Sequence record: PQ488502.1 | Length of the DNA stretch: 64,000 nucleotides | Strand: one strand, 5' to 3' | Source: Escherichia phage BUCT632 | In this document: positions 1-64,000 of the stretch, in pieces | Layout of the letters: each line of letters opens with the position of its first letter | How positions within the stretch are numbered: the stretch's first letter is position 1 | The notes under the pieces: generated by a model | Told to the model about the DNA's origin: nothing | Databases searched by the model: none | What the model saw: the letters and a program-made list of their open reading frames with translations, nothing else | Made by a program: the position numbers and the translations under genes

Positions 1-2432
1 GAGCTCAAGAAAAAACTAATAGACAGATAGACCCTACCAACGTTGGTGCTGTTGCTTTAAGTTTAGCTGCTTCTGAAGAAGGCTATAATAAAGCTCTAGA
101 TATGTATAAGGAATCTCTTGATAAGCGTAATAAGCTAAAATCTGAGTTCGATAAACGAATGGAACAAGCAGATTTCTATACAAAACTAGCTATACGTCAA
201 GTTGGTGAAGGTATTCCTGTTGGTATTGCAGCAGCAGGTGCTTCGGAGGCCAATAAGCAATTTGTAGCAGAAACTGCAGCTATGGGTCTACAAGTAACTA
301 GACTTGGTAAGGAAGTAGAGGATTCTACAGAGAACCTCAATGCTTGGAAATCAGCGTATCAAGCTGCTGGAGCTGCTGCTGCAAAAGCTAATCCACAGTT
401 TCAGAAACAGATTAATCTACAGAGAGATTCTACAGATCCTGGCGCTGTATACGATTTTAACTCTACTGTATTAAAAGGACTAACTGAGCAGCAGAAAGCG
501 TACAATCAGACTAAGAAAACTGCTAGTGACTTAGCGAATGATATACAGAACGTTGCTCAGAATACAGATACTGCTGCTAAAACTAGTGCTACTTTAGCAG
601 ATGCTATAAAAAACATAGAATCTCTATCTCTAGGTACTGGTAAGAGTGCTGATGAATATGTTAAAAATCTTAACCTAGGCTACAACACTCTGTCTGAAAT
701 GAAAACTGCGTCTCAGGCCTTATCTGAGTACGTTAAACTAACTGGTAATGAGACTAAGAACCAGTTAGCAGTTCAACAGAAGATAGCTGACGTATACAAC
801 CAAACTAAAGATAAAGAAAAAGCACAGGAAGCCGGTAGGCGTTTAGAACTCCAACAGTTAGAAGAGCAAGAGGCTGCTTTACGCCGTGTTCTTCAAACAA
901 ACCAGGGAAATAAAGCTGTTGAGAAAGAGATTGAAAAAATTCAGCTGGAGAAACTTAAGCTTACCAATCAGGGTATGGAAGCTCAGAAGAAAGTTAAGGA
1001 TTATACAGATAAAATTCTGGGTGTAGACCGTGAGATAGCTCTCTTAAATAACCGTACTATGACAGATACTCAGTATCGTTTAGCACAGTTAAATCTTGAA
1101 TTGACCATTGAAAAAGAGAAGTACGAATGGTATACAAAACAAGCTGATAAACAGAAAGAGGCGGAACAGTCTAGACGTGCTCAAGCCCAAATTGAACGTG
1201 AAATCTGGAAATTCCGCCAAGATCAGATTGCTTCAATGGCTGCTGGTAGAGAGGAAGAACAGCAAAGACAATTTACCGCTAAACCATTAATGGGAAATGC
1301 GGAGCGCTTACAGGAACAGCTAAAATTATATGAAGACTTAAAGCAGAAAACATTAGGTAATGCTGCGGCACAAGCGGAATATAATAAAAAGATAGCTGAA
1401 ACTAGGGCACAACTAGCAGGTTTAAGGGCACAGAGAAATGCGGAGATGCAAGCTTCTGTTGGATCTTCTTTAGGTGCTGTGTACACTCCTACAACTGGAC
1501 TATCTGGAGAAGATAAAGATTTTGCTGATATGGGAAATAGAATGGCTTCTTATGATCAGGCAATTTCTAAACTATCTGAGTTAAATTCCGAAGCAACTGC
1601 TGTAGCTCAAAGCATGGGTAATTTAACCAATGCTATGATTCAGTTCTCTATGGGGTCTTTAGACACTACTTCCACGATCGCAGCAGGTATGCAGACTGTG
1701 GCCTCTATGATTCAATATAGTACTAGTCAACAGGTTAGTGCAATTGATCAGGCTATTGCAGCAGAGCAGAAACGTGATGGTAAATCAGAAGCATCTAAAG
1801 CTAAGTTGAAGAAACTAGAAGCTGAAAAGTTGAAGATTCAACAAGACGCAGCTAAGAAGCAGATCATCATCCAAACTGCAGTAGCTGTAATGCAAGCGGC
1901 GACAGCTGTACCGTACCCGTTCTCTATTCCTTTGATGGTGGCGGCAGGTTTGGCAGGTGCCTTAGCTCTTGCTCAAGCATCTTCTGCATCTGGTATGTCA
2001 AGTATTGCAGATTCTGGAGCGGATACAACTAGTTACCTAACCTTAGGAGAACGTCAGAAGAATATAGATGTGTCCATGTCTGCTAATGCAGGTGAACTGT
2101 CTTATATTCGTGGCGATCAAGGTATAGGTAGCGCTAACTCTTTCGTTCCTCGTGCTGAGGGTGGTAATATGTACCCTGGGGTTAGCTATCAAATGGGTGA
2201 GCATGGTACAGAAGTAGTTACCCCTATGGTTCCTATGAAAGCTACACCTAATGATGAGCTAAAAACTTCATCTAACTCAACTTCAGGAAGACCTATCATC
2301 TTGAATATTAGTGCTATGGATGCTGCAAGTTTTAGAGAGTTTGCTTCTAGTAATAGTAGTGCTCTAAGAGACGCAGTAGAATTAGCTCTGAATGAGAACG
2401 GTGCTAGTCTGAAAACATTAGGAAATTCTTAA
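1..2432 (+). CDS. Tail tape measure protein (pb2-like), C-terminal part; 5' end lies outside the window
   Basis: Frame is open from base 3; long coiled-coil-like sequence, a hydrophobic membrane segment (AVAVMQAATAVPYPFSIPLMVAAGLAGALALA) and a C-terminal domain; position directly upstream of Dit and hub genes. Confidence 0.8.
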   Translation, partial: AQEKTNRQIDPTNVGAVALSLAASEEGYNKALDMYKESLDKRNKLKSEFDKRMEQADFYTKLAIRQVGEGIPVGIAAAGASEANKQFVAETAAMGLQVTRLGKEVEDSTENLNAWKSAYQAAGAAAAKANPQFQKQINLQRDSTDPGAVYDFNSTVLKGLTEQQKAYNQTKKTASDLANDIQNVAQNTDTAAKTSATLADAIKNIESLSLGTGKSADEYVKNLNLGYNTLSEMKTASQALSEYVKLTGNETKNQLAVQQKIADVYNQTKDKEKAQEAGRRLELQQLEEQEAALRRVLQTNQGNKAVEKEIEKIQLEKLKLTNQGMEAQKKVKDYTDKILGVDREIALLNNRTMTDTQYRLAQLNLELTIEKEKYEWYTKQADKQKEAEQSRRAQAQIEREIWKFRQDQIASMAAGREEEQQRQFTAKPLMGNAERLQEQLKLYEDLKQKTLGNAAAQAEYNKKIAETRAQLAGLRAQRNAEMQASVGSSLGAVYTPTTGLSGEDKDFADMGNRMASYDQAISKLSELNSEATAVAQSMGNLTNAMIQFSMGSLDTTSTIAAGMQTVASMIQYSTSQQVSAIDQAIAAEQKRDGKSEASKAKLKKLEAEKLKIQQDAAKKQIIIQTAVAVMQAATAVPYPFSIPLMVAAGLAGALALAQASSASGMSSIADSGADTTSYLTLGERQKNIDVSMSANAGELSYIRGDQGIGSANSFVPRAEGGNMYPGVSYQMGEHGTEVVTPMVPMKATPNDELKTSSNSTSGRPIILNISAMDAASFREFASSNSSALRDAVELALNENGASLKTLGNS

Positions 2433-2436
2433 AACT

Positions 2437-2467
2437 GGAGGAGGACTTTGAGTCCTCCTTTTCTTTA
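2437..2467 (+). terminator. Rho-independent terminator-like hairpin after the tape measure gene
   Basis: AGGAGGACT-TTG-AGTCCTCC stem-loop followed by TTTTCTTTA. Confidence 0.6.
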
Positions 2468-2485
2468 TGGAAAAATAAAAATTTC

Positions 2486-2514
2486 TTGATAAAATTTTCT
2501 AATACTATTATAAT
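2486..2514 (+). promoter_or_regulatory. Sigma70-like promoter (TTGATA-N17-TATAAT)
   Basis: -35 at 2486-2491, 17-nt spacer, -10 at 2509-2514. Confidence 0.5.
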
Positions 2515-2522
2515 ATTGTTGA

Positions 2523-3131
2523 TTACCAGACCCATACACGAATCCAGAACTTTCAGGCTTAGGATTCGAAAGTGTTAACCTGATTGATAATGACCCAGTA
2601 ATTCGTGATGAGTTACCAAATGGTAAAGTTAACGAAGTTAAGGTATCTGCTCAATACTGGGGTATAAATATTTCTTATCCAGAATTATTTCCAGATGAAT
2701 ATAGTGTTCTAGATGCTTTTATTCTAGAATACAAAAGGACTGGTAGTTATATAGATGTTATATTGCCCCAATACGAAGCTTTTAGGGTTAGAGGTAATAC
2801 TAGTCTAGTAAATATACCTGCTGGACAGAAAGGTTCTAATATAACTATGGATACAAAAGGACTTCTTATCGGTACTCCAAAACCGGGGGATCTATTTAAG
2901 CTATCTAACCATCCAAAAGTATATAAAATAACATCATTCAATAAATCAGGCAATACGTGGTCTATAAACTTATATCCTGATTTATTTATAACTACTACTG
3001 GGGCTGAGAAACCCGTATTTAACGGAATACTATTTAGAACAAAACTCATGAATGGTGATGCTTTCGGATCTACATTAAATAATAACGGAACATATTCCGG
3101 CATCTCATTAAATTTACGGGAAAGTTTATGA
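2523..3131 (+). CDS. Distal tail protein (Dit, pb9-like)
   Basis: Open frame begins at 2523 right after an in-frame TGA; no ATG/GTG/TTG until the TTG at 2763 used by the ORF track, but the upstream 80 codons are protein-like; the stop overlaps the hub gene start (ATGA). Confidence 0.6.
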   Translation, partial: LPDPYTNPELSGLGFESVNLIDNDPVIRDELPNGKVNEVKVSAQYWGINISYPELFPDEYSVLDAFILEYKRTGSYIDVILPQYEAFRVRGNTSLVNIPAGQKGSNITMDTKGLLIGTPKPGDLFKLSNHPKVYKITSFNKSGNTWSINLYPDLFITTTGAEKPVFNGILFRTKLMNGDAFGSTLNNNGTYSGISLNLRESL

Positions 3132-5977
3132 AGAAAATACTAGATAGTGCTAGAAACTACTTAAAAAATAATAGCAGAATAAAAACTGCTAGTCTAATTT
3201 CCCTAGAATTACCTGGCTCTACTGGTACTAGTACTGCTTTTATTTATTTAACTGATTATTTTAGAGATGTACTATATAATGGTATTTTGTACCAGGCCGG
3301 TAAGGTTAAGTCCATTAGCACACATAAACAAAATAGAGATTTATCTATTGGCAGTCTATCTTTTACTATTACAGGTACAGCGCAGGATGAAGTACTTAAA
3401 TTAGTGCAGAATGGTGTGTCCTTTTTAGATAGAATAGTATCAATCCACCAAGCAATTATTACAGAGGATGGTTCTATTTTACCGGTAGACCCAGACACAA
3501 ATGGCCCTTTATTATATTTTAGAGGGAGAATTACCGGTGGGGGTATTAAGGACAACATTAGTACTTCTGGGGTTGGAACCTCCACAATTACTTGGAATTG
3601 TTCTAACCAATTCTATGATTTTGATAGGGTTAATGGTAGATTTACTGACGATGCTTCTCATAGAGGGCTTGAGGTTGTAGCAGGGCAATTAGTTCCATCT
3701 AACGGGGCTAAAAGACTTGAGTACCAAGAAGATTATGGGTTCTTTCACGCCAATAAAAGTATCTCTATTCTAGCAAAATATCAGGTACAGGAAGAAAGAT
3801 ACAAGCTAAAGTCTAAGAAAAAACTATTTGGTTTATCTAGAAGCTATAGTCTTAAAAAGTATTATGAGACTGTTACTAAAGAAGTAGATATAGATTTTAA
3901 CCTTGCTGCTAAGTATATACCAGTAGTTTATGGTGTACAGAAAATACCGGGAATACCTATTTTTGCGGATACAGAATTACACAATCCTAATATAGTTTAT
4001 GTAGTATATGCTTTTGCTGAAGGAGAGATAGACGGTTTTCTTGACTTTTCCTTCGGGGATAACCCTATGATTTGTATGGACTCTAATGATAGCTCTGCTA
4101 GAACCTGTTTCGGTGTTAAAAAAGTAGCCGGAGACACCATGCAAAGAATAGCATCAGGAGTATCTTCTAGTAGTCCTTCTGTGCATGGTCAGGAATATAA
4201 GTATAATGATGGTAATGGTGATATAAGGATTTGGACTTATCATGGAAAAGCAGATCAAACGGCTTCTGAAGTATTAGTAAATATAGCGAAGGAACGTGGA
4301 TTCTATCTTCAAAATATGAACGGTAATGGGCCTGAGTACTGGGATGCTAGATATAAACTATTAGATACTGCATACGCGGTAGTACGCTTTACTATTAATG
4401 AAAATAGAACTGAGATCCCCGAAGTTAGTGCTGAGATTCAGGGTAAGAAGATAAAAATCTATCATTCTGATGGTAGAGTAACTGCTAATAGCACTAGTTT
4501 AAATGGTATCTGGCAAACACTTGATTACTTAACTTCAGATAGATACGGAGCTAACATTACTATTGATCAGTTCCCTCTTCAACAATTGATACAGGAAGCT
4601 GCTATCCTAGATATTATAGATGAATCTTACCAAGTATCCTGGCAGCCATACTGGAGATACGTTGGGTGGACTGATCCATTAGCAGAAAATAGACAAATAG
4701 TACAAATGAATACTATTCTAGATACATCTGAATCAGTATTTAAAAACGTGCAAGGTTTGTTAGAGTCCTACGGTGGGGCTATTAACAACTTATCTGGTCA
4801 ATATAGGATTACTGTAGAAAAATATTCTAATACTCCATTAGAGATTAATTTTCTAGATACTTATGGAGACTTGGAACTATCAGATACTACTGGTAGAAAC
4901 AAATTCAACTCAGTTCAAGCATCTATTGTAGACCCAGCTCTTAGCTGGAAGACTAACTCTATTACCTTTTACAACTCTAAATATAAAGAGCAAGATAAAA
5001 ATCTAGACAAAAAATTACAGTTATCTTTTGCAAATATAACTAACTACTATACTGCTAGAAGTTTTGCAGACAGAGAGCTTAAAAAATCTAGGTATTCTAG
5101 AACCCTCTCATTTTCTTTACCTTATCAATTCATTGGTATTGAGCCTAATGATGCTATTGCATTTACATACGACCGTTATGGATGGGATAAGAAATACTTT
5201 TTAGTAGATGAAGTAGAAAACTCTAGAGAAGGAAAGATAAATGTCACCCTACAGGAGTATGGAGAAGATGTATTTATCAACTCTGATCAAGTAGATAATA
5301 GTGGTAATGATATACCAGATATTAGTAACAATGTTCTTCCTCCTAGAGATTTTAAATATACTCCTACACCTGGTGGTTTAGTTGGTTCTATAGGAAAAAA
5401 TGGTGAGTTATCTTGGCTTCCAAGTTTAACTAATAACGTAGTTTATTACTCTATCGTGCATTCCGGTCATGCTGAGCCTTATATTGTGCAGCAACTAGAA
5501 ACAAATCCCAATGAACGCATGATCCAAGAGATAATTGGAGAGCCTGCAGGTTTAGCAATATTTGAAATAAGGGCTGTGGATATAAACGGTAGAAGAAGTT
5601 CTCCAGTAACATTATCTATAGAACTTAACTCTGCTAAAAACCTAAGCGTAGTATCTAATTTTAGAGTAACTAATACGGCCTCTGGGGATGTAACTGAGTT
5701 TGTCGGCCCAGATGTAAAACTAGCTTGGGATAGGATACCGGAAGAAGATATAATAGAAAGTATATTCTATACTCTGGAGATCTATGATTCTCAGAATAGA
5801 ATGCTAAGAAGTGTACGCATTGAAAATCAGTATACTTATGACTATTTATTAACGTATAATAAGGCAGATTTTGCTCTTCATAACAGTGGTGCTCTAGGGA
5901 TCAATAGAAAACTATATTTTCGTATTAGAGCAGAAGGAGATGATGGAGAACAGTCTGTGGAGTGGGCATCCATTTAA
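3128..5977 (+). CDS. Baseplate hub / tail tip protein (pb3-like), 949 aa
   Basis: 949-aa ORF matching the T5 pb3 size; position between Dit and the central fibre gene. Confidence 0.8.
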   Translation: MKKILDSARNYLKNNSRIKTASLISLELPGSTGTSTAFIYLTDYFRDVLYNGILYQAGKVKSISTHKQNRDLSIGSLSFTITGTAQDEVLKLVQNGVSFLDRIVSIHQAIITEDGSILPVDPDTNGPLLYFRGRITGGGIKDNISTSGVGTSTITWNCSNQFYDFDRVNGRFTDDASHRGLEVVAGQLVPSNGAKRLEYQEDYGFFHANKSISILAKYQVQEERYKLKSKKKLFGLSRSYSLKKYYETVTKEVDIDFNLAAKYIPVVYGVQKIPGIPIFADTELHNPNIVYVVYAFAEGEIDGFLDFSFGDNPMICMDSNDSSARTCFGVKKVAGDTMQRIASGVSSSSPSVHGQEYKYNDGNGDIRIWTYHGKADQTASEVLVNIAKERGFYLQNMNGNGPEYWDARYKLLDTAYAVVRFTINENRTEIPEVSAEIQGKKIKIYHSDGRVTANSTSLNGIWQTLDYLTSDRYGANITIDQFPLQQLIQEAAILDIIDESYQVSWQPYWRYVGWTDPLAENRQIVQMNTILDTSESVFKNVQGLLESYGGAINNLSGQYRITVEKYSNTPLEINFLDTYGDLELSDTTGRNKFNSVQASIVDPALSWKTNSITFYNSKYKEQDKNLDKKLQLSFANITNYYTARSFADRELKKSRYSRTLSFSLPYQFIGIEPNDAIAFTYDRYGWDKKYFLVDEVENSREGKINVTLQEYGEDVFINSDQVDNSGNDIPDISNNVLPPRDFKYTPTPGGLVGSIGKNGELSWLPSLTNNVVYYSIVHSGHAEPYIVQQLETNPNERMIQEIIGEPAGLAIFEIRAVDINGRRSSPVTLSIELNSAKNLSVVSNFRVTNTASGDVTEFVGPDVKLAWDRIPEEDIIESIFYTLEIYDSQNRMLRSVRIENQYTYDYLLTYNKADFALHNSGALGINRKLYFRIRAEGDDGEQSVEWASI

Positions 5978-8034
5978 TGATTTCGAATAATGCACCAGCC
6001 AAAATGGTCTTAAATAGTATAATGACTGGATATACAATGGCGTATGTCCAGCACTCTATATATACTGACTATGACGTTATTGGTAGATCTTTTTGGCTAA
6101 AGACAGGAGAAAGTATAGATAGACGTGATTACACCGGTATAGATACTTTCTTCGTAATGATTAATAATCTAACCCCCTCTACCTCCTATGAGATTCAGGG
6201 GGCTTTCTATGACTCAATTATTGACTCAGAGTTATTGGAAGCTAAGATTGGTATAAACTTATCTAATAAAACCACTTTTAGTACCAAGAGAAAACCCACT
6301 ATTACCTCCGCTAGATCAGAAGCTGATCCAGTAGACGTGGGTGTCGGAGCTCCTATAGTAGTTATAGAAACTACAGGAGAAGCCAGTTATTGTACTATTG
6401 AGTTAAAAAGTACTCAACCTTCAAATAGTCCATGGATAAAATATTATGTAGGTCCATTATCTCCCATTATTAGATTTGGTGGCGTACCTATTGGAGATTA
6501 TAAAGTACGCATATCTGGACAAGTTACTATGCCTGATGGTGTAACGGTAGACTCTTCTGGATATTTTGAATTTTCCAAAGTTCTTACTGTAGAGTATAAC
6601 TTTGTGCCACCTACTGCTCCTAGTAATATTACCTTCAAAGCTGCAAGAATTGCTGATGGTAAAGAACGCTACGACCTACGTGTACAATGGGACTGGGATA
6701 GAGGAGCTGGAGCAAATGTTCGAGAGTTTGTTGTTTCTTACATAGATTCAGCAGAATTTAAAAAGACTGGGTGGACTAAAGCTCAAAAAATCAACGTTGG
6801 AGCTGCACAGGCGGCAACTATTATATCCTTTCCGTGGAAAATTGAGCATAAGTTTAAGGTCTCTTCAATAGCCTGGGGTCCGGATGCCCAAGACGTAACA
6901 GATTCCGCAGTACAGACTTTTATACTGAATGAGGATACTCCTCTTGACAATAGTTTTGTTAATGAAACTGGTATTGAAGTAAACTATGCGTACATTAAGG
7001 GTAAGATTAAAGATGGTTCTACCTGGAAACAAACATTTTTAATCGATGCTGCTACCGGTGCTATTAACATAGGTCTTCTAGATGCAGAAGGAAAAGCACC
7101 AATATCTTTCGATCCTGTTAAGAAGATAATTAACGTTGATGGTAGTGTAATCACTAAAACTATAAACGCGGCTAACTTTGTAATGACTAACCTGACCGGT
7201 CAAGATAACCCGGCAATTTATACTCAAGGTAAAACTTGGGGTGATACAAAATCTGGTATCTGGATGGGAATGGATAATACTTCCGCTAAACCAAAGTTAG
7301 ATATAGGTAATGCTACTCAGTGGATACGCTATGATGGTACTACACTTCGTATTTCTAGTGGTGTTGTTATAGGAACTCCTAATGGTGACGTGGATCTTGG
7401 TACAGGTATGCAAGGTAAGCAAACGGTATTTGTTTACAAACTCGGTAAAAGCTTGCCTGCTAAACCTCTAGAACAAGATTACCCACCTCCTGGATGGTCT
7501 AAAACACCACCAAATCGTACTGATATGACCCAAAATATCTATGCTACTACTGGTACTCTAGATCCTGTTACTAATAAGTTATTAGAGGGTACTAGCTGGG
7601 CAGATGTGGTTCAATGGAGCGGTACTGAAGGTACTATAGGGCATGATGGACAACGTGGTCCTGGGATGTATTCCGTAGGTATAGCAGGTTTAGGTGGTTG
7701 GGATGATGGACAAGCTAATTCCTTCTTTCAAAGTAACTTCGGTTCCCCCCCAGTTAAATATGATGTATTAACTGAATTTAATAGTAATGCCCCCCAATCA
7801 GCATTTACAAGGCAATGGAATGGGTCTGGTTGGGTTAACCCTGCAATGGTTCTCCATGGAAACATGATTGTTAATGGGACGGTGACGGCAGATAAAATTG
7901 TAGCAGGAAATGCTTTCTTATCTCAGATCGGTGTTAACATCATTTATGATAGGAATGCTGCATTATCGGGAAACCCTGAGGCATACTACAAGATGAAGAT
8001 AGACCTAAATAGTGGGTATATCCATATAAGGTAA
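5977..8034 (+). CDS. Central straight fibre protein (pb4-like)
   Basis: About 685 aa; ATG at 5977 overlaps the pb3 stop (TAATG); Gly/Thr-rich beta-type sequence. Confidence 0.7.
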   Translation: MISNNAPAKMVLNSIMTGYTMAYVQHSIYTDYDVIGRSFWLKTGESIDRRDYTGIDTFFVMINNLTPSTSYEIQGAFYDSIIDSELLEAKIGINLSNKTTFSTKRKPTITSARSEADPVDVGVGAPIVVIETTGEASYCTIELKSTQPSNSPWIKYYVGPLSPIIRFGGVPIGDYKVRISGQVTMPDGVTVDSSGYFEFSKVLTVEYNFVPPTAPSNITFKAARIADGKERYDLRVQWDWDRGAGANVREFVVSYIDSAEFKKTGWTKAQKINVGAAQAATIISFPWKIEHKFKVSSIAWGPDAQDVTDSAVQTFILNEDTPLDNSFVNETGIEVNYAYIKGKIKDGSTWKQTFLIDAATGAINIGLLDAEGKAPISFDPVKKIINVDGSVITKTINAANFVMTNLTGQDNPAIYTQGKTWGDTKSGIWMGMDNTSAKPKLDIGNATQWIRYDGTTLRISSGVVIGTPNGDVDLGTGMQGKQTVFVYKLGKSLPAKPLEQDYPPPGWSKTPPNRTDMTQNIYATTGTLDPVTNKLLEGTSWADVVQWSGTEGTIGHDGQRGPGMYSVGIAGLGGWDDGQANSFFQSNFGSPPVKYDVLTEFNSNAPQSAFTRQWNGSGWVNPAMVLHGNMIVNGTVTADKIVAGNAFLSQIGVNIIYDRNAALSGNPEAYYKMKIDLNSGYIHIR

Positions 8035-8040
8035 TAAATA

Positions 8041-8463
8041 ATGAGTACTGAAAATAGAGTTATAGACTTAGTGATAGATGAGAAAGTACCTTATGGTCTA
8101 ATGATGCAATTCTTAGATGTTGATGATAGTACTTATCCGCATACAAATACCCCTGTTAACTTAACAGGGTATTCTCTAAGAGGTACTATAAAGACCAGTC
8201 TTGATGAGAATGCGGAAACTTTGGCATCTTTTACTACTAAAATTATTGATGCTGCTCAAGGTGCTATAGCCATAAGTTTGCCCGTAGAGGCGGTAGAGAA
8301 TATTGGTGCCAAAGCCACCAAAGAAAGAGATAAATATAATCCTCGCCAACGTTTTGCAGGATACTATGACATAATTATGACACGAGATGTCATAGGATCA
8401 GCTATTAGCTCCTTTCGTATAATGGAGGGTAAAGTATTTATCAGTGATGGGGTAACTAAATAA
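8041..8463 (+). CDS. Collar protein (p132-like), 140 aa
   Basis: 140-aa ORF immediately upstream of the tail fibre gene, same size as T5 p132. Confidence 0.65.
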
Positions 8464-10856
8464 TGGCAGTAACTACTAAAATTATTGTGCAACAAATACT
8501 GAATATAGATGATACGAAAGCTACTGCTAGTAAATTTCCTAGATACACCGTAATTCTTGGAAATTCTATTAGTTCTATTACTGCTAGTGAGTTAGTATCT
8601 TCTATAGAAGCCGCTGCTAAATCTGCTGCAGCGGCTAAAGATTCTGAAATAGCAGCTAAGACTTCAGAGCTTAATGCTAAGAACTCTGAACAGGAAGCTG
8701 CTATTTCTGCTGGAGCTTCTGAAGCTTCTGCTACTCAGTCTGCTACCTCTGCTACTCAGTCTGTCACTTCTGCTACTAAATCCGCAGAATCAGCTGCAGC
8801 TGCAAAAACCTCTGAAACCAATGCTAAGTCTAGTGAAACAAAAGCTAAAACTAGCGAAACTAACGCAAAAACTAGTGAAACAAAAGCTAAAACTAGCGAA
8901 ACTAATGCAAAAGCTAGTGAGGATAATGCAAAGGTCAGTGAGACTAATGCTGCCGCTTCTGCTGCAGCGGCAAAACTTAGTGAGGATAATGCAAAGGTCA
9001 GTGAGACTAATGCTGCCGCTTCTGCTGCGGATTCCAGTGGTTTTAGGAATGAGGCGGAAACATTCTCTACACAAGCTGCTACATCAGCTTCTGCTGCAAA
9101 AACCTCCGAAACAAAGGCTAAAACTAGCGAAACTAATGCAAAAGCTAGTGAGACTAAAGCCAAAGCTAGTGAGACTAACGCAGCTAGTTCCGCAACTTCA
9201 GCTAGTCAGTCAGTAACTACTATCCAAGGCTTAAAATCAGATGTTGAGCAACTAAAATCAGATACTCAGGCCATTAAAAACAGTGCTGTAACAGAGACAA
9301 CAGCTATAAAGGCAGATGTTGCGCAGTTAAAAACAGACACACAAGGCATTAAGAATAGCGCGATAACAGAAACTACCACGCTAAAAAACCAAGCTGCTAA
9401 TTCTGCAACTAGTGCTGCTAATTCTGCTACTGAAGCAGGAAAACAAGCTACTAGTGCTGCCAATAGTGCTAAGACTGCTAAGACTGAGGCCGACCGCTCA
9501 AAAACTGAGGCTGATAGATCAGAAGCTGCTGCTAATTCTACCCCCGACATTCAACCTCTTCCAGATGTATGGATACCGTTTAATGATTCTCTAGATATGA
9601 TTACAGGATTTTCACCTTCATATAAAAAGATTGTTATTGGTGACGATGAAATCACGATGCCTGGAGACAAGATTGTTAAATTTAAGCGAGCTTCAACTGC
9701 GACATATATTAATAAGTCTGGGGTGCTTACTAATGCTGCTATTGATGAACCTAGATTTGAAAAGGATGGTCTGCTCATTGAGGGGCAAAGAACAAACCTT
9801 CTTATAAATAGCACCAATCCTTCAAAATGGAACAAGTCATCAAATATGATCTTAGATAGATCAGGTGTAGATGATTTCGGATTCCAGTACGCAAAATTTA
9901 CATTAAAACCAGAAATGGTAGGGCAAACTTCAGCGATTAACATAGTAACCGTTTCCGGCAGTAGAGGTTTTGATGTAACAGGAAATGAAAAGTATGTAAC
10001 CATATCATGCAGGGCGCAAAGTGGGACTCCAAATTTAAGATGCCGATTACGATTTGAAAACTACGATGGATCTGCTTATACATTTTTGGGTGATGCTTAC
10101 GTAAATCTGACAGATTTATCAATTGAAAAAACTGGCGGCGCTGCAAATCGTATTACTGCAAGGGCTGTTAAAGATGAAGCAAGCAAATGGATTTTCTTTG
10201 AGGCAACAATTAAAGCGCTTGATACAGAAAATATGATCGGTGCAATGGTGCAGTATGCACCAGCAAAAGAGGGAGGGGGCACTGGTGCAGATGATTATAT
10301 TTATATTGCTACCCCTCAAGTTGAAGGCGGGGTGTGCGCTTCATCGTTTATTATTACAGAAGCGACTCCAGTAACACGGGCAAGCGATATGGTCACATTG
10401 CCAATAAAAAACAACCTTTACAATTTGCCATTTACAGTACTTGTGGAAGCTCATAAAAACTGGAGTATAACGCCAAATGCAGCGCCACGTGTTTTTGATA
10501 CCAGCGGTCATCAAACCGGAGCGGCTATTATTCTTGCTTTCGGATCTGCCGAAGGCGATAATGATGGATTCCCTTATTGCGATATAGGTAAATCAAACAG
10601 AAGGGTTTACGAAAATGCAAAACTAAAAAAGATGATCATGGGAATGAGAGTAAAGAGTGATTACAATAATTGCTGTGTAAGTAATGCCAGAATATCAAGC
10701 GAAACAAAAACGGAATGGAGATACATACAATCAACGGCTATTATAAGGATTGGAGGACAAACAAATACTGGAGAACGACATTTATTTGGCCATATCCGAA
10801 ACTTTAGAATCTGGCATAAGGAACTAACTGATAGACAAATGAAGGAGTATGTATGA
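8463..10856 (+). CDS. L-shaped tail fibre protein, proximal part (pb1-like N-terminus with a divergent C-terminal domain)
   Basis: N-terminus with Ser/Ala/Thr/Glu/Asn/Lys heptad-like repeats (TSETNAK/TSETKAK); C-terminal 400 aa globular; no C-terminal chaperone domain. Confidence 0.7.
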   Translation: MAVTTKIIVQQILNIDDTKATASKFPRYTVILGNSISSITASELVSSIEAAAKSAAAAKDSEIAAKTSELNAKNSEQEAAISAGASEASATQSATSATQSVTSATKSAESAAAAKTSETNAKSSETKAKTSETNAKTSETKAKTSETNAKASEDNAKVSETNAAASAAAAKLSEDNAKVSETNAAASAADSSGFRNEAETFSTQAATSASAAKTSETKAKTSETNAKASETKAKASETNAASSATSASQSVTTIQGLKSDVEQLKSDTQAIKNSAVTETTAIKADVAQLKTDTQGIKNSAITETTTLKNQAANSATSAANSATEAGKQATSAANSAKTAKTEADRSKTEADRSEAAANSTPDIQPLPDVWIPFNDSLDMITGFSPSYKKIVIGDDEITMPGDKIVKFKRASTATYINKSGVLTNAAIDEPRFEKDGLLIEGQRTNLLINSTNPSKWNKSSNMILDRSGVDDFGFQYAKFTLKPEMVGQTSAINIVTVSGSRGFDVTGNEKYVTISCRAQSGTPNLRCRLRFENYDGSAYTFLGDAYVNLTDLSIEKTGGAANRITARAVKDEASKWIFFEATIKALDTENMIGAMVQYAPAKEGGGTGADDYIYIATPQVEGGVCASSFIITEATPVTRASDMVTLPIKNNLYNLPFTVLVEAHKNWSITPNAAPRVFDTSGHQTGAAIILAFGSAEGDNDGFPYCDIGKSNRRVYENAKLKKMIMGMRVKSDYNNCCVSNARISSETKTEWRYIQSTAIIRIGGQTNTGERHLFGHIRNFRIWHKELTDRQMKEYV
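8916..9028 (+). repeat. Tandem direct duplication (two 50-bp copies, 63-bp period) inside the fibre rod region
   Basis: AGTGAGGATAATGCAAAGGTCAGTGAGACTAATGCTGCCGCTTCTGCTGC at 8916-8965 and again at 8979-9028. Confidence 0.85.
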
Positions 10857-11131
10857 GAGATATAATCCTAAAATTCACGGATAAATCAGCGTATAAAGAT
10901 TTTCTCCTAGAAATAGAGTGGGATAGTAATGAAACTTTACAAAACCAAATAATGCTTGATGAAATTGGCTATACTTATACTGAAATCTCTCCGCTAGGAG
11001 ATGAGGAGCCTAGATGCATCCGTAATGAAGGATACTATGTTAACGTAAGGATTCTTGATGAATCCTTTACTTACGAATACTTTGAGCCTTTTATAGTTCA
11101 GTTGGAACAGCCTCTTAGAGAGTGGGCATAA
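10853..11131 (+). CDS. Hypothetical protein (92 aa) between the two fibre genes
   Basis: ORF with overlapping start (ATGA); acidic. Confidence 0.5.
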   Translation: MRDIILKFTDKSAYKDFLLEIEWDSNETLQNQIMLDEIGYTYTEISPLGDEEPRCIRNEGYYVNVRILDESFTYEYFEPFIVQLEQPLREWA

Positions 11132-11140
11132 GGTTTTATA

Positions 11141-12880
11141 ATGGTAACTAAAACAGTAATTCCTACGGATATTACAAAACTTAAAAATGAGTCTCTTAAC
11201 AAGAATAATAACTTAAGCGACTTAGCAGATCGCGCAGCTGCGTGGCTAAATGTTCGTCCTATTGGATCTACTCCCCTTGCGGGAGACCCCGTTAATGATT
11301 ATGATGCTGTAACTAAGCGTTGGGTGGAGAACAAAATTAATACTGGCACAGTAGGACCCACAATGAATGGTGTCATGAACTATGGTGTAGGTGATTTTCA
11401 CCTTCGCGATAGCCGTGCGTATATTCAACCTTACGAGGTAGTTTCTGATGGGCAGCTTCTTAACAGGGCTGACTGGCCGGAGCTTTGGGCTTACGCTCAA
11501 ATGGTGGGGGCTATAGAGGATTCTGAATGGCTGGCTGATAAATTTCAGCGCGGCAAATACTCTAAAGGGAATGGAACAACTACATTCCGCGTTCCAGATA
11601 AGAATGGTGTACAAGATGGGTCAATACGCGCTCTTTATGGTCGTGGGGATGGAGGAAATAGCGGTGCAAATGGCCAGCTATTTGAATCTGCTGCACCAAA
11701 TATTACAGGTTATTTTACCACTTATTCCCAGGGTAGTTACGCGCAGGCTATTGGCACATCTTATGGTGCATTCTTTTCTGATAATGCGATTTTTCCTAAT
11801 GGTGATGGGGATGCGATTCCAGGTACAGGAAATATTGCAATACCAGGCCGCTATAACACATGTAATTTCGACGCTTCACGCTCCAGTCCAATTTACGGGG
11901 CATCAACTGATGAGATTCTTACACGAAACTTTGTAGGTGTATGGGTAATCCGCGCATCAGGCGGGTTCGTTGCTGCGAATACGTCGTGGAGTGTTAAGAA
12001 TGCAGATAGTAGTACACCTCCACAGAATACCTCCGTTCGTGGTGGTGAAGTAGTATCGGAATACTCCAATCCAGCAGGTAAGCGGTTTGCTCGTCTATAC
12101 TCTGATATTATCTGGGGCTCCTCGGGGGCGGCGATTATTGAGGCTGAGGGCTCTGCTAAGCACTCCTATAAGTTTTACGAAGATGGTACAGTAGACTTCC
12201 GCCAGTCAGGGAAGATTAACACCTTTCATATGCACACTCCTATGGGTACATGGAATGGTATTACGGATGCAGGAGTGAACAACCTAAGTACCAACGGCAT
12301 GGATAGGATAGCCATTGCGAGCGGTTCCGACACACTCATTCGTGGTTATTCTATCGGTGGGTATCGCCCTAACGGATACCCCACCAAGGTTGGATACCAT
12401 ATGTATATTCCAGGCAATAATGCATTTGGTATAGGTTGCGTGGTAATCGGTGGAGATAACGGTAAATTCTGTCGATACTTCCTTGACATTGATGGTCAAA
12501 TATATGGTTCGACTGATTACGGGAACTTTAGTTATACAAAAAATGGTACTTCTGACTCACGTGTAAAACACGGCATCGCCCCTGTTGGAGTTGACAAATC
12601 ATACTCTAATATTAAAGGACTGGAATTTGTAGAGTTCATTTATGACAATGACGAACAAAATCGAGTTCGGCATGGCGTGATTGCACAGCAAGCAGAGGTT
12701 GTTGAGCCTTTGTATGTTAAGACGCGCAAATATGTTGGCAATAATCCAGGAGAGGTTGTGGAGCAGAAGGAGCTGGACACCACGCCGATGCTTCTGGATA
12801 CCATGCACGTTGTGCAGGTATTGATGCAGAGGATCGAAGCGATGGAAGCTGAGATTGCGGAATTAAAGGCAAGTAAGTAA
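11141..12880 (+). CDS. Tail fibre protein with phage tail-collar-like domain and C-terminal intramolecular chaperone (peptidase S74-like) domain
   Basis: LLNRADWPELWAYAQ motif typical of tail fibre collar domains; C-terminal ...GVIAQQAEVVEPLYV...EAMEAEIAELK resembles the autoproteolytic chaperone of T5 pb1 and endosialidases. Confidence 0.7.
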   Translation: MVTKTVIPTDITKLKNESLNKNNNLSDLADRAAAWLNVRPIGSTPLAGDPVNDYDAVTKRWVENKINTGTVGPTMNGVMNYGVGDFHLRDSRAYIQPYEVVSDGQLLNRADWPELWAYAQMVGAIEDSEWLADKFQRGKYSKGNGTTTFRVPDKNGVQDGSIRALYGRGDGGNSGANGQLFESAAPNITGYFTTYSQGSYAQAIGTSYGAFFSDNAIFPNGDGDAIPGTGNIAIPGRYNTCNFDASRSSPIYGASTDEILTRNFVGVWVIRASGGFVAANTSWSVKNADSSTPPQNTSVRGGEVVSEYSNPAGKRFARLYSDIIWGSSGAAIIEAEGSAKHSYKFYEDGTVDFRQSGKINTFHMHTPMGTWNGITDAGVNNLSTNGMDRIAIASGSDTLIRGYSIGGYRPNGYPTKVGYHMYIPGNNAFGIGCVVIGGDNGKFCRYFLDIDGQIYGSTDYGNFSYTKNGTSDSRVKHGIAPVGVDKSYSNIKGLEFVEFIYDNDEQNRVRHGVIAQQAEVVEPLYVKTRKYVGNNPGEVVEQKELDTTPMLLDTMHVVQVLMQRIEAMEAEIAELKASK

Positions 12881-12886
12881 ATAAAA

Positions 12887-12916
12887 ACCCCAATGGATTT
12901 TGTCCATTGGGGTTTT
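12887..12916. terminator. Bidirectional terminator hairpin between convergent tail fibre and dut genes
   Basis: CCCCAATGGA-TTTT-GTCCATTGGGG flanked by A-run and T-run. Confidence 0.75.
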
Positions 12917-12935
12917 TATTTATTTGATATGTAAA

Positions 12936-13382
12936 TTATTTACTTCCTGAGCTTCCAAATCCGCCTTCTCCACGATCGGTCTTTCCTAATTCGTCAACGA
13001 TTTCAAAGTTATGAGTTGAGTAGTGTGGTACTACTACTAGTTGACAAAGTCTTTCAAAATTTTCCAAAGTTTGAATTTCAGAACCGTAATTGAATAGGTT
13101 CATCTTAATAGTTCCACGGTAGTCTGAATCGATCACTCCTGCGGTATTTGCAATCATCAAATGACGTTTACCTAAAGAACTGCGAGGAACTACCAAACCG
13201 AACCAACCTCGCGGAATTTCCACCGCGACACCGGTGTCAATCATCAAGGATTTGCCTGGTGCAATAGCACGTAAATCTGCAGCAGGGTTAGTACCAAAGA
13301 ATGCTCGCAGATCCATACCTGCGGCATCTTCGGAACCAATCTTAGGCATACAATCTGGATGAGTTAATTTAATTTTAATCAT
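12936..13382 (-). CDS. dut: dUTP diphosphatase
   Basis: 148 aa; dUTPase motifs (AGxDL, GVIDSDYRG, C-terminal RGEGGFGSSG). Confidence 0.9.
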   Translation of the reverse strand: MIKIKLTHPDCMPKIGSEDAAGMDLRAFFGTNPAADLRAIAPGKSLMIDTGVAVEIPRGWFGLVVPRSSLGKRHLMIANTAGVIDSDYRGTIKMNLFNYGSEIQTLENFERLCQLVVVPHYSTHNFEIVDELGKTDRGEGGFGSSGSK

Positions 13383-14254
13383 TGTTCTGCGATCTCCAAA
13401 ATATCTTTTGTAAACTTATCTAATACATCTTGACCTACAGCAGCAATAGCATCCACACAGTAGGTAGGTAAATCAACCAGAATTAGGTTTCGATAAAGCA
13501 ATTCTTCCGAAGCATTTAAATTCTGTATATATTTCTGTTTTCCAGGCAATGGAAGCTGATCAATAATATCCAAAACGTTACCAAATTCACGAATAATATT
13601 ATACCCGCGTTTTGCCCCAATACCTTCAACACCTCGGATATTATCCCCTAAATCACCCATAATTGCTTTCAGAGAGATAAACTGCTCTACATCGTCAACA
13701 TTATGGTGCTCATACATATCACGAAGATGATATTCACGACGTGTTGTGAAAGAAAAGCGAGAAACTTTATCAGTTAATAAAGTATCCCAGTCACCGTCAG
13801 TAGAAATCAACCAAACGTGGTCATATAGATGCCCGATGAGCTTAACAATATAAGCTGCCATGTCGTCTGCTTCTACACCACGAATAGTGAAAGTTGGGAA
13901 TGTAGTTTCACATAACTCGAAAGCATCCCTCAGATATTCGAAGAATTGCTCATCTAACGCTTTCTCCTCTTCCGTACGCTGCGAGTATTTCTCATCTCGA
14001 TTACCCTTATACTCAGGTAAATGCTCTAAGCGGAATGCAGACTTCCCTTTATCTCCTAAAACTATTGTAGTTCTAGCAGAATAAGATTTTGCAAGAGATT
14101 GAATAGTGGAAACATAACTTGAGGCAAATGGTTTTTTACTATTGTTATGCTTGAAGCGAAAGCCTAAGTTAGTTCCATCGACAATCATTAGGTTACGACG
14201 GGAAGCCATTTCAGCTTCCTCTTCTTCAATAAATTTTCCCCAGGATTTACTCAT
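13379..14254 (-). CDS. 5'-3' flap endonuclease (T5 D15-like)
   Basis: 291 aa, same size as T5 exonuclease; N-terminal ...LMIVDGTNLGFRF... and H3TH-like region. Confidence 0.85.
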   Translation of the reverse strand: MSKSWGKFIEEEEAEMASRRNLMIVDGTNLGFRFKHNNSKKPFASSYVSTIQSLAKSYSARTTIVLGDKGKSAFRLEHLPEYKGNRDEKYSQRTEEEKALDEQFFEYLRDAFELCETTFPTFTIRGVEADDMAAYIVKLIGHLYDHVWLISTDGDWDTLLTDKVSRFSFTTRREYHLRDMYEHHNVDDVEQFISLKAIMGDLGDNIRGVEGIGAKRGYNIIREFGNVLDIIDQLPLPGKQKYIQNLNASEELLYRNLILVDLPTYCVDAIAAVGQDVLDKFTKDILEIAEQ

Positions 14255-14736
14255 TATTTAATTAAGTCCTCAACAGATGCATGATGTAGCCATGGCTCAA
14301 ATAAACCAATTACGATTTCCATGTCTTTCTTATTTAACACCATATGGGTACGACTCATTAAGTTGTCAACCATCGGGTCTGAGCTATCCAAAGCTATTAA
14401 CCACTGTCCTCTGTCTTTTTTGAATATTAATGCAGGTTTGGAGTTCATCTGCTCACCTTCACGTGAGCACTGCTGCCACCACTTCTCTAGAGTGGATTCA
14501 CCAACATTAAATAAATTACTTGATATATTATCATCTTTATACCACTTAACTTCGAAGCAGTATTTACTAATGTGTCCGCTTTGTGGTGGAAGGTAGATGT
14601 CACCCTTCAGTCCGTGGCTCTGGCCAAAAGCACCAGAGCCCGGAACACGTTCCCACTCAAGACCTGTACGATCACGTAGAATATCTCTTACCTGATATTC
14701 ACCACGTTTACCTTTTTCTCTACTATCTACGGCCAT
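14254..14736 (-). CDS. D14-like protein, function unknown
   Basis: 160-aa ORF in the conserved D15-D14-D13-D12 order. Confidence 0.5.
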   Translation of the reverse strand: MAVDSREKGKRGEYQVRDILRDRTGLEWERVPGSGAFGQSHGLKGDIYLPPQSGHISKYCFEVKWYKDDNISSNLFNVGESTLEKWWQQCSREGEQMNSKPALIFKKDRGQWLIALDSSDPMVDNLMSRTHMVLNKKDMEIVIGLFEPWLHHASVEDLIK

Positions 14737-14739
14737 GTT

Positions 14740-16578
14740 TTATTCTAAGTAGGAAAATCCTTCTGCATCTTTTTTGACAGTAATCTTATGAGCTAATGGA
14801 TGCGTATGCCCATGAGAAACAATGATAGAATTTAGACTTTCTTCCTCATTTAATAGTTCAACAAGGGTGTCAAGTCCTTTAGTATCAATAAAGCTAATTA
14901 CTTCATCAAGGAATAGAAGATTAATATTAACTTTACTAATAGATGTTAGTAGCATTCGAATAGCTAACAGAGTTGCTAGGTTGATTCGACTTTGCTGACC
15001 GGTAGAGCAGTTCTCCATACTAGTACGGTTTCCATCATTGAAGATTACTACTTGTAATTTTGTTTCATCAAGCTCAAATCCAAGTGCGAACTTACCACCA
15101 GTCATAATAGAAAGGTATTTATTAATTAATTCTTCAAATACTTTCACACTATGCTCTAGTTTATACCCAACCAGATTTTTCAATGCGGCGATCAGAATAT
15201 CTAGATCAGCAACAGCTTCTGATACTCCATCCAGTTTGGAAGTAATCTCAGACATTTCTGCCTCAGCTTTCTCAATCTGTTCTAGTTTCGCTTTATATTT
15301 TGCATTGGCTAATTCAACATTTGCATTATGCTCTTTGGCAATTGCAACCTTAGAACGTCCATCAGCGATTTCCTGTTCTAATTGTCGGATTTGCACCTGT
15401 AGGATTTGCACATTGAGTTCTTCAAAAGAAGCATCACTCATTGAGTTTTTGAACTCGTCTCTAGCTGCTACTGCCTTATCCAAAGCATCCTTTGCTCTAA
15501 TATACGTAGTGTACTCAAGTTGTTCTTTCTTCAACTGTTCTAGCTTAGCTTCAAGAGATTGCTTCTCTTTGAACAGGGGATCATATTCTGTTCTAGCCAT
15601 ATCCATTGCTTTTTGAGCAGCAGTTGTATCTAGATGAGTACCACAGGTAGGGCATTCAGTATTTGAAGCCTCTTGCTTGAACTTCTGATAACGTTTCTTA
15701 ACTTCGCCCGCACGTGAGGTCACAATCGTTAGGTCACGCGTAACACTTGAGATCTCTTCGTTTTGGTCAGTGGGCGCAGGCAAATTTTTGAAAGGCTCGA
15801 AAGATTGTTCGGCAACTTGTACAGCTTTGTCCAAATTACGCAATTTAGTAATATTAGCCTCTTGAGACTTGGCTAATGCCGCCTTAATTTTCGATTCAGT
15901 AAGTTCTTGTGCTAATGGCTCTTCATCAAACTCTGGTACTTCTACAGGTTCCTGCAAAGTTCCCAGATTATTCTTTCCATTAAGGATTTTCGTAATTACA
16001 GCCATTTGGCCCTGCAAATTATTTAAGGTATTTGCTATTTCTTTACGATCAGCCTTAATAGTTTCTGACATTTCTTTATACTGTTCTTGATTGAACAAGT
16101 TGACAAGAAAAGCCTTACGTGTTGCATCTGTTGCTTTTAGAAAGTCTAGATTGGAACCCACTGATTGATAAATTAGTTTGGTGAATGTTTGGAAGTCACC
16201 TCCCATAATCTCCTCAATCATCTTGTATGTTTGGGTTGCCGTGTGTCCACTAATATCTTCCCCATTCTTAATAAGGGTTACTTTAGCAGTTGATTTAACT
16301 ACTTTATGCAATTCATACTCATCTTCATCTTTTGAGAAGTAAGCGTGCATATCATACTCTTTTTTCGGAGAAGACCAAGAGAACAGAGCGTCCTTCTTAA
16401 TACCGCGTGAGTTCTTATTATAAAACAATTCCTCAATAACAGTAGCAATGGTGGATTTCCCTAGCCCATTGCCCCCAATTAGTTGGGTAACTGGATTCTT
16501 ATCGAAATGGATTACGATGTCCTTACCGTAAGACATAACGTTACTAAATTTTAGTGTCTTAATTGTAATCTTTGACAT
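14740..16578 (-). CDS. SbcC/Rad50-like recombination ATPase (D13-like)
   Basis: Walker A GNGLGKST, long coiled coil, C-terminal signature/Walker B region; start taken at MSKITIK after an RBS (ORF track extends to 16659). Confidence 0.8.
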   Translation of the reverse strand: MSKITIKTLKFSNVMSYGKDIVIHFDKNPVTQLIGGNGLGKSTIATVIEELFYNKNSRGIKKDALFSWSSPKKEYDMHAYFSKDEDEYELHKVVKSTAKVTLIKNGEDISGHTATQTYKMIEEIMGGDFQTFTKLIYQSVGSNLDFLKATDATRKAFLVNLFNQEQYKEMSETIKADRKEIANTLNNLQGQMAVITKILNGKNNLGTLQEPVEVPEFDEEPLAQELTESKIKAALAKSQEANITKLRNLDKAVQVAEQSFEPFKNLPAPTDQNEEISSVTRDLTIVTSRAGEVKKRYQKFKQEASNTECPTCGTHLDTTAAQKAMDMARTEYDPLFKEKQSLEAKLEQLKKEQLEYTTYIRAKDALDKAVAARDEFKNSMSDASFEELNVQILQVQIRQLEQEIADGRSKVAIAKEHNANVELANAKYKAKLEQIEKAEAEMSEITSKLDGVSEAVADLDILIAALKNLVGYKLEHSVKVFEELINKYLSIMTGGKFALGFELDETKLQVVIFNDGNRTSMENCSTGQQSRINLATLLAIRMLLTSISKVNINLLFLDEVISFIDTKGLDTLVELLNEEESLNSIIVSHGHTHPLAHKITVKKDAEGFSYLE

Positions 16579-17536
16579 ATTTCGCAGCTCTAGCCAAGAT
16601 TCTATCAATGTCGCCTTGAGATAGCTTCTCAACTTCACGGAAGTAAAGTTCAAGTTCACCTAACATATCAAGATCAACAAGATTTAACTTAGCGTCTTTA
16701 GTAACTCGATGGTTAATCTTCTTATCTAATAAATCAGAGTCTTTGATAGACTTTAATTGAACAACGTCACCAGTAACTTCATAAACTACACGATCATAAT
16801 CACTAGGTTCCATCTCTTCACCAACTCCGATTGTTTTACGAATCAGTTGTGGTAAATCACCTAGTTCAATCCATTCTACTTTTAATGTGTCGGTATCAAC
16901 GATAAAGCAACCGTTTGTACCTTTTGTGCGTTCTCTATGGAACGATGTAGTTAATGGAGACCCTGGGTAGAGGAGTCTGGTAGATCCGATAGTCTGGCTA
17001 TTAGTATAAGAGTGTAAATCGCCAGCAATTACAGTATCATAACAGTTGTACTTAGTTAGATCAATTTCTGGTTTTACATGTGGAGGGATTTCACCACGAA
17101 CATGCGTGAAACATAGTTTTGATTCAGATGGTTTCCACTTAGACTTATGGATTTCATCATACGGAACAATATCAAATTCAGGGGAACGATATGGTTTGGT
17201 AACTACCTCCCACTTCCCACTCGTTACTTTATTAATAACTCCTGCATAATGATATAGGCATGAAATGGTTTTCGTTAACATTTCATGATTTCCAGTAAAG
17301 ATTTTGCCTGGATGGTCAAGTCTTGACATGAACTGTTCAAGCAGTTCTATTTCTTCTGACGACGGGTCGGCAACATCAAGTATATCACCACCAGCAATAT
17401 GAAGATCACAGTTATGATTATGGAATATATCATTTAACCGTTCTCCTAGCATCAGGAAGCGACGCTTCTGCCATTCCTTTGGAATTTTATCTTGTCCTAG
17501 TTTGATATGATGATCAGCACTAAATAATATTCTCAT
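16559..17536 (-). CDS. SbcD/Mre11-like nuclease (D12-like)
   Basis: Calcineurin-like phosphoesterase motifs (DxH, GDxxD, GNHE); overlaps the SbcC start by 20 bp. Confidence 0.8.
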   Translation of the reverse strand: MRILFSADHHIKLGQDKIPKEWQKRRFLMLGERLNDIFHNHNCDLHIAGGDILDVADPSSEEIELLEQFMSRLDHPGKIFTGNHEMLTKTISCLYHYAGVINKVTSGKWEVVTKPYRSPEFDIVPYDEIHKSKWKPSESKLCFTHVRGEIPPHVKPEIDLTKYNCYDTVIAGDLHSYTNSQTIGSTRLLYPGSPLTTSFHRERTKGTNGCFIVDTDTLKVEWIELGDLPQLIRKTIGVGEEMEPSDYDRVVYEVTGDVVQLKSIKDSDLLDKKINHRVTKDAKLNLVDLDMLGELELYFREVEKLSQGDIDRILARAAKYVKDYN

Positions 17537-17540
17537 TGGT

Positions 17541-17570
17541 TAAAAAGAAAGGGGCCGAAGCCCCTCTATT
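17541..17570 (-). terminator. Terminator hairpin downstream of the D11-like gene
   Basis: AGGGGC-CGAA-GCCCCT with a T-run on the minus strand. Confidence 0.6.
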
Positions 17571-17572
17571 TA

Positions 17573-18346
17573 TTAGTCATCCAGATCGCTTGCAGCTTCT
17601 GTGTCAATACCTTTCTGGGAGCCTGCATTGCTATTACCAGATTTGGCATCATCATCTTTATTCTCACGACCCTCCATGAAGGCTAGAATTGCTTCTTTCT
17701 GCTCTTCATAGGTAGGAACCGGATAGGTTTGTTCCAGAGAAGGAACTTTTTCGAACTTAATGATGTCGCCATCTTCATCACACATAGCTTCACCGATCAG
17801 ATCGACATCCGCAGCATATTGCTTAGATTCTGCACTGTTAGGATCTTGCAGCTTAATCTGGAACTGCATAGCAGCAATCTGCTGTACGTCATACTCAGTG
17901 TCGAAACCTTTACCTTTTTTCTCGATAGAAATATCAATATCAAATGGGGTTGCCAGATTCAACTGCTTCATGATAGACTGGATGCCTTTCAGAATAGTAG
18001 CCTTGACTTCCATTACTTTCAGTTTGTTATCAGAACGGTCGATAACAAAAGCGATATAGTTTTTCTTCGGTTTCAGCGGAACACGATTACCATCTTTATC
18101 CAGCTCTTTCTCGAAGAAGCCCATCTCATGAACCGGATCAGCTTTACCGCGAACGAAGCTCTCTTTGTCACGATTAAAACGGAGACATTCGAAAGGAGCT
18201 ACGTTACCCTCTTTATTAGTCAGCCAATAGACATAACGTGGAAGAACACCAGAAACGATACGAACACGAGTGATACCGTTGTTGAACTTCAGGAATTCGA
18301 TTTTATCGTTAGAACCGCCAGTAGTTTCGCCCCAAGACTTAGCCAT
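17573..18346 (-). CDS. D11-like protein, function unknown
   Basis: 257-aa ORF with acidic C-terminus; conserved position beside SbcD. Confidence 0.5.
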   Translation of the reverse strand: MAKSWGETTGGSNDKIEFLKFNNGITRVRIVSGVLPRYVYWLTNKEGNVAPFECLRFNRDKESFVRGKADPVHEMGFFEKELDKDGNRVPLKPKKNYIAFVIDRSDNKLKVMEVKATILKGIQSIMKQLNLATPFDIDISIEKKGKGFDTEYDVQQIAAMQFQIKLQDPNSAESKQYAADVDLIGEAMCDEDGDIIKFEKVPSLEQTYPVPTYEEQKEAILAFMEGRENKDDDAKSGNSNAGSQKGIDTEAASDLDD

Positions 18347-18730
18347 ATTTTATTTCCTCTTTAAAGATTAATTTTGATTTGTTAATTGCGATTAGTGGGT
18401 TAGTGTCGATTACTAAACGTGGTATCCATACTGGGACATATTGTATGTCCAAACTAGGATCGTTTGTAAACTTGTATTCGGCATAATTTCGTAGACTTAA
18501 AATTCCTAGATATTCTGCCAGTTGTCTATTAGACAATTTATTTGGATTATCAACTATTGTTGATTCATTCAAAATGAATGAGGAACCGACCAATAATTGG
18601 TGAGCATCAGGCTCTGTAAGCATTCTTTTGAATAGCTTAACAATTAGGTCGGAATTTCCTCTAGCTAGTAAATATAGCTTTTCATAATCGAAGAATTTAA
18701 TTTTTGTTTTCTCCTCGAATTTATGTATAT

Positions 18731-18760
18731 ATTATACTAGATTTCGAGAGAATTTAGCAA
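18731..18760 (-). promoter_or_regulatory. Strong sigma70-type early promoter (TTGCTA-N18-TATAAT on minus strand)
   Basis: Reverse complement reads TTGCTAAATTCTCTCGAAATCTAGTATAAT; the 20-nt element AATTTATGTATATATTATAC recurs at 18811-18840. Confidence 0.65.
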
Positions 18761-18843
18761 CTAAAATTTTTATTTTTCTGCTTCGGACTTTCTTATCAAT
18801 CCGAAACTTTCTCTCTCAAATTTATGTATATATTATACATCAT

Positions 18844-20196
18844 TTATGAGCTGTTGCCAAATGCAATTTTAGCTAATTGAACTGCTTTCTCAGGAGTCAT
18901 GGTAATAGTTTTCCACCCGTTGTTACGATATACTGCCATACGTCCAGAAGCCTGTCTTAGTCCAGTGCCACCTTTCATAATTAGATCTACAACAATAGGG
19001 TCGAGTTTACCATCGACAATACGTTGAACACGTCCTGCAAGCTGTTCAATGAGAGATTCATTATTAATGAGACTCCCCATTATTAAACAAGATAGCTCAT
19101 TAAGGGAAATACCTTCAGAGAAGATACTTTGAGCTGCTGCAAGTACACAAGGCCCACCTTTTGCTATATTTTCCTGAATTTTTAATCGGTCATCCAAGTG
19201 GGTTGCCCCTATAATTTCATATGTTGTAACACCACGCTGTGCAAGAGCTTCTAGTACTGTTTGGATTAACTCTGTTCTGTCACTTACAATGAGTACTTTA
19301 TGTCCCATATTCACGTATAAATGTGCCAGGTTTATAATAGTCTCTCGATATTCAGGATGGTTATACACATCATTAGCACGTAATGCCCATGGCACATTCT
19401 GATTTCCTGATAACTCAACAGGTATGGAGTACCTATGGATTGTAGGTGCAACAGTATTATTAACCGGTGGGCTAAAAATCTTATATCCAAAGAAGTCTTT
19501 GAACATAACTTGTAGACCATCTTTACGTTTTAATGTTCCAGATAGCCCAATCTTATAGCGAGCACATGATATTTCTAGGAAGTTAGTGAAAGTTGTAGCC
19601 ACACAATGGTGAACTTCATCAACTATAACAGTACCGAATACTTTAGAAAGATTATTCGCATGTTTATTCACTGTTTGAATATTACTGACCACAATTGGTG
19701 GATCAATATTGTATTTCCCAGAACCTATGATACCCGGTTCAAACCCAAACCATTTACGAACTTCTGCCACCCACATTTCACGAATAGATGTATTCGTACA
19801 TATTACCAGAGTTTTCTGGCCAAATTTATATGCAAGTGCAAGAGCTAGTATAGTTTTGCCAAATCCGGGCTTACCATTAATAATACAGGTATCATCACAC
19901 TCTTCATATATTGGGAGCTGGTCTTCTTCACGCAGCTTGAACTTAGGTTTTGGTATATCTACCGGAGCTAATGTGCGTTTATCAACTAATTCGTATTTTA
20001 CTCCTTTAGCATCTAGTAAATCCAGACGCGTGATAGGAATCCACTTAATCTCTTTAGCAACAACACCACTATTCTTATACATAATAGGGTATTTACTAGT
20101 CATTGTCTCTATGTGATAAGTGGTTTGTTTACTACAGTAATCCCAAAGTTCATCATCGGGCTTGAAATAGGCTTTATTAGATATAACAACCTTCAT
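18844..20196 (-). CDS. SF2 DNA helicase (D10-like)
   Basis: 450 aa; Walker A GKPGFGKT, DEVHH box, helicase C-terminal motifs. Confidence 0.8.
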   Translation of the reverse strand: MKVVISNKAYFKPDDELWDYCSKQTTYHIETMTSKYPIMYKNSGVVAKEIKWIPITRLDLLDAKGVKYELVDKRTLAPVDIPKPKFKLREEDQLPIYEECDDTCIINGKPGFGKTILALALAYKFGQKTLVICTNTSIREMWVAEVRKWFGFEPGIIGSGKYNIDPPIVVSNIQTVNKHANNLSKVFGTVIVDEVHHCVATTFTNFLEISCARYKIGLSGTLKRKDGLQVMFKDFFGYKIFSPPVNNTVAPTIHRYSIPVELSGNQNVPWALRANDVYNHPEYRETIINLAHLYVNMGHKVLIVSDRTELIQTVLEALAQRGVTTYEIIGATHLDDRLKIQENIAKGGPCVLAAAQSIFSEGISLNELSCLIMGSLINNESLIEQLAGRVQRIVDGKLDPIVVDLIMKGGTGLRQASGRMAVYRNNGWKTITMTPEKAVQLAKIAFGNSS

Positions 20197-20690
20197 AATT
20201 TTATTCTAAGTCTAGGAATTTCAGGCTCCTCTTGATGGACTTGATAAATAACAGGGCTATTATTTACCAGAATATAGCTTATATAAGCTGGAACATAGGA
20301 TAATACAAATGGATATGGAACTTTAGCTACATAGCATTGGTATTTTCCGTTATAAATTCTAGCTGAATGCAAAACTTTAGAGGTGACAACATCATAGAAC
20401 GTAGTTTTCTTCCAGTTAATAAGATTTCCATCAGAATCTATAAATTGGCTACGCTTTGACCCAACTAATTGAGACAACATTGATATTCTACCTCTAATAG
20501 GATAGAGCTTGTATGGTAATTCTTTCCGTTTCTCAAATAGAATAAGCCTACGTTGAGAAAAAGTGCCAGGCAACTTCCTGTTATCTAGCACATATTTATT
20601 ATATCTTGTTGTAATTACGGAATAATCACCTTCTTGCTCAATTGATACAAACGCCCGTAAAGCATATACGGGCAATTTGAAATCAAGCAC
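20193..20690 (-). CDS. Hypothetical protein
   Basis: 165-aa ORF between the polymerase and helicase genes with overlapping starts and stops. Confidence 0.5.
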   Translation of the reverse strand: MLDFKLPVYALRAFVSIEQEGDYSVITTRYNKYVLDNRKLPGTFSQRRLILFEKRKELPYKLYPIRGRISMLSQLVGSKRSQFIDSDGNLINWKKTTFYDVVTSKVLHSARIYNGKYQCYVAKVPYPFVLSYVPAYISYILVNNSPVIYQVHQEEPEIPRLRIKL

Positions 20691-23250
20691 CGAGAATCCT
20701 TCTCACGTTATCCAAATCTTTACATATAGCAATAAACTTATCATCCTTGTATTTGCTATGATCTGGATGCTCTTTATCCATTGCAGCTAGTTTCTTATAC
20801 TCGAACTCTGCGTCAAGTAATACACCCTTGACATAACGAGTATATTCATCATCATCAATACAAGCGATTGATGGGTGCTGTTTCTTCATCTTACCACAAG
20901 AATAGTCACGAGAACCTCCAGCTTCAGAATCTGAATCAATACCAATCGGACAGCCAGGAATACTGATACCACGGTCTTTCTGGATATTACGAATCAGGAT
21001 TTCATTGTATTGGTCGATCAAATCCTCACGAACAATAGCAACCACGGAGTCGTGAACCAGCATAACAATCTTCATCTCTTGTTCTAGGCCAAGAGAAATG
21101 ATCTCATTATCTGCGTCTACAGCCCCTAAAAGGAGACTATCAGAAGAAGCAGACTGAATAATTGCGTTAAATCCAGAACGGATTTCTTCACCCTGAACAC
21201 CACGGTCTTCGGAGTGGATATTATGCAGACGACGTTTACGACCAAAGTGACTATAGATAAATCCATGATTCTTGATCTGATCGTGGCACTTATCAATCCA
21301 ACGCTTAAGCTGCGGGAACTGACCGAAGTAAGTTTCAATGTACTCTTTAGCATCTGCAACAGTACACTCTACAAACGGTTCACCTGTCTTAGCAGCCTGT
21401 TCCAGAAGAGCTTCGTTAACAGAATGAGCTACTTTAGCTGGGCCAGAACCATACAGAATACCAAAGGTGATTGCTTTAGCTGCTTGACGCAGAGCTGGGA
21501 ATAACTTTTTAACATCACGAGGCTCGCATTGGAGTTTAAATACCATGTGTGCGATGTTAGAGTGGAAGTCAGGGTATTTATCAGGTTCATTTCTCATGTT
21601 GATAAATACTTGTTGCATATTTCTATCACCCGATAGAACAGCAGCATAATAAACTTCCGCAGTTGTTAAGTCCCATGCAATTACACGGTATCCTACAGGG
21701 GCTACTACACAACCCTTGATAATAGATTCATCACGAGGTAACTGTTGCAGGTTCAGTTTACCAGAAGAACTCAGACGACCAGAAGTAGTCATATGCTCAT
21801 GGAAGCCAGTACGAATGCAACCATCAGCATCAATGCTCAGAAGAATCTTCTCAACGTAAGTAGAGATCAGCTTAGTCAGCTTACGAATCTCTAGTAGGGT
21901 CTTAGCAATTGGATGCTGCGTAGACAATTCGTTCAGAGCTTCTGCATCTGTAGAGTCTGCTCCAGTATCCGTCAATTTACCTGTTGGAGTTAAGCCAACA
22001 TAGTCAAATAGAAGAACACGGAGTTGTTTAACAGAGTTTGGGTTAAACGCTTCGTTCTGATCTTTCTCTAGCTGAACTACTTCTGGATAAGTATACAGCT
22101 TCTCACGAGCTTTATTCAGATTATGAGTTAACTGATACTGAGCTTCTTTCAAGCGATCAATAGAAATAGGTACACCACGATCCTCAACACGCTGGAGAAA
22201 TACACAACCAGGCATTAGAACATCATAATACAGACTGCAAAGTTTTTCGTTCTTCTCAATTTTTGGTAAGAAGAAGTTGTGCAAACGTATGGTGGCATCG
22301 GTATCTTTTGCAGCGTAAGGCCACATAATATCAAACGGAATTAAATCATAGGTGAAATCTTCTTTCTTGATTTTATGTGCTTTGCAGTAATCATCCTTGA
22401 ACTTATCTAGTTCAAAGTCATAGTCACCCATATCGGTATACTTCATTGCTAGAGATTTCAAGCCATGAGTACCACGACGTTCATCCAGAACATAATGCTG
22501 CAACATGGTATCATGGAGCCTACGTTCTTTATGTGCTTTATCAAAAGTAAGTCCCAGATGATACTTATAAAAGTGCATATCAAACTTCAGGTTGTGAAAA
22601 ACAATAGTGTGGTTTTCACTATCCAGAATTTTCTGGAGATAATATACTGCAACCTCTGTGAGACAATCAGAATCGATGTATACACCCTGATATTCTTGGT
22701 GAGACATAGAAACACCAAGCAGATAACCATCTCGACAGTATAGTGCTGAGGTTTCGGAGTCAAATGCGACAGGTCCGATAACCATATTATATACCATCTT
22801 GATATATTCTTCTGCCTCATCAGGATCAGTAATAGGACGGTAATCACCAGCTTTTGCAATCTTCTCACGACCATTGATAATATCGTGGATATTCTCTACT
22901 GTTGCATCAAAAACTGGTTTCATTTCAGGCTTAAAGTGTAGCTGGGCGGGGCTGATACTAGCAATCCAGTTAGCATATCCATTATACTCTACACGTTTAC
23001 CAGTATAGTCACCAATGCCTTTCTTACCTGCAAAGTACAGGAAAGGCTCGGCACCTACCAGTATAACAAAATCATAATCATTCGGGTCAAATGGGTTTTC
23101 CTGAGTCCCAATAGTAATATGCTTTTTGAGCAAACGACCGGATAACTTCTCGTTACACATATGGAATACATCAACTTCCTCGCCGTATAGCTGGAAATGT
23201 TTATCGTAACGAGTGTTATTTAGAGCTTTATCAACTACTGCGATTTTCAA
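20683..23250 (-). CDS. DNA polymerase, family A (T5-type, 855 aa)
   Basis: 855 aa, same size as T5 polymerase; 3'-5' exonuclease and PolA motifs; RBS AAGAGGAG upstream. Confidence 0.9.
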   Translation of the reverse strand: MKIAVVDKALNNTRYDKHFQLYGEEVDVFHMCNEKLSGRLLKKHITIGTQENPFDPNDYDFVILVGAEPFLYFAGKKGIGDYTGKRVEYNGYANWIASISPAQLHFKPEMKPVFDATVENIHDIINGREKIAKAGDYRPITDPDEAEEYIKMVYNMVIGPVAFDSETSALYCRDGYLLGVSMSHQEYQGVYIDSDCLTEVAVYYLQKILDSENHTIVFHNLKFDMHFYKYHLGLTFDKAHKERRLHDTMLQHYVLDERRGTHGLKSLAMKYTDMGDYDFELDKFKDDYCKAHKIKKEDFTYDLIPFDIMWPYAAKDTDATIRLHNFFLPKIEKNEKLCSLYYDVLMPGCVFLQRVEDRGVPISIDRLKEAQYQLTHNLNKAREKLYTYPEVVQLEKDQNEAFNPNSVKQLRVLLFDYVGLTPTGKLTDTGADSTDAEALNELSTQHPIAKTLLEIRKLTKLISTYVEKILLSIDADGCIRTGFHEHMTTSGRLSSSGKLNLQQLPRDESIIKGCVVAPVGYRVIAWDLTTAEVYYAAVLSGDRNMQQVFINMRNEPDKYPDFHSNIAHMVFKLQCEPRDVKKLFPALRQAAKAITFGILYGSGPAKVAHSVNEALLEQAAKTGEPFVECTVADAKEYIETYFGQFPQLKRWIDKCHDQIKNHGFIYSHFGRKRRLHNIHSEDRGVQGEEIRSGFNAIIQSASSDSLLLGAVDADNEIISLGLEQEMKIVMLVHDSVVAIVREDLIDQYNEILIRNIQKDRGISIPGCPIGIDSDSEAGGSRDYSCGKMKKQHPSIACIDDDEYTRYVKGVLLDAEFEYKKLAAMDKEHPDHSKYKDDKFIAICKDLDNVRRILGA

Positions 23251-23312
23251 ATTTAATCTCCTCTTGGTAAGTAAGTATAACTTCAGTGTTTCTTCTCTAA
23301 CTTACCAATATA

Positions 23313-24203
23313 TTATACCAAATCTTTAAGCGATTCAGCAACTAAAATTTCAATACGTTTTGCTAACATATCAATTTCTTCTTTATTTAAGTCACCAGGG
23401 TCTTTACCTTCAGGCAGAAGAAAGTTAGCAACTACAGGTGTTAAACGCGTTTTTGTACGAATTAATTTGGCCAATGCTTGTGCAGCTTTACTACCAGAAG
23501 CATCATTATCTAGTAAGATAACAACAACTTTAACACCAGCAATAATATAAGGACTGAACTTATCTGCAATGTTATCTGAGGTGAACTGATGTGTACCAAA
23601 GCAGCAAGAAGCATAGTCTATACCATTATCCTCTAGGTTCAGCATATCAAAGATACCTTCAACTAGAATAAGAACTGGAGTATTATATCGTACAGGAAAA
23701 ATCGGTGGTGAAACTTGTTTTGGTTTTACTAAGTATTTAGGAGGGGCAGAACTGTTTATAGAACGACCCAAAAATAGGATATTGCGTCCAACAGCATCTG
23801 TGATTGGGAATACAATTCTGCCTTCCCAGTCTGCTTGGTGTTGGAAAGCAAAATATTTCTTCAAGGTCTTAGAACTTATACCTCGGAAATCACCTTCAAA
23901 AAGGTAAGCAGATTCAGGAATTGCAAGATTTGTAGATCCATTCCTAATCTCTGAAATCTTTTTACGTACCTGCGATAGTCTTGGGGACTGTCGGTACTGA
24001 GTCTCATTAAAATAATGGTAAATGCTCGGTATACCTTTACCGAAGCCACAACTCAAGCAGTGCATAATACCTGTTTCAGGATCAATACGCAAACTTGGGT
24101 GTTTATCGTCATGATCTGGATTGAGACAACAGATGAGGATGTCCCCACCTGTGTCTTTATATTCAATGCCTTTCAGATCAAGTAGTTCTGTTATTCTACT
24201 CAT
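23313..24203 (-). CDS. DNA primase (DnaG-like zinc finger plus Toprim)
   Basis: CxxC...HxxC zinc-binding region (CCLNPDHDDKHPS...CLSCGFG); Toprim-like middle region. Confidence 0.8.
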   Translation of the reverse strand: MSRITELLDLKGIEYKDTGGDILICCLNPDHDDKHPSLRIDPETGIMHCLSCGFGKGIPSIYHYFNETQYRQSPRLSQVRKKISEIRNGSTNLAIPESAYLFEGDFRGISSKTLKKYFAFQHQADWEGRIVFPITDAVGRNILFLGRSINSSAPPKYLVKPKQVSPPIFPVRYNTPVLILVEGIFDMLNLEDNGIDYASCCFGTHQFTSDNIADKFSPYIIAGVKVVVILLDNDASGSKAAQALAKLIRTKTRLTPVVANFLLPEGKDPGDLNKEEIDMLAKRIEILVAESLKDLV

Positions 24204-25672
24204 ATATCGCTGGCCTGTTCACCTGTTGAATTTTCAGTTTTGTCTTTCTTAGCACGTTTAGGTTGAGCTGGCTTATCCTTCTCAATAGGGATAACGAACT
24301 CAGCTTCCATTTGAGATATATCTTCCATTGCTAGGTTGGTAGTGTTATCCATTCGCAGAGTTTCCCAGTTCATTTTAGGCATAAACTTCACGCTATCAGA
24401 AGAACGAGTCTTAACGAAGTCAAACATAATAGCACCTTGACCATTATCAGCTTTTGCAGCATTAAGATTAGCAGCCATGTCTGCGGAATCAAGAATCCCC
24501 TTTGACATACGTGTTCTACCATCTTGATCGATCTGGTAAGGAGCTACACCAGCCACGTTATGTTTCTGGCAGATAGATTTGAAAGATGAGCTAACAACCA
24601 TCTGTTCTTTCCAGTCATACATATCAATGGTTTTAGAGTCTGGAAGTCGGGTTTGGTTAATATAGTCCAGTAAAGCTACTGTAACTTTATCTCCATATCT
24701 AGCAACTAATTTATTTAATTCTACGTCAACTGTTGTAATAGACAGCTCAGGGTCATAAACAATAATCATAGGAGTATGCAGCTCATACCCTTCTATTAGC
24801 TTACTCTCCATATCGTAGAAATCACTCATCTTAGCCATTGTGTACTGTTTAACGAAGTTATCAAAAAGCTCTTCACCCCCATTAAACATTCTAGCTCTAG
24901 TTCTGGCTAATCTCAATAGAGCTGCACCTTCTAGAGTATTATTACGCATTGCTAGTGCTGATACACCTGCTAACATGGCTAGATTACGTCTAAATACTTC
25001 ATGTTCTTTCATCTCAATTGAGAAGTATGGAGCAATATCTCCATTCAAATATTGCTGAACCTGTATGTTTGAACAGATAATGGATTTACCAGTACCACGC
25101 CAACCACCAAGCAGTAACGTTTCTGTGCGAGCTAAACCAATTTGAGCGTCGAACTCATTACAAATACCAAGAGCGATTAAGTTCAGTTTGGTATCTTCTT
25201 CTCTCTGGAAAATACGCATGTTATCTGCGTTGAATACTTTTCCAGTATTCGTTACTTTCTCTTCTAATTTTAAGTGAAGGGAGGCAACTCGGTTGAGAAT
25301 TTCTCCCTGATCCAGCATTGTTAAATCTTGAAGCACGTCTGTTTCTAGAAGTTTCAGGAATAAATCCTGTGTATATTCGGCTTCTAGGACTTCAAGTGCC
25401 TGTTCCATGCTCACTTCTGGAATTTGAGTGTTAGCTAAGACGACTAGAGCTTGAGAAAGGCGGGCGTTCCTATTAGCTTCAAGCATAAGTGCGTCAATGG
25501 ACGGCATTGTGTTATATTTTTTATAATAATTCTGGACGGCTTGGTAAATTGAGGAGAAAGCGTCATTAAAATGATCTTTATGCAGTTTTGAGAATGTTTC
25601 CAATGCTATTTGCTTCTGTTCTGAAGCAAGAAGCATCTTCAACACTACAGCTTGCACGTTAAACAAGGTCAT
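24200..25672 (-). CDS. Replicative DNA helicase (DnaB-like)
   Basis: Walker A GGWRGTGKS; start taken at ATG 25672 after RBS AAAGGAGA (ORF track extends to 25723). Confidence 0.8.
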   Translation of the reverse strand: MTLFNVQAVVLKMLLASEQKQIALETFSKLHKDHFNDAFSSIYQAVQNYYKKYNTMPSIDALMLEANRNARLSQALVVLANTQIPEVSMEQALEVLEAEYTQDLFLKLLETDVLQDLTMLDQGEILNRVASLHLKLEEKVTNTGKVFNADNMRIFQREEDTKLNLIALGICNEFDAQIGLARTETLLLGGWRGTGKSIICSNIQVQQYLNGDIAPYFSIEMKEHEVFRRNLAMLAGVSALAMRNNTLEGAALLRLARTRARMFNGGEELFDNFVKQYTMAKMSDFYDMESKLIEGYELHTPMIIVYDPELSITTVDVELNKLVARYGDKVTVALLDYINQTRLPDSKTIDMYDWKEQMVVSSSFKSICQKHNVAGVAPYQIDQDGRTRMSKGILDSADMAANLNAAKADNGQGAIMFDFVKTRSSDSVKFMPKMNWETLRMDNTTNLAMEDISQMEAEFVIPIEKDKPAQPKRAKKDKTENSTGEQASDI

Positions 25673-25754
25673 TCTCCTTTGCACGCTTTCGTGCCTTCTA
25701 AATGCAAAAAGGGGAAGGAGCATAGCCCCCTCCCCTTAGGTTTAATTTACCAGA

Positions 25755-26522
25755 TTATTCAGCAGCCGCAGCTTTTGCATCCAGTTTAGCACGCTTAGCG
25801 GCACCATCATAGTCCTTAGCAACCAGACCACGACGAGACAGCATAGATTTAACACCACGCTCAGACTTACCAGTTTTCTCAGCGATCTCAGCAACAGTCA
25901 TGTTAACCAGATCCAGACCTTCTAACAGATCTTCACGAGTTTTAGCACTTGAAGTTTCCTGTACCGGCATAGCAGCGATACGACCTTCACGAAGCAGGCT
26001 TAGAGCTTTACCACGGATCTGCTTAATATTGCGACCGAAGTGAGCAGCGATAGCTTCAATAGTAGCACCAGCAACAACCTGATTAACAAAATCAGTTTCT
26101 TCATCAGGAGTGAAGGAACGAACAGCAGCAGCTTTTTCGGTTGGCTTAACAGAAGCGGTCATTTCCAGACTCAGAATCTTACCTTGTACCTGCTTAGCAC
26201 CGAACTGACCACCAGCTACAGCAGCAGCGATTTCAGCATAGGTATACTGACCAGCATGAGCATTCAGGAAATCAACCAGTTCAGCTTCCTGCTCAGGAGT
26301 CCACGGAGATTTCTGTACTTCGTTGGCTTTCTGTACTTCAAAACCTTCTTTACGCAGTTTAGAGCCAACAGAGCGAGCAGTAACATCTTTGCCAGTTTCA
26401 GCAGCCAGTTCAGCAGCAATAGCAGCTACTTGTTCTTGAGAGATTACAGCAACACCCAGAGCAGTGGCTTTTGCTTTCAGAGACTCGGTTACACCTTCTA
26501 CGTTCCAGTTCAGTTTAGACAT
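25755..26522 (-). CDS. DNA-binding protein (T5 D5-like)
   Basis: 255-aa Ala/Lys-rich protein at the D5 position between the helicase and ligase genes. Confidence 0.55.
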   Translation of the reverse strand: MSKLNWNVEGVTESLKAKATALGVAVISQEQVAAIAAELAAETGKDVTARSVGSKLRKEGFEVQKANEVQKSPWTPEQEAELVDFLNAHAGQYTYAEIAAAVAGGQFGAKQVQGKILSLEMTASVKPTEKAAAVRSFTPDEETDFVNQVVAGATIEAIAAHFGRNIKQIRGKALSLLREGRIAAMPVQETSSAKTREDLLEGLDLVNMTVAEIAEKTGKSERGVKSMLSRRGLVAKDYDGAAKRAKLDAKAAAAE

Positions 26523-27288
26523 TATTATTTTTCTCCAATAGTTCTTTAATCGACAGGATTTCTATCCCATTCGTTTCGGCTTTCTTATAAGATGAGGAAG
26601 AACGCTTCGATTCATCCTCACAGATTAGGTATTTGACGTCTTTGGTAACGGATTTCTTAACCGTATATCCTAGACCTTCTAAATAGTTTGTTGCATCCGT
26701 TCGATTTGCAAAATCTTGCAAAGATCCGGTAATACATACCGCGATTCCATTTGGCTGGGCAACTAATTCATCAGTAACGACGGTTTTAGCTTTAGCACCA
26801 GTTGAAAATTTCCACGGTAGTTCGATAACATCCTTGCCTTGTGGGGAATTTAGCCAGGCTTTATAATTTTCTCCAGCCTTGCCGTCAGCCTTCACATCGT
26901 GGAAGCTAGTGCAATTTTGGGATAATTTCTTTGCTGCAACCTCCCCAATTAGAGGGATTCCTAAAGAACCGAGAACTGAACCAAAGTCAATGTCTCCGCG
27001 AACTTTAGTATTTAATTCGCTAATTAACTTAGCGGCAACCTTGCTACCCACGGCTCTAACCAAATCTTCTTCGGTTAGGTAAAATAGTTCTGAAATCTTC
27101 GTCAGCTCCAGCTTCTCAATAGTTTTCGGACCAAAGCCCTTTAACTTCATTTTTGTACAGAAGTTCTCAATTAACTTACTTGATTGCGCTGGACAGTTGG
27201 ACTTATTCCGACAGAATAATTGTCCGTTGACAAGATCTAGCTTAGAACCACAAGAGGGACATTGTGTTGGAATTTCGATTTTCATCAA
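26515..27288 (-). CDS. NAD-dependent DNA ligase, C-terminal subunit (zinc finger, HhH, BRCT-like)
   Basis: CPSCGSKL...CRNKSNC zinc finger; helix-hairpin-helix region. Confidence 0.8.
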   Translation of the reverse strand: MMKIEIPTQCPSCGSKLDLVNGQLFCRNKSNCPAQSSKLIENFCTKMKLKGFGPKTIEKLELTKISELFYLTEEDLVRAVGSKVAAKLISELNTKVRGDIDFGSVLGSLGIPLIGEVAAKKLSQNCTSFHDVKADGKAGENYKAWLNSPQGKDVIELPWKFSTGAKAKTVVTDELVAQPNGIAVCITGSLQDFANRTDATNYLEGLGYTVKKSVTKDVKYLICEDESKRSSSSYKKAETNGIEILSIKELLEKNNNV

Positions 27289-27315
27289 ATTTCTTCCTTA
27301 TCAATTTATATAAAT

Positions 27316-27344
27316 ATTATAGCAAGTATTTAAGCATTTAGCAA
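27316..27344 (-). promoter_or_regulatory. Early promoter (TTGCTA-N17-TATAAT, minus strand) between the two ligase ORFs
   Basis: Reverse complement TTGCTAAATGCTTAAATACTTGCTATAAT. Confidence 0.65.
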
Positions 27345-27487
27345 CTACAATTTTAACTAACTTTGCCTACCCTCGCCATAACTTTCTATCCCTCAACTGA
27401 ATGATAATAGTATATACCTAAGCGGCGAAAATGTCAATAACCACTTTATAATTCCGATATGGTAGATGGGTAGCAAAGGGTTATGTA

Positions 27488-28459
27488 TTAATCGTATACT
27501 CGCTCTACTATACACGGGATTACACCACCAGCACGAATTACTCGAATCTGGCAACCGATCTCTAGATCGAGAGAGTTAATATAATCAACGTTATTAAGAG
27601 TCGCTTTAACAATTGTAGCATCATCAATAATTACCGGTTCGAAATAACCAACTGGAGTTACTTTACCAGAAGCCCCTACCTGCCACTCAACTTTAGTAAG
27701 AGTTGTAATCTCGCCTTCTTCATCCTCTTTAATAGCGAAGGCTCCACGAGGGAATTTATTAGTCCAGCCTTCTCGGAAGAATTTGTTGTTGTCATTAATA
27801 CGAACAACTTTACCATCCGTAGGAATCCATTTAAAGAAGGAACGCACATTAACAACTGTTAAGAAGTTCTCATTCTCTAGCCAAAGCATATCTTTTAAAT
27901 ACGTTTCTGTAATACCTACAGATTCAGCAGAACACTGGATACCATATGCAACGAAGATTAAACCACCTTCTCCAATACGTTGTACGAAATCATCGCTATC
28001 TTTGAGGTTAATAGCACCAGAGGCAAAGTTACGTTTATTTTCTACTTCTTTTGTAATTAGAACTTCACCAGTGATTTGAGTAGGTACTTTTTGGGAAATC
28101 TTTTTGGGGATGTTCAGCAATCTTACGTTGCTTGTGACATCATTCCCTAGAATACCATTGCCACGAGTTAGTGCTTGAACAAACTCGCCATTAATATATA
28201 ACAGAGAAATTGCACAACCATCTAACTTATCAGTTTCTACCTGACCTAACGGGTTAAATGGGGGTTTATCTCCACGATTATAATAAACTTTCTGTAAAGA
28301 ATACATACGATACAGATGTGGAATATCACCCTTAGGCCCAATCTCTTCCTCTAGTGGGAATCTTTTAATAAGACGATCATATTCTTCGTCAGAGATTAAA
28401 GACATGCCTTGATAATATGCTTCTTGACAGCGTTTAATAAATTCTTTTACATTAGTCAT
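27488..28459 (-). CDS. NAD-dependent DNA ligase, N-terminal adenylation subunit
   Basis: KLDG active-site lysine motif (TDKLDGCAISLLY); OB-fold region. Confidence 0.8.
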   Translation of the reverse strand: MTNVKEFIKRCQEAYYQGMSLISDEEYDRLIKRFPLEEEIGPKGDIPHLYRMYSLQKVYYNRGDKPPFNPLGQVETDKLDGCAISLLYINGEFVQALTRGNGILGNDVTSNVRLLNIPKKISQKVPTQITGEVLITKEVENKRNFASGAINLKDSDDFVQRIGEGGLIFVAYGIQCSAESVGITETYLKDMLWLENENFLTVVNVRSFFKWIPTDGKVVRINDNNKFFREGWTNKFPRGAFAIKEDEEGEITTLTKVEWQVGASGKVTPVGYFEPVIIDDATIVKATLNNVDYINSLDLEIGCQIRVIRAGGVIPCIVERVYD

Positions 28460-28490
28460 TTATTTATATCTCTCATCAATTTATATAAAT

Positions 28491-28519
28491 ATTATATAAC
28501 AAAACTGAGTTGAAAGCAA
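28491..28519 (-). promoter_or_regulatory. Early promoter (TTGCTT-N17-TATAAT, minus strand)
   Basis: Reverse complement TTGCTTTCAACTCAGTTTTGTTATATAAT upstream of the ligase N-terminal gene. Confidence 0.6.
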
Positions 28520-28546
28520 ATACATTTATAAAGAAAAAGCCAAGAA

Positions 28547-28855
28547 CTAGGCATTCTTGGCTTTGAGTTCTTCAGCTCGTTTCTGTACTTCATGTAAAAC
28601 CTCAGATTCGCTAAGAATCTGTGTAAACGCATAGAAAAGCTGTGATGTTGTTTCTAGGGTGTAAGGAAAAGAGAAGCCAGATTTCGTTGGAAACCATTCA
28701 TCATTAATATCAAGAAGCCAGTAACGAATACCCATGTATAGATTCCCACGAAATTCAGATACTGTTAATCTTACTTGTTCTCCCTCCTTCTCCCAAAGTA
28801 TGATGGACTGGTCATCAACGTGTCCTTCATAGTTTTGATTTACCTGTTCGCTCAT
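28547..28855 (-). CDS. Hypothetical protein
   Basis: 102-aa ORF. Confidence 0.5.
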   Translation of the reverse strand: MSEQVNQNYEGHVDDQSIILWEKEGEQVRLTVSEFRGNLYMGIRYWLLDINDEWFPTKSGFSFPYTLETTSQLFYAFTQILSESEVLHEVQKRAEELKAKNA

Positions 28856-28904
28856 TTACTATCCCAAATACACAAAAAGCCCCATATAGGGGCTAATTGG
28901 TTTC

Positions 28905-29201
28905 TTATCGGCCTACTGGAGAAGCACGATCTAACTCTGATTGGAGGCTAGTCACACGACGGACTTTCTCGACAGGAATAAAACGGAAGCTATCATTAGT
29001 ACGAGAGAAGACAAGGATCTCATCCTCTTTCGCTTTACGAATACGTTCACGTTTAATACGCTCAGCCAGATATTTATCTTGGGCTGGATCAAATTCCATC
29101 GTACCCTGAAGGTACGTGGTACCTTTCTGACGAAGTTTCTCGTAATGAAGATAAAACTCACCAAATTTTTCACATTGTGCGATAATTTCAGCTTTGGTCA
29201 T
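28905..29201 (-). CDS. Hypothetical protein
   Basis: 98-aa ORF. Confidence 0.5.
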   Translation of the reverse strand: MTKAEIIAQCEKFGEFYLHYEKLRQKGTTYLQGTMEFDPAQDKYLAERIKRERIRKAKEDEILVFSRTNDSFRFIPVEKVRRVTSLQSELDRASPVGR

Positions 29202-29238
29202 AACTGTAGTTCCTTTTGTTGGTGGATTTATCTAAAAA

Positions 29239-29649
29239 TTACTTAGTGATAGCTCGGATTGCTTCTGCCAGATGAGCGGCTGCTTTACCAGTCAGTTTGT
29301 CGATAATTGCATCATCCAGAAAATCTGGTGCTAGGCCAGCATCAGAGAATGCTGAACGAAGATCGGCATGAGCTTGGGCTTTGGAAGTACGAGAACCACC
29401 AGAAGCTTTTTCTCCAGTAGATGCGCTAGATTTAGAAGCAGAGCCAGCAGCTTTCTTGATATACAAACCTGCTTTAGTCAGCTTCATACGAAAACCGTTC
29501 GGAGTTACACCATTTTCCTGGGCAATTTCGCTAACAATTTCCATGCTAACACCCGGGCGTTCATCCTCTGGGAATTGCTCCATACGAGCAACGTATTCGG
29601 AAGACATTTTTTCGAACAGTTCATCAGTCCACTGAGTTGGAGTAGTCAT
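29239..29649 (-). CDS. Hypothetical protein
   Basis: 136-aa ORF preceded by a minus-strand TTGCTT-N17-TATAAT promoter near 29707-29740. Confidence 0.5.
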   Translation of the reverse strand: MTTPTQWTDELFEKMSSEYVARMEQFPEDERPGVSMEIVSEIAQENGVTPNGFRMKLTKAGLYIKKAAGSASKSSASTGEKASGGSRTSKAQAHADLRSAFSDAGLAPDFLDDAIIDKLTGKAAAHLAEAIRAITK

Positions 29650-29755
29650 ATTTTATATTTCCTTAATTAAGAATTAAACAGAATAGTTCTTTCAAACTAT
29701 GAGAATATTATATCAAGAATTATAGGATTAAGCAACTGAAATTTTTCAGTAATTG

Positions 29756-30043
29756 CTACACATCTAGCTCAACGATCTCCCAATCATCCGCCAGAGCTTC
29801 TTCTAGGGTTAGGGAGGAGGTTTTCCATGTTGCGTCTTTTATATCGAACTTGGTATACCCATCTTCATTGGGCCACCAGGTAAACTCGACAATATCATTA
29901 TTATCAACATCTACTTTTATAATAGTAGAGTAATAAGTACGAGCGTCCCAATTACCCCAGCTATCCCGCTGGAGATATTTTACATCTCCATCTTTCAGTA
30001 AATCTGTTAGTTTACTCACGGCGTTTTCCTTTTTCTTTATCAA
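29756..30043 (-). CDS. Hypothetical protein
   Basis: 95-aa ORF. Confidence 0.45.
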   Translation of the reverse strand: MIKKKENAVSKLTDLLKDGDVKYLQRDSWGNWDARTYYSTIIKVDVDNNDIVEFTWWPNEDGYTKFDIKDATWKTSSLTLEEALADDWEIVELDV

Positions 30044-30716
30044 GTTTCAGGGCAGCCTTAACAGCTTCGTTAATCAACGTAATAATTTCTTCACGAGTCC
30101 ATTTATATCCTAGAGATTTTACGTCAACCCCTAACTTTTCCAGATGTTTAACAGAGGCCAACTCGTAATTCATATAATGAACGTTCTGTTGTTTGCCTTC
30201 TGATAGAAGCCATACACGGTAACAACCAACAGGATTATCCATTGCTTTTTTGATTTCACCGATACACTGGTATCCAGGAACCCAAACAAGCTCACCAACT
30301 GCAAATTCTTCTGCTACAGCATCATCAGGAATAATTGGAGGATTCAATGGATCTACAATATCGTTCAAACGAAGTAGAGCACCATATCGTTCCAGAACAG
30401 ATTTAACCATTGCTACAGAGCGATAATTACGATCGGCAATTTCTTCAAAAGAATCACCAGATAAATACTGCTCAATAACGTTGGCTAACTCAATGCCTTC
30501 AATGAGAGTGCCACGTTTCTTTTTCTTCATTTCGGCAACCTGAATCTGGCGGTCTTGCCATTCTTCAATCATCCTTTCCATAGTTGGATTGGACGATACG
30601 CCGAGCATTTCACATGCTGCTTTCTTAGTACCACCGTTCTCCAGATGCTCTATAACCTTTTTAAAGACTTCATCCGGGATTTCATGGATATGTTTCTTTC
30701 TACGAGAACCAGCCAT
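30012..30716 (-). CDS. Hypothetical protein with helix-turn-helix-like N-terminal region
   Basis: 234 aa; GGTKKAACEMLGVSSNPTMERMIEEW resembles an HTH; RBS GAGGGAGGAG and a TTGCAT-N17-TATAAT promoter at 30747-30775 (minus). Confidence 0.5.
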   Translation of the reverse strand: MAGSRRKKHIHEIPDEVFKKVIEHLENGGTKKAACEMLGVSSNPTMERMIEEWQDRQIQVAEMKKKKRGTLIEGIELANVIEQYLSGDSFEEIADRNYRSVAMVKSVLERYGALLRLNDIVDPLNPPIIPDDAVAEEFAVGELVWVPGYQCIGEIKKAMDNPVGCYRVWLLSEGKQQNVHYMNYELASVKHLEKLGVDVKSLGYKWTREEIITLINEAVKAALKLDKEKGKRRE

Positions 30717-30784
30717 ATTTAAACTCCTCCCTCAAATTTATGAATCTATTATACAGAAATTTTTTGCACTATGCAAATAAATTT

Positions 30785-31027
30785 TTACGATTCCTTGAGC
30801 AAAGAAGCTAGTTCAGCATAGACTTTATCTAACTCAAAGCCGATGCGAAGAGACACGTTTGTTTTCCGTTGTTTAAGTAACCACTCGGATATGTTAGGGA
30901 TGCCAGCTAATCTGTGCGGTACCACCCTACATAGCTTTTCCGAAGTGTCGTAAACAGGAACTTTACGTTCTTTTACTGGGAACTTCCTTGTTTCCCATTT
31001 TTTATTCTTCACTGTCATTTCTAGCAC
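30785..31027 (-). CDS. Hypothetical protein
   Basis: 80-aa basic ORF. Confidence 0.45.
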   Translation of the reverse strand: MLEMTVKNKKWETRKFPVKERKVPVYDTSEKLCRVVPHRLAGIPNISEWLLKQRKTNVSLRIGFELDKVYAELASLLKES

Positions 31028-33791
31028 CTAGCTCTGCCATTGCTTCATCATGCATATGTTTCTCCTCATCAGTCATAAACTTATACGGGATTGGCATACA
31101 CTCGATTTTACAATAAGTTCTGTACCAGTCTACAATATTCTCCGTGTTCATATCCTTGCCAATACCCATCATACCAAGATACATTCTGGCATATTTTGGG
31201 TTAGCACTCTGACCTGTTTTAAGGAAGAAATCTTTCTTCTTACCTTTCAGAGCTTCTATAAATGGTTTGATAGTGACATTTGAACACTTCTTAATATCTT
31301 CCCAGAACATCTCGTGCATCTTATGGAAGAATGCCGCTCGATCATTAGGTTTATCCTTGATATACTGTTCAACATGCTCAACTGTTACATCTTTAATAGA
31401 CTCAAGATGATAATAGCGAACAAGAAGTAGTTTAGCTTCATACGCATCTGCATGGCGTGGAGCACAATAATCAGGAGTTGAATACAAAATAGCTTTGATT
31501 CGCTCTTCCGTATATTCTTTTCCTGCACCTTCGATAGTTCCCCAGCTTTCACTGAAAATATCAATAGTTGCACCCTGATCAAGCAAGTAGTAACGTAAAG
31601 TACTAGTATAGTTCCTAGATTCCAGCTCTCTACGACGTGCGTATAATTGCTGTGCTAACTCTAGCCAACCTTCATCAATGTTATATTGTTCAGAACCTGC
31701 GGAGAATCCACTCGTAGATTTATCAATAAAATAATAAATGTTCTGAGCGCCACGGTCGCGCCTGATTGCTTGAAAACGCATGTTTGGCGCTTGGTTTGAG
31801 GTTCTAGTAATAACGAATACGTTATCAAAATAGTTGAAGTCAACACCACTCGTTACGGATGGACTACATAATAAGCAATCAATTTGTTGGTCAATTAGCT
31901 CATTAGTTGTGTAATCCAGAATACGTCTAATATCTACATCAGACGTAGAGTTTGAGTGGATTTCCTTAACTAACGCACCCGTATTACGACGCAATGCCAT
32001 GCCCTTCTCATTCAGTTCATCCGGTCCACAGTCAGATACTAGGATAGATTTCTCACCCATCTCTAGAGAAGTCTGAAGTGCAACCCAAATACTGGATTCA
32101 TCCGGGAACTCATAAGCATGAGCTTTTGACAGCATCTTACGGTGATGATTATAAAATGCTACTGGTTTATCAAACTCAATCAAAGAACCATACGCTTCAA
32201 TTGTTTCTGCACTAATATCCCCATCAGATAATATAATAATTTTTGCAGTTGCAAGAATGTCCCGAAGAACCTGTATACATTCACGACGTTGTTTAACAAC
32301 CGGGGCGAATAATAGGTCATTCATTACAGCATCACATTCATCGATAAAGATTACATCAATTTGACCAATAAAACTCTTGAACTTATGCAAAGAGTGAATA
32401 GTTGTGGACATACGGTCAATAGCACCACGCTTAAAATTAAGCATATCTACGGACTTATCATATTGTCCTGCACTAAATTTCTTAGCATTTGAAGATACCA
32501 GTGCTCGAGTATTGGTAATTGCTAAGAAATTACCTTTAATAACTCCTGAATCTAACCAACGCACAACCGCCGTAGTTTTACCTGTACCTAGACTTGCTTT
32601 TACAAAAGTCATATAACCTTCTGGTGGTACAGTATTTAATTTCAAGAAGTTATCAGTTTCTAGAGAATTAGTTTCTAGCTTTTTAAGTGGAATACCTTTT
32701 AAAACATCAGGTATATCACGTTTAGAATTATTAACAAATGCTTTCAGAGCCTGTTTACGACCGTTATTAAAGTAATCTTGAATATTACGACTATTATCTT
32801 TAGTTGCAATATATTCTGATAAGGCTGGGCGGATTTCTTTTTCTAGCCATGCAAAATCAACACCATCCTCCAAAGCTCTGTGATAGAGTTTAGGTATAAT
32901 ACGTAGATACACTCCATCCTCAGCTTCTTCTAGTTCGCTGATAGTTTCCTCTACTTTATCAGAGGCAGCTTTTTTACCCTTAATTTGATCGAGTAAAGAG
33001 TAAAACTCCTCCTTAAACTCACCTCTAGTTGTTTCATAGTCAACCAGATTATTGGGTAAATTTACTTTAGAACCCTTAACAAATACCAGACGTGAAGCAC
33101 CCTCCGCCTTAAACGGATCTACTATACCATCGGTAAATAACGGATCTGCAAAATAGTGGAGCTGTACAGAAGAGTAATAAGCTAAGTCGGCAATATCAAA
33201 GCCATACTTTTGTCTACTACTTTCGTTGATAGATGTAAATAAGAATTTGATTTGACCCTGAGTTACTTTAACATTAGACTCTAGTATTAAGTGCATTCGG
33301 ATACCTGGTTTTAGCCCAGCCGAAGACGATGCATGAGCGATAAACCCTGCATCAAGAGGAAACATATCCTCACTAATACTATTTAACATCCTAATAATAT
33401 GTCGAGCCATGCCAACAAGATCAAACTTGTTACAACCACCTGTATCTACAATACCATCCACGTCCATTGCAATTATATGGCTTGGATTAGATACATTAAA
33501 GTTGCCCTTCTTACGCCGCACATTATTTTTAGGTGCAAGACATCGACCTCGTACCGCAACGATATGAGGGTCAGACGTTAAACGTCTCATAAGAGGAAGC
33601 ATTTCTACTAGGGTTTGAGGATCAACTTCATCAATTACATCAAACTTGAAGGGCATTGAAGCTGGTTTACCTTCAGGATGCTTTGAGGAAAATCTTTTAG
33701 CAAAAAGATAGTCTTCTGCTTTAACTTCTCGCCAATTGCCTGTGGCTAAATCGCGATGAAATCCTGCATGACCTTGTAGGATTGAGAACAC
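31002..33791 (-). CDS. P-loop NTPase / helicase-like replication protein (origin-binding or primase-helicase-like)
   Basis: Walker A ASLGTGKTTAV and Walker B-like FIDECDAV; start tentatively GTG at 33791 after AGGAG (ORF track extends to 33869). Confidence 0.6.
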   Translation of the reverse strand: MFSILQGHAGFHRDLATGNWREVKAEDYLFAKRFSSKHPEGKPASMPFKFDVIDEVDPQTLVEMLPLMRRLTSDPHIVAVRGRCLAPKNNVRRKKGNFNVSNPSHIIAMDVDGIVDTGGCNKFDLVGMARHIIRMLNSISEDMFPLDAGFIAHASSSAGLKPGIRMHLILESNVKVTQGQIKFLFTSINESSRQKYGFDIADLAYYSSVQLHYFADPLFTDGIVDPFKAEGASRLVFVKGSKVNLPNNLVDYETTRGEFKEEFYSLLDQIKGKKAASDKVEETISELEEAEDGVYLRIIPKLYHRALEDGVDFAWLEKEIRPALSEYIATKDNSRNIQDYFNNGRKQALKAFVNNSKRDIPDVLKGIPLKKLETNSLETDNFLKLNTVPPEGYMTFVKASLGTGKTTAVVRWLDSGVIKGNFLAITNTRALVSSNAKKFSAGQYDKSVDMLNFKRGAIDRMSTTIHSLHKFKSFIGQIDVIFIDECDAVMNDLLFAPVVKQRRECIQVLRDILATAKIIILSDGDISAETIEAYGSLIEFDKPVAFYNHHRKMLSKAHAYEFPDESSIWVALQTSLEMGEKSILVSDCGPDELNEKGMALRRNTGALVKEIHSNSTSDVDIRRILDYTTNELIDQQIDCLLCSPSVTSGVDFNYFDNVFVITRTSNQAPNMRFQAIRRDRGAQNIYYFIDKSTSGFSAGSEQYNIDEGWLELAQQLYARRRELESRNYTSTLRYYLLDQGATIDIFSESWGTIEGAGKEYTEERIKAILYSTPDYCAPRHADAYEAKLLLVRYYHLESIKDVTVEHVEQYIKDKPNDRAAFFHKMHEMFWEDIKKCSNVTIKPFIEALKGKKKDFFLKTGQSANPKYARMYLGMMGIGKDMNTENIVDWYRTYCKIECMPIPYKFMTDEEKHMHDEAMAELGARNDSEE

Positions 33792-34282
33792 AACAATACT
33801 CCTGTGTTGGAAATGAAATAAGTTTTCTTTAGGACTATTCAGAAAGAATAGAACAACTGTTACTGTCAATTTCTCAACAAATTAATTGCAAATACTGAAG
33901 TGGGGTGGCAACTTCCACTTTCACGCTGCGCTGCTGCCTCATTATACCGCACAAATCCTTGAGGATGGCCGCTAAGCCAGATTTGCTCACCTAATGCTTC
34001 ATATACTAGCTCATACTAGATGCAATATAACTTACAGAATCACGTCTCGGTAGTTTTTCACTCCTCCCATCTCACTTCACAACCACCTCATACTAGGTTG
34101 CTTCGAGGCCTTACCAGGGTTCCTATGGGACGCAGATCGCTAAGTATTCTATTAACTATTTGTTTAAAAACTAACACGTAACAGTTAAAACAACCCTTAA
34201 TGGGGCAGCCTAACTGTTCCGTATCGCGGATTGTAAACAAGAAAAATTAGCAAAATCAATTTTTACTAATGTCTCTCAATTC

Positions 34283-34320
34283 AATATAAATATTATATCA
34301 AGATTTTGGGCATCATGCAA
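34283..34320 (-). promoter_or_regulatory. Early promoter (TTGCAT-N17-TATAAT, minus strand) upstream of a 500-nt ORF-free leader
   Basis: Reverse complement TTGCATGATGCCCAAAATCTTGATATAAT. Confidence 0.55.
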
Positions 34321-34396
34321 GTAAATTTTTCCCAAAGGTGCTATCAGTGTCTTTGAGCATAGAGAAAACCGAGCCAAAATGACTCGGTTATATGGA

Positions 34397-34591
34397 TTAA
34401 TCATAAAAAAGACCACGAATAGTATTAGCAAATTTAAGTATAATAGCGCGGTTTGAGCTACTTAACTTTTTAATATCGAAAGTGGGATCGGTCAAATATC
34501 TTGCCATAAATTTTACTTGCTTAGCTGAAAGTTGGCCCTTATTCCACTTTTTAATCTTACCATAACATACCCAATATTCTTTATTCATCAT
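34397..34591 (-). CDS. Hypothetical protein
   Basis: 64-aa ORF. Confidence 0.4.
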   Translation of the reverse strand: MMNKEYWVCYGKIKKWNKGQLSAKQVKFMARYLTDPTFDIKKLSSSNRAIILKFANTIRGLFYD

Positions 34592-34973
34592 TTAATCCCG
34601 GAACATATATCCCAACACTATTTAATTGTTCTCTAGCTTCTTTGAGAATATCTGGAGTGTACTCCCAAATATCATCTTCCACCTGTAAAAGATGGGGCGA
34701 ACAACCATCATCCGGCACACGACATATGGCCAGACCACGTGGATGGAACAAAGAGAAATTTAGGGCAACAATCAAGCCCATAGCAGACAACTCATTCCAA
34801 TCCAATTCCCATTCCCCGGCGTATCCAGACAGGAAAACGCCAATGCACGGATCATCTGTTTGCTGCTCAGGAAAAGTGAAGGAGGCTTGTCTTACCCCCA
34901 ACCAACGTTGTAGCAGCTTTTCCGCACGCTTCACCAAACTAGGATCAATCTGACGCCAATATACTTGTTCCAT
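34581..34973 (-). CDS. Hypothetical protein (paralogue of the adjacent 142-aa ORF)
   Basis: Shares ...PCIG...W(K/N)ELDEMGL(V/I)(F/V)ALN... and a C-terminal ...G(Y/I)(Q/Y)(I/V)PGL motif with 34983..35411. Confidence 0.55.
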   Translation of the reverse strand: MEQVYWRQIDPSLVKRAEKLLQRWLGVRQASFTFPEQQTDDPCIGVFLSGYAGEWELDWNELSAMGLIVALNFSLFHPRGLAICRVPDDGCSPHLLQVEDDIWEYTPDILKEAREQLNSVGIYVPGLNDE

Positions 34974-34982
34974 TGTGCCCCC

Positions 34983-35411
34983 TTAGGCAGTTAAACCCGG
35001 AATTTGATAACCAAAACGGCGAAGTTTTTGGATACCATCATTTACTTCTTCCGGTGAGTAAGACCAACCATAACGTTCATTAACCTGGAAACCAGGAGAT
35101 TCACTAGTTTTATAGTTAACAACGAGGCGATGCTTAGCAGGCATAAACAGCTTATAGTTTAACGCAAAAACTAAGCCCATTTCATCTAACTCTTTCCAGC
35201 CTACAATCTCTTCAAGACCCTCCTCTACCTGAACAATTAAACCAATACAGGGAGCCTCATCAATATCATCTTTAAAAGCAAAGGAGATTTCATTATTCTC
35301 ACACCATATTTTCAAGGAGTTAATAGCCTCATTATACAGGCTAGCGGGGAGAGTACGCCAAAAGTTAACTAAAATTGGGTTAGCTTCTTTAGAGAATACA
35401 TTATTGAACAT
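34983..35411 (-). CDS. Hypothetical protein (paralogue of the adjacent 130-aa ORF)
   Basis: Tandem paralogue pair; see 34581..34973. Confidence 0.55.
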   Translation of the reverse strand: MFNNVFSKEANPILVNFWRTLPASLYNEAINSLKIWCENNEISFAFKDDIDEAPCIGLIVQVEEGLEEIVGWKELDEMGLVFALNYKLFMPAKHRLVVNYKTSESPGFQVNERYGWSYSPEEVNDGIQKLRRFGYQIPGLTA

Positions 35412-35413
35412 AT

Positions 35414-35926
35414 TTACACCTTAAATTGTTGCAAGGATTTACACATTTCAAGATCTGGGCTAAATTCTAGCATATAGCTAACAGCTTTTAAATCTTGAAG
35501 ATTTATCCCAGTCCTACCATTGACTATAACCGTTGGATACTGATACATCATAGCACCGGCATCATCCAGCACACACCAATGTTTAAGCTTATGCTTTTCC
35601 ACGAAGCGAAGAACAGAATTACCCCTAGATAATCCACCACCAGTAAAATCCGTTGTACCAAGAAAACGATCGATAAGACCTAATCCGGTCATAATCTGAA
35701 CGTTCTCCATCTCATTCCGGACAGAGAACCATGAGGATACCCCAACAATCATTATCGAGGAAGGACGAATAAAATCTTGAAAAGCCTTGAGAAGCGGTTT
35801 GAAAACCCAGTCACTCCCAAAGAAAATCTTTTCATCATCAGGTGCATGATGGTGGGAGATGCTCGAATTGAGCACCCCATCAATGTCCAGAAAAATAATT
35901 GGAGTATTACTTATTTCTTGACACAT
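35414..35926 (-). CDS. HAD-superfamily phosphatase-like protein
   Basis: N-terminal IFLDIDGVL (HAD motif I, DxDG). Confidence 0.55.
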   Translation of the reverse strand: MCQEISNTPIIFLDIDGVLNSSISHHHAPDDEKIFFGSDWVFKPLLKAFQDFIRPSSIMIVGVSSWFSVRNEMENVQIMTGLGLIDRFLGTTDFTGGGLSRGNSVLRFVEKHKLKHWCVLDDAGAMMYQYPTVIVNGRTGINLQDLKAVSYMLEFSPDLEMCKSLQQFKV

Positions 35927-36722
35927 AAGGTCTACCCTCTAAATGAGCTTCTACACGAGCAATAAAATCAGGGTCACTGAAAGCATCTACCGCACCCTTA
36001 CTCCAATAAGGAATACCACGTTCTTCCAGCTGGTACATCTCACTACGAGTCATACCTTGATAGCCTGGCTCTGCTGCTAGGGCACTATCATAGTAGTTAA
36101 CAACCATAAGTTTCGCAGCAGTCAAATTAAGAACAGGAAATAATTCCCAGTAGAAGTTAATTACTTGGTTAGAGCAACCAACCACAACGATCATATCTTG
36201 ACTGGTAATATCATCAAAAACATTGTACATTTCTGCGTATGCAGGAGCATGCTCTCCAAAGAAGATTACATTAGGTTTAACCCATTTATAATCATCTGGA
36301 TCAATAGAATTATATCCTACATCAATAATCCGTTTATTGCTACTATTGTAGCTATCAGATACAACAACCTCTTTTAAATATCCGTGAATGTGCAGAATGT
36401 CACTATGTGGAACGCCAGCACGCTCAATAAGGTCATCAACGTTGGTAGTTAAGTTTACTACTTGACCTGGATATTGTTTATACCATTCACCAATACGCAA
36501 ATGTGCAAGATTGGGTTCAACAGTTTTTAGCTCTTCACGACGCTTGTTGTAAAACATATGGGTTTTATGATAAAAATTACCACGAAAGGCATGAATATTA
36601 CATACTTCTTCTAGATCATAATCATCCCACAATGCTTTACCACTAGCAGTATCAGTACGAAAAGCTCGTACACCACTTTCAACACTCAAACCTGCACCGC
36701 TAATAATAATTAATCTACGCAT
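35907..36722 (-). CDS. Sir2 (sirtuin)-family NAD-dependent protein
   Basis: GAGLSVESGVRAFR (GAGIS-type motif), TTNVDDLIERAG (TQNID-type motif), HIHG. Confidence 0.65.
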   Translation of the reverse strand: MRRLIIISGAGLSVESGVRAFRTDTASGKALWDDYDLEEVCNIHAFRGNFYHKTHMFYNKRREELKTVEPNLAHLRIGEWYKQYPGQVVNLTTNVDDLIERAGVPHSDILHIHGYLKEVVVSDSYNSSNKRIIDVGYNSIDPDDYKWVKPNVIFFGEHAPAYAEMYNVFDDITSQDMIVVVGCSNQVINFYWELFPVLNLTAAKLMVVNYYDSALAAEPGYQGMTRSEMYQLEERGIPYWSKGAVDAFSDPDFIARVEAHLEGRPYVSRNK

Positions 36723-36936
36723 TTTTCACCTGTTCTCTGAAGTTTTGCCCAATACTATCTAACAGCTCAGCTAATTCTTTATTACCTTTCTCCATTAAGG
36801 TATTAGCAATAACTTCTAGCATAGTAGCGCAAGATTCAACACCATCCTTATAGCCAGTTTCCCAGTGCTGCATTAATGCGTTTTCCAAAGCGGCGTTTAA
36901 ACCCTTATCTGGTAGCATCGGCTTCGAGAATGCCAT
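36715..36936 (-). CDS. Hypothetical protein
   Basis: 73-aa ORF. Confidence 0.4.
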   Translation of the reverse strand: MAFSKPMLPDKGLNAALENALMQHWETGYKDGVESCATMLEVIANTLMEKGNKELAELLDSIGQNFREQVKNA

Positions 36937-37108
36937 AAAGTTTCTCCTCTAGTTCCATAACACGATTTTCATAAGAGGCACGCAACTTTTCAATTGCCAG
37001 CGCACGCACTGTAACCTCATTAGAATTAATAGCTAATTGGGCCAGGTCTTCTGTTTCCATACGTCCGTTGTAAATTAAGCGATATTTAAGATGTTTTACA
37101 TTTTTCAT
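36905..37108 (-). CDS. Hypothetical protein
   Basis: 67-aa ORF. Confidence 0.4.
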   Translation of the reverse strand: MKNVKHLKYRLIYNGRMETEDLAQLAINSNEVTVRALAIEKLRASYENRVMELEEKLYGILEADATR

Positions 37109-37317
37109 TCTCGTTCCTCAAACATTTCAATTTCTGCATTAGCAATAGAAAGGGCGGGCTCAGATAAGCACAATCCCATCCTAGGATCGATCTTCCCTTC
37201 GCCAATCCAAGTACTTACTAAACATAATTTAGTTATATCCTCACGGAGAATCGAACCATATGCCCCAGAATCCATAATAAAATAGATACGTTCTTTATCT
37301 ACCTTGTGAACTCTCAT
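37105..37317 (-). CDS. Hypothetical protein
   Basis: 70-aa ORF preceded by a minus-strand TTGCTT-N17-TATAAT promoter and RBS. Confidence 0.45.
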   Translation of the reverse strand: MRVHKVDKERIYFIMDSGAYGSILREDITKLCLVSTWIGEGKIDPRMGLCLSEPALSIANAEIEMFEERE

Positions 37318-37380
37318 AGCTTTCTCCTCTCAAATTTATAAATCAATTATACATAAGTTTTAGCTAGAAAGCAAATAAAA

Positions 37381-37410
37381 TAAAAGCCAGGTTGACTAGC
37401 AACCCGGCTG
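37381..37410 (-). terminator. Terminator hairpin downstream of nrdD
   Basis: Reverse complement AGCCGGGTTGCTAGTCAACCTGGCT followed by a T-run. Confidence 0.6.
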
Positions 37411-37416
37411 ATTAGC

Positions 37417-39291
37417 TTATTTAGCTCGAATATCCTGATGTTTCACTCTGCCCATCACCTCGTGCTGTTTGCCGGGGTTAAATGGACGAGCACCCGGATT
37501 TCCAAGATACCCACAAACTCGACGAGTTACTTCAAGAGTTTCGGGGTCATGATTACCACAGATAGGGCACTTAAATCCATCTTCGGATGCTATTGTTTCA
37601 CCTAAGAATCCGCATTTACCGCAAGAATCCACTGGAGTATTAATACCGAAGTAATGAACTTTACTAGCAGCATAATTAATAACCCATTCCAGTGCATCTG
37701 GGAATCGTTTCATATCCGGTAGTTCTACATAGGAAATGCATCCACCAGAAGCAATCGGAGTAAAGTTAGATTCATAATCAAATTTCACATTAGGAGCAAC
37801 TTTACGTTCCACATCAAGGTGGTGAGAGTTAGTGTAGTATCCTTTGGACAGAATATCTTCATGCTCTGGGAAATATTCACGGTCTAGACGACAAAAACGG
37901 TCACATAGGGATTCTGATGGTGTAGCATACAGGCTATAACCTAATTTAGTTTCTTCCTTCTTCTGATCGACTCTATCCCGCATGTACTGCAATACACGCT
38001 GAACAAACTTGATGCAGGTCTCGGACATTGTGTCTACATCTTTGCCAAACATGAACTGTAGCATTTCATGGCAGCCAATATACCCTAGAGATACAGAAGC
38101 ACGGTTATAGAAATGATCGAATACATACTCATCAGGCCCCAAGCGTAACCCAAAGGCTCCTGACATATAGAGGATGGGTGCAGCTTTAGCTTGAATGTAT
38201 TTTAAGCGATCAACTCTCCACTCCAATGCTTTTAACGCTGTATCCACACGTAGCTCAAGCAAATCAAAGAATAGATCAATATTTCCTTCAGCTTCGATAG
38301 CAATTCTAGGCAAGTTTACAGAAACAACACCTAAGTTATTACGACCAGCAGTTTCACCATCTTCTGTAGCAGCTAGGAATGAACGACAGCCCATAGAAAC
38401 TTTGTAGTCTCCAGTAACTTCTACAACTTTGTCATAGCTGATATAATCGGGATACATACGTTCAGCAGTACATTTCATAGCTAACTTCTTGATGTCATAA
38501 TTAACATCTCCTGGCTTCATATTTACGCCATCACGAAGTACAAATACCAGTTTCGGGAAGATAGCTGTACGTTTATTGATACCTAAACCATCCATGCGTA
38601 CTTTCAGTATTGCTTTCTGTACTAGACGTGCTTCCCAAGAAGTTCCTAGACCAAAACCAAAGGTAATAAATGGACTCTGACCGTTAGAGTTGAACATGGT
38701 ATTGATTTCATATTCTAAACCCTGACAAGCGTCATAGACTTCCTTTTCAGTCATCTCCGTAGCCATTACGGATGCTTTGGCTTCATCCTTAGTCCAACGT
38801 TTTGCAAACGCATGATTTTTGTCATATGATTTACGAACATAAGGGGCTAATACTTCATCAAGGCGGTCTACAGAAGTACCACCATACTGATGGGAGCTAA
38901 CCTGAGTGATAATCTGAGCAGTAATAGCCGCCGCAGTAGTGATAGAGTTTGGAGTGCTAATTTCAGCATTACCAACCTTCATACCATTCTTCAACATATC
39001 TTCCAGGGCTACCAGACAACAGTTAGTCATGCCTAATGCAGCATAATCAGCATCATGGAAATGAATATCCCCAATCATATGAGCATTTCGAATCTGAATT
39101 GGCATTTCTTCTAGAATTAGATACTTACTCAATTCACCTGCAAGCATATCCCTTTGTGTAGGGAAACGTTCTGAGGGTTTATTGGCATTATTAAACAGCA
39201 GCTCTTCATCTGCTGACCCTTCGATAATCTCTTTGCAGTTTCTAATTAGCGCCTGCATTTCTTTATACTTTAGTTCTTCATTGCGATTCAT
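37417..39291 (-). CDS. nrdD: Anaerobic ribonucleoside-triphosphate reductase
   Basis: 624 aa; C-terminal glycyl-radical motif TRRVCGYLG and CxxC zinc site (CGKCGF...CPICG). Confidence 0.85.
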   Translation of the reverse strand: MNRNEELKYKEMQALIRNCKEIIEGSADEELLFNNANKPSERFPTQRDMLAGELSKYLILEEMPIQIRNAHMIGDIHFHDADYAALGMTNCCLVALEDMLKNGMKVGNAEISTPNSITTAAAITAQIITQVSSHQYGGTSVDRLDEVLAPYVRKSYDKNHAFAKRWTKDEAKASVMATEMTEKEVYDACQGLEYEINTMFNSNGQSPFITFGFGLGTSWEARLVQKAILKVRMDGLGINKRTAIFPKLVFVLRDGVNMKPGDVNYDIKKLAMKCTAERMYPDYISYDKVVEVTGDYKVSMGCRSFLAATEDGETAGRNNLGVVSVNLPRIAIEAEGNIDLFFDLLELRVDTALKALEWRVDRLKYIQAKAAPILYMSGAFGLRLGPDEYVFDHFYNRASVSLGYIGCHEMLQFMFGKDVDTMSETCIKFVQRVLQYMRDRVDQKKEETKLGYSLYATPSESLCDRFCRLDREYFPEHEDILSKGYYTNSHHLDVERKVAPNVKFDYESNFTPIASGGCISYVELPDMKRFPDALEWVINYAASKVHYFGINTPVDSCGKCGFLGETIASEDGFKCPICGNHDPETLEVTRRVCGYLGNPGARPFNPGKQHEVMGRVKHQDIRAK

Positions 39292-39400
39292 TATACTCTC
39301 CTTCTCTAACTAAGACTACTATTATAACTCATTCGAGGGCGGATGTCAACAATATTTTACTATAAAGTTCTGTAACATGATCTGAGTCAAAAAATTTTAT

Positions 39401-39429
39401 TTGCCAACCTCTATTAAAAATTGTATAAT
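39401..39429 (+). promoter_or_regulatory. Promoter (TTGCCA-N17-TATAAT)
   Basis: -35 at 39401-39406, -10 at 39424-39429. Confidence 0.55.
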
Positions 39430-39541
39430 CACGCGCCTATGTACGCGGTATAAAATGATTATCTAGTATCACACATCTCCCGTTAAAAGCAAGCAAATTT
39501 TTTATTTAAATGCAATATCATAGGCTTATTTAAAATTGTAG

Positions 39542-39570
39542 TTGCTTTTTACTGTATATATTGGTATAAT
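39542..39570 (+). promoter_or_regulatory. Promoter (TTGCTT-N17-TATAAT) upstream of phoH
   Basis: -35 at 39542-39547, -10 at 39565-39570. Confidence 0.6.
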
Positions 39571-39643
39571 ATATTTGTAAGTTGATAAACAAGATCTTTT
39601 TGTTGATCCTCTGTTAGCGAAGTACACTATAGGAGTGTTATTT

Positions 39644-40396
39644 ATGGGAAAAGCACGTCAAAAAAGAGAGAACCGCAATGGTTCAAGAAAGCGTGGCAAC
39701 AAATATGAGAACAACGTAATTCAAGCTGATTTTTCTAATGATTACGCTAACCCAGTTGCTAAATCCCTAGTAGGTAAAAACCGCGAGCAAAAATCATATA
39801 TTAATATGATCAAGAACAACACAGTGACTGTGGGTATCGGTGAGCCAGGTACTGGTAAAACCTTTATTCCGTCCGTTCTTGCAGCTCAGGAACTCGTAGA
39901 CATTCACTCAGATATTGAGCAAGTGATTCTCGTACGTCCTAATGAACCTCTAGGTAAGTCTCTTGGTATGCTTCCTGGTGATCTAGCAGAAAAGCTAGAA
40001 CCTTGGTTAGAGCCAATAGCTGATGGTATGAAATGGGCCATCGGCGATCATGCCTATAAGGGATATGTCGAACGTCAGAAAATTAAATTTTTGGCTATCG
40101 AACATGCTCGTGGCAGAACTTTCAACAACTCCTATGTAATTGTCGATGAAGCTCAGAATATTTCCGTTGAGGCAATGATTTGTCTCCTAACTCGTGTAGG
40201 ACAAGACTGCCGTTTAATTATCTGCGGAGATATAGCTCAGAAAGACATTAAAGGTGACTCAGGTCTAGCACTCCTTATGGAAGTCTATGAAAAATACGAA
40301 AATGCCCCATTCTCAATGATCGAATTGATTGATAACGTTCGTTCTGTTGAGTCTAAAGCATTCTATGATATTTTTAAAGACATGGGGAAGGTGTAA
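39644..40396 (+). CDS. phoH: PhoH-like ATPase
   Basis: Walker A GEPGTGKT and Walker B VIVDEAQN; ATG at 39644 after RBS AGGAGTG. Confidence 0.8.
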   Translation: MGKARQKRENRNGSRKRGNKYENNVIQADFSNDYANPVAKSLVGKNREQKSYINMIKNNTVTVGIGEPGTGKTFIPSVLAAQELVDIHSDIEQVILVRPNEPLGKSLGMLPGDLAEKLEPWLEPIADGMKWAIGDHAYKGYVERQKIKFLAIEHARGRTFNNSYVIVDEAQNISVEAMICLLTRVGQDCRLIICGDIAQKDIKGDSGLALLMEVYEKYENAPFSMIELIDNVRSVESKAFYDIFKDMGKV

Positions 40397-40397
40397 T

Positions 40398-40619
40398 ATG
40401 GGAAACGTCGTTCATCTGAGCCGTAAAACTAAAATACATCGTACTTCACTGAGTGCTGCTAATATGATTACACGTAAGGAAGGGGAAGAAAGTCCTAAGA
40501 CAACCCTAGCGTGGAAAATTGTAACCTCAAATCCAAATAAACCATTCAATTATAACGAGCTGAGCACCTCCATAGATATTCTATTAAAAGAAGTAGCTAG
40601 AGCTAAAGTAATTGAATAA
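40398..40619 (+). CDS. Hypothetical protein
   Basis: About 73 aa from the ATG at 40398 (ORF track lists an upstream alternative start). Confidence 0.45.
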   Translation: MGNVVHLSRKTKIHRTSLSAANMITRKEGEESPKTTLAWKIVTSNPNKPFNYNELSTSIDILLKEVARAKVIE

Positions 40620-40761
40620 GCTAAAAAGCTAGACTGGTAATATACAGGGCCTGGGTATGAAAATACTCGGGCCTTTTCTATCAGAAAATTTTATTTGCCT
40701 AATGACCGATAATAAAGTAGAATATTCCTTAAATCCTGATAACTATAAAAAGGAAAGCCAA

Positions 40762-43092
40762 ATGAGCCATCGCATTGAAAAAGTAATTAAACGTGACGGT
40801 ACTGTAGAAGACTTTGCTCCTGAAAAACTCAATGGTTGGGCGGAGTATGGTTGCAAAACAGTTGATGTAAGTTGGTCAGCCATTACTATGGCTGCTCAAA
40901 AAACTCTGCCTAAAGGGGTTGTAGATTCCGACACTCTGATGGATGCATTAATTAAAGCTGCTGAAAGTCTTATCAAAGATAATCCAGCATATGATGTGCC
41001 AGCAAAGGAATTACGTCTTGCGCAAATGCGTAAACGCCTTTATGACTCTTTCGAACCACCTTCTCTACGCTTCTTCCATGACCACATGGTTAGCGTAGGT
41101 GCATGGGAAGACATGAGTGCGTGGATTACCGATGAGCAATTTGAAGCTCTGAATCAGGTTATTGACCATGATCGTGACCGTCTTTTTACTAGTGGTGGAC
41201 TGAAGCAGTTCTTTGATAAGTATTCCCGTCGTAACATAGCCACTGGTGAAATTTATGAAACTCCGCAGTTTGCCTACATGGGTATGGCAATGGCGATGTT
41301 ATCTCAACCTAACTGGACAATTCTAGATGCAATCGACCTCTACAACGCAATGTCACTCCACAAAATCAACGTTCCTACGCCGCCACTGGTTGGTCTGCGC
41401 TCTAGTGACCGTGGATTTGCTAGTTGCTGCCTCGTGGATTCCACTGACACGTTGGATTCAATCGACACCGCCGAGCACATCGTCTTCAAAATGGTCGCAG
41501 CCAGAGCGGGAATCGGGTATCATCTTGAAAGCCGATCAATTGCTGATCCGGTGCGAAATGGGGCATTCCCGCATTCCGGAAAACTGCCATATTATCGACA
41601 CATTGACCGCTCAGTAAAGGCCAATACTCAGCAAACTCGTGGTGGTTCTGCCACAGTGTCTTATCCATACTTCGACCCTGAAATCATTCAATTGATGCAG
41701 GTTAAGCAGCAACGTGCTACAGATGAGAATAAAATCGATAAGATGGATTATTCTCTGAGCTTTAACAATCTTTTGTTAAAACGTTATCTTAAAAACGAAG
41801 ATATTACGCTAATGTCATACTTCTATGCTCCAGAAGTTCATGAAGCGTTTTATAGTGATGACGAGGCTAAATTTGAAGAAATCTACGTGGCAGCGGAGAA
41901 ACGTGTGGCATCTCTTACAAAGATCGACCACGAAGGAAAAACAGTTCCAGCAGCTCCTAAAGTCTCTGCAAAAGAAATCCTAGATACTTGGCTACGTATC
42001 CGAATGGAAACAGGACGTATGTATGCGCATCACATCGGGGAATCTAACCGTCACGGTAACTTCCTTGATCCGATCCGTATGACAAACCTTTGTGTTGAAA
42101 TTACTCAGCCTACACGCCCGTTCCATCATATCACAGAACTGTATAAGACAAAAGAGCAGCTTGATCAAATGAAGCCGGAGGATATTGGTGAAGTATCTCT
42201 GTGTAACTTAGGTGGTGTTGTACTTGGACGCATGGAATCTCTGGCTGAGTGGGAAAAAACTTGCTACATCCTTCTGAAATTCGTTGATACAATTATTGAA
42301 ATTCAGGATTATCCGTTCCCAACTATGGAATACACAGCTAAGAAACGTCGTAACGTTGGTATTGGCCTGATGAACGCAGCAGGTGCAATGGCAGCAGAAG
42401 GTCTGGCTTATGAAGGTATTGAAGCCCGTAACTGGATCCACCGTGAGGCTGAAAAACTGTCTTACTTCCTGCATAAAGCCTCTGTACGCCTAGCTAAAGA
42501 ACAGGGTGCATGTGAGTGGTTTGATCGTACTAAACCGTCTAAAGGAATTCTGGTAATCGACACGTACAAGAAAACTGTTGATGAACTGGTATCTGTAGGT
42601 CTAGAAATGGATTGGGAGTCTCTGCGTGCAGATATTCTGAAATATGGTATGCGTAACTCTGTTCTGACTGCTCAGATGCCGGGAGAAAGTTCTTCTGTTC
42701 TGTTAGGTGTTACTAACTCTATCGAACCACCTCGTAAGATTGTATCTATCAAGGGTAGTGCAGTTAATAAAGTAATTGCAATTGCTCCAGGTGCAACTGA
42801 TTGGGAAACGTTAATGAGCTATAAACTGGCTTATGATGTAGATCGTATCGAGTGGATCAAATGGGTAGCAACTATGCAGAAATTCTTCAGTCAGTCTATC
42901 AGTACGAATATGTACTATGACTACACCAAGTTTGAGAATGAAATCATTCCTGGCCCAGTAGTAGTTCGTGATTTCATGACTGCTGTTAAGTATGGGTGGA
43001 AAACTTTCTACTATGCAAACTTCAATACCGCAAATGGTGGAGGTGCTGGAGAAGAAGCAGCCGGTTGTGCATCCGGTGGTTGTACTATTTAA
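40762..43092 (+). CDS. nrdA: Ribonucleoside-diphosphate reductase, large subunit (class Ia)
   Basis: About 776 aa from the ATG at 40762 (RBS AAAAAGGA); ATP-cone N-terminus, active-site region NLCVEI..., C-terminal CxxxxC pair. Confidence 0.85.
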   Translation: MSHRIEKVIKRDGTVEDFAPEKLNGWAEYGCKTVDVSWSAITMAAQKTLPKGVVDSDTLMDALIKAAESLIKDNPAYDVPAKELRLAQMRKRLYDSFEPPSLRFFHDHMVSVGAWEDMSAWITDEQFEALNQVIDHDRDRLFTSGGLKQFFDKYSRRNIATGEIYETPQFAYMGMAMAMLSQPNWTILDAIDLYNAMSLHKINVPTPPLVGLRSSDRGFASCCLVDSTDTLDSIDTAEHIVFKMVAARAGIGYHLESRSIADPVRNGAFPHSGKLPYYRHIDRSVKANTQQTRGGSATVSYPYFDPEIIQLMQVKQQRATDENKIDKMDYSLSFNNLLLKRYLKNEDITLMSYFYAPEVHEAFYSDDEAKFEEIYVAAEKRVASLTKIDHEGKTVPAAPKVSAKEILDTWLRIRMETGRMYAHHIGESNRHGNFLDPIRMTNLCVEITQPTRPFHHITELYKTKEQLDQMKPEDIGEVSLCNLGGVVLGRMESLAEWEKTCYILLKFVDTIIEIQDYPFPTMEYTAKKRRNVGIGLMNAAGAMAAEGLAYEGIEARNWIHREAEKLSYFLHKASVRLAKEQGACEWFDRTKPSKGILVIDTYKKTVDELVSVGLEMDWESLRADILKYGMRNSVLTAQMPGESSSVLLGVTNSIEPPRKIVSIKGSAVNKVIAIAPGATDWETLMSYKLAYDVDRIEWIKWVATMQKFFSQSISTNMYYDYTKFENEIIPGPVVVRDFMTAVKYGWKTFYYANFNTANGGGAGEEAAGCASGGCTI

Positions 43093-43100
43093 TAAAAACA

Positions 43101-43128
43101 AGGAGATCTTCGGGTCTCCTTTTTCTTT
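43101..43128 (+). terminator. Terminator hairpin after nrdA
   Basis: AGGAGATC-TTCG-GGTCTCCT followed by TTTTTCTTT. Confidence 0.7.
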
Positions 43129-43138
43129 GAAATTTTAC

Positions 43139-43167
43139 TTGCTAATCGCTACCAGATTTGCTATAAT
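43139..43167 (+). promoter_or_regulatory. Promoter (TTGCTA-N17-TATAAT) upstream of nrdB
   Basis: -35 at 43139-43144, -10 at 43162-43167. Confidence 0.65.
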
Positions 43168-43198
43168 ATTCCTGAAATAGTGAGAAAGAGGAAAATCA

Positions 43199-44344
43199 AT
43201 GACTACTTTACTAAACCTGAATTGGGATCATACTAACGCTGACCTTTTCCTGGGAGATTCTCTCGGTATCGCAGATTATGTACGTGTAGCACATCCAGAA
43301 CTAGAACGTCTGGCACTTCTGCAACGCTCTCAATTTTGGACTGAAACTGAAACCAGTCTGGAAGCAGATAAGAAACAATGGCCTAATCTCCCACGTGAAA
43401 TTCAGGAAATTACACTCCTGAACTTAGCATGGCAGACTCAAACTGATTCCTTTATCAGTCGTGCCCCGGAAGCAGCTATTATGCCGCTTGTAAGTCGTCC
43501 AGAACTAGAGGGTATGCTCAAACAGTGGAGCTACTTCGAAGATCTGCATAGTCGTGCTTATAGCAATATTATCCGTAATGTGCTAACTGATCCAGCAGAA
43601 TTTATTGATTCTGTAACCAAAAACCAAGAAGCATTCGCACGCATCGCTGATTCTGTTGAACTATTCGATGAACTGTACCAGTTAGGTCAGTATTTCATTG
43701 CAGTACGCGATCATCGTGGCGACAATACATATCCAGAAACTGAGTTCCCTGAAGTTAAACGTGAAACTCAGGCTAAGCTATTAGATGCTTACTTTGCAAT
43801 CTACGGTCTGGAAGCAATGCAGTTTTACGCATCCTTTGCATGTACCTTTGCATTAGCAGAGAACGATATTCTGCAAGGTATTGCTAAAAACCTACAATTA
43901 ATCGCTAAAGATGAAGCTCTGCACACTCAGATGTCCAAAGCAATCATCCAGATTATGTTTCAGCAATTTGACAAAGATCTGGTAGATGAAGCAGTGGCTA
44001 AAGCACCAGCACAGCTCTTAAAAACTCTGAAAACTGAAATTGAATGGGGTCATTTCATTTTCAAAGGTCGTAGTCTGATTGGTTTGAACGCAGAACTTCT
44101 AGAAGAGTACCTATATTTTGTGGGACGTAATGCGTTTATGCACATTGGTGTAGAATGGCCTAGTCATTTACCAGTAATCACCAAAAACCCTATTCCGTGG
44201 ATCATGAACTGGTTGGATACCACTTCTTTACAGCCTGCTCCACAAGAAATCCAGATTGGTGCAGCCTACCGTGTAGGTCAGGTAACTGAGACCTCTACGG
44301 ATACTCTGAAAGATCTGGGCAATGAATTTGGAGATTTCTTATGA
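43199..44344 (+). CDS. nrdB: Ribonucleoside-diphosphate reductase, small subunit
   Basis: 381 aa; di-iron ligand pattern and tyrosyl-radical region. Confidence 0.8.
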   Translation: MTTLLNLNWDHTNADLFLGDSLGIADYVRVAHPELERLALLQRSQFWTETETSLEADKKQWPNLPREIQEITLLNLAWQTQTDSFISRAPEAAIMPLVSRPELEGMLKQWSYFEDLHSRAYSNIIRNVLTDPAEFIDSVTKNQEAFARIADSVELFDELYQLGQYFIAVRDHRGDNTYPETEFPEVKRETQAKLLDAYFAIYGLEAMQFYASFACTFALAENDILQGIAKNLQLIAKDEALHTQMSKAIIQIMFQQFDKDLVDEAVAKAPAQLLKTLKTEIEWGHFIFKGRSLIGLNAELLEEYLYFVGRNAFMHIGVEWPSHLPVITKNPIPWIMNWLDTTSLQPAPQEIQIGAAYRVGQVTETSTDTLKDLGNEFGDFL

Positions 44345-44874
44345 TAACGGCATTATATGCAGTTGGGCCGAATGGGGAGTTCGGCCTCCGAGGTAAACTC
44401 CCCTGGGGTTCCTTCAAAGAAGAACTAGATGCTTTCTACTCTCAACTGGACGTGTTGAACCCAGATAACATCATCATTGGTGCGGGTACTTATTTAGCAC
44501 TTCCAGAAGTTGTTCGGCAACGTATGATTGGAGAATCTGACCTCTTTATTCGTGCGGATCGTCCTCTGCCTGATGATATTAAACATGGTATTTACACTCC
44601 AATTTCTAAGATTGGGGATACATTACCTACATTCTTAAAAGATCAACAGACAGTGGTTTTAGGTGGCGCAACATTACTGTACGAAATGTATATTCATGGA
44701 CATATTGAAAGTGCTTTTGTATCAACAATCTTTAGTAATCAAAAACTAGAGGCAGATGTACATCTGGATAATATGATTCTAGATTACAACTATGAATCTA
44801 CTCGTTTAGTTTACGCAACCGGCGCAAACAGTGATAACAGCCTGCGATTTGTACAGGAATTGGTTACTTATTAA
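44341..44874 (+). CDS. Dihydrofolate reductase-like protein
   Basis: 177 aa; N-terminal [22 protein letters not shown]; placed between nrdB and thyA as in T-even and T5 phages. Confidence 0.65.
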
Positions 44875-45728
44875 TGGATCAGTATATCGAAGTTGGAAAA
44901 CGTATTCTATCAGAAGGTCAGTGGGTAACGAACCCTAGAACAGGGGTTCGTTGCCTCACTATTATTGACGCAGACTTTACTTTTAACGTGGGTGCAGGGG
45001 AATTTCCACTTATTACTACTCGTAAGGCGTTTGCAAAACAAGCAATAATGGAAATGATTGGGTATCTACGTGGGTATGACTCAGCAGCACAATTCCGCGC
45101 TATTGGTGTTAACACATGGAATGCTAATGCAAATGAAAACTTAGCTTGGCTAGACAATCAATACCGTAAAGGTGAGGATGATATGGGACGAGTCTATGGT
45201 GTTCAAGGACGTCAGTGGACTAATTCCGATGGTCTTATGTTTGACCAACTAGCCAAGATTTATCATAACCTGAAGAAGGGCATTGATGATCGTGGGGAAA
45301 TTCTAACATTCTGGAATCCGGGAGAGTTCTCAAAGGGTTGCTTACGTCCATGTATGCACACTCATCAATTCTCTATTTTGGGAGATACATTATACCTGAA
45401 CTCTTTCCAGAGATCTAATGACTTCCTGTTAGGCCAAGTATTTAACATGGTTCAGTGCTATACGCTTCTAGCATTAATGGCACAGATTACAGGTCTTAAA
45501 CCAGGAATTGCACGCCAGAAGATTATCAATCTTCATATCTATGAGGATCAGTATAATGTTTTGATGGAGCATAAGCAATTCGATCGTGAACCTTTTGCGC
45601 ATCCTACTCTAGAAATCAATCCAAACATCCGAACTCTGGAGGATGTATTGACCTGGGTAAGTAAGGATGATTTTACTGTTCGTGGTTACGAACACCACCC
45701 TGCTATTGCATATCCATTCACTGTGTAA
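44874..45728 (+). CDS. thyA: Thymidylate synthase
   Basis: 284 aa; ThyA motifs (FWNPGEF, catalytic cysteine region [10 protein letters not shown]). Confidence 0.85.
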
Positions 45729-45734
45729 TTTAAA

Positions 45735-45750
45735 TAGCCCTTCGGGGCTA
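45735..45750 (+). terminator. Terminator hairpin after thyA
   Basis: TAGCCC-TTCG-GGGCTA followed by TTATATTT. Confidence 0.6.
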
Positions 45751-45768
45751 TTATATTTGAAATTGTAT

Positions 45769-45798
45769 TTGCTTATTAAGTACAATTTCAAATATAAT
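45769..45798 (+). promoter_or_regulatory. Promoter (TTGCTT-N18-TATAAT)
   Basis: -35 at 45769-45774, -10 at 45793-45798. Confidence 0.6.
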
Positions 45799-45827
45799 AT
45801 ACTCAATAAGTACAAAAGGATAATAAA

Positions 45828-46211
45828 ATGAGTAAAGAAATTGAATTAGAACAAGCCCTTCTGAGTTACTCCAATTACTTGCAGAGTGATAAAGAAACTA
45901 TTACTAAGGAACAGGTATTATTAATACTAGACTCTATCACTTCTAAATTCAGGACTTTAGAAGACTACTACTCTGTAGGCAATGGAGATGAGAAGGTAGA
46001 GTTACGTCTAAATCTTCTAGAAGATATGGGTTGGGACGAGGAAGATCAATTAGGACATTTAGGTATATCTACAGAAATTCTAGAAAATACAGAGTATGAA
46101 AATATACTTGAAGTAAAGAGCAGAAGTGCTATTCGATATAATACTTATGGTACAGGTATTACAGGAATAAAAGCATTACTTAGTATAGACATAGGATGGT
46201 TAGATGAATAA
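45828..46211 (+). CDS. Hypothetical acidic protein
   Basis: 127-aa ORF in an AT-rich insert. Confidence 0.5.
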   Translation: MSKEIELEQALLSYSNYLQSDKETITKEQVLLILDSITSKFRTLEDYYSVGNGDEKVELRLNLLEDMGWDEEDQLGHLGISTEILENTEYENILEVKSRSAIRYNTYGTGITGIKALLSIDIGWLDE

Positions 46212-46752
46212 AAAGTTACCTAGCCAAGAAAGATTAAAAGAATTATTAATCTATGATCCAGATACCGGTATATTTACTAATAAGGTAAGTCGTGGTAGGG
46301 GAGGAAAAGCAGGTTCACCCGCTGGATACCTAAGAAAAGATGGCTATATAACTATTAAGATAGATAAAATAGATTATTTAGCACATAGACTAGCCTTTCT
46401 ATACATGACAGGATCAATACCAGATTTAATAGACCACAAAAATAGGATTAGGTCAGATAATAGGTGGATAAACCTAAGAGAAGCTACAAGCCAGTCTAAT
46501 AATAGAAACTGTACCGCATCGAGTAAATCTGGATATCTAGGTGTACACTGGAACAAACAATTGCAGAAATGGCAAGTACAGGTGATTGATAATAATGGTA
46601 AAAATATTTACGGGGGTGTTTTTGACTACTTAGACCTAGAAAGTGCGGTCATAAAGGCTAATGAACTAAGAAAAACACTTCATGGTAGCGAAGCTGTTAT
46701 AGAAGATTTCTATACCAACTATTACCCACCAATAGAGGAACTTAATAAGTGA
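46204..46752 (+). mobile_element. HNH homing endonuclease gene with AP2-like DNA-binding domain
   Basis: HNH_3-type motif YLAHRLAFLY...DHKNRIRSDNRWINLREATSQSNNRN and AP2-like GYLGVHWNKQLQKWQVQVIDNNGKNIYGGVF; AT-rich codon usage; inserted between thyA and rnh. Confidence 0.75.
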
Positions 46753-47225
46753 GCGTTTTCCACATTTACACAGATGGTGCTTGTAAGTCTAACCCAGGTC
46801 CAGGTGCTTGGGGTTTTATTGTCTATGATGATAACGACGATCGTTTAGGTTCTAAATCTGGTTATAATCCTAAAACTACAAATAATGAGATGGAACTCAC
46901 AGCTATTGTAGAAGCTCTACGTTGGTCTGTTAAAAAAGATAATAGACCGATTGCTATCTATACTGACTCTGCTTATTGCAAAAATGGTATGGAAAGTTGG
47001 ATGTTTTCTTGGCAAAGGAAAGGTTGGAAGAAAGCAGATGGTGAAGTTCCTCTTAATCTAGAACTTTGGCAGGAAGCATTTAAATTAACACAGCAGTATA
47101 TCAACTTTCATAACACTAACCCTACCTTTATTAAGGTTAAAGGACATTCTGGTATTAGTGGTAATGAAGCTGTAGATGCCTTATGTAATACAGTTATTAC
47201 TGAAGCTGAAATGGCTGAGATGTGA
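46749..47225 (+). CDS. rnh: Ribonuclease H
   Basis: 158 aa; RNase H1 catalytic residues (YTDGAC, ELTAIVEAL, YTDSAY, HSGISGNEAVDAL). Confidence 0.85.
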   Translation: MSVFHIYTDGACKSNPGPGAWGFIVYDDNDDRLGSKSGYNPKTTNNEMELTAIVEALRWSVKKDNRPIAIYTDSAYCKNGMESWMFSWQRKGWKKADGEVPLNLELWQEAFKLTQQYINFHNTNPTFIKVKGHSGISGNEAVDALCNTVITEAEMAEM

Positions 47226-47245
47226 TAAATAAACTAAAAATTTTC

Positions 47246-47274
47246 TTGCTTAAAACCCTCTAATTTAGTATAAT
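47246..47274 (+). promoter_or_regulatory. Promoter (TTGCTT-N17-TATAAT)
   Basis: -35 at 47246-47251, -10 at 47269-47274. Confidence 0.65.
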
Positions 47275-47301
47275 ATTCGTATTGAAAGTGAGGAGGGCTT
47301 T

Positions 47302-47580
47302 ATGCGAATTTATAACTCAAATTCATTAGGGTTTAAACCATTGAGAAAACGTGCACAATCACCTCGTAAAATAAGAAAGGCTAATATTGGTGAGCCAGAA
47401 ACACGTCTTCCACCTCCACCAGAACAACGTTTAGTTTACCTGGATGAAGAATTAGCTGAACGCGAAAGAAAAGCTCAAGAAGAGATTGAGCGTAAGAAAA
47501 TGTGTACTGCTCCAGCGTATAATAAAGGGGCGTATCAATATGTCTCAGATGCCGAACAAGCTAAGATGGTTGGTAGATAA
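47302..47580 (+). CDS. Hypothetical protein
   Basis: 92-aa ORF after promoter and RBS GAGGAGGG. Confidence 0.55.
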   Translation: MRIYNSNSLGFKPLRKRAQSPRKIRKANIGEPETRLPPPPEQRLVYLDEELAERERKAQEEIERKKMCTAPAYNKGAYQYVSDAEQAKMVGR

Positions 47581-47596
47581 TTTTTAAAAAATTCAT

Positions 47597-47625
47597 TTGC
47601 TAAACGCTTCAAATTCTCGTATAAT
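47597..47625 (+). promoter_or_regulatory. Promoter (TTGCTA-N17-TATAAT)
   Basis: -35 at 47597-47602, -10 at 47620-47625. Confidence 0.65.
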
Positions 47626-47663
47626 ATACTTCATAAATTGATAAACAAAAAGGAAAATAAATA

Positions 47664-48179
47664 ATGGCTAAGCAGAAAACCGCAAAAACTCAAGCAGCTC
47701 CGGCAGTTAAAACTTTCCCGCAGACCGAGGCTAATCGCAAAGCTCGTCTGGAACGCCACCTGCGTAAGCATCCTACCGATGCTCAGGCTGCTCAAGCACT
47801 GAATAATCCGGCTCCGATTCGTCAGAAGCCTAAGGCTAAAAATGCCACACGTCAATTCTACAAAATGGTTATGTATGTAGAAAATTACGGCCACAAATCT
47901 GTCCCAGTTTCCCTGAGCTTCAACGCTGGGGCTGAATTGTTCTCTCGTAATGGTATGTCTATGAAAGACTATGAAAAGGCAGTTAACCAGAAGCGTAAAC
48001 CAACAGCAGATGTATTGCGTGATACTCGTGGACAGTTTGGCTCTGTTAAACCAAATATCTTTGGCGTAGAGTATAGTAAAGATAATGTTCGTGCTCTGTG
48101 TTACGGTGTAGGCATTAAGTTCACGGGTGATTCTGCTCGTAAATCTGCTAAACCAGCTCGTAAGCGTAAAGCGAAGTAA
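47664..48179 (+). CDS. Hypothetical basic protein (possible nucleic-acid-binding)
   Basis: 171 aa, Lys/Arg-rich at both termini. Confidence 0.5.
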   Translation: MAKQKTAKTQAAPAVKTFPQTEANRKARLERHLRKHPTDAQAAQALNNPAPIRQKPKAKNATRQFYKMVMYVENYGHKSVPVSLSFNAGAELFSRNGMSMKDYEKAVNQKRKPTADVLRDTRGQFGSVKPNIFGVEYSKDNVRALCYGVGIKFTGDSARKSAKPARKRKAK

Positions 48180-48187
48180 TAGATAAA

Positions 48188-48212
48188 TAGGGGCGAAAGC
48201 CCCTCTTATTTG
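48188..48212 (+). terminator. Terminator hairpin
   Basis: AGGGGCGAAAGCCCCT followed by CTTATTT. Confidence 0.6.
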
Positions 48213-48220
48213 GAGAGACT

Positions 48221-48457
48221 ATGCGTAATTTTGTAGCAAAGAATGATTTTAACCGTGCTAGCACTCATAAGTCCGCTAGAGATTACACGCGACTTTCTAG
48301 TCATGAGGTAATGGACACCTGTTATGAAGAGCTGGAAGGTAGCTGGAATGAATGGCCCGACTTCTCTATGGAAGAGAACTGGGATGTCAGTGAGGATATG
48401 CTTCCTGGTTTTAAAGACCCCAAGAAGTGGGAGTCTATTAAAGAGACAGCTCTTTAA
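48221..48457 (+). CDS. Hypothetical acidic protein
   Basis: 78-aa ORF. Confidence 0.45.
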   Translation: MRNFVAKNDFNRASTHKSARDYTRLSSHEVMDTCYEELEGSWNEWPDFSMEENWDVSEDMLPGFKDPKKWESIKETAL

Positions 48458-48485
48458 TAGTTTTCTACACAATAAAGGATAAGTT

Positions 48486-49187
48486 ATGAAAGTAAAACCA
48501 TTTGGTATGCTAGATATTGAATCTCTAGGAACTCCAGGAGATTGTGGTACTACTCATATCGCAATGCCTTCATTCGCTTTTGTAGCTATGCATGGAATTG
48601 ATAAAGACCCTGGTCTAGTATTTGTTACTTTGGATGTACAAGATCAGCTTAATTCTGGTGCTAAAGTTACAGCGTCTACTCTAGCATTCTGGATGGATCA
48701 AGCTAAGCATAGCCCGTCTGCTATCCACATTATGGAAGCTATGAACGAGCGTAATCCAAAGCTGATTGCATTCCAAAACGGTAAACATCATTGTACTAGT
48801 AAACTCGGCTCTAACTATGCTGCCTACTCTAAGGCCCAAAATATTATGGAGTTGGCTCTAGGCGATAATGCTTTGTATTATGGCAACGGCCCAGAGTTCG
48901 ATATGACTATCTACTCTGCAAACACTTTCCATGCTGGAACCAATGAAGAAATAGTTCCGTGGAAATTCTGGAACTTGGGTAATGTTCGATCTCTTCGTAA
49001 TCTCTGGATGCAAACTGGCTATAGTTATAAAGCTCTAGAAACCGAAGCTATTAGCTGGGCAATAGCTAAAATGGAGAAAATGGACACTATTCGTTATGGG
49101 ATCTATCCGGTTAAGCATGATCCAGCATTCGATGCCTTAGTTGAGAGCTATTGTGTTGCAGCTATGATCGAAAAAATGAAAATTTGA
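48486..49187 (+). CDS. DEDDh-type 3'-5' exonuclease-like protein
   Basis: N-terminal MLDIESLG (D-x-E) and C-terminal H-x4-D (KHDPAFDAL); about 233 aa, similar in size to T4 DexA. Confidence 0.5.
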   Translation: MKVKPFGMLDIESLGTPGDCGTTHIAMPSFAFVAMHGIDKDPGLVFVTLDVQDQLNSGAKVTASTLAFWMDQAKHSPSAIHIMEAMNERNPKLIAFQNGKHHCTSKLGSNYAAYSKAQNIMELALGDNALYYGNGPEFDMTIYSANTFHAGTNEEIVPWKFWNLGNVRSLRNLWMQTGYSYKALETEAISWAIAKMEKMDTIRYGIYPVKHDPAFDALVESYCVAAMIEKMKI

Positions 49188-49188
49188 T

Positions 49189-49217
49189 TTGCTTTCGGCT
49201 CCAAAATTCTGTATAAT
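49189..49217 (+). promoter_or_regulatory. Promoter (TTGCTT-N17-TATAAT)
   Basis: -35 at 49189-49194, -10 at 49212-49217. Confidence 0.65.
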
Positions 49218-49257
49218 ATATTCATAAATTTGAGAAAACAATAAAAGGAAAACAAAT

Positions 49258-49440
49258 ATGCCAGTATCTAAAAATGTTCGTAAAAATGGTAAGAAAGCTA
49301 CTCGTAATCTGGGTATCCGTCGTATGGCTGAACGTCAATCAGGTATCCAGAAAATCTTTGATCTGCTAAATCGTGCTAATCCTAAAATTGATAACAGTAA
49401 CGATACTGTTCTGCGCACTCTGCTGGCAATTGGTCTGTAA
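49258..49440 (+). CDS. Hypothetical small basic protein
   Basis: 60-aa ORF after promoter and RBS AAAAGGAAA. Confidence 0.5.
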   Translation: MPVSKNVRKNGKKATRNLGIRRMAERQSGIQKIFDLLNRANPKIDNSNDTVLRTLLAIGL

Positions 49441-49493
49441 TAGACCAAATTTAAACAAATTCAAATCTCAAACTTCATATAAGGAAGCAAATA

Positions 49494-50132
49494 ATGACTA
49501 CTCGTATTTCTAAAACTCGCGCTCTGGCAACTATCAAATCTCTGGAAGCTAAAATCCGTAAAGCTACTGAACAACAGCTTCTGATCGCTGTTGGTGAAGG
49601 TAAGGATAAAAATAAGGTTGTAGTTGGCGCTGCAATCGAAGTAGATGACCTGTCTACCCGTATTAAGACTGATTTCCAATCTCTGCTGGATATGATGTCC
49701 CAGCGTGATCGTATCAAAGCTGCTCTGATTAAGAGCAATGCAGAAACAATCGTTGAGATTGGTTCTCGTAAAATGACTGTTGCGGAAGCAATTGAAGCTA
49801 AGCGTTCTATGGAGCTTAAAGCTCAACTGCTGGCTAACATGCGTAAGCAGTTCCATGCCGCTACGGTTAAGTTTAATACGCAGAAAGCACAGTTTGATGC
49901 TAAATATGAGCGTTTGCAGGATAGCATGGCTACCCGCGATAAGAAAACTTCCGAAGATGAAGTTAAAATGCAGCTCAACCTGCTGGAACTCAAGAATACT
50001 CCATTCTTGATTGATCCTCTGGAACTGGAGAAGCTGATTAAGCAGCATGACGAGGAATACCAGGACTTTGCAACAAATGTTGACTTTGTTCTGTCCGAGT
50101 CTAACGCTTCTACCTTCATTGAAGTAGAGTAA
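49494..50132 (+). CDS. Hypothetical protein
   Basis: 212-aa ORF with RBS AAGGAAG; helical and coiled-coil-like. Confidence 0.55.
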   Translation: MTTRISKTRALATIKSLEAKIRKATEQQLLIAVGEGKDKNKVVVGAAIEVDDLSTRIKTDFQSLLDMMSQRDRIKAALIKSNAETIVEIGSRKMTVAEAIEAKRSMELKAQLLANMRKQFHAATVKFNTQKAQFDAKYERLQDSMATRDKKTSEDEVKMQLNLLELKNTPFLIDPLELEKLIKQHDEEYQDFATNVDFVLSESNASTFIEVE

Positions 50133-50515
50133 TAATTTAAAAGCTAGTAAATCGGTAGACGAAAGCCCAAGCATCTTACCTCGCAGCAGCGGTTGAAATA
50201 CGAGGTTAAATAAGACCGCTGACCATACTATAAAGTATAATCTATTGGAGATTATGTTTATTACACCAGCCTTTTAAGCTGACACGTAAGAACAAAGCGT
50301 CGTTGATATTACCGACACAACTTCAAAGATAAACATTTAAGTATGAAAGCTGAAAAGTTTAAAGAACTCAAACTTCTAAACTTCTAAAGCTAAAAGATGC
50401 AAAGTATTCGTTGATGATTCAAACCCTAGATCAAAGGTACATGGCTCATAAGATATGGCCTGTGGCGCCTCTAGGCTGTTTATCGGTTTACTAGTTTCAC
50501 AATTTAAAAATGTAT

Positions 50516-50544
50516 TTGCTAATTTACTAAGTTATCTGTATAAT
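50516..50544 (+). promoter_or_regulatory. Promoter (TTGCTA-N17-TATAAT)
   Basis: -35 at 50516-50521, -10 at 50539-50544. Confidence 0.65.
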
Positions 50545-50574
50545 ATATTTTTAAATTGATGAAACGAGGCTATT

Positions 50575-50892
50575 ATGACTTTTCATATTTTGATTGATGA
50601 TGTGCGTAATCTTCACGGAATGGACATTATCATTCGAACCCCAGAAGCCGCTGTAGAGTTTCTGAATAAAACTGATACCACAGGCCATTTCGTTTATATG
50701 GATAATGACTTGGCTGTAGATGGTATGGAAGGTTATCAAATTCTTCGTTTACTCTTAGAATTTGGGCAGAGACCAAAGAAAGTGGTACTAGTAACCTCGA
50801 ACCCAGTAGCTAAGCAAAATATGCGTAATGATTTGCTTGACTTAGGGTATAAAGAAAATCCCAATCGTGTTGAATATGATTGGCAGGAGTAA
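50575..50892 (+). CDS. Stand-alone CheY-like receiver (REC) domain-like protein
   Basis: 105 aa; ILIDDV..., FVYMDNDLAVDGMEGY..., VVLVTSNP...AKQ pattern resembles the Asp pocket / phospho-Asp / Thr / Lys layout of receiver domains. Confidence 0.4.
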   Translation: MTFHILIDDVRNLHGMDIIIRTPEAAVEFLNKTDTTGHFVYMDNDLAVDGMEGYQILRLLLEFGQRPKKVVLVTSNPVAKQNMRNDLLDLGYKENPNRVEYDWQE

Positions 50893-50897
50893 AAAGA

Positions 50898-51347
50898 ATG
50901 AAGGCAGCTTTGCTTTTAGTAGCTGCCCTTACCTTCAGCTTTAGTAGTCAGGCATCGCACGATGCAAAAGAAATAGATTGCATTGCTAAAAATATCTATT
51001 TCGAGAGTCGTGGTGAGGGCATAAAGGGAATGACGGCGATTGCACATGTTACTAAAAACCGTGTAAACTCCGGTAAATTCCCAGATTCCTACTGTAAAGT
51101 AGTATATCAGTCTAACCAGTTCTCTTGGGTATCTAAGAGACCAAAAGTTGATAAAACCGATGAGGCTTGGCAAACAGCCAAGAATTTAGCTAGAGTGATA
51201 TACTACGTTGATTTACCACAAGATCCTACACATGGAGCACTATACTTCCATAGTGGTAAAGATAAACCTTATTGGACAAAGAAGTTTAAGAAAACAACTA
51301 AGATTAAGGGACATACGTTTTATAAACCTGTTGTCACTAAAACTTAA
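50898..51347 (+). CDS. SleB-like cell-wall hydrolase with signal peptide
   Basis: Signal peptide MKAALLLVAALTFSFSSQA; hydrolase_2-type motifs NIYFESRGE, GMTAIAHVTKNRV, CKVVYQSNQFSW; start taken at ATG 50898. Confidence 0.6.
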   Translation: MKAALLLVAALTFSFSSQASHDAKEIDCIAKNIYFESRGEGIKGMTAIAHVTKNRVNSGKFPDSYCKVVYQSNQFSWVSKRPKVDKTDEAWQTAKNLARVIYYVDLPQDPTHGALYFHSGKDKPYWTKKFKKTTKIKGHTFYKPVVTKT

Positions 51348-51355
51348 AAATTTAC

Positions 51356-51384
51356 TTGCTTAAATACTTAAATTTCTGTATAAT
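51356..51384 (+). promoter_or_regulatory. Promoter (TTGCTT-N17-TATAAT)
   Basis: -35 at 51356-51361, -10 at 51379-51384. Confidence 0.65.
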
Positions 51385-51415
51385 ACTTCCATAAACTAAT
51401 GAGAGGAAGCGAAAT

Positions 51416-51586
51416 ATGAAATCAGTTGTAATTATTGGTGTTAACACTCGCGGTATTCGTACTACGAAAACTGTTAAAACATCTAACGTGGCTGAAATTA
51501 CTACTAACCCTAAAAAGTTTGATTTCGCCAAAGTCTCGGCAGTTATGACAGAACAATCTTTTAACCAAGCGTTAGGAATGAAATAA
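51416..51586 (+). CDS. Hypothetical small protein (56 aa), below the ORF-track cutoff
   Basis: ATG after RBS GAGAGGAAG; stop overlaps the next start (TAATG). Confidence 0.45.
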   Translation: MKSVVIIGVNTRGIRTTKTVKTSNVAEITTNPKKFDFAKVSAVMTEQSFNQALGMK

Positions 51587-52029
51587 TGGAAGAGAATATT
51601 TTAGATGTTTTGCGTAGAGCTTTGCAGGATTCTAAGTTTAATGGTTCTGATAAAGAAGTCGCTAAAAGCTACCAGACCATAATCGGGGATCTTCAGCGTA
51701 TTGATAAAGATTTCATCACTTCTGAACAATTTGTGTCTTATCTCAAAGCTCAACTAAAAAGCATTAACCAGATGAAAGCTAAACTTCATGGTCGAGATCT
51801 TGATAGCTATAGCTTACAGTCTGCTCAGTATGAATACATTCTAAATAAGTGGTTGCAGGAGTATCTGCCTCCTCAGTTATCTGATACTGAGATTCGTAAA
51901 TACTTTGCAGAATTAGTTAAGCTAAACCCTGGAATTACAAAGGGTATGCTGATGAAAGCGATTAAGGAAGAATTTCCTGGGCGTTATGATGGTGGTACTG
52001 CTGCTCAGATTGCTGGCGAATTTAATTAA
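51586..52029 (+). CDS. GatB/YqeY-domain protein
   Basis: 147 aa; ...LQEYLPPQLSDTEIRKYF...KGMLMKAIKEEFPGRYDGGTAAQIAGEF matches the YqeY-type pattern. Confidence 0.55.
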   Translation: MEENILDVLRRALQDSKFNGSDKEVAKSYQTIIGDLQRIDKDFITSEQFVSYLKAQLKSINQMKAKLHGRDLDSYSLQSAQYEYILNKWLQEYLPPQLSDTEIRKYFAELVKLNPGITKGMLMKAIKEEFPGRYDGGTAAQIAGEFN

Positions 52030-52037
52030 AAATTCAT

Positions 52038-52066
52038 TTGCTAAATGCTTATAAATTCTGTATAAT
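52038..52066 (+). promoter_or_regulatory. Promoter (TTGCTA-N17-TATAAT) driving an ORF-free region and the first tRNA
   Basis: -35 at 52038-52043, -10 at 52061-52066. Confidence 0.65.
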
Positions 52067-52074
52067 ATATTCAT

Positions 52075-52863
52075 AAATTAGGGAACAGCGAGCCGATTAC
52101 GCTGAGTGCAGAATCCCAACCGGAGCGCATTGAATAGAGTCGGTGGGTTAGTTGTAAAACTAGTACACAGGGGGCGGCAATCCCGGTTAGTGGCTAGAAC
52201 GTGTAAAATGAGGCGTCTGAAACCTCTCCCCTAAACTCTTCTCTAATTTATAAATAGTGGGGTGTGGAAATCACTTATGTAGTAACACTGCCGTCCTAGT
52301 ATAATTGGTATTATCAAGCCGTAACTGGTGGAAGATGTAGGTTCGAATCCTACGGTCGGTAAGAACTGGATAACTGATGCTTTTAACGTAAAAGCTTCCG
52401 AGGTTAGTTGCGCACTGCCTAAACCACGCGGTAGTTGGTTCCAGACTAACCAACCAGTCTGCTGAATAGTTTTATTACGATTTAACTATGTCCAGGCTAA
52501 AGAAGAACTTTAGAAGGTATTCTAGGATAGTGAAGTTCTTTCTCCATATCGGAGTAGTTTTTCAAGCTATCCACAAAGTGGGAAATGCTGACATGAGAGA
52601 TGTCACTAATGGTGCACAATAGCACAGGTAATTCGCGATAACTCCTGTTGAGTAGCAGCAAAAGGCGGGAAGTCATGACCCCAAGCCTAACCGAGTCCTC
52701 AATATACCGCAGGATATAACCACTAAGTCACCCTGACTTAAACTGGAAAATAATAGACGTTACCGTATTTTGTCTTGAAATACTTAATGAGTGAGACTTA
52801 TGACTCTCCCGGTATCGTCTGTATTTTTAAGAGTTTTTACGAGAGTTCTTAAAAATACTTAAA
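52075..52863 (+). ncRNA. ORF-free transcribed region with tRNA-like T-arm hairpin (candidate structured stable RNA or precursor leader)
   Basis: About 790 nt without an ORF of 60 aa or more, downstream of a strong promoter; canonical T-arm GTAGG-TTCGAAT-CCTAC at 52337-52353 without a foldable cloverleaf. Confidence 0.3.
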
Positions 52864-52938
52864 CGGGGTGTAGTCTAAGGGAGAGGCAGGAGTCTTCTAA
52901 ATTCCTTTATGCAGGTTCGAATCCTGTCACCTCGGCCA
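52864..52938 (+). tRNA. tRNA-Arg (anticodon TCT)
   Basis: Hand fold: acceptor CGGGGTG/CACCTCG, anticodon loop CTTCTAA, T-arm GCAGG-TTCGAAT-CCTGT, encoded CCA. Confidence 0.7.
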
Positions 52939-52972
52939 ATTTTATTAACTGTAACTAAAACAAAGGAAACAT

Positions 52973-53920
52973 ATGTTTAATACTAAAAATATGAAAGAAC
53001 TGACTTCTGAGCAGAAAGTAATTCGTACTATTAAACGTTGGGGTATTGGTGCTGTAGTTGGTTTAGCAGGCTTGATTCTAGCTTTTAATTCATATACTAT
53101 TGTTTCTGATGGTACGGTTAAAACCCAAACATTCCTGGGTAAAGTAGATCCTAATCCAGTATTGCCTGGTTTCCATCTTGTAAATCCGTTTGCATCTTTC
53201 GATACTTTTAGTACAAAAGATATTGCTGTAAAATTAGATAAACTTCAGGTTCCTAGCCAGGATAAGTTTAAATCCACTGTTGACCTGACTGTTATGTTGC
53301 AGTTTGATGGTTCTAAGGCACCGATTAACCGTATTAACGCAGGTACTCAGGATCAGGCACTAGACAAGTATGTAACTGAAAAATTATTGTCTACTATTCG
53401 TGAGTTTGGTAAGTCTGTACCTAAAGCACAAGATTTGTTTGATGCTAAAATTCAGGCTCAATTACAAACTGCAATTCAACAGGAAGTTGAAGAGTATGCA
53501 CGCCCATATGGTTACACAGTTAAGCAGGTGTTCCTTCAGGATATTACTCTGCCACCAGTAATCATGGAGCAGGTACAGAATACCAAAGTTCGTGAAGAGC
53601 AAGTTAATGCTGCGAAAGCTGAACTGGCTCGTGTTGAACAGGAAGCACAGCAGAAGGTTAAACAAGCAGAAGCAGATCGTGAAGCTCGTAATAACCAAGC
53701 TATTGCTAATGAACGTGACGCAGATGCTAAACTGTATGCAGCTAAGAAAGAAGCTGAAGCTAACGCCGCACTGCAACGTACCATTACTCCTGAGATGATT
53801 CGTTGGAAACAACTGGAAGTTGAAATGATTCGTGCTCAGAAATATCAAGGTGGTGTACCGCAGACTGTGGTTGGCACTGGCTATGATGGCCAAATGATTA
53901 TGGATATGCGTAATAAATAA
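52973..53920 (+). CDS. SPFH/band-7 (prohibitin/HflC-like) membrane protein
   Basis: N-terminal transmembrane segment (WGIGAVVGLAGLILAF), band-7-like core, C-terminal Ala/Glu/Gln-rich coiled coil. Confidence 0.6.
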   Translation: MFNTKNMKELTSEQKVIRTIKRWGIGAVVGLAGLILAFNSYTIVSDGTVKTQTFLGKVDPNPVLPGFHLVNPFASFDTFSTKDIAVKLDKLQVPSQDKFKSTVDLTVMLQFDGSKAPINRINAGTQDQALDKYVTEKLLSTIREFGKSVPKAQDLFDAKIQAQLQTAIQQEVEEYARPYGYTVKQVFLQDITLPPVIMEQVQNTKVREEQVNAAKAELARVEQEAQQKVKQAEADREARNNQAIANERDADAKLYAAKKEAEANAALQRTITPEMIRWKQLEVEMIRAQKYQGGVPQTVVGTGYDGQMIMDMRNK

Positions 53921-53938
53921 TACCCGCATGTAACATCT

Positions 53939-54035
53939 GAAGTAAGCCCTGCGTTCCCTGGAGAGCGCAGGGTTTTTCTGTATTTAAGATAAAAGAAAAG
54001 CCCCTAAGTCTTTCGACTAGGGGCTTTATTGTTTG
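53939..54035. terminator. Two terminator hairpins between convergent genes
   Basis: CCCTGCG...CGCAGGG+TTTTT and CCCCTAG...CTAGGGG+TTTATTGTTT. Confidence 0.6.
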
Positions 54036-54244
54036 GTTCTTTAGAACCATATACTCTTATTACAGCAACCACCCATACGGGAGGCCAATCTTGACTGAAA
54101 ATCTACTCTAGGGGGCAGGATAAGAGTAGGCTTAAAGGCAAACGGATTGAACGCCGGTATTTGCGTAAACATTGCTGGAGAGCAACAACGTGCTACAGGC
54201 ATTGGGCAGCACGAAACAGATTTTCTGCAACACATAATTCCTCC

Positions 54245-54661
54245 TTAGGAGTTATTACCACCATTTTGAGCTTTTGCAACTTGGCTTTGGCAGAAGCTAT
54301 TAAACTTACCCATAAGTGATACAAGCTGTTTCCCATCCTCTGTCTTTGCGAAGTCTTCGAAAAGGGCTAGTACTGCCTGTCCTTCCGCAGAAACCTGCGA
54401 TTGTTGGGTTTGTTGCTGAACTTGCTGCTGCGGCACCTGTTGCTGCATTTGTTGAGGCATTTGCGACTGCCCGCTCATTTGCTGCATCATTTGTATAGGA
54501 CTCACACTTCCAGGGTTTTGCTGGAGTTGTTGCTGCATCTGTTGCGCTTCTGCTAAACGCTGTTGCAATTGTTGTAAGTAGGGGTTATCCAGACCCGGAA
54601 TGGGCTGCTGGGAGCCCATACTTTGATTAAGTCCGTTATTTACAAAACCATATTTACTCAT
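54245..54661 (-). CDS. Gln-rich hypothetical protein
   Basis: 138 aa with long Q/M-rich low-complexity region; RBS GGAGGAG upstream. Confidence 0.5.
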   Translation of the reverse strand: MSKYGFVNNGLNQSMGSQQPIPGLDNPYLQQLQQRLAEAQQMQQQLQQNPGSVSPIQMMQQMSGQSQMPQQMQQQVPQQQVQQQTQQSQVSAEGQAVLALFEDFAKTEDGKQLVSLMGKFNSFCQSQVAKAQNGGNNS

Positions 54662-54682
54662 AATGGGCTCCTCCCCTTAATA

Positions 54683-55672
54683 TTAAGCCGGCAGTTTAGC
54701 CTGCAGACCAGCCAGAGTCTGAGTGATAGCACCAAGACTTAAAGCGATTTGATTAATTACCTGACCGTTAGCACCGCTACCTGCAGCGATTGCTTCACGT
54801 AGGCGACATGCATCTAACTCATCCTGGATACGCGCAGTAGTTACACCAGCGATCGCAGTCTGAAGTTCACAGCAACATTCAGCGATCTGACGTTCCAGAG
54901 AGTTCTGGTTAGCACACATCTGAGCCTGAACAGCGGCAAACTGGTTATTAGTTTGTAAAGTCTGCTGGAAAGCGATCTGTGCAGAATCAAACTTATCTTG
55001 TGCACGAGCTATCTGGTTAGCTGCGAAAGATTGATCAATCTGGCGAGAAAGATCGAACTGACCCTGAATAACGTTGCGAGTTTCCTGGCAGATCTGATTA
55101 GATAGATTAGCACCTGTACCATAGATCGTAGTTAGTACAGACTGAGTATCACGGCTCTGGTTTTGGGATGTCTGGCTAAAACCATTGTTAACTGCGCTTA
55201 AAACAGCTCCAGTACCCTGGTTAGCTTCTGTACGAGTAGTGTTAATAGCTGCTAGAATACTAGCGGTATCTTGGTTCTGAAGTACTGCATCAACTGCGGT
55301 ACCTTCACCAACTACACCACGTCCACCGAATCCACCGAAACCACCGAATCCGCCTGTTAATAGAGCACCGATTAGGATAGCTCCGAATAGTCCCATACCT
55401 TCACCACCGAAAGCACCTGCGTTTGCTGGGTAACCACCCAGTAGGCCAGGGAAGCCACTAGTGAATACGTTTACTGGTTCTTGCATTTTATGTTTTCCAT
55501 ATTTATGACAATGTTCATCATCATCTTCTTCATCATCTTCATCGTGTTCGCGATGTTTCTCTTCGTAGGCTCTGACCTTCTCCCACTTTTTCTTATCTGA
55601 TTCCTCGTGACGGTGCAGTTCTGCTGCAACGCTAGCGACGGTCTCAGGACTCTTAGCTACTTCTTCTGTCAT
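54683..55672 (-). CDS. Hypothetical protein with acidic His/Asp/Glu stretch, Gly-rich GGFGGFGGFGG segment and Gln/Asn-rich helical C-terminus
   Basis: Start taken at ATG 55672 after RBS AGGAGGTG (ORF track extends to 55732). Confidence 0.5.
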   Translation of the reverse strand: MTEEVAKSPETVASVAAELHRHEESDKKKWEKVRAYEEKHREHDEDDEEDDDEHCHKYGKHKMQEPVNVFTSGFPGLLGGYPANAGAFGGEGMGLFGAILIGALLTGGFGGFGGFGGRGVVGEGTAVDAVLQNQDTASILAAINTTRTEANQGTGAVLSAVNNGFSQTSQNQSRDTQSVLTTIYGTGANLSNQICQETRNVIQGQFDLSRQIDQSFAANQIARAQDKFDSAQIAFQQTLQTNNQFAAVQAQMCANQNSLERQIAECCCELQTAIAGVTTARIQDELDACRLREAIAAGSGANGQVINQIALSLGAITQTLAGLQAKLPA

Positions 55673-55879
55673 TTTTTGACACCTCCTAGTATATAGAAAA
55701 TGTGTGTCTCTTTGATCACTCATCCATAACATATACTTTACACTACCCCAGCGAAAATGTCAAGGGGTCTTTAAAAATTGCCCCCGGATTTTTAGTGGGG
55801 TCACAAATTTTGGTCCTCACCACTTATCTGCTACCCTTAAGTGCCCTATGATTTTCCTCTAAAAAGTTAAAAAATTTGA

Positions 55880-55908
55880 TTGCTTGAATGCTAAATTCTC
55901 TGTATAAT
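55880..55908 (+). promoter_or_regulatory. Promoter (TTGCTT-N17-TATAAT)
   Basis: -35 at 55880-55885, -10 at 55903-55908. Confidence 0.65.
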
Positions 55909-55938
55909 ATATCTATAAATTTGAGAGAGGAACCAAAT

Positions 55939-56457
55939 ATGAATGTTGATGAGCTAACACAGCACCTCTTATCTAGAGGATTTGATACAGATAAATATCA
56001 TTGCTGGTTAAGTCCGGAAGGGTGGCTAACAGTCCCGTTGTATGATTTCTCTGGAATGTTGAGGGGCTATCAAACTTATAATCCTTCTGCTCCAAAAGGT
56101 CATGGTAAGTGCCCATTTGAAGCTAAATACTTTACTTATTCTACTACACAGTGTGTATGGGGACTAGAAACTCTCAATGGAGATGAAAAAGTAGTATTGA
56201 TCGCTGAATCTGTATTTAAGGCAGTTGCGTTACATAATGCGGGTTATCCAGCCCTGGCAATGTTGGGTTCTTCTCCAGGAAAAGCGTTATTAAAGCAACT
56301 GAAATTACTACCTTTTAAATTGGTAGCTGTTGGAGACAATGATCCCGATGGTGAAAAATTTGCTAGACAATTAAATGGATTTGTTTCTCCTGTAGATGTA
56401 GATGAGATGTCTACCGAAAACTTGAAAAATTTTCTTGCTATGAAGCTAAATTTCTAA
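55939..56457 (+). CDS. Small Toprim-domain protein
   Basis: About 172 aa; ...VVLIAESVFKAVALHNAGYPALAMLGSS...LVAVGDNDPDGEKFARQL resembles a Toprim fold (conserved E and DxD). Confidence 0.5.
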   Translation: MNVDELTQHLLSRGFDTDKYHCWLSPEGWLTVPLYDFSGMLRGYQTYNPSAPKGHGKCPFEAKYFTYSTTQCVWGLETLNGDEKVVLIAESVFKAVALHNAGYPALAMLGSSPGKALLKQLKLLPFKLVAVGDNDPDGEKFARQLNGFVSPVDVDEMSTENLKNFLAMKLNF

Positions 56458-56463
56458 TATAAT
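56435..56463 (+). promoter_or_regulatory. Promoter (TTGCTA-N17-TATAAT) embedded in the 3' end of the Toprim ORF
   Basis: -35 at 56435-56440, -10 at 56458-56463. Confidence 0.6.
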
Positions 56464-56478
56464 ATATCTTATAAATTC

Positions 56479-56567
56479 GGAAGAATAGCATAACGGTATT
56501 GCAGCAGATTGCTAATCTGTCGGTTTGAAATATAGCCTTGTGGGTTCGATTCCCACTTCTTCCGCCA
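56479..56567 (+). tRNA. tRNA-Ser (anticodon GCT), type II
   Basis: Acceptor GGAAGAA/TTCTTCC, anticodon loop TTGCTAA, long variable arm, T-arm GTGGG-TTCGATT-CCCAC, CCA. Confidence 0.7.
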
Positions 56568-56573
56568 GATTTT

Positions 56574-56651
56574 GGTTCTCAAGCTCATATGGTATGAGCA
56601 CCCGGCTCATAACCGGAAGGTACGTAGGTTCGAATCCTCGGGGAGCCACCA
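56574..56651 (+). tRNA. tRNA with CAT anticodon (Met or Ile2), weak T-stem
   Basis: Acceptor GGTTCTC/GGGAGCC, D-arm GCTC...GAGC, anticodon loop CTCATAA, TTCGAAT T-loop with only 3 T-stem pairs, CCA. Confidence 0.45.
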
Positions 56652-56669
56652 ATTAAATAGAGGTCACAA

Positions 56670-56858
56670 ATGGATCTATATATAGTTTATGTTGTGTTTA
56701 TTCAAGATAGAGAATACCCGGGTGAATATAAAAAAGGATATAGGTTAGCCAGAGCTACCTCTGAAGCCCAAGCTATGGATAAAGTGGCGGATTATATGAT
56801 TACAGTAGAAAACGTACACTATATCGACTACCTTGAAGCCTCAAAAGTAATTGACTAA
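56670..56858 (+). CDS. Hypothetical small protein
   Basis: 62-aa ORF with RBS. Confidence 0.45.
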   Translation: MDLYIVYVVFIQDREYPGEYKKGYRLARATSEAQAMDKVADYMITVENVHYIDYLEASKVID

Positions 56859-56865
56859 ACTACAC

Positions 56866-56942
56866 GGGGGTGTAATCGAATTGGCATAGGTACTGGACTT
56901 AAAATTCAGGTTTTGTGGGTTCGAATCCCACCACCCCTACCA
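56866..56942 (+). tRNA. tRNA-Leu (anticodon TAA) with short variable loop
   Basis: Acceptor GGGGGTG/CACCCCT, Leu-type D-loop GAATTGGCATA, anticodon loop CTTAAAA, 5-nt variable loop, T-arm GTGGG-TTCGAAT-CCCAC, A73, CCA. Confidence 0.55.
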
Positions 56943-56957
56943 AATTAAGGAAATAAG

Positions 56958-57125
56958 ATGTATAGACATCCACCTCCGCCAACACGTCGTTCTAGGGAAG
57001 TCGTCCTTATGGAATTGACTAAAAACTTCAAGGCAACTCTTGAAGATAGAGATCTGGGCACGGATGAAGACATTGATTTTATTTGTAGACTATTAAAGAT
57101 GAAACTGGAGAAACAACATGGCTAA
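56958..57125 (+). CDS. Hypothetical small protein (55 aa), below the ORF-track cutoff
   Basis: ATG after RBS AAGGAAA. Confidence 0.4.
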   Translation: MYRHPPPPTRRSREVVLMELTKNFKATLEDRDLGTDEDIDFICRLLKMKLEKQHG

Positions 57126-57324
57126 TCCTGAAATTACCGCACAACGTTTCATGCTTAAAGGCATGATTGCTGAGGCAGGTATAACTCAAGAGGTTGCAGA
57201 TTTTCATAAGCAATTTCTTGACATTATAACTCTAGCTAAAGAGACTGGAGAAAAAGAACATGGAGCGGCAATTATGGCTATATCTCTTATTAGTCTAGAC
57301 TTGGCTGAAGAATCTGGAGTTTAG
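57118..57324 (+). CDS. Hypothetical small protein
   Basis: 68-aa ORF. Confidence 0.45.
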   Translation: MANPEITAQRFMLKGMIAEAGITQEVADFHKQFLDIITLAKETGEKEHGAAIMAISLISLDLAEESGV

Positions 57325-57354
57325 CTCCTCCAAACAGAATTTTTAAAAATGTAC

Positions 57355-57384
57355 TTGCCTTTTGCTTTAAATTTCTGATATAAT
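57355..57384 (+). promoter_or_regulatory. Promoter (TTGCCT-N18-TATAAT)
   Basis: -35 at 57355-57360, -10 at 57379-57384. Confidence 0.6.
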
Positions 57385-57414
57385 AGTTATATAAATTGAT
57401 GAAGGAGTTAACGA

Positions 57415-57690
57415 ATGCAAAATCGTGTTATAGCTGCTGGTATTGAAAGTGCAATCTGTAAATCCTGGGAAGGCTGGGAAGGTGAGATTGAATGGCTTTA
57501 TTTCTACGATGTAGAACTTCTGCCGGAAATTAAAGCTAAATGTATTGAAGCTGGCATGGCTCCAGATGCAAAAGCTGATATTGATATTTCAATGTCTGAA
57601 CTTAAAGGTCGTGTAATCACTGTTAGTGATGAGGGCGAAGAAGTTTTTGAACTTCCATTCTCCTTAACTGTCACTCCTAAGTTCGACTAA
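57415..57690 (+). CDS. Hypothetical small acidic protein
   Basis: 91-aa ORF with RBS GAAGGAG. Confidence 0.5.
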   Translation: MQNRVIAAGIESAICKSWEGWEGEIEWLYFYDVELLPEIKAKCIEAGMAPDAKADIDISMSELKGRVITVSDEGEEVFELPFSLTVTPKFD

Positions 57691-57726
57691 CTAATACAGC
57701 ATTGGGCAAGTTCTTTAAAATTTGAC

Positions 57727-57755
57727 TTGCTCAGTGCCTTAAAACTTGATATAAT
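57727..57755 (+). promoter_or_regulatory. Promoter (TTGCTC-N17-TATAAT)
   Basis: -35 at 57727-57732, -10 at 57750-57755. Confidence 0.6.
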
Positions 57756-57879
57756 AGTTATCTAATTTGGAAACATATCTGAATGAGAAGTAATTAGGCG
57801 AGTTGCTTTTAGGGGTAAAGTCAGGAAATCCTGAAATATTCCACCTTGAGTTTAACCGACTTACTTTTCATTCAAATAT

Positions 57880-57960
57880 GGGGGATTGGCTCAGCGGCGA
57901 CGGCGCCTGGCTGTAGACCGGGTATATCACGCGGAGGTTCGAGTCCTCCATCCCCCACCA
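57880..57960 (+). tRNA. tRNA-Tyr (anticodon GTA)
   Basis: Acceptor GGGGGAT/ATCCCCC, 3-bp D-stem, anticodon loop CTGTAGA, 10-nt variable region, T-arm GGAGG-TTCGAGT-CCTCC, CCA. Confidence 0.7.
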
Positions 57961-57978
57961 AATTACTAAGGAAGTAAT

Positions 57979-58524
57979 ATGCACAATAAGTTAATAAATG
58001 AGCTTCAAAAAAGACAGATAATAACAAAAACTAAGGAGTTTGATATAACTCCAGATTTAATAGTTGAATGCTCGAAAGTTTACTTAGAGTTAAGTAATAC
58101 AAAGGCTAAGAAAGTCTCCTTAGGAGATCTTAGATATAATGTTAAACTATTGTGCTTATCCTTAATTAAATTTAAGCAAAAAAATAAACTTCCCATAAAA
58201 GAAGGCTTCATATATTTTATAGCAAATAAGGCCTGGCCCAATTATTTTAAGATTGGTATGTCAGCTAACCCAAAGAAACGCTTAGCAAACTATCAAACAT
58301 ATAGCCCTTTTAGGGACTATACAATGCTACACTGGTCTTTCTGGTTTGATAGAAAGGAAGGCAAAAAGTTTGTCCATAGCCTCTATCAAGATAGGGATCA
58401 TGAATGGGTTAAGTTGCCTCGAAGAAAACTAAATAAAATATTTGAACAAATTAATAAACTTTCTGGCTTGGAACATTTAGTACAGAAAGTTAATAAAGAA
58501 ATAGTTAATGCACCTATCGTCTAA
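57979..58524 (+). mobile_element. T5orf172/GIY-YIG-like domain protein gene (putative homing-endonuclease-like element)
   Basis: GFIYFIANKAWPNYFKIGMSANPKKRLANYQT matches the T5orf172-type motif; AT-rich codon usage; 3' end overlaps the start of tRNA-Glu by 15 nt. Confidence 0.6.
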
Positions 58525-58584
58525 TGGTTAGGACATCAGGATTTCAATCTGAGAATCGGAGTTCAATTCTCCGTGGGTGTACCA
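58510..58584 (+). tRNA. tRNA-Glu (anticodon TTC)
   Basis: Acceptor GCACCTA/TGGGTGT, D-stem GTCT/GGAC, anticodon loop ATTTCAA, T-arm CGGAG-TTCAATT-CTCCG, CCA. Confidence 0.6.
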
Positions 58585-58592
58585 ATTTCTGC

Positions 58593-58669
58593 ATTCCTAG
58601 AGTGTTACTGGACAGCATGTCGGTCTCCAAAACCGTACGGTCTAGGTTCGAGTCCTAGTAGGTTTGCCA
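58593..58669 (+). tRNA. tRNA-Trp-like (anticodon CCA) with two U-U mismatches in the acceptor stem
   Basis: Anticodon arm TCGGT-CTCCAAA-ACCGT, T-arm CTAGG-TTCGAGT-CCTAG, acceptor ATTCCTA/TAGGTTT (5 of 7 pairs), CCA. Confidence 0.45.
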
Positions 58670-58675
58670 AAATTT

Positions 58676-58750
58676 GCACCTTTAGCTGAGATGGATTAGC
58701 GCTTGCCTGAAGAGCTTGAGAGGTTCGTTCGATACGAACAGGGTGCACCA
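58676..58750 (+). tRNA. tRNA-Phe-like (anticodon GAA), imperfect anticodon stem
   Basis: Acceptor GCACCTT/AGGGTGC, D-stem GCTG/TAGC, anticodon loop CTGAAGA, T-arm GTTCG-TTCGATA-CGAAC, CCA. Confidence 0.45.
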
Positions 58751-58767
58751 AATTGAAGGAGCTGCTG

Positions 58768-59040
58768 ATGCATCCTGAAAACTTCTTTATTTACTGCGCG
58801 GATAAGTCGCTGAAACGTAGAATTAACAAAGTCTATCATTATCGTGCTAGTCAACAGCCTTATGTATACGCTTTTGACGGTGATCACATTCCACTAGAAC
58901 AATTATCTTGTGATTACATGATATTGAAGAACTTTGACGAGACGAAGATCTCAAGCGTTCATAATCGACAGAATCCATTAACGTGGAAATATAAGAAGAA
59001 AAAGAAAGGCATCAAATTCTTAAAAAATGTAGTTGCTTAG
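58768..59040 (+). CDS. Hypothetical protein
   Basis: About 90 aa from ATG 58768 after RBS GAAGGAG. Confidence 0.5.
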   Translation: MHPENFFIYCADKSLKRRINKVYHYRASQQPYVYAFDGDHIPLEQLSCDYMILKNFDETKISSVHNRQNPLTWKYKKKKKGIKFLKNVVA

Positions 59041-59061
59041 TTTCCAAAAGTTCTGTATAAT
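59033..59061 (+). promoter_or_regulatory. Promoter (TTGCTT-N17-TATAAT)
   Basis: -35 at 59033-59038, -10 at 59056-59061. Confidence 0.6.
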
Positions 59062-59109
59062 AATTACATAAATTGAACTGGAGAAGCAACATGACAGAAC
59101 AAGATAAAT

Positions 59110-59185
59110 CGACCGTTGGCTGAATGGCTTAGGCGAAGGATTGCAAATCCTTTTTATGTGAGTTCAAATCTCATGCGGTCGTCCA
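59110..59185 (+). tRNA. tRNA-Cys (anticodon GCA)
   Basis: Acceptor CGACCGT/GCGGTCG, anticodon arm AAGGA-TTGCAAA-TCCTT, T-arm GTGAG-TTCAAAT-CTCAT, CCA. Confidence 0.65.
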
Positions 59186-59187
59186 AT

Positions 59188-59327
59188 TTGCTGAAAGAAT
59201 TGTTAAATCAATTCAGGCACGCGTAGGAACACTGTCTCCGTAATTGAAAGATGGGGCACGGTTTGGAGAGGTATGCCGCTACACGCTACGGTGCTAACTC
59301 CGTCTAGGTGAAAATCCTAGTCAGCAA
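59188..59327 (+). ncRNA. tRNA-like structured RNA candidate (about 140 nt)
   Basis: Perfect 7-bp terminal pairing TTGCTGA (59188-59194) with TCAGCAA (59321-59327) next to a T-arm-like hairpin CTAGG-TGAAAAT-CCTAG; no canonical cloverleaf. Confidence 0.3.
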
Positions 59328-59337
59328 TGTAAATTTA

Positions 59338-59420
59338 GGGTCGTTAGCCAAGCGGTTTGGCGGCGGATTGTTAATCCGTGTCGAAAGACAACGTAGGTTC
59401 GAATCCTACACGGCCCGCCA
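59338..59420 (+). tRNA. tRNA-Asn-like (anticodon GTT) with unusually long variable arm
   Basis: Acceptor GGGTCGT/ACGGCCC, 3-bp D-stem, anticodon arm GCGGA-TTGTTAA-TCCGT, 13-nt variable region, T-arm GTAGG-TTCGAAT-CCTAC, CCA. Confidence 0.55.
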
Positions 59421-59522
59421 AATTCTGTGTAGAGTTAAGTAAACCGGTAGCCAATCAGCTATCATTGCTGACATCGAATTCAGCCACAGATACCATTTTC
59501 ATTAATAACTGAGGAAACAAGC

Positions 59523-59708
59523 ATGTCCAAGAATGTAATTGCACAGTTAGAAGTTCATCGTGATAGCACTATCAACAATATTGAAGTTGAGAAGAAATAC
59601 ATCGAAGAACTTAAACATGATATACTAGTAAGTCTTAATCGTCTTAATGTACGAAAAGAGTTTCTTAAAGAACTTAATGCAGCTATTGAAAAACTCAAAG
59701 CTGAGTAA
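59523..59708 (+). CDS. Hypothetical small protein
   Basis: 61-aa coiled-coil-like ORF. Confidence 0.45.
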   Translation: MSKNVIAQLEVHRDSTINNIEVEKKYIEELKHDILVSLNRLNVRKEFLKELNAAIEKLKAE

Positions 59709-59717
59709 ATGAATTAT

Positions 59718-59794
59718 GCGACCGGGGCTGGCTTGGTAATGGTACTCCCCTGTCACGGGAGGGAATGTGGGTTCAAATCCCATCGGTCGCGCCA
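59718..59794 (+). tRNA. tRNA-Asp (anticodon GTC)
   Basis: Acceptor GCGACCG/CGGTCGC, anticodon arm CTCCC-CTGTCAC-GGGAG, T-arm GTGGG-TTCAAAT-CCCAT, CCA. Confidence 0.7.
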
Positions 59795-59820
59795 AACTAA
59801 ACTAGCACGAGAAAAATGCT

Positions 59821-60168
59821 ATGATTAATGCTAAAGAAGAATTGTTACTTGCCCTAAAGAATACTAATTCTGAAGTTAAGTGTATTAAGATAGAATTCGG
59901 TTATTATGGGGACAAAGAAGTTTGGGTATTACCCGTAGGTTATACAGAAAAAGATATTGAAGATTTTCTAAATAATCTAGACTTTAAATATGATTCTGGT
60001 TTCGGTGGACAATTGCTTTATGGTAACGTATGGTTTACTGATGGAACTTGGTTAGAACGTGGTGAATATGATGGTTCTGAATGGTGGGAGTATAAGACTA
60101 CACCAGCAATCCCTGAGGAATGCCGAACAATTAATGGTGAGGTAGATAATACTTTACGGTTAAACTAA
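59821..60168 (+). CDS. Hypothetical protein
   Basis: 115-aa ORF. Confidence 0.5.
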   Translation: MINAKEELLLALKNTNSEVKCIKIEFGYYGDKEVWVLPVGYTEKDIEDFLNNLDFKYDSGFGGQLLYGNVWFTDGTWLERGEYDGSEWWEYKTTPAIPEECRTINGEVDNTLRLN

Positions 60169-60289
60169 TAAAATTTCAGTGCAGAACACGGAGCTAGCAA
60201 TTCGGAAGTGCTGACTCATGATAAGCTGCCTATGTACTTGCGAAGCGGTCGTGTCCAAGACTCGGACTCTTGCACTGAAAACAATCAAA

Positions 60290-60411
60290 CATTCTAGCGT
60301 GGTTGATGGGGAAACCAGCTTGGCGAGGGCAGAAGCTCGTTCGATTCGAGTGAAAGAATGGTTCTCGTAAGTCCGCACAAGTGATAACAGGTTCGAGTCC
60401 TGTCTAGAATG
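60290..60411 (+). ncRNA. tRNA-like structured RNA candidate (about 120 nt)
   Basis: Perfect 7-bp pairing ATTCTAG (60290-60296) with CTAGAAT (60404-60410); canonical T-arm ACAGG-TTCGAGT-CCTGT at 60387-60403 and a second T-arm-like hairpin GCTCG-TTCGATT-CGAGT at 60334-60350; no foldable anticodon arm. Confidence 0.3.
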
Positions 60412-60560
60412 ACACTATAAAGTTTACTTATTATGTAGGTTCCGGTAGATCGGCGGGTCTATTCTGGCATTTAAGAGGGGTCTCGCAAACTTCTTTGTCA
60501 GCCGTGGGGTTGGTAGCCTCCAGGCGGCCTACACAATAAGTAAATTTATTAAAAATTCAT

Positions 60561-60589
60561 TTGCTATTCTGCTTAATTCTCTGTATAAT
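60561..60589 (+). promoter_or_regulatory. Promoter (TTGCTA-N17-TATAAT)
   Basis: -35 at 60561-60566, -10 at 60584-60589. Confidence 0.65.
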
Positions 60590-60621
60590 ATATTTTATAA
60601 AGTGAAGAGAAGGAAAGCAAA

Positions 60622-60780
60622 ATGAAACACAAGATAGCTCAAGTTTTTATGGCATTATGGTGTATGCCAATAGCTGTAACAGCTTTTAATCTAGATACTT
60701 TTACTATAGAAGAAAAATGTATCGGATTAGTTAGCGGCTTTAGTATGCTTGGCTTATCTTTGTTGTGGTTGAAGAAATAA
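60622..60780 (+). CDS. Hypothetical small hydrophobic protein (52 aa), below the ORF-track cutoff
   Basis: ATG after RBS GAAGGAAAG; two hydrophobic segments. Confidence 0.45.
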   Translation: MKHKIAQVFMALWCMPIAVTAFNLDTFTIEEKCIGLVSGFSMLGLSLLWLKK

Positions 60781-60784
60781 TATT

Positions 60785-60862
60785 CTCCGTGTAGCTCAGT
60801 TTGGCCAGAGCGTTTCGTTTGGGGCGATAGGGTCGGGGGTTCAAATCCTCCCACGGAGACCA
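60785..60862 (+). tRNA. tRNA-Pro (anticodon TGG)
   Basis: Acceptor CTCCGTG/CACGGAG, D-stem GCTC/GAGC, anticodon loop TTTGGGG, T-arm GGGGG-TTCAAAT-CCTCC, CCA. Confidence 0.65.
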
Positions 60863-60868
60863 AACAAT

Positions 60869-60946
60869 TGCGGGTTAGATCTCTGGTAGAGATCGCTAGT
60901 CTCATAAGCTAGAAAGAGGTAGGTTCGATTCCTGCACCCGCTTCCA
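60869..60946 (+). tRNA. tRNA with CAT anticodon (Met or Ile2), U1-U72 mismatch
   Basis: Acceptor TGCGGGT/ACCCGCT, D-stem GATC/GATC, anticodon arm CTAGT-CTCATAA-GCTAG, T-arm GTAGG-TTCGATT-CCTGC, CCA. Confidence 0.6.
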
Positions 60947-60966
60947 TTTTAATAGGGGATTTCGAA

Positions 60967-61134
60967 ATGAAAGTATTTCGATTAGTAGTAAGTGACAAAC
61001 GTTTAGGTAAGAATACCTCAAAATCATTACTTGCTCATTATGGTAAAAATTGGGATGAAGTAATGGTAGAGTTTAATACTAATCACCCTTACTTGAAAGT
61101 TCACTCTATTAAAGAAGTATACAATGGTTACTAA
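60967..61134 (+). CDS. Hypothetical small protein (55 aa), below the ORF-track cutoff
   Basis: ATG 60967; stop just before tRNA-Lys. Confidence 0.4.
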   Translation: MKVFRLVVSDKRLGKNTSKSLLAHYGKNWDEVMVEFNTNHPYLKVHSIKEVYNGY

Positions 61135-61135
61135 T

Positions 61136-61214
61136 AGATCGCTAGCTCAATAGGTTTAGTAGCATCCGACTTTTAATCGGAAGGTTCTGGGTTCGAGTCC
61201 CAGGCGATCTACCA
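61136..61214 (+). tRNA. tRNA-Lys (anticodon TTT)
   Basis: Acceptor AGATCGC/GCGATCT, anticodon arm TCCGA-CTTTTAA-TCGGA, T-arm CTGGG-TTCGAGT-CCCAG, CCA; long D-loop. Confidence 0.65.
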
Positions 61215-61232
61215 ATTTCAAGAAAAACGCAG

Positions 61233-61261
61233 TTGCTTGATGCTTAATTTCTTGTTATAAT
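61233..61261 (+). promoter_or_regulatory. Promoter (TTGCTT-N17-TATAAT) followed by a perfect hairpin
   Basis: -35 at 61233-61238, -10 at 61256-61261; GATGAGGA-GAAA-TCCTCATC at 61275-61298. Confidence 0.6.
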
Positions 61262-61499
61262 ATTTATATAAATTGATGAGGAGAAATCCTCATCATAGTT
61301 CACTAAGGTATTAGCTCGACCTAGGACTGGCTGCCAAAAAGCACGATCCCCATGATTCGGGAGAAGTTCTAGATTGGTCCACTAGATTCAGCGGCAACTG
61401 AATAGTGTATTGGGTTTGCGAGATGACGCAGTTCCTTCCGCTCGAAGCGAAGGTGCTGTAGTTACGCCGAGCTAATAGCCTTAGTAAACTAAAGAATTT

Positions 61500-61578
61500 G
61501 GGGAATGGGTCTGCATGGAGTGGACACCTCGCTTGCACCGAGGACATCAGAACGGTTCGATTCCGTTATTCTCCACCA
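61500..61578 (+). tRNA. tRNA-Ala (anticodon TGC) with G3-U70 pair
   Basis: Acceptor GGGGAAT/ATTCTCC with G3-U70 wobble, D-stem GTCT/GGAC, anticodon arm CCTCG-CTTGCAC-CGAGG, T-arm AACGG-TTCGATT-CCGTT, CCA. Confidence 0.65.
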
Positions 61579-61583
61579 AATAC

Positions 61584-61660
61584 GCGTGATTGATGGAATT
61601 GGCATACATACCGTCCTTAGAAGTCGGGTTTTGAGGGTTCGAATCCCTTGTCACGCACCA
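61584..61660 (+). tRNA. tRNA-Leu (anticodon TAG) with short variable loop
   Basis: Acceptor GCGTGAT/GTCACGC, Leu-type D-loop GAATTGGCATA, anticodon loop CTTAGAA, 5-nt variable loop, T-arm GAGGG-TTCGAAT-CCCTT, A73, CCA. Confidence 0.55.
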
Positions 61661-61772
61661 AATTTGATGGTCAGAGTAAATTAAACCTACTATCTCGGTT
61701 GAGCTGTTTTAATGGGTTCGAATCCCAGCGAGGCGTAACTGCCTGGTGTGATAGAGGCATCATCTTATTATT

Positions 61773-61863
61773 GGAAGAGCAAATCGAATTGGCGACGAAA
61801 ACCGCTTGGAAAGTGGCTGACTGGTAAAACGGCTTGAGAGTTCAAATCTCTCCTCTTCCGCCA
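61773..61863 (+). tRNA. tRNA-Ser (anticodon GGA), type II
   Basis: 91 nt; acceptor GGAAGAG/CTCTTCC, anticodon loop TTGGAAA, long variable arm, T-arm GAGAG-TTCAAAT-CTCTC, CCA. Confidence 0.6.
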
Positions 61864-61882
61864 AACACTTGAGGTAATAATA

Positions 61883-62230
61883 ATGCTAGCAAAAGATAAA
61901 GCTCTAGAGTTTTTAGCATCTTTAGATGAAGATAAGATTATAGATGCTGCTGAAAAAGCTGGAATGCCAGATTTAACATATCTGGAACGTGCTATTATTG
62001 CTCGTGATAAACTACAGAAAGAGTTTGCTATTGCTCAGGAGGAGTTTTATACTCGCTATAACGCTCTTACTAAGCAAATTGAAAATGAGTGTTCTCATAC
62101 TTGGGGAGTAACAGAAAACCTAGGTAATGATCACGATGGCTGGTCTAAAGTAAAAATTACCTACTACCATCGTAGGACTTGTAAAATTTGTGGAAAAGTA
62201 GAAAACTTCACTAGTACGAGTGACTATTAG
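61883..62230 (+). CDS. Hypothetical protein with C-terminal Cys/His pairs
   Basis: 115-aa ORF; CSHTW...CKICG. Confidence 0.5.
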   Translation: MLAKDKALEFLASLDEDKIIDAAEKAGMPDLTYLERAIIARDKLQKEFAIAQEEFYTRYNALTKQIENECSHTWGVTENLGNDHDGWSKVKITYYHRRTCKICGKVENFTSTSDY

Positions 62231-62243
62231 TATAATAAATACT

Positions 62244-62333
62244 AGAAGATAGGACGTAGTGGTATGTAACTGGTCTTGAAAACCAGCCCGCTGTAGTGAT
62301 ACGGTGATGGTTCGACTCCATTATCTTCTGCCA
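62244..62333 (+). tRNA. tRNA-Ser (anticodon TGA), type II
   Basis: 90 nt; acceptor AGAAGAT/ATCTTCT, anticodon arm CTGGT-CTTGAAA-ACCAG, long variable arm, T-arm GATGG-TTCGACT-CCATT, CCA. Confidence 0.7.
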
Positions 62334-62353
62334 ATTAACTATAAGGAAATCTT

Positions 62354-62527
62354 ATGAGCAAAACAGTTACTGTAACAATGAAGGATGGTAAAAAATTTAA
62401 AGCATGTCTTCATGAAACAGATAAGGGATGGATGGCTTATTTGCCACACCTAGATTCCACCGGGTACGGAATGACCCAACGTGAAGCTATTGTTGATGCT
62501 TTAAATGAGGCTTCTGCTGGTTTATAA
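62354..62527 (+). CDS. Hypothetical small protein (57 aa), below the ORF-track cutoff
   Basis: ATG after RBS AAGGAAA. Confidence 0.4.
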   Translation: MSKTVTVTMKDGKKFKACLHETDKGWMAYLPHLDSTGYGMTQREAIVDALNEASAGL

Positions 62528-62534
62528 AAATTCT

Positions 62535-62667
62535 TGAAGTATGCCGGAATTGGTAGACGGGGCTGCCTAAAAGGTTTATAGAGAACATCCACTCTCTACA
62601 ACATACCTCATAAAGCGGCTGAGATAAATGGTCTATCTCGTGAAGGTTCAAGTCCTTCTGCTTCTTG
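62535..62667 (+). ncRNA. tRNA-like structured RNA candidate (about 133 nt) with Leu-type D-arm
   Basis: 5' half TGAAGTA-TG-CCG-GAATTGGTAGA-CGG resembles a tRNA-Leu acceptor/D-arm; 3' half has T-arm GAAGG-TTCAAGT-CCTTC and acceptor strand TGCTTCT (6 of 7 pairs); about 60 extra nt between; no CCA. Confidence 0.3.
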
Positions 62668-62895
62668 ATACATCTATGGCTCAAAGTGTAACGGTGCTAT
62701 TTGATGCTCTTAGTAAGACTTCCCCGACATGCGTTCGGGAGTAAGCTGCTAAGGCTAGAGTAGAAGAGTTTCTGAGAGCCGCCACAATTGAAAATTCGTA
62801 CTCGTCTTGAGCTGCGTGCAATAGGAGATAACTTGATTAGTATTCTAGAACATGCTAATTGAGGAAGGTTTCGCTAACCCTGCGAGTTTTCAATT

Positions 62896-62972
62896 GTGGC
62901 TATATTATAATTGGTTAATGATCCTGATTGTGAATCAGGCCTATGTGGATTCGAATTCCACTAGCCACCCCA
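62896..62972 (+). tRNA. tRNA-His (anticodon GTG)
   Basis: Acceptor GTGGCTA/TAGCCAC, anticodon arm CCTGA-TTGTGAA-TCAGG, T-arm GTGGA-TTCGAAT-TCCAC, CCA. Confidence 0.75.
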
Positions 62973-62997
62973 AATTAACTTAAATAGGAAATAAAAT

Positions 62998-63198
62998 ATG
63001 GCTGATTTCTGCAAACAATGCTCTATTGATATGTGGGGTAAAGATACTGGTGATCTTTCTGGTTTGATTACAGAAGCTGAAGTTAAAGAAGGTTACGGTG
63101 CTGTTGTGCTTTGCGAGGGATGCGGAGTTATTCGTGTAGATCATGAAGGCAAACGTCTAGAAGAACCAGAACCAATAGCCACGGTTCCTGTAGAGTAA
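62998..63198 (+). CDS. Small zinc-ribbon-like protein
   Basis: 66 aa with CxxC (CKQC) and CxxC (CEGC) pairs. Confidence 0.5.
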   Translation: MADFCKQCSIDMWGKDTGDLSGLITEAEVKEGYGAVVLCEGCGVIRVDHEGKRLEEPEPIATVPVE

Positions 63199-63206
63199 AG
63201 AATTAT

Positions 63207-63282
63207 TGGAGTGTAGATCAATTGGCAGATCGTCGGCCTCTGACTCCGAAGGTTCCTGGTTCGATCCCAGGCACTCCAGCCA
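63207..63282 (+). tRNA. tRNA-Gln (anticodon CTG)
   Basis: U1-A72 acceptor TGGAGTG/CACTCCA, D-stem GATC/GATC, anticodon loop CTCTGAC, T-arm CCTGG-TTCGATC-CCAGG, CCA. Confidence 0.7.
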
Positions 63283-63288
63283 AACAAT

Positions 63289-63364
63289 TGGAGAGTAGTG
63301 TAACGGTTAGCACAACGGCCTTTGACCCCGTTAATGGTAGGTTCGATTCCTCCTTCTCCAGCCA
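63289..63364 (+). tRNA. tRNA-Gln (anticodon TTG)
   Basis: U1-A72 acceptor TGGAGAG/TTCTCCA, D-stem GTGT/GCAC, anticodon loop CTTTGAC, T-loop TTCGATT, CCA. Confidence 0.7.
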
Positions 63365-63372
63365 AATAATAA

Positions 63373-63448
63373 GCGGTTAAGCACACGGGTTGTGTCGCAG
63401 GCCTTCCAAGCCTCGCTGAGTAGGGTTCGATTCCCTCTAGCCGCTCCA
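63373..63448 (+). tRNA. tRNA-Gly (anticodon TCC)
   Basis: Acceptor GCGGTTA/TAGCCGC, anticodon loop CTTCCAA, T-loop TTCGATT, CCA. Confidence 0.65.
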
Positions 63449-63464
63449 ACTTTAAGGAAACATT

Positions 63465-63716
63465 ATGCACGTTTTTGAGTTTCGTAATAAAAGTACCGAT
63501 AAACGAGTTATTGTTATTGGAGAAACATACCGAGCATACGAACAAACTGACGGCTCTGTTATCCTGAATGATGAGAAAGGAGGTTTTAGCTTTTATCCAG
63601 AAGAACCTTATGAAGAGTTTCGAAAACAATTTAACCTAGACTGGAGAAAGCATTTAAACACTGTTGCTTCATCCGTAGTATTGCCAACTACCAGTACTGT
63701 ACTCTCTAATGGCTGA
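63465..63716 (+). CDS. Hypothetical protein
   Basis: 83-aa ORF after RBS AAGGAAA. Confidence 0.5.
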   Translation: MHVFEFRNKSTDKRVIVIGETYRAYEQTDGSVILNDEKGGFSFYPEEPYEEFRKQFNLDWRKHLNTVASSVVLPTTSTVLSNG

Positions 63717-63873
63717 TAACCTAAAAGTCAAGATCGATAAACAAAAGAAACGTGTAGAAGTAGAGATTGGTGAAGAACGTGTAGCCTTCACCTTTGAATT
63801 TCTACAACAAATGGCAATGACAGTTATGACTGACAAGTCTCTTGTTATTGAAAAAGAAATCCCGTTGAAATAA
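63709..63873 (+). CDS. Hypothetical small protein (54 aa), below the ORF-track cutoff
   Basis: ATG overlaps the upstream stop (ATGGCTGA); followed by a terminator hairpin. Confidence 0.4.
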   Translation: MADNLKVKIDKQKKRVEVEIGEERVAFTFEFLQQMAMTVMTDKSLVIEKEIPLK

Positions 63874-63882
63874 CGGGTTTTT
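63861..63882 (+). terminator. Terminator hairpin
   Basis: CCCGTTGAAATAACGGG followed by TTTTT. Confidence 0.65.
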
Positions 63883-63957
63883 GCTCCTAAAGCATTGTTG
63901 GCGATGCAGTTGCCTTGTAAGCATCTGAACCGGGTTCGATTCCTGGTGGGAGCACCA
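63883..63957 (+). tRNA. tRNA-Thr (anticodon TGT)
   Basis: Acceptor GCTCCTA/TGGGAGC, D-stem GCAT/ATGC, anticodon loop CTTGTAA, T-arm CCGGG-TTCGATT-CCTGG, CCA. Confidence 0.65.
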
Positions 63958-63972
63958 AATTTAAAAATTCAT

Positions 63973-64000
63973 TTGCTTTCTCTCTTATTTCTTGTTATAA
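63973..64000 (+). promoter_or_regulatory. Promoter (TTGCTT-N17-TATAA..., truncated by window end)
   Basis: -35 at 63973-63978; -10 begins at 63996. Confidence 0.5.

Follow-up and report, generated by a model that had tools for sequence, protein, structure and literature searches.

The start of the Dit gene in the record of T5-like phage BUCT632: a 25-nt gap identical to an expression-vector element

The Dit (pb9) reading frame in the sequence record of Escherichia phage BUCT632 (PQ488502.1) has no start because a 25-nt gap takes out its Shine-Dalgarno sequence and ATG. The gap lies within the 64,000-nt stretch of DNA that was analysed here (hereafter, the window). The missing block is base-for-base the ribosome-binding site (RBS)-to-ATG element of pQE/pCA24N expression vectors, ATTAAAGAGGAGAAATTAACTATG; within the phage collection searched, the same site is gapped in the records of only two other phages, SP3 and SP1a, to which BUCT632 is not closely related, and the sequence around it is intact. 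We consider it likely that the vector-identical 25-mer was cut from reads or from the assembly after it was mistaken for vector contamination. In the BUCT632 phage itself, the Dit gene is almost certainly normal and preserves the strong RBS and the ATG that are usual for it.

The Dit locus and its reading frame

The window belongs to a T5-like phage of the genus Tequintavirus, and its DNA is 93–97% identical to that of many Salmonella and Escherichia phages. Dit is encoded between the genes for the tape measure and the baseplate hub (Table 1); in SP3, Lindwurm, and FFH1, the stretch that matches pb2 of the window carries the annotation tape measure protein. In the intergenic region, the hairpin proper of the terminator spans 2437–2461; the Lindwurm and AKFV33 annotations also mark a terminator here. 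A preliminary description of this DNA had placed a sigma70-like promoter here with a −10 element ending at 2514. This promoter is upheld by its consensus match; it is a T5-consensus promoter in the AKFV33 annotation and is invariant across the aligned relatives. We take it to be the T5 promoter P_G25. P_G25 is confirmed from the literature as a T5 late promoter, and a literature search for its identity with the promoter at 2486–2514 gave no confirmation. Downstream, pb3 is probably translationally coupled to Dit: its start codon overlaps the stop codon of Dit, and it has hardly any RBS (in Lindwurm, the RBS annotated for pb3 measures only 3 nt).

Table 1. Features of the Dit locus in the window
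Feature	Coordinates	Strand	Evidence or remark
Tape-measure/pore-forming tail tip gene (pb2), 3' part	1–2432	+	ORF list; cut by window start; TAA 2430–2432
Intrinsic terminator hairpin, GGAGGAGGAC-TTT-GAGTCCTCC, then T tract	2437–2467	+	Scan
Sigma-70 late promoter, TTGATA 2486–2491, 17-nt spacer, TATAAT 2509–2514	2486–2514	+	11/12 consensus match
25-nt gap junction	2520–2521	+	Alignments; relatives carry ATTAAAGAGGAGAAATTAACTATGA between both bases
In-frame TGA formed by junction	2520–2522	+	T of left flank plus GA remnant of AGA codon
Dit (pb9) coding sequence, residues 3–204 and stop codon	2523–3131	+	Profile and structure alignments; TGA 3129–3131
First canonical in-frame start, TTG	2763–2765	+	ORF list
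Baseplate hub gene (pb3)	3128–5977	+	ATG overlaps Dit stop codon, ATGA 3128–3131

The coordinates given earlier for the opening of the Dit frame, from 2523 and directly after the TGA, are confirmed, as is the count of 80 codons (2523–2762) that precede the first ATG, GTG, or TTG. These start-less codons had been called protein-like, and they belong to a complete domain: in a Pfam search, the frame from 2523 to 3128 matches PF21425 (pb9 A domain, N-terminal part) over its full length (1–84/84, E = 1.1e-45), together with PF21430 (pb9 B domain, E = 1e-39) and PF21424 (A-domain C-terminal segment, E = 2.2e-20). The frame aligns end to end with residues 3–204 of the solved chains 8hqz_H, 7qg9_a, and 4jmq_A, which are proteins of 204 residues. 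It therefore shares with T5 pb9 (PDB 4JMQ and 7QG9; 8HQZ chain H is closer) these residues, the three Pfam pb9 domains, and the gene position, whereas the record lacks codons 1–2 (Met-Arg), the Shine-Dalgarno sequence, and the 5' UTR. The Dit frame shows no decay; the Dit protein is 99% and pb3 is 99.3% identical to the Lindwurm counterparts. About 45 of 50 Lindwurm genes have collinear homologues in the window, and all but Dit keep a canonical start at the reference position. A second candidate start-less gene, at 36905–37108, was rejected on finding its own ATG.

Several explanations offered in the preliminary description are excluded or unsupported on this evidence. Stop-codon readthrough from the upstream tape-measure gene is excluded because five in-frame stops, the terminator, and the promoter lie between the two genes (the stops between 2430 and 2522). 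A genuinely truncated Dit that begins at 2763 would lose the whole PF21425 domain, which is absent from that form in the Pfam search. The intact homologues whose annotation was compared (Lindwurm, FFH1, and AKFV33) do not start at the equivalent of 2763 either: they start six bases upstream of the equivalent of 2523, and the solved Dit chains have residues 1–2 before the residue aligned to 2523. As for a non-canonical initiation codon, no candidate was found, and the nearby TTGs (2516 and 2519) are in the wrong frame. Genuine non-AUG and leaderless initiation is exemplified by the AUU start of Escherichia coli infC and the leaderless lambda cI mRNA. Such genes resemble the Dit gene of the window in having a coding frame without an ordinary ATG, GTG, or TTG plus a Shine-Dalgarno sequence. 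They nevertheless have a near-cognate codon with a Shine-Dalgarno sequence, or a 5'-terminal AUG, that is conserved among relatives, while the relatives of the window have a strong RBS and ATG, and the window has no substitute signal. Interpretations of the start-less Dit frame as unusual biology are not supported.

The gap and the records that carry it

Nucleotide alignment with relatives, the check that the preliminary description had proposed, revealed the 25-nt gap between 2520 and 2521. Lindwurm, FFH1, and AKFV33 read ...TATAATATTGTT-ATTAAAGAGGAGAAATTAACTATGA-GATTACCAGAC... at this site, and the missing block is present there in about 436 related T5-like records. The block consists of 5' UTR, which includes the Shine-Dalgarno sequence AGAGGAG, followed by the ATG and the initial base of codon 2. 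The intact form across the site is AAAGAGGAGAAATTAACTATG (spanning form TATAATATTGTTATTAAAGAGG...). In the record, the gap joins ...ATTGTT to GATTACC..., giving the gapped junction TATAATATTGTTGATTACC, and the flanks are 30/30 identical to those of relatives. The in-frame TGA arises because the junction joins T to GA; TGT stands where the reference has its codon for residue 1, with this TGA following, and neither a Shine-Dalgarno sequence nor a start codon occurs there. Among the options considered earlier, a sequencing frameshift comes closest in that it supposes an error in the record, although what the record shows is a 25-nt gap and not a one-base frameshift. The expectation that a corrected sequence could reveal an ATG near 2520 is borne out in that all close relatives show such an ATG. 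Over about 59 kb aligned to Lindwurm, the Dit gap is the sole clean indel of at least 8 nt with conserved flanks, and no further clean deletion was found in the window. No repeats or strong structure flank the site, and the fold of the first 100 nt of the mRNA is unremarkable (z = −1.6). Useful microhomology was not found at the gap junctions of the window, SP3, or SP1a. Slippage between the flanking ATTA repeats was rejected because it would remove 26 nt and leave a different junction.

Among 439 phage records that match the junction region, the only ones colinear with the gap are SP3 (two accessions, MG387042/NC_048001) and SP1a (MF774687). Like the window, both are gapped at the same site and have Dit annotated as truncated; unlike the window, they are missing 24 nt, one base less, which keeps the gap in frame. 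SP3 and SP1a are draft or partial assemblies, and both come from chicken intestinal contents in India. SP3, from a Cochin group, was sequenced with Illumina technology and assembled with IVA and SEQuel. Exact scans found the gapped junction in no metagenome or GTDB genome contig, and in IMG/VR only in SP3's own copy; the intact form occurs in 14 IMG/VR contigs (T5 itself included) and four metagenome contigs. By Dit DNA identity, the nearest relatives of the window are FFH1 (98.7%) and Lindwurm (98.4%), both intact, and SP3 is closest to intact fp01 (99.3%), while the window and SP3 share only 95.9% identity. Across the tail region, SP1a and the window are about 81% identical, and SP1a differs in bases directly beside the junction. 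Judged by sequence identity, the three gap carriers are not each other's closest relatives, so that the gap would have had to arise three times. Its occurrence tracks submitters or pipelines and not phylogeny.

This distribution bears on whether the deletion could be real. If at least three T5-like phages truly lacked the block and made Dit and the coupled hub without a Shine-Dalgarno sequence or canonical start, an essential structural gene would, strikingly, be expressed independently of a start codon. The perfectly intact Dit frame and the presence of the gap in three records speak for such a deletion, as does the modest demand for the protein, since a T5 virion needs only six Dit copies. 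Initiation might then occur at CTG 2580 or ATT 2583, by re-initiation after a 20-codon ORF from TTG 2516, or on a leaderless transcript from about 2521. Each route meets difficulties. The predicted transcript start at about 2521 gives GAUUACC, without a 5'-terminal AUG; TTG 2516 and TTG 2519 are out of the Dit frame and terminate after 20 codons; CTG 2580 and ATT 2583 have no Shine-Dalgarno sequence at the usual distance, and starts there would lose about 20 conserved N-terminal residues. A real deletion also requires three independent identical events without microhomology in unrelated carriers, and, apart from the SP3 record itself, the metagenome, GTDB genome, and IMG/VR contigs lack the gapped junction. 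Loss of the block would eliminate a tail hub protein that is essential and would probably also reduce coupled pb3. Such a deletion would be harmful, but electron microscopy shows normal tails on SP3 virions, which counts for an artefact. We regard a real deletion with unconventional Dit initiation as very unlikely.

A related reading, in which the deletion is real and a defective genome was assembled (a non-viable variant in the lysate or a helper-propagated one), would account for an intact coding sequence without a start, although nothing points to it directly. The defective variant would, however, need to supply most of the reads in each of three phage stocks and also coincide with a vector-identical block, and no other lesions occur in the roughly 59 kb compared. 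It is the least probable of the explanations considered, and we give it hardly any weight.

Identity with vector sequence and the origin of the gap

The RBS element of pQE, pDS56, and pCA24N (ASKA) vectors, GAATTC-ATTAAAGAGGAGAAATTAACT-ATG, which we take to be 'RBSII', is identical to the missing phage stretch over 24–27 nt; in the vectors, unlike at the phage site, an EcoRI site lies on one side of it and a tag or insert on the other. The vector element presumably derives from the T5 locus under promoter P_G25. Identity between intact phage and pQE-30-type sequence extends over 27 nt in a blastn-short comparison and starts exactly at the 5' edge of the gap. The 3' edge of the gap falls at the ATG (24 nt) or one base beyond it (25 nt), 2–3 nt short of this maximal identity. 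Gaps of 24 or 25 nt are compatible with vectors or constructs in which a different codon follows the ATG, such as the pQE-type plasmid NZ_CP097216 (PLSDB), which reads CTCGAG-AAATCATAAAAAATTTATTTGCTTT-GTGAGCGGATAACAATTTCACACA-GAATTC-ATTAAAGAGGAGAAATTAACT-ATG-AAA and has 25 nt of identity to intact phage. The missing 24-mer is thus also present in a real pQE-type plasmid (GAATTCATTAAAGAGGAGAAATTAACTATGAAA). Up to the ATG, the 24-mer is printed in 13 papers, in at least three of which it directly follows an EcoRI site in pQE/pCA24N-type constructs.

We infer that the stretch was cut out by a screening step rather than by another processing error. A screen of reads, contigs, or the submission for vector or contaminant sequence would have flagged ATTAAAGAGGAGAAATTAACTATGA, and the stretch could then have been removed by trimming of reads or contigs against a vector library or manually after a GenBank VecScreen notice. 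Its excision would have brought the flanks together, forming the in-frame TGA and depriving the Dit frame of its start. Nothing would make a natural deletion stop at a boundary that arose by cloning, whereas a vector screen would do so, which favours the screen. Excision would explain the gap position, its exact 5' edge, its recurrence in unrelated phages, its restriction to few records, and the lack of decay in Dit and pb3. A literature search turned up no account of false-positive VecScreen hits in phages of the T5 type. Some observations count against excision. The SP3 paper makes no mention of vector screening, and the 3' fit of the 24/25-nt gaps to the maximal 27-nt identity is imperfect. 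The T5 promoter P_N25 is also intact in SP3 and SP1a (a 65-nt exact match), which fits excision only if the screening library held the lacO-hybrid form found in pQE. Retention of P_N25 is non-discriminating as a test, as the pQE hybrid form is only about 17–20 nt identical to these phages. In the window, a near-exact copy of P_N25, the 'T5 promoter' of pQE/pDS, is likewise intact on the minus strand at 30722–30786, upstream of a D2-like gene (30015–30716).

A different processing error, whether by assembler, polisher, contig joining, or manual edit, would make the vector match incidental. SP3 is a draft from IVA and SEQuel whose assembly still holds two N gaps, and the Dit gap is one base longer in the window than in SP3 and SP1a, as such an error might produce. 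A generic glitch would not, however, strike the same 24–25 nt in three different phages or begin exactly at the first base of phage-vector identity, and the site has no adjacent repeats or strong structure that could provoke one. We therefore consider an unrelated processing error unlikely, and excision as supposed vector sequence the probable origin of the gap.

Consequences for sequence records and other differences between the genomes

The biological weight of the gap is small, an ordinary Dit gene being very probable. Its importance lies in the records. The Dit RBS of the T5 family is native and yet identical to a common expression-vector element, so T5-like genomes are exposed to false vector calls in screening. 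When such a match is excised, an essential tail gene loses its start without any warning. Effects on annotation are visible in SP3 and SP1a, in which the same gap led to truncated Dit annotations of 94 aa (SP3 RefSeq, L001 847–1131) and 177 aa (SP1a, L009 3884–4417) that are now in public protein databases. Curators and pipelines should whitelist the Dit RBS site, and the affected records need correction.

Other departures from Lindwurm are of different kinds. SP3 has a second, unrelated clean deletion relative to Lindwurm (34 nt, non-coding, ATCCCCACCAAAATTAAACGCGTTAGAATGCGAT, L007 about 8382), and its two N runs (L007 1379–1488 and L008 43182–43281) are gene-breaking. Lindwurm ID032, ID062 (N-glycosidase), and ID064 have no counterpart in the window, and a 70-aa ORF without a Pfam match (37105–37317, minus strand) stands in place of the 126-aa Lindwurm ID051. 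At 34389–34583, the window has about 170 nt that Lindwurm lacks, between genes and upstream of the one for the replication-origin-binding protein; an insertion of 96–97 nt occurs in SP3 and SP1a at this position of Lindwurm (L010 about 35264). The thymidylate synthase gene at 44874–45728 (plus strand; PF00303, E = 5e-69) has 30% protein identity to Lindwurm ThyA at the same position, and the genes that flank it are 97–99% identical to Lindwurm; from these identities, it looks like a replacement by a distant homologue. The tail-fibre genes at 8463–12880 (plus strand) have 50%, 34%, and 69% protein identity to Lindwurm compared to 86–99% for neighbouring tail genes, and this region is presumably a mosaic module for host range.

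Follow-up and report, generated by a model that had tools for sequence, protein, structure and literature searches.

How two large fibre genes and a small open reading frame (ORF) lying between them are put to use in a T5-like phage is the question raised by a locus in Escherichia phage BUCT632 (PQ488502.1), of which a stretch of 64,000 nucleotides (the window) was analyzed. Three ORFs are found on the plus strand, at positions 8463-10856 (797 aa), 10853-11131 (92 aa) and 11141-12880 (579 aa), in exact agreement with the coordinates, sizes and split into two large proteins given in the preliminary description of this DNA. All features discussed below are located on this strand unless indicated otherwise.

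Gene neighborhood and relatives of the fibre genes

The three genes are located 3' of the genes for pb4 (5962-8034) and for the 140-aa LtfC/p132 collar protein (8041-8463; Pfam PF23926, LtfC, E = 4.5e-14, above the cut-off), the latter being context outside the locus proper, and are followed by convergently oriented genes for dUTPase and flap endonuclease. A terminator scan places a bidirectional terminator, a hairpin with a 20-bp stem and T-runs on both sides, between the fibre operon and the dUTPase gene (12878-12922, assigned to neither strand). The gene order pb4, LtfC, fibre genes, dUTPase is the same as in T5 and DT57C, with the LtfC gene in the position of T5p132 and DT57C ltfC. LtfC is the ring that receives the N-termini of the fibres. 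As previously proposed, the gene context, together with the pb1/LtfA-type N-terminus of the 797-aa protein, identifies the side (L-shaped, or lateral) tail fibre locus of a Tequintavirus (T5-like phage), which is likely to be a determinant of host range.

The genes bas32_0022, bas32_0023 and bas32_0024 of the BASEL phage IrisVonRoten match the locus gene for gene (83%, 93% and 53% amino acid identity, respectively). Humolli et al. (2025) describe for IrisVonRoten a proximal fibre, Gp22, whose C-terminal domain is galectin-like, and a T-shaped distal protein, Gp24, that consists of a Gp12-like RBD1, a T5-like RBD2 and an IMC (PMC11990801); the T shape, the docking site and the stoichiometry are a published AlphaFold-Multimer prediction for the homologue, not experiment. 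The same three-gene layout is found in Baret, L6jm, Stokescottia and about 80 further loci. Thus, the architecture has already been described (PMC11990801), and the locus, which had been suggested to define a branched fibre, is a new allele combination of a published design.

Domains of the two large proteins

The proximal lateral tail fibre protein (8463-10856, 797 aa; 95.6% identical to the Baret tail protein) combines an N-terminal pb1/LtfA-type anchor, a heptad-repeat rod and a C-terminal lectin-type module. Its residues 1-234 are 51% identical to residues 1-205 of T5 pb1 and 56% identical to residues 1-205 of DT57C LtfA, and the N-terminus matches LtfA in the PDB entry 8hqz (aa 1-233, E = 3e-37). 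The rod (aa 61-256; 8643-9230) is built of 21-bp repeats encoding heptads of the S-E-T-x-A-K-x type, with TRF periods of 21, 42 and 63, two repeat families (D1 and D2) and a 7-aa register. A Pfam search detects no Peptidase_S74 domain in this protein, so that the earlier reading, a pb1-like rod followed by a different C-terminus lacking the chaperone, holds.

The C-terminal part includes a beta-sandwich domain (aa 438-640; 9774-10382) that resembles the GTA head-spike fibre (NCBIfam NF048003, score 59.4 bits, cut-off 36). The C-terminus also matches the PDB entry 6tb9, Rcc01080, the RcGTA head-spike-fibre domain (E = 1e-5), for which capsule binding has been demonstrated experimentally (PMC10218006). 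A Foldseek search with the beta-sandwich identifies jelly-roll lectin-like domains and the tail fibres of Pa193 and E217. In the AlphaFold2 model of the C-terminus, the beta-sandwich alone is confident (pLDDT 82-94), and the model outside aa 451-621 is poor (mean pLDDT 55). The protein ends with putative LamG/ConA-like closing strands (aa 746-792; 10698-10838; Pfam Laminin_G_3, E = 0.047, below the cut-off) containing the motif LFGHIRNFRIWHKELTDRQM, which is kept in all homologues, including those from IME178, BRET and CarlMeissner; in the 83%-identical Gp22 of IrisVonRoten, the C-terminal domain is the galectin-like one (PMC11990801). The C-terminus of the 797-aa protein is thus of the lectin type. 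This module can hardly be called divergent, as it had been: 2657 database proteins match it at E <= 1e-3, and it is very common and horizontally mobile.

The distal protein (11141-12880, 579 aa), which belongs to the 'T-shaped' type, has two receptor-binding regions and ends in an intramolecular chaperone, is 92% identical to its homologue from IME178, 87% to that from BRET, 76.7% to that from ManiWeber (Bas99), and ~65% to SU10-type Gordonclarkvirinae fibres. A search against the PDB identifies aa 526-1074 of LtfA (8hqz, E = 8e-137). Windowed identities and homology to IrisVonRoten Gp24 and ManiWeber delineate a conserved shaft with a Gp12-like RBD1 region (aa ~40-290; 11258-12010), in which the blocks aa 35-187 and 264-285 are invariant in the alignment; the RBD1 of both these homologues has been assigned to SSF88874 (Humolli et al. 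2025, PMC11990801). This region includes LLNRADWPELWAYAQ (aa 106-120), reported earlier as a tail-collar-type motif, and a variable loop (aa ~180-260). The motif is indeed present, but the Pfam Collar profile (PF07484) reaches only E = 9.4, at aa 139-155, which is below the threshold. The region that follows (aa ~300-470; 12038-12550) is variable, with 20-30% identity to Baret, IrisVonRoten and DT57C, 80-100% to IME178 and ~85% to ManiWeber, and may be the counterpart of the T5-like RBD2, a label taken from the published homologue (PMC11990801). The variability of the protein thus falls at aa 180-260 and 300-470, where receptor-binding domains are expected, although a sequence-profile search of the PDB started with this protein does not find a gp12 or pb1 receptor-binding domain.

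The chaperone attributed to the distal protein in the preliminary description is confirmed. A Peptidase_S74 domain occupies aa 471-579 (12551-12877; Pfam PF13884, aa 471-523, score 34.7 bits with the cut-off at 22), and the protein profile matches the IMC domains of MYRF (7dc3), S16 (6f45) and GA-1 (3gud). Autocleavage is predicted at the T470/S471 boundary, with S471 and K476 as the dyad; this site aligns with T1263|S1264-D-A-R-L-K of T5 pb1 (S1264...K1269), so that the cleavage motif is intact.

A probable composite fibre and the 92-residue protein

These features are best compatible with a composite lateral tail fibre of the IrisVonRoten type, which the locus probably encodes. A presumed trimer of the 797-aa protein would be anchored in the LtfC collar via its pb1/LtfA-type N-terminus, from which the heptad-repeat rod would lead to a lectin-like tip, the GTA-head-spike-fibre-type beta-sandwich with the LamG/galectin-like end, that might itself bind a surface glycan. 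The 579-aa distal fibre would dock on the end of the proximal fibre via its conserved 15-residue N-terminus and bear the two variable receptor-binding regions, Gp12-like RBD1 and T5-like RBD2; the S74 chaperone would help it fold and then cleave itself off between T470 and S471. Such a fibre should provide for reversible binding to O-antigen or another surface polysaccharide and hence shape the host range.

The putative docking adaptor is the N-terminal motif MVTKTVIPTDITKLK (11141-11185). Of the 90 loci, 76 have the pattern M-x-T-x-T-x-I-P-x-D-I-x-x-L-K at the start of the gene 3' of the small ORF, in at least six groups (T5-like phages, Warwickvirus, Dhillonvirus, Seuratvirus, Nonagvirus and lambdoid prophages), and beyond these 15 residues the distal proteins are completely different from locus to locus. 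It is this constancy of the motif against the differing remainder that suggests a docking function. In IME178, the small ORF is present and the C-terminal stretch of the proximal protein is related, but the N-terminal 150 residues of the distal protein are different; therefore, the motif is not the sole possible adaptor.

The 92-aa ORF (10853-11131; phrog_1361, E = 2.6e-33) starts at an ATGA overlap with the proximal fibre stop codon, 7 nt downstream of AAGGAG, and thus appears to be translationally coupled to the proximal gene, together with which its product would be made. Pfam and NCBIfam searches with the protein give no match. The AlphaFold2 model (pLDDT 81) has a beta-alpha-alpha-beta-beta topology, and a fold search started with it yields no informative match. 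Judged by its sequence, the protein represents an uncharacterized conserved family in its own right, in which a C-terminal P-L-R-x-W-A is invariant and the extreme C-terminus is predicted to be disordered. Fibre assembly proteins, such as lambda Tfa, T4 gp38 and P2 G, are typically encoded immediately after a fibre gene that has no chaperone of its own. The 92-aa protein is most likely a proximal-fibre assembly factor or a small joint component.

Whether it might join the proximal and distal fibres in the virion as a structural connector, rather than serve the proximal fibre as a non-structural chaperone, is a question on which the genomic evidence is divided. In every case the ORF stands between the proximal and the distal gene, and exactly 9 nt separate it from the latter in 71 of 76 loci; the invariant and predicted-disordered C-terminal end resembles a docking peptide, and the IrisVonRoten homologue is annotated 'tail fiber protein'. 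Moreover, the sequence of the small protein tracks the phage lineage; with the lectin module of the proximal protein, which has been swapped, it shows no co-variation (Spearman 0.00, n = 62). However, the ORF persists where a distal fibre gene is missing, and also in CarlMeissner and IME178, in which the distal gene is without the 15-aa motif; the fold shows no likeness to known connectors, and the gene position fits the assembly proteins. A connector thus appears possible but is the less favored role.

For the composite fibre as a whole, the model provided by DT57C was considered, in which the 797-aa protein would be an LtfA that ends distally in a receptor tip of its own, and an LtfB, the 579-aa protein, would branch off its middle through an interaction of the phiEco32 gp14/gp15 type. 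The two large genes occupy the genomic slot of ltfA/ltfB, the N-terminus of the 797-aa protein is LtfA-like, LtfB 206-788 and the 579-aa protein share 44% identity, and glycan-binding domains are plausible in both proteins. The DT57C branch point, however, is defined by a phiEco32-gp14-like segment of LtfA (aa 223-471) and a gp15-like N-terminus of LtfB (aa 1-45) (PMC4728585), and alignment with DT57C reveals no counterpart of either in the 797- and 579-aa proteins, the alignments ending at LtfA 205 and beginning at LtfB 206. Furthermore, both DT57C proteins contain the S74 chaperone that the 797-aa protein lacks, and the 579-aa protein (aa 3-579) aligns better with the distal half of LtfA (aa 511-1076), at 45% identity overall and ~100% over aa 20-120. 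Branching of this type is therefore improbable.

Similarly doubtful is an arrangement of two independent fibres, with the 797-aa protein and its lectin tip complete alone and the 579-aa protein mounted elsewhere on the tail. In eight prophage-like loci, no distal gene accompanies the proximal fibre gene and the small ORF, so the proximal protein can exist without a distal partner, and weak extra densities near the DT57C tail tip in cryo-EM, attributed by the authors to LtfB folded back onto that tip (PMC10713586), could be read in the same vein. Yet the distal motif travels with the cassette of the proximal gene and the small ORF between phage families whose tails are unrelated (four groups of siphoviruses, and lambdoid prophages), which argues that the partner of the distal protein is within the cassette and not in a lineage-specific tail; besides, 15 residues are too few for a baseplate-binding domain of the kind present in the ManiWeber fibre (PMC11990801). 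Finally, a single fibre gene split by an assembly or sequencing frameshift, a concern raised earlier to which the colinearity of the two large proteins (aa 1-191 and 3-579, respectively) with LtfA (1-205 and 511-1076) lends some color, is refuted by the recurrence of three intact genes in many independently sequenced phages and prophages. Also against it are the separate start of each ORF (Shine-Dalgarno or coupling overlap), the lack of any LtfA counterpart for the entire 92-aa ORF and for ~600 residues of the 797-aa protein, and the conservation of the 92-aa family.

Repeat units of 63 bp in the rod

Within the rod, two 63-bp (21-aa) units (8907-9032; TRF period 63, 1.9 copies, 96% matches) share an exact 51-mer (8915-8965 = 8978-9028). 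The identity is far above the array background because the other in-phase unit pairs are only 60-77% alike. The tandem repeat with a 63-bp period noted previously is therefore real (51 bp rather than 50), but neither its recency nor a change in rod length follows. Baret possesses both units, which differ there at 11 of 63 positions, and unit 1 of the present array keeps the edges of the Baret unit-1 type; these two observations rule out a fresh duplication as the source of the identity and indicate a gene-conversion patch, formed between units that are older and leaving the length unchanged.

Gene order and type of the lateral fibre locus

The fibre locus (8463-12880) lies in a genome segment of a T5-like phage (Tequintavirus), and the 24 kb downstream of it are ~97 % identical to many Tequintavirus genomes. 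The gene for the proximal fibre protein (797 aa; 8463-10856, plus strand) directly follows ltfC/p132, which encodes the collar protein LtfC (8041-8463, plus strand, Pfam LtfC) and is preceded by pb4 (5962-8034, plus strand, four PB4 Pfam domains). Next come a small ORF of 92 codons (10853-11131, plus strand), which overlaps the upstream stop codon in an ATGA and has an AAGGAG 7 nt before its start, and the gene for the distal fibre protein (579 aa; 11141-12880, plus strand). A hairpin with a perfect 20-bp stem flanked by an A-run and a T-run (12878-12922) begins at the distal-fibre stop codon; the dUTPase and flap endonuclease genes 3' of it are convergent, and this bidirectional terminator can be used by both convergent transcription units. 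The location directly 3' of ltfC/p132 and 5' of dut is the slot of the L-shaped or lateral tail fibre in T5-like phages. All the elements listed in the preliminary description are present, and its reading of the region as a lateral fibre locus encoding a multi-protein fibre is borne out; a single gene split artefactually by a frameshift is ruled out by the conserved three-gene synteny and the independent starts.

Two-protein lateral fibres are known from the T5-like phages DT57C and DT571/2, and the window shares with DT57C the LtfC collar, the LtfA N-terminal anchor and an S74 intramolecular chaperone (IMC). The model of the DT57C branch involves a phiEco32-gp14-like LtfA region (aa 223-471) and a gp15-like LtfB N-terminus of 45 aa (PMC4728585). 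The gp14-like region was not found in the 797-aa protein (the match is limited to aa 1-205 in BLASTP and to aa 1-74 in tblastn), nor was the gp15-like N-terminus found in the 579-aa protein (the BLASTP alignment starts only at LtfB residue 206), so that the analogy with LtfA/LtfB drawn in the preliminary description does not hold. Furthermore, both fibre proteins of DT57C end in an S74 chaperone, whereas in the window only the 579-aa protein does, and, unlike DT57C, the window has a lectin module on the proximal protein and a 92-aa gene between the fibre genes. The two proteins are probably arranged in series, the lectin domain protruding sideways and an LtfB branch being absent. As judged from sequence, the absence of both branch modules places the locus in the IrisVonRoten type rather than in the DT57C type.

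IrisVonRoten (Bas32, MZ501075) belongs to the same genus and carries in the same slot bas32_0022, bas32_0023 and bas32_0024 (796, 92 and 574 aa, compared with 797, 92 and 579 aa in the window), with identities of 83 % (over 797 aa), 93 % and 53 %, respectively. Its fibre has been modelled as a proximal Gp22 with a galectin-like C-terminal domain and an attached T-shaped Gp24, which comprises a Gp12-like RBD1 (SSF88874), a T5-like RBD2 and an IMC; the T-shaped protein also occurs in Wifcevirus and Gordonclarkvirinae (PMC11990801). Thus, the architecture, which had been implied to be novel, is already published; a search for literature on T-shaped fibres or the 92-aa protein found no follow-up beyond that paper. 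The first ~120 aa of the distal proteins of the two phages are 93-100 % identical in 30-aa windows, and the conserved distal blocks and the IMC are the same, whereas identity falls to 10-30 % at aa 180-260 and 300-470, the variable parts of the window protein belonging to another allele family (IME178, BRET, AZ21/23 and ManiWeber). The proximal lectin module (last 430 aa) is 75 % identical to that of IrisVonRoten. Given this degree of divergence in the distal variable parts and the lectin module, the window phage would be expected to have a host specificity other than O16.

Within the IrisVonRoten type, the locus appears from sequence comparison to be a new combination of alleles. Baret (OR896834) has a proximal fibre 95.6 % and a small ORF 93 % identical to those of the window (together 92 % at the nucleotide level), but its distal receptor-binding regions differ (61 % identity over the distal protein as a whole). 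Conversely, the distal fibre of IME178 (MZ398246) is 92 % identical to that of the window from aa 15 to the end but is combined with another proximal C-terminus, a small ORF of only 31 % identity and a 150-aa distal N-terminus. In its receptor-binding parts, the window distal protein resembles those of IME178, AZ21/23 and BRET, and RBD2 is ~85 % identical to that of ManiWeber. None of the published phages was found to match the locus at high identity over more than 80 % of its length or to have all three window parts; of the exact sequences, the 92-aa one is present among 15 billion collected proteins, and the 797-aa and 579-aa ones were not found there. This mosaic of a Baret-like proximal fibre and small ORF with IME178/BRET/ManiWeber-like distal receptor-binding regions illustrates the reshuffling of modules between phage families. 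Because the lateral fibre sets which O-antigen or capsule types a T5-like phage gets through, the allele content of the locus is what, in practice, predicts host range in therapy or biocontrol. The phages that carry the closest relatives of the receptor-binding regions had as isolation hosts E. coli K-12, O157, chicken isolates and Salmonella. GenBank records labelled 'Campylobacter phage C13/A12a' and several labelled 'Listeria phage' contain T5-like or rV5-like coliphage fibre loci and backbones, and their host labels look unreliable.

The proximal fibre protein

Residues 1-234 of the 797-aa protein align with residues 1-205 of T5 pb1 (51 % identity), and residues 1-191 align with DT57C LtfA 1-205 (56 % identity, BLASTP); the N-terminus also matches the LtfA chain of a cryo-EM structure (PDB 8hqz chain d, E 3e-37). 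It is through the pb1/LtfA-type N-terminus that the fibre is anchored in the LtfC collar (PMC10713586), and these alignments place the 797-aa protein in this anchor class of T5-like lateral fibres. T5 pb1 (1396 aa) shares with the window the anchor and the heptad rod (~205 aa), whereas its middle part and receptor-binding domain have no sequence relation to the window; beyond approximately residue 257, the 797-aa protein is unrelated to pb1 and LtfA. The L-shaped fibre of T5 is a single polypeptide; that of the window is divided between one protein with the anchor and rod and a second with the tip and IMC.

The rod region is an array of 21-bp (7-aa) repeats, in which an exact 51-mer recurs at a 63-bp offset (8915-8965 = 8978-9028); other in-phase units of the array are only 60-77 % alike. 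The preliminary description took this repeat for a recent duplication, which is ruled out by comparison with Baret and IrisVonRoten. Baret already carries both 63-bp units, which differ from each other at 11 of 63 positions, and the length of the proximal protein is nearly unchanged (797 aa in the window vs 796 aa in Baret). The second unit is identical in Baret and the window; the first unit of the window retains the edges of the Baret-type unit 1 (positions 7-8 and the last six bases), and its inner 51 nt are those of unit 2, a patch that alters two residues relative to Baret. The 51-bp identity is best explained as a short gene-conversion tract between pre-existing units, and such a tract shows that the rod array is recombinationally active. 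Rod length differs among the relatives (729-797 aa). Past the heptad array, at 9231-9400 (aa 257-312), there is a second type of repeat of ~22 aa (LKSDVEQLKSDTQAIKNSAVTETTAIKADVAQLKTDTQGIKNSAITETTTLKNQ), which is shared with the Dhillonvirus KarlBarth fibre; HMD-P4 and AV105 have 'DVSTLKQD' repeats resembling this type in their short distal proteins.

Past approximately residue 257, the 797-aa protein is homologous to lateral or side tail fibres of other phage groups, and altogether it matches 2657 database proteins at E <= 1e-3. The homologs include Dhillonvirus KarlBarth gp28 (52 %), a protein of Drexlerviridae AV105 (94 % across the last 435 aa), Queuovirinae proteins (Dru_SM1 and BRET), a protein of Vequintavirus CarlMeissner (45 %) and Stf-like proteins of lambdoid E. 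coli prophages with a PF08400 N-terminus. No S74 domain was found in the protein (Pfam, E <= 0.1). A search of NCBIfam identifies similarity of aa 438-640 to NF048003, "GTA head spike fiber" (59.4 bits, model positions 1-181 of 182; the curated cut-off is 36 bits), and phmmer detects Rcc01080 of RcGTA with an E-value of 1e-5. Rcc01080 is a lectin-like, beta-rich protein for which binding of capsular polysaccharide has been shown (PMC10218006). Homology at the sequence level involves aa ~407-655 of the 797-aa protein (the Rcc01080 structure is PDB 6tb9; Bardy 2020); however, Rcc01080 has 325 aa and decorates the head, where 10 N-terminal residues anchor it, whereas the corresponding domain in the window is the C-terminal module of a tail fibre. 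The AF2 model of the C-terminal 441 aa (residues 357-797) has a mean pLDDT of 55, and confidence is limited to the central domain at approximately 451-621 (pLDDT 82-94). Foldseek matches of the proximal C-terminus include the tail fibres of Pa193 and E217 as well as jelly-roll lectin-type domains (BoNT Hc, neurexin LNS and CBM4). The last ~50 residues, where the AF2 model is of low confidence, show a sub-threshold match to Laminin_G_3 (PF13385, 14.3 bits, E 0.047; the gathering score is 27.6, and only the last third of the model is spanned). The C-terminal module of the 797-aa protein is lectin-like. Thus, the NF048003 and Rcc01080 matches and the jelly-roll neighbours of the model indicate that the C-terminus does not lack a receptor-binding fold, the outcome which the preliminary description had considered adverse to its interpretation.

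The distal fibre protein

Homology of the 579-aa protein to DT57C LtfA covers the distal half of the latter (residues 511-1076, 45 %; PDB 8hqz, E 8e-137), with near-complete identity at residues 20-120 of the 579-aa protein; an alignment with LtfB 206-788 is also obtained. The IME178 distal fibre shares 92 % identity with it from aa 15 to the end, and BRET_25 of a Nonagvirus shares 87 % over the full length; identities to the fibres of ManiWeber (Bas99, Wifcevirus) and to SU10-type fibres of Gordonclarkvirinae are 76.7 % and ~65 %, and the protein is clearly homologous to IrisVonRoten Gp24 (53 %) and ManiWeber Gp114. By windowed identity, aa 35-187 are an invariant block that includes LLNRADWPELWAYAQ, aa ~180-260 form a variable loop, aa 264-285 are a conserved block of strand, aa ~300-470 vary strongly, and the C-terminal domain is moderately conserved. 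The "tail-collar-type motif" of the preliminary description is present, in the conserved block that precedes the variable loop of RBD1, but the Pfam Collar profile is matched at an E-value of 9.4 only. A search of PDB with a distal-fibre profile made from an 11-sequence alignment found IMC domains only and no gp12 or pb1 receptor-binding domains.

The C-terminal chaperone is identified by Peptidase_S74 (PF13884) at aa 471-523 (34.7 bits, cut-off 22 bits), and the profile of the distal family matches the IMCs of MYRF (7dc3, E 2e-8), S16 (6f45) and GA-1 (3gud). The sequence T470|S471-D-S-R-V-K476 aligns with T1263|S1264-D-A-R-L-K1269 of T5 pb1, the C-terminal IMC motif T|S-D-x-R-x-K being common to the two proteins; pb1 is reportedly cleaved at T1263|S1264 (Garcia-Doval 2015). 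Both the serine nucleophile S471 and, five residues on, the lysine K476 are present, which, together with the IMC profile matches, indicates that the autocleavage site, singled out for checking in the preliminary description, is intact. The mature distal protein is predicted to consist of 470 aa.

Near the other end of the protein, NNLSDLADRAAAWLNVRPIGSTPLAGDP (window 11200-11260; aa 21-40) marks the start of cross-phage homology. From this point on, the protein is homologous to those of IME178, DT57C (LtfA and LtfB), ManiWeber and KarlBarth (gp30), whatever lies upstream, and NNLSDLADRAAAWLNVRPIGSTPLAGDP seems to be a junction at which adaptors and fibre bodies have recombined repeatedly.

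The small ORF and the putative adaptor motif

The small ORF and the putative adaptor motif that follows it are the only point at which the locus goes past routine annotation. A comparison of 90 loci with a homolog of the 92-aa protein (the window, GenBank loci and 80 IMG/VR loci) reveals that, in 76 of them, the next gene starts with M-x-T-x-T-x-I-P-x-D-I-x-x-L-K, and this gene begins exactly 9 nt downstream of the small ORF in 71 of the 76. The N-terminus of the window 579-aa protein is this motif (MVTKTVIPTDITKLK). The motif is followed by 580-aa T-shaped fibres, by coiled-coil proteins of 230-350 aa with an S74 domain, or by 90-aa stubs. The exceptions are eight prophage-like loci with a proximal fibre and small ORF that are devoid of a distal gene, IME178 and CarlMeissner with different downstream proteins, three loci that end before the downstream gene, and Dru_SM1, where the distal gene is disrupted. 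The cassette is present in T5-like, Warwickvirus, Dhillonvirus, Seuratvirus and Nonagvirus phages and in lambdoid prophages. Lateral or side tail fibre cassettes of other groups (KarlBarth gp28-31 in Dhillonvirus, AV105 in Warwickvirus, BRET_23-25 and Dru_SM1 in Queuovirinae, and lambdoid prophages) share with the window the lectin-type C-terminal module (35-94 % identity), the small-ORF family and the MxTxTxIPxDIxxLK start of the following gene; in contrast, their anchors are lineage-specific (lambda Stf-type PF08400 and others) rather than pb1/LtfA, and many of their distal proteins are short coiled-coil proteins with S74, not the T-shaped type. This synteny is good comparative evidence that the 15-residue N-terminus may be an adaptor plugging the distal fibre onto the cassette.

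The 92-aa protein is a member of phrog_1361 and has no match in Pfam or NCBIfam. An AF2 model (pLDDT 81) shows a small beta-alpha-alpha-beta-beta fold with no informative structural neighbours; the C-terminal P-L-R-x-W-A, which is invariant in the family, is disordered in the model. With respect to function, a role as an assembly factor for the chaperone-less proximal fibre is somewhat favoured, and a role as a structural component of the joint is given less, albeit appreciable, weight. Similarity in sequence or fold to the described fibre assembly chaperones (lambda Tfa, P2 G, T4 gp38 and gp57A) was not found. A profile search of 1.84 billion representatives yields only 80 clusters, mostly stand-alone proteins of 85-110 aa, and no Rosetta-stone fusions of this domain to fibre proteins were found among them. 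Co-variation of the 92-aa protein with the lectin module, which a chaperone-client pair would be expected to show and which a smaller sample had suggested, was rejected (Spearman 0.00, n=62 distinct loci); the 92-aa sequence follows phage lineage, and the lectin module of the proximal fibre is exchanged independently.

We tentatively consider, as a proposal with a minority chance of being correct, that the phrog_1361 protein and the MxTxTxIPxDIxxLK N-terminus jointly form a portable fibre-to-fibre joint that is general across these groups. If so, almost any distal receptor-binding fibre could be attached to a proximal fibre ending in a lectin-type module, in T5-like, T1-like, Dhillonvirus and Queuovirinae phages as well as in lambdoid prophages, and the 92-aa protein would belong to a new class of proteins acting in the joint or in assembly, with the conserved C-terminal P-L-R-x-W-A as a docking peptide. 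Confirmation of such a joint would give fibre engineering a well-defined site at which to splice in new specificities.

The 92-aa profile also matches 4-13 stretches in each of six giant non-phage proteins retrieved by the database search (P0167, P0168, P0174, P0182, P0194 and P0195; 1360-6112 aa), the repeats of which are PKD domains (Pfam PKD_4 in P0195). The pattern common to the two is L-x-F-x-D...I-D/E-W...Y-x-V-x-V-R-I-x-D. These matches were set aside as PKD repeats, probably with motif-level resemblance. Given that the AF2 model of the 92-aa protein is not Ig-like, the likeness may have arisen by chance at the level of a motif and added up over the repeats, or it may reflect a very distant relationship.

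Broken distal genes are found in Dru_SM1 (locus L009, 4751-6084) and in VSe12 as represented in IMG/VR (locus L014, 4289-5230), where a short ORF of 25 or 64 aa contains the adaptor motif and a separate frame the remainder; these frameshifts may be either real pseudogenes or sequencing errors. The eight loci without a distal gene are IMG/VR prophage-like contigs (L022, L024-L029 and L031, at ~4001-4600), in which the next gene encodes a hydrophobic protein of ~97 aa (MDISPLLHALCAVAAQ...). The same protein is encoded after the distal gene in the complete locus of a lambdoid prophage, L013 (E. coli GCA_932750745.1), where a cytolethal distending toxin operon (7980-10080; Pfam matches CDtoxinA, Exo_endo_phos and CDtoxinA) is located directly downstream of the fibre cassette.

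Follow-up and report, generated by a model that had tools for sequence, protein, structure and literature searches.

We examined the region upstream of the D2 helicase gene in a stretch of 64,000 nt from Escherichia phage BUCT632 (PQ488502.1), referred to below as the window, which is that of a T5-like phage (Demerecviridae, Tequintavirus). The 801 bases around the D2 leader share 99.5% identity with Salmonella phage S124 and match 529 phage records, and all genes around it lie on the minus strand. A flagged interval of 605 nt (33792-34396) is bordered on its 5' side by a 64-aa ORF (34397-34591, minus strand, stop at 34397) and on its 3' side by the GTG of D2 at 33791, and within it the leader covers 494 nt (33792-34285, minus strand). 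An intrinsic terminator ends the upstream operon and forms the 5' boundary of the transcription unit; it is kept in relatives, and the homologous terminator is annotated in the T5 GenBank and RefSeq records. It is followed by a T5-type early promoter, from the spacing of which we predict a +1 at ~34285. A preliminary description of the DNA had placed a minus-strand promoter at about 34283-34320, and this proves to be a real consensus match that is almost unchanged in all Tequintavirus-like loci. T5 carries an annotated 'promoter' at the homologous site, and there the terminator and the promoter are the only features given in the GenBank and RefSeq records for the 471 nt before T5.108, the orthologue of the window's D2.

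Across the leaders that we collected, the distance from promoter to start codon is 515-541 nt, with the exception of three phages that carry a 97-nt insertion, located between helices P1 and P2 (Table 1), and two Providencia-type phages with 656-660 nt. An ORF-poor stretch precedes the homologous gene in all distant Demerecviridae checked. A tRNA/tmRNA scan found no such gene in the leader region, the tRNA genes of the window being ~19 kb away. The GC enrichment mentioned in the preliminary description is weak and local: a 200-nt peak of 46.5% lies at 33900-34099 and the core of the leader reaches 41.7%, whereas the leader as a whole, at 39.1%, does not exceed the window at 39.4%. On the RNA strand, the core contains 25.6% G and 16.1% C.

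The downstream gene, D2 (31002-33791, minus strand), starts with GTG and encodes 929 aa, with the Pfam domain Herpes_ori_bp at aa 394-533, and its homologues are often annotated 'replication origin binding protein'. Wong et al. cloned the T5 D2 helicase from the same GTG start, with the Pfam domain at 392-532, likened it to the herpesvirus origin-binding helicase UL9 and cited D2 amber mutants that show no net DNA synthesis (PMC3632103). The N-terminal domain of D2 contains hhhDhD, SxSxGxKxGIRxH and D202 motifs that are invariant across the family. By inspection of the motifs alone, these appear to resemble motifs I-III of archaeo-eukaryotic primases (primase-polymerases), an assignment to which Pfam, PHROGs and PDB sequence and profile searches lend no support. 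A homologue search with this domain returned two fragments, and its single-sequence AlphaFold model (pLDDT 34.7) was unusable.

As the preliminary description had stated for a stretch of ~500 nt, the leader contains no ORF of 60 aa or more, its longest ORFs being 53, 51, 50 and 38 aa. We found no reading frame conserved across lineages, and the longest ORFs fall in differing frames. Specifically, the 50-aa ORF of the window type meets a stop after ~21 codons in T5, the near-invariant nucleotides UACGGAACAGUU.GGCUGCCCCAU lie in another frame in L036 and L037, two of the collected loci, and the ORFs of the remaining lineages are unrelated. Depositors have left this stretch blank or given it small 'hypothetical proteins'; in the record of phage Baret, three such CDSs of 102-153 nt are annotated in it. 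These three CDSs, together with the window's own ORFs of 38-53 aa, are what could speak for genes of small proteins in the leader. We consider this reading extremely improbable and dropped it, since no frame is kept among relatives and the substitutions preserve pairing and are not codon-like. Annotations of Demerecviridae should drop ORF calls in the leader region.

Table 1 Features of the D2 leader and its surroundings in the window. RNA nucleotides are numbered from 34285; helices are those of the predicted fold.
Feature	Window position	Strand	RNA nt	Description
Intrinsic terminator	34367-34389	-		Terminator scan; AACCGAGTCATTTTGGCTCGGTT then T-run; ends upstream operon
T5-type early promoter	34292-34335	-		Consensus match: A-tract, -35 TTGCAT (34315-34320), TGn and -10 TATAAT (34292-34300)
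P1, 5' hairpin	34235-34281	-	5-51	GAGAGAC..AUUAGUAAAA / UUUUGCUAAU..UUUUCUU
P2 helix	34190-34234	-	52-96	Closes conserved 24-nt loop UACGGAACAGUUNGGCUGCCCCAU
P3, 5' strand	34143-34187	-	99-143	Closing helix; folds and pair counts
Core multi-branch domain	33923-34140	-	146-363	Consensus folds and pair counts
P4			146-156 with 355-363	
P5			from 157	P5a and P5b carry GAAG/GAAG internal loops
GAGA(A/C)GUGAU				Conserved single-stranded run in core
P8a hairpin GGCUUAGCGGCC	33967-33978	-		Closed by P8; contains octamer CUUAGCGG
P9 hairpin AGUGGAAGUUGCCACCCCACU	33899-33919	-	367-387	Inverted repeat in sequence
P3, 3' strand	33854-33896	-	390-432	Closing helix; folds and pair counts
P10 hairpin CUAUUC UUUCU GAAUAG	33835-33851	-	435-451	Folds
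Shine-Dalgarno and D2 start	33789-33802	-		AGGAG (33798-33802), GTG (33789-33791)

We gathered leaders from IMG/VR, metagenomes and GenBank phages, of which the metagenomes contributed little diversity. Single-sequence folds from six lineages, with differing sequences, have one shared architecture, and the consensus folds of the window-type and T5-type groups match helix for helix. A hand-curated model of 139 pairs, based on the RNAalifold consensus of a G-INS-i alignment, was counted on an independent alignment, A5, with 19 leaders from seven lineages, namely 12 of the window type (three sub-lineages), L051, four Klebsiella phages, L036 and L037 (Pectobacterium phage My1). A5 is MAFFT-based and hand-curated, without Infernal or structure refinement, which works against the model and not for it. 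Of its 2548 cells, 87.7% are paired, as opposed to 36-48% when the pairing partners are slid by 1-3 columns and 78.5% when shuffled. Changes on both sides are seen at 67 of the 139 pairs (slid, 25-32; shuffled, 35) and in 190 cells (slid, 52-69; shuffled, 58). As close relatives make up much of the 19-sequence set, these counts overstate the independent events. The covariation score is 0.275 (slid, 0.06-0.11; shuffled, 0.146), and none of 500 shuffles reached the observed values on these four measures. The best helices are P8, P4 and P3, with two-sided changes at 7 of 8, 5 of 9 and 17 of 37 pairs, respectively, followed by P9 and P7. In the T5 and Epseptimavirus-like group taken alone, 99.7% of cells are paired and 6 pairs have changed on both sides, compared with 0-1 after sliding.

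The fold is strand-specific. G.U cells in A5 outnumber A.C cells by 430 to 47 (17% vs 2% of paired cells), an excess indicating that the fold belongs to the transcribed strand. The folding energy of the core is -95.4 kcal/mol (z -2.7) in sense and -74.6 kcal/mol (z -2.0) in antisense, a gap of 21 kcal/mol. Moreover, the first helix starts a few nucleotides after the predicted +1, and the P4-P9 domain is 253-264 nt long in all lineages. With compensatory pairing beyond the controls and a fold specific to one strand, the leader has the general properties expected of a conserved structured RNA, as judged by sequence comparison. We conclude from this covariation that the leader is the template of a large structured RNA of ~430 nt before the D2 helicase gene, and that it is the fold of the transcribed strand that is under selection, rather than any reading frame or the sequence of the duplex DNA. 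The preliminary description had offered a regulatory leader or a non-coding RNA among its possibilities, and the RNA readings gain support from the strand-specific covariation, the upstream promoter and the missing conserved frame. It had also named two observations that would count against function, a conserved coding ORF and poor conservation in relatives, and neither of them was made.

Some alignments and models served less well. A 295-position covariance model of the T5-type core, R1, recovers window-type cores at full length with just 20-25 bits, their interior being treated as insertions, and misses the Klebsiella, L036 and My1 lineages; it is unsuitable for aligning the whole family. 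The MAFFT sub-alignments A6, A7 and A10 displaced the CUUAGCGG hairpin or stems, and no models were therefore built from them. A long-range ACAAU/AUUGU pairing near the start codon, proposed by RNAalifold, was dropped since it is not conserved in other lineages.

The predicted RNA begins with P1, which is present in the single-sequence folds of all six lineages with differing stems and has 6 of 17 pairs changed on both sides. The P2 loop, UACGGAACAGUUNGGCUGCCCCAU, holds a small hairpin (CAGU/GCUG) and is near-invariant from T5 to Pectobacterium phage My1. Compensatory changes are found both in P2 itself (C-G to U-A between L049 and L052) and in its inner hairpin (A-U to G-C in L051). P3 comprises ~37 bp in three segments of 19, 11 and 7 pairs, with 87-90% of cells paired, and in the model it has the length of an RNase III substrate (at least about 20 bp of near-continuous dsRNA). 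The core that it closes holds P4, P5 (P5a/P5b), the P6 hairpin, the GAGA(A/C)GUGAU run, P7 with P7a, and P8. Every lineage that carries the RNA, the Providencia-type phages and L038 among them, has the octamer CUUAGCGG in P8a unchanged, and the octamer columns are invariant in alignments A5, A7 and A10. The closing pair of P8a changes from G-C to A-U in L037, and 96% of the cells of the enclosing P8 are paired.

The inverted repeat GAAGTGG...CCACTTC, which the preliminary description had located near 33897-33925, exists and corresponds to helix P9. One P9 pair shows compensatory changes from U-A to G-C and A-U in 8 sequences. At the same place, the T5 type has a different hairpin, AUAUGA..UCAUAU, with a compensatory change of its own. 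Other lineages carry CUAUC/GAUAG or CUUUCC/GGAAAG at the position of P10. No U-run follows P10 and the terminator scan is negative there, indicating that P10 is not a terminator; it is followed by an A/U-rich linker, the Shine-Dalgarno sequence and the GTG. The inner helices P5b, P6 and P7a are less certain than P3, P4, P8 and P9.

Comparison with T5 divides the leader into three parts: nt 1-108 are 100% identical, nt 109-421 are 42.8% identical and the remainder is 84% identical, with flanking genes at 81-97%. The divergent core is ~310 nt long, the breakpoints lie inside P3, and the cassette comprises the core domain, inner P3 and P9. Window-type and T5-type cores differ in length by at most 2 nt, and the 3' subdomain is 152 nt in both. 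For helices that can be placed in register between the two types, pairing is complete (100%), and two-sided changes are seen at 4 of 9 pairs in P4 and at 4 of 8 in P8. In this comparison of window and T5 types the core behaves as a cassette. Its sequence has been replaced between close relatives with the pairing kept, unlike the way in which double-stranded protein-binding sites evolve. In the D2 protein, 29 residues separate carriers of the two core types perfectly. All of them fall within aa 36-419, and 18 of the 29 fall in aa 362-419, a variable linker; linkage of the adjacent loci is a sufficient explanation for this co-segregation.

A similar pattern is seen in Thalassavirus (Vibrio), where Achelous and Pontus/KIT04 share the first ~165 nt and the last ~30 nt and have interiors that cannot be aligned, in stretches of 712 and ~840 nt, respectively. 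Between Pontus and KIT04, 36% of the affected predicted pairs stay paired, compared with 21 +/- 6% for random substitutions, which is only suggestive of a maintained fold. The ORF-poor regions of the Vibrio and Aeromonas phages, which may or may not be homologous to the T5 RNA, measure 0.7-1.6 kb; that of Aeromonas phage TS3 has three UUAGCGG motifs. A scan of IMG/VR with a 16-nt motif of the conserved loop returned mostly chance matches, and its combination with CUUAGCGG ~220 nt downstream occurred only in T5-like contigs. Within this search, the RNA appears confined to one phage family.

No known RNA family accounts for the element. A cmscan of window 33000-35200 against Rfam 15, whose families include GOLLD, ROOL, HEARO, riboswitches, T-box, 6S and group I and II introns, at E up to 10, gave a MicF-like match and noise only, and we discarded the MicF-like match (34.4 bits, gathering score 79) because it is only the upstream terminator hairpin. 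Six relatives gave no hits at the Rfam gathering threshold, the leader has no match in 5,426 E. coli genomes that would suggest host mimicry, and the literature searched holds neither a T5 transcriptome nor a described RNA at the D2 leader. We therefore read the element, by its covariation and the missing Rfam match, as a new family of large structured RNAs of T5-like phages that is attached to D2. Despite seventy years of work on T5 as a model phage, this RNA is absent from Rfam and from the literature searched. As a covarying RNA of ~430 nt with an invariant loop, placed before the essential D2 gene in several hundred sequenced phages, it would add a class to the short list of large structured RNAs of bacteria and phages. 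It could explain the control of D2 expression or the initiation of T5 replication, both poorly understood, and its two interchangeable core types provide a natural swap experiment.

A replication origin was another possibility raised in the preliminary description, with GC skew among the checks proposed for it. We found no iterons or tandem repeats in the leader other than short two-copy chance repeats, no DnaA box with up to one mismatch in 33792-34396, and no plus-strand promoter-like site, as for an antisense promoter of the RNA I type, in 33500-34800. The cumulative GC skew has its extremes at 12,931 and 39,481 and descends monotonically through 34 kb, with no turn in the leader region. 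In phage phiLLS, an 'origin' assigned by GC skew lies ~3.5 kb upstream of the equivalent gene (PMC5519627). It probably marks the same strand switch. All tests run for an origin came out negative, and the origin reading is unsupported. Electron microscopy reportedly placed the first T5 origin near the genome centre, a location that the T5 element, at 48.5-48.9% of the genome, would fit. The strand bias of recombitron editing in T5 argues otherwise, as its authors take it to mean that replication is dominantly unidirectional and starts at one end of the genome (PMC10055335).

Among the possible roles of the RNA, we rank first that of a cis-acting leader domain of the D2 operon, to which we give, the structured nature of the RNA included, a somewhat better than even chance. 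Transcription would start at the predicted +1, from the strong T5-type early promoter, and continue into D2. The first ~450 nt fold into P1, P2 with its 24-nt loop, a self-contained multi-branch domain of ~335 nt that is closed by P3 and most conserved in its CUUAGCGG hairpin loop, and P10, with P10 and the A/U-rich linker separating the domain from the ribosome-binding site. Acting in cis, the domain could serve as a platform to which a protein or small ligand binds, and the platform might set the amount of D2 or the read-through of transcription. P3 would be a plausible entry site for RNase III, by which the domain could be released or stabilised, and the core may be exchanged as a cassette among related phages through recombination in the conserved flanks.

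The order terminator, promoter, leader, gene argues for a cis-acting leader, and the same layout is annotated in T5. In addition, the terminator scan and the alignment show no terminator between the RNA and D2 in the Tequintavirus, Klebsiella and Pectobacterium lineages, and folding of 13 leaders predicts a mostly paired start codon in 9 of them. In Vibrio phage 70E34-1a, two terminator-like hairpins lie 85-130 nt ahead of the gene and are followed by no promoter-like site, a layout that looks attenuator-like. Counting against a cis-acting leader, P3, P10 and the variable linker insulate the domain from the ribosome-binding site, and no conserved alternative pairing of the domain with the Shine-Dalgarno sequence was found in T5-like leaders. 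The size of ~430 nt also counts against it, being far above that of known autoregulatory operators and of most riboswitches. One candidate switch, in which AACAGUU of the P2 loop would pair with AACUGUU of the P3 5' strand, shows no covariation and was dropped: P3 changes in the Epseptimavirus-like, L036 and L037 lineages with no matching change in the P2 loop.

The RNA could instead be autonomous and act in trans, either standing alone like GOLLD and ROOL or acting on a host factor or defence system as a decoy or sponge; in T5-like phages it would then have only the promoter in common with D2 and be freed by processing at P3. We hold this to be unlikely. In its favour, the domain is self-contained and closed by P3, its size is unusual for a leader, and the 97-nt insertion between P1 and P2 is tolerated. 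In L038, the RNA region and D2 have separate promoters that each match the consensus perfectly (12/12), the second lying between the RNA and D2; the RNA is not needed there as a 5' UTR, and an autonomous RNA fits better. Terminators before the gene would also suit it, and besides the two hairpins that the scan finds in 70E34-1a, a terminator-like hairpin with a U-run can be seen by eye in Aeromonas TS3, although the scan omits it. The Tequintavirus, Klebsiella and Pectobacterium lineages, by contrast, have none before D2. The core is replaced like a cassette in two distant clades, which would fit the target of an arms race, but ordinary homologous recombination in conserved flanks would be expected to give this pattern as well. 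Furthermore, the place beside D2 is never lost in the genomes examined, and neither the E. coli genomes nor Rfam contain anything similar to the RNA.

Closer to replication, the transcript may be part of the primary origin, folding and forming an R-loop or primer beside the initiator gene that D2 uses or recognises, after the model of ColE1 RNA II and the promoter-dependent origins of T7 and T4, with the variable core as determinant of replicon specificity. We rank this minority reading second, slightly ahead of a trans-acting RNA. Its position next to D2, an essential candidate initiator helicase, is kept family-wide, the promoter is strong and dedicated, the transcript is richer in G than in C, and the T5 element lies near mid-genome. 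The leader, on the other hand, lacks iterons, DnaA boxes and tandem repeats, an inflection of the GC skew and an antisense promoter of the RNA I kind, and the recombitron strand bias is read by its authors as T5 replication from one end (PMC10055335). In the D2 protein, the 29 residues that separate core types within aa 36-419 and the seemingly primase-like N-terminal residues would suit recognition of the RNA, but plain linkage can explain the co-segregation, the cluster at aa 362-419 is a variable linker, and neither Pfam nor PDB backs the primase-like assignment. A more specific form, to which we give rather little credence, would make the RNA a partner dedicated to the D2 initiator, as a structured origin transcript, a primer or a cofactor, and recognised by the possibly primase-like N-terminal half, with the core setting which D2 variant fires which genome. 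If true, a classical model phage, with an origin never defined at sequence level, would have a replication origin specified by an RNA. The same hairpins might act as DNA, either in single strands, as an initiation or primosome-assembly site for the N-terminal domain of D2, or as a cruciform in the duplex. Inverted repeats are present, D2 is the adjacent gene, and there are precedents in HSV UL9, which recognises a hairpin form of oriS, and in RSF1010 RepB', which primes on ssi hairpins. We nevertheless regard a DNA-level element as very improbable: the excess of G.U over A.C is not expected of a cruciform, G.T being poor in DNA, the P3 and P4 pairings span >300 nt compared with 40-100 nt for known ssi sites, and the fold begins just past the predicted +1.

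In behaviour the element resembles ColE1 RNA II, GOLLD/ROOL or very large leaders, and by the criteria examined for each class it could be assigned to none. Like RNA II, it is a transcript of ~500 nt with its own promoter that keeps its structure while its sequence splits into types, and it adjoins a point where replication functions act; unlike RNA II, it has no antisense RNA I promoter and no sequence or Rfam similarity, and it precedes a co-transcribed protein gene. With GOLLD and ROOL it shares a length of >400 nt, a multi-branched, covariation-supported fold and a phage-borne location. It differs from them in having no covariance-model match at E up to 10, in not lying beside tRNA genes, and in being the 5' leader of a replication gene in, as far as searched, one phage family. 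Riboswitch, T-box and attenuator leaders are also structured, covarying 5' leaders on the strand of their gene, and the non-coding stretch of one distant relative ends in terminator-like hairpins before the gene. However, T5-like leaders have no domain-tied terminator or conserved helix sequestering the Shine-Dalgarno sequence, and the element is two to four times the size of a typical aptamer.

Two further systems resemble the element in their place in early phage transcripts. HK022 put RNAs and other cis-acting antitermination RNAs are, like it, promoter-proximal structured RNAs heading a long early operon. The put RNA is ~70 nt with two stem-loops, whereas the leader element has ~430 nt and more than ten helices, the similarity of the two having been compared via Rfam only. 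The RNase III signals of T7 and lambda share with the element a long near-perfect duplex in an early transcript. Theirs are simple hairpins, whereas P3 surrounds a conserved domain of 260 nt whose loops are invariant, and selection on the leader is maintaining more than processing.

The D2 helicase (929 aa; T5 orthologue T5.108), whose gene follows the structured non-coding leader RNA, has an N-terminal half that is uncharacterised, and searches of Pfam, PHROGs and the PDB with residues 1-390 returned no match. Eight residues in this half, D110, D112, S155, S157, G159, R165, H167 and D202, are invariant from T5 to the Vibrio and Aeromonas phages, and at the sequence level their pattern resembles motifs I-III of archaeo-eukaryotic primases. 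Toward the end of the same half lies an island where nucleotide identity to T5 falls to 67-72%, compared with 81-96% on either side. This island coincides in position with those residues that co-segregate with the type of the RNA core, the cassette-like interior of the leader RNA, which is of either the window type or the T5 type.

The leader RNA itself carries an insert between its first two helices, P1 and P2, in three relatives (L012, L025 and L034), at a point equivalent to about position 34238 of the window. The three copies are near-identical to each other, are flanked on both sides by the direct repeat TTTTTCTT, contain a hairpin of their own (ATTTACGG..CCGTAAAT), and are found with both core types among the carrier phages. 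The insert looks like a small mobile element or an extra stem-loop. In the window, the conservation of a second promoter-like site goes together with that of P1.

Some relatives have an HNH-type endonuclease ORF inserted upstream of the leader promoter, where it separates the promoter from the DUF7415 gene and takes the place of the usual terminator and promoter context. The 64-aa ORF of the window has no Pfam match; it is shared with the closest relatives and missing in T5. Depositors have also annotated 'hypothetical protein' CDSs of 90-170 nt inside the non-coding region of three loci, and these are probably spurious gene calls atop structured RNA. Among the distant relatives Vibrio phage 70E34-1a, Aeromonas phage TS3 and L038, the wiring of the non-coding region to the helicase gene varies, and the stretch of TS3 without annotated genes contains three TTAGCGG motifs.

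Features of the window and of related loci (L0xx)
Feature	Location	Strand	Remarks
D2 residues 1-390	window 32622-33791	-	N-terminal half
Low-identity island	window 32636-32736	-	D2 residues about 352-385
97-nt insert	L012:1958-2054; L025:1960-2056; L034:1957-2053		leader RNA, between P1 and P2
Second promoter-like site	window 34230-34259	-	TTGATT-18-TACAAT; within 3' strand of P1
HNH-type endonuclease ORF, 162-168 aa	L008:1477-1965; L015:1479-1967; L028:1338-1844		sequence ..DLVDHVNTIKGDDRIENLRE..
64-aa ORF	window 34397-34591	-	directly upstream of terminator
Short annotated CDSs	L002:1675-2177 (phage Baret); L040:1519-1689; L041:1308-1932		inside non-coding region
Two tandem terminator-like hairpins	L041:1869-1916 (Vibrio phage 70E34-1a)		before helicase gene
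1.6 kb without annotated gene	L042:219-1808 (Aeromonas phage TS3)		
Two perfect sigma-70 consensus promoters	L038:1705-1733; 2435-2464		flank non-coding region, one per side
tRNA gene cluster (20 genes)	window 52864-63957	+	

Across the window, the maximum and minimum of cumulative GC skew, at 12931 and 39481, match a block of minus-strand genes, and probably represent transcription strand switches rather than replication landmarks. The tRNA gene cluster is usual for T5-like phages.
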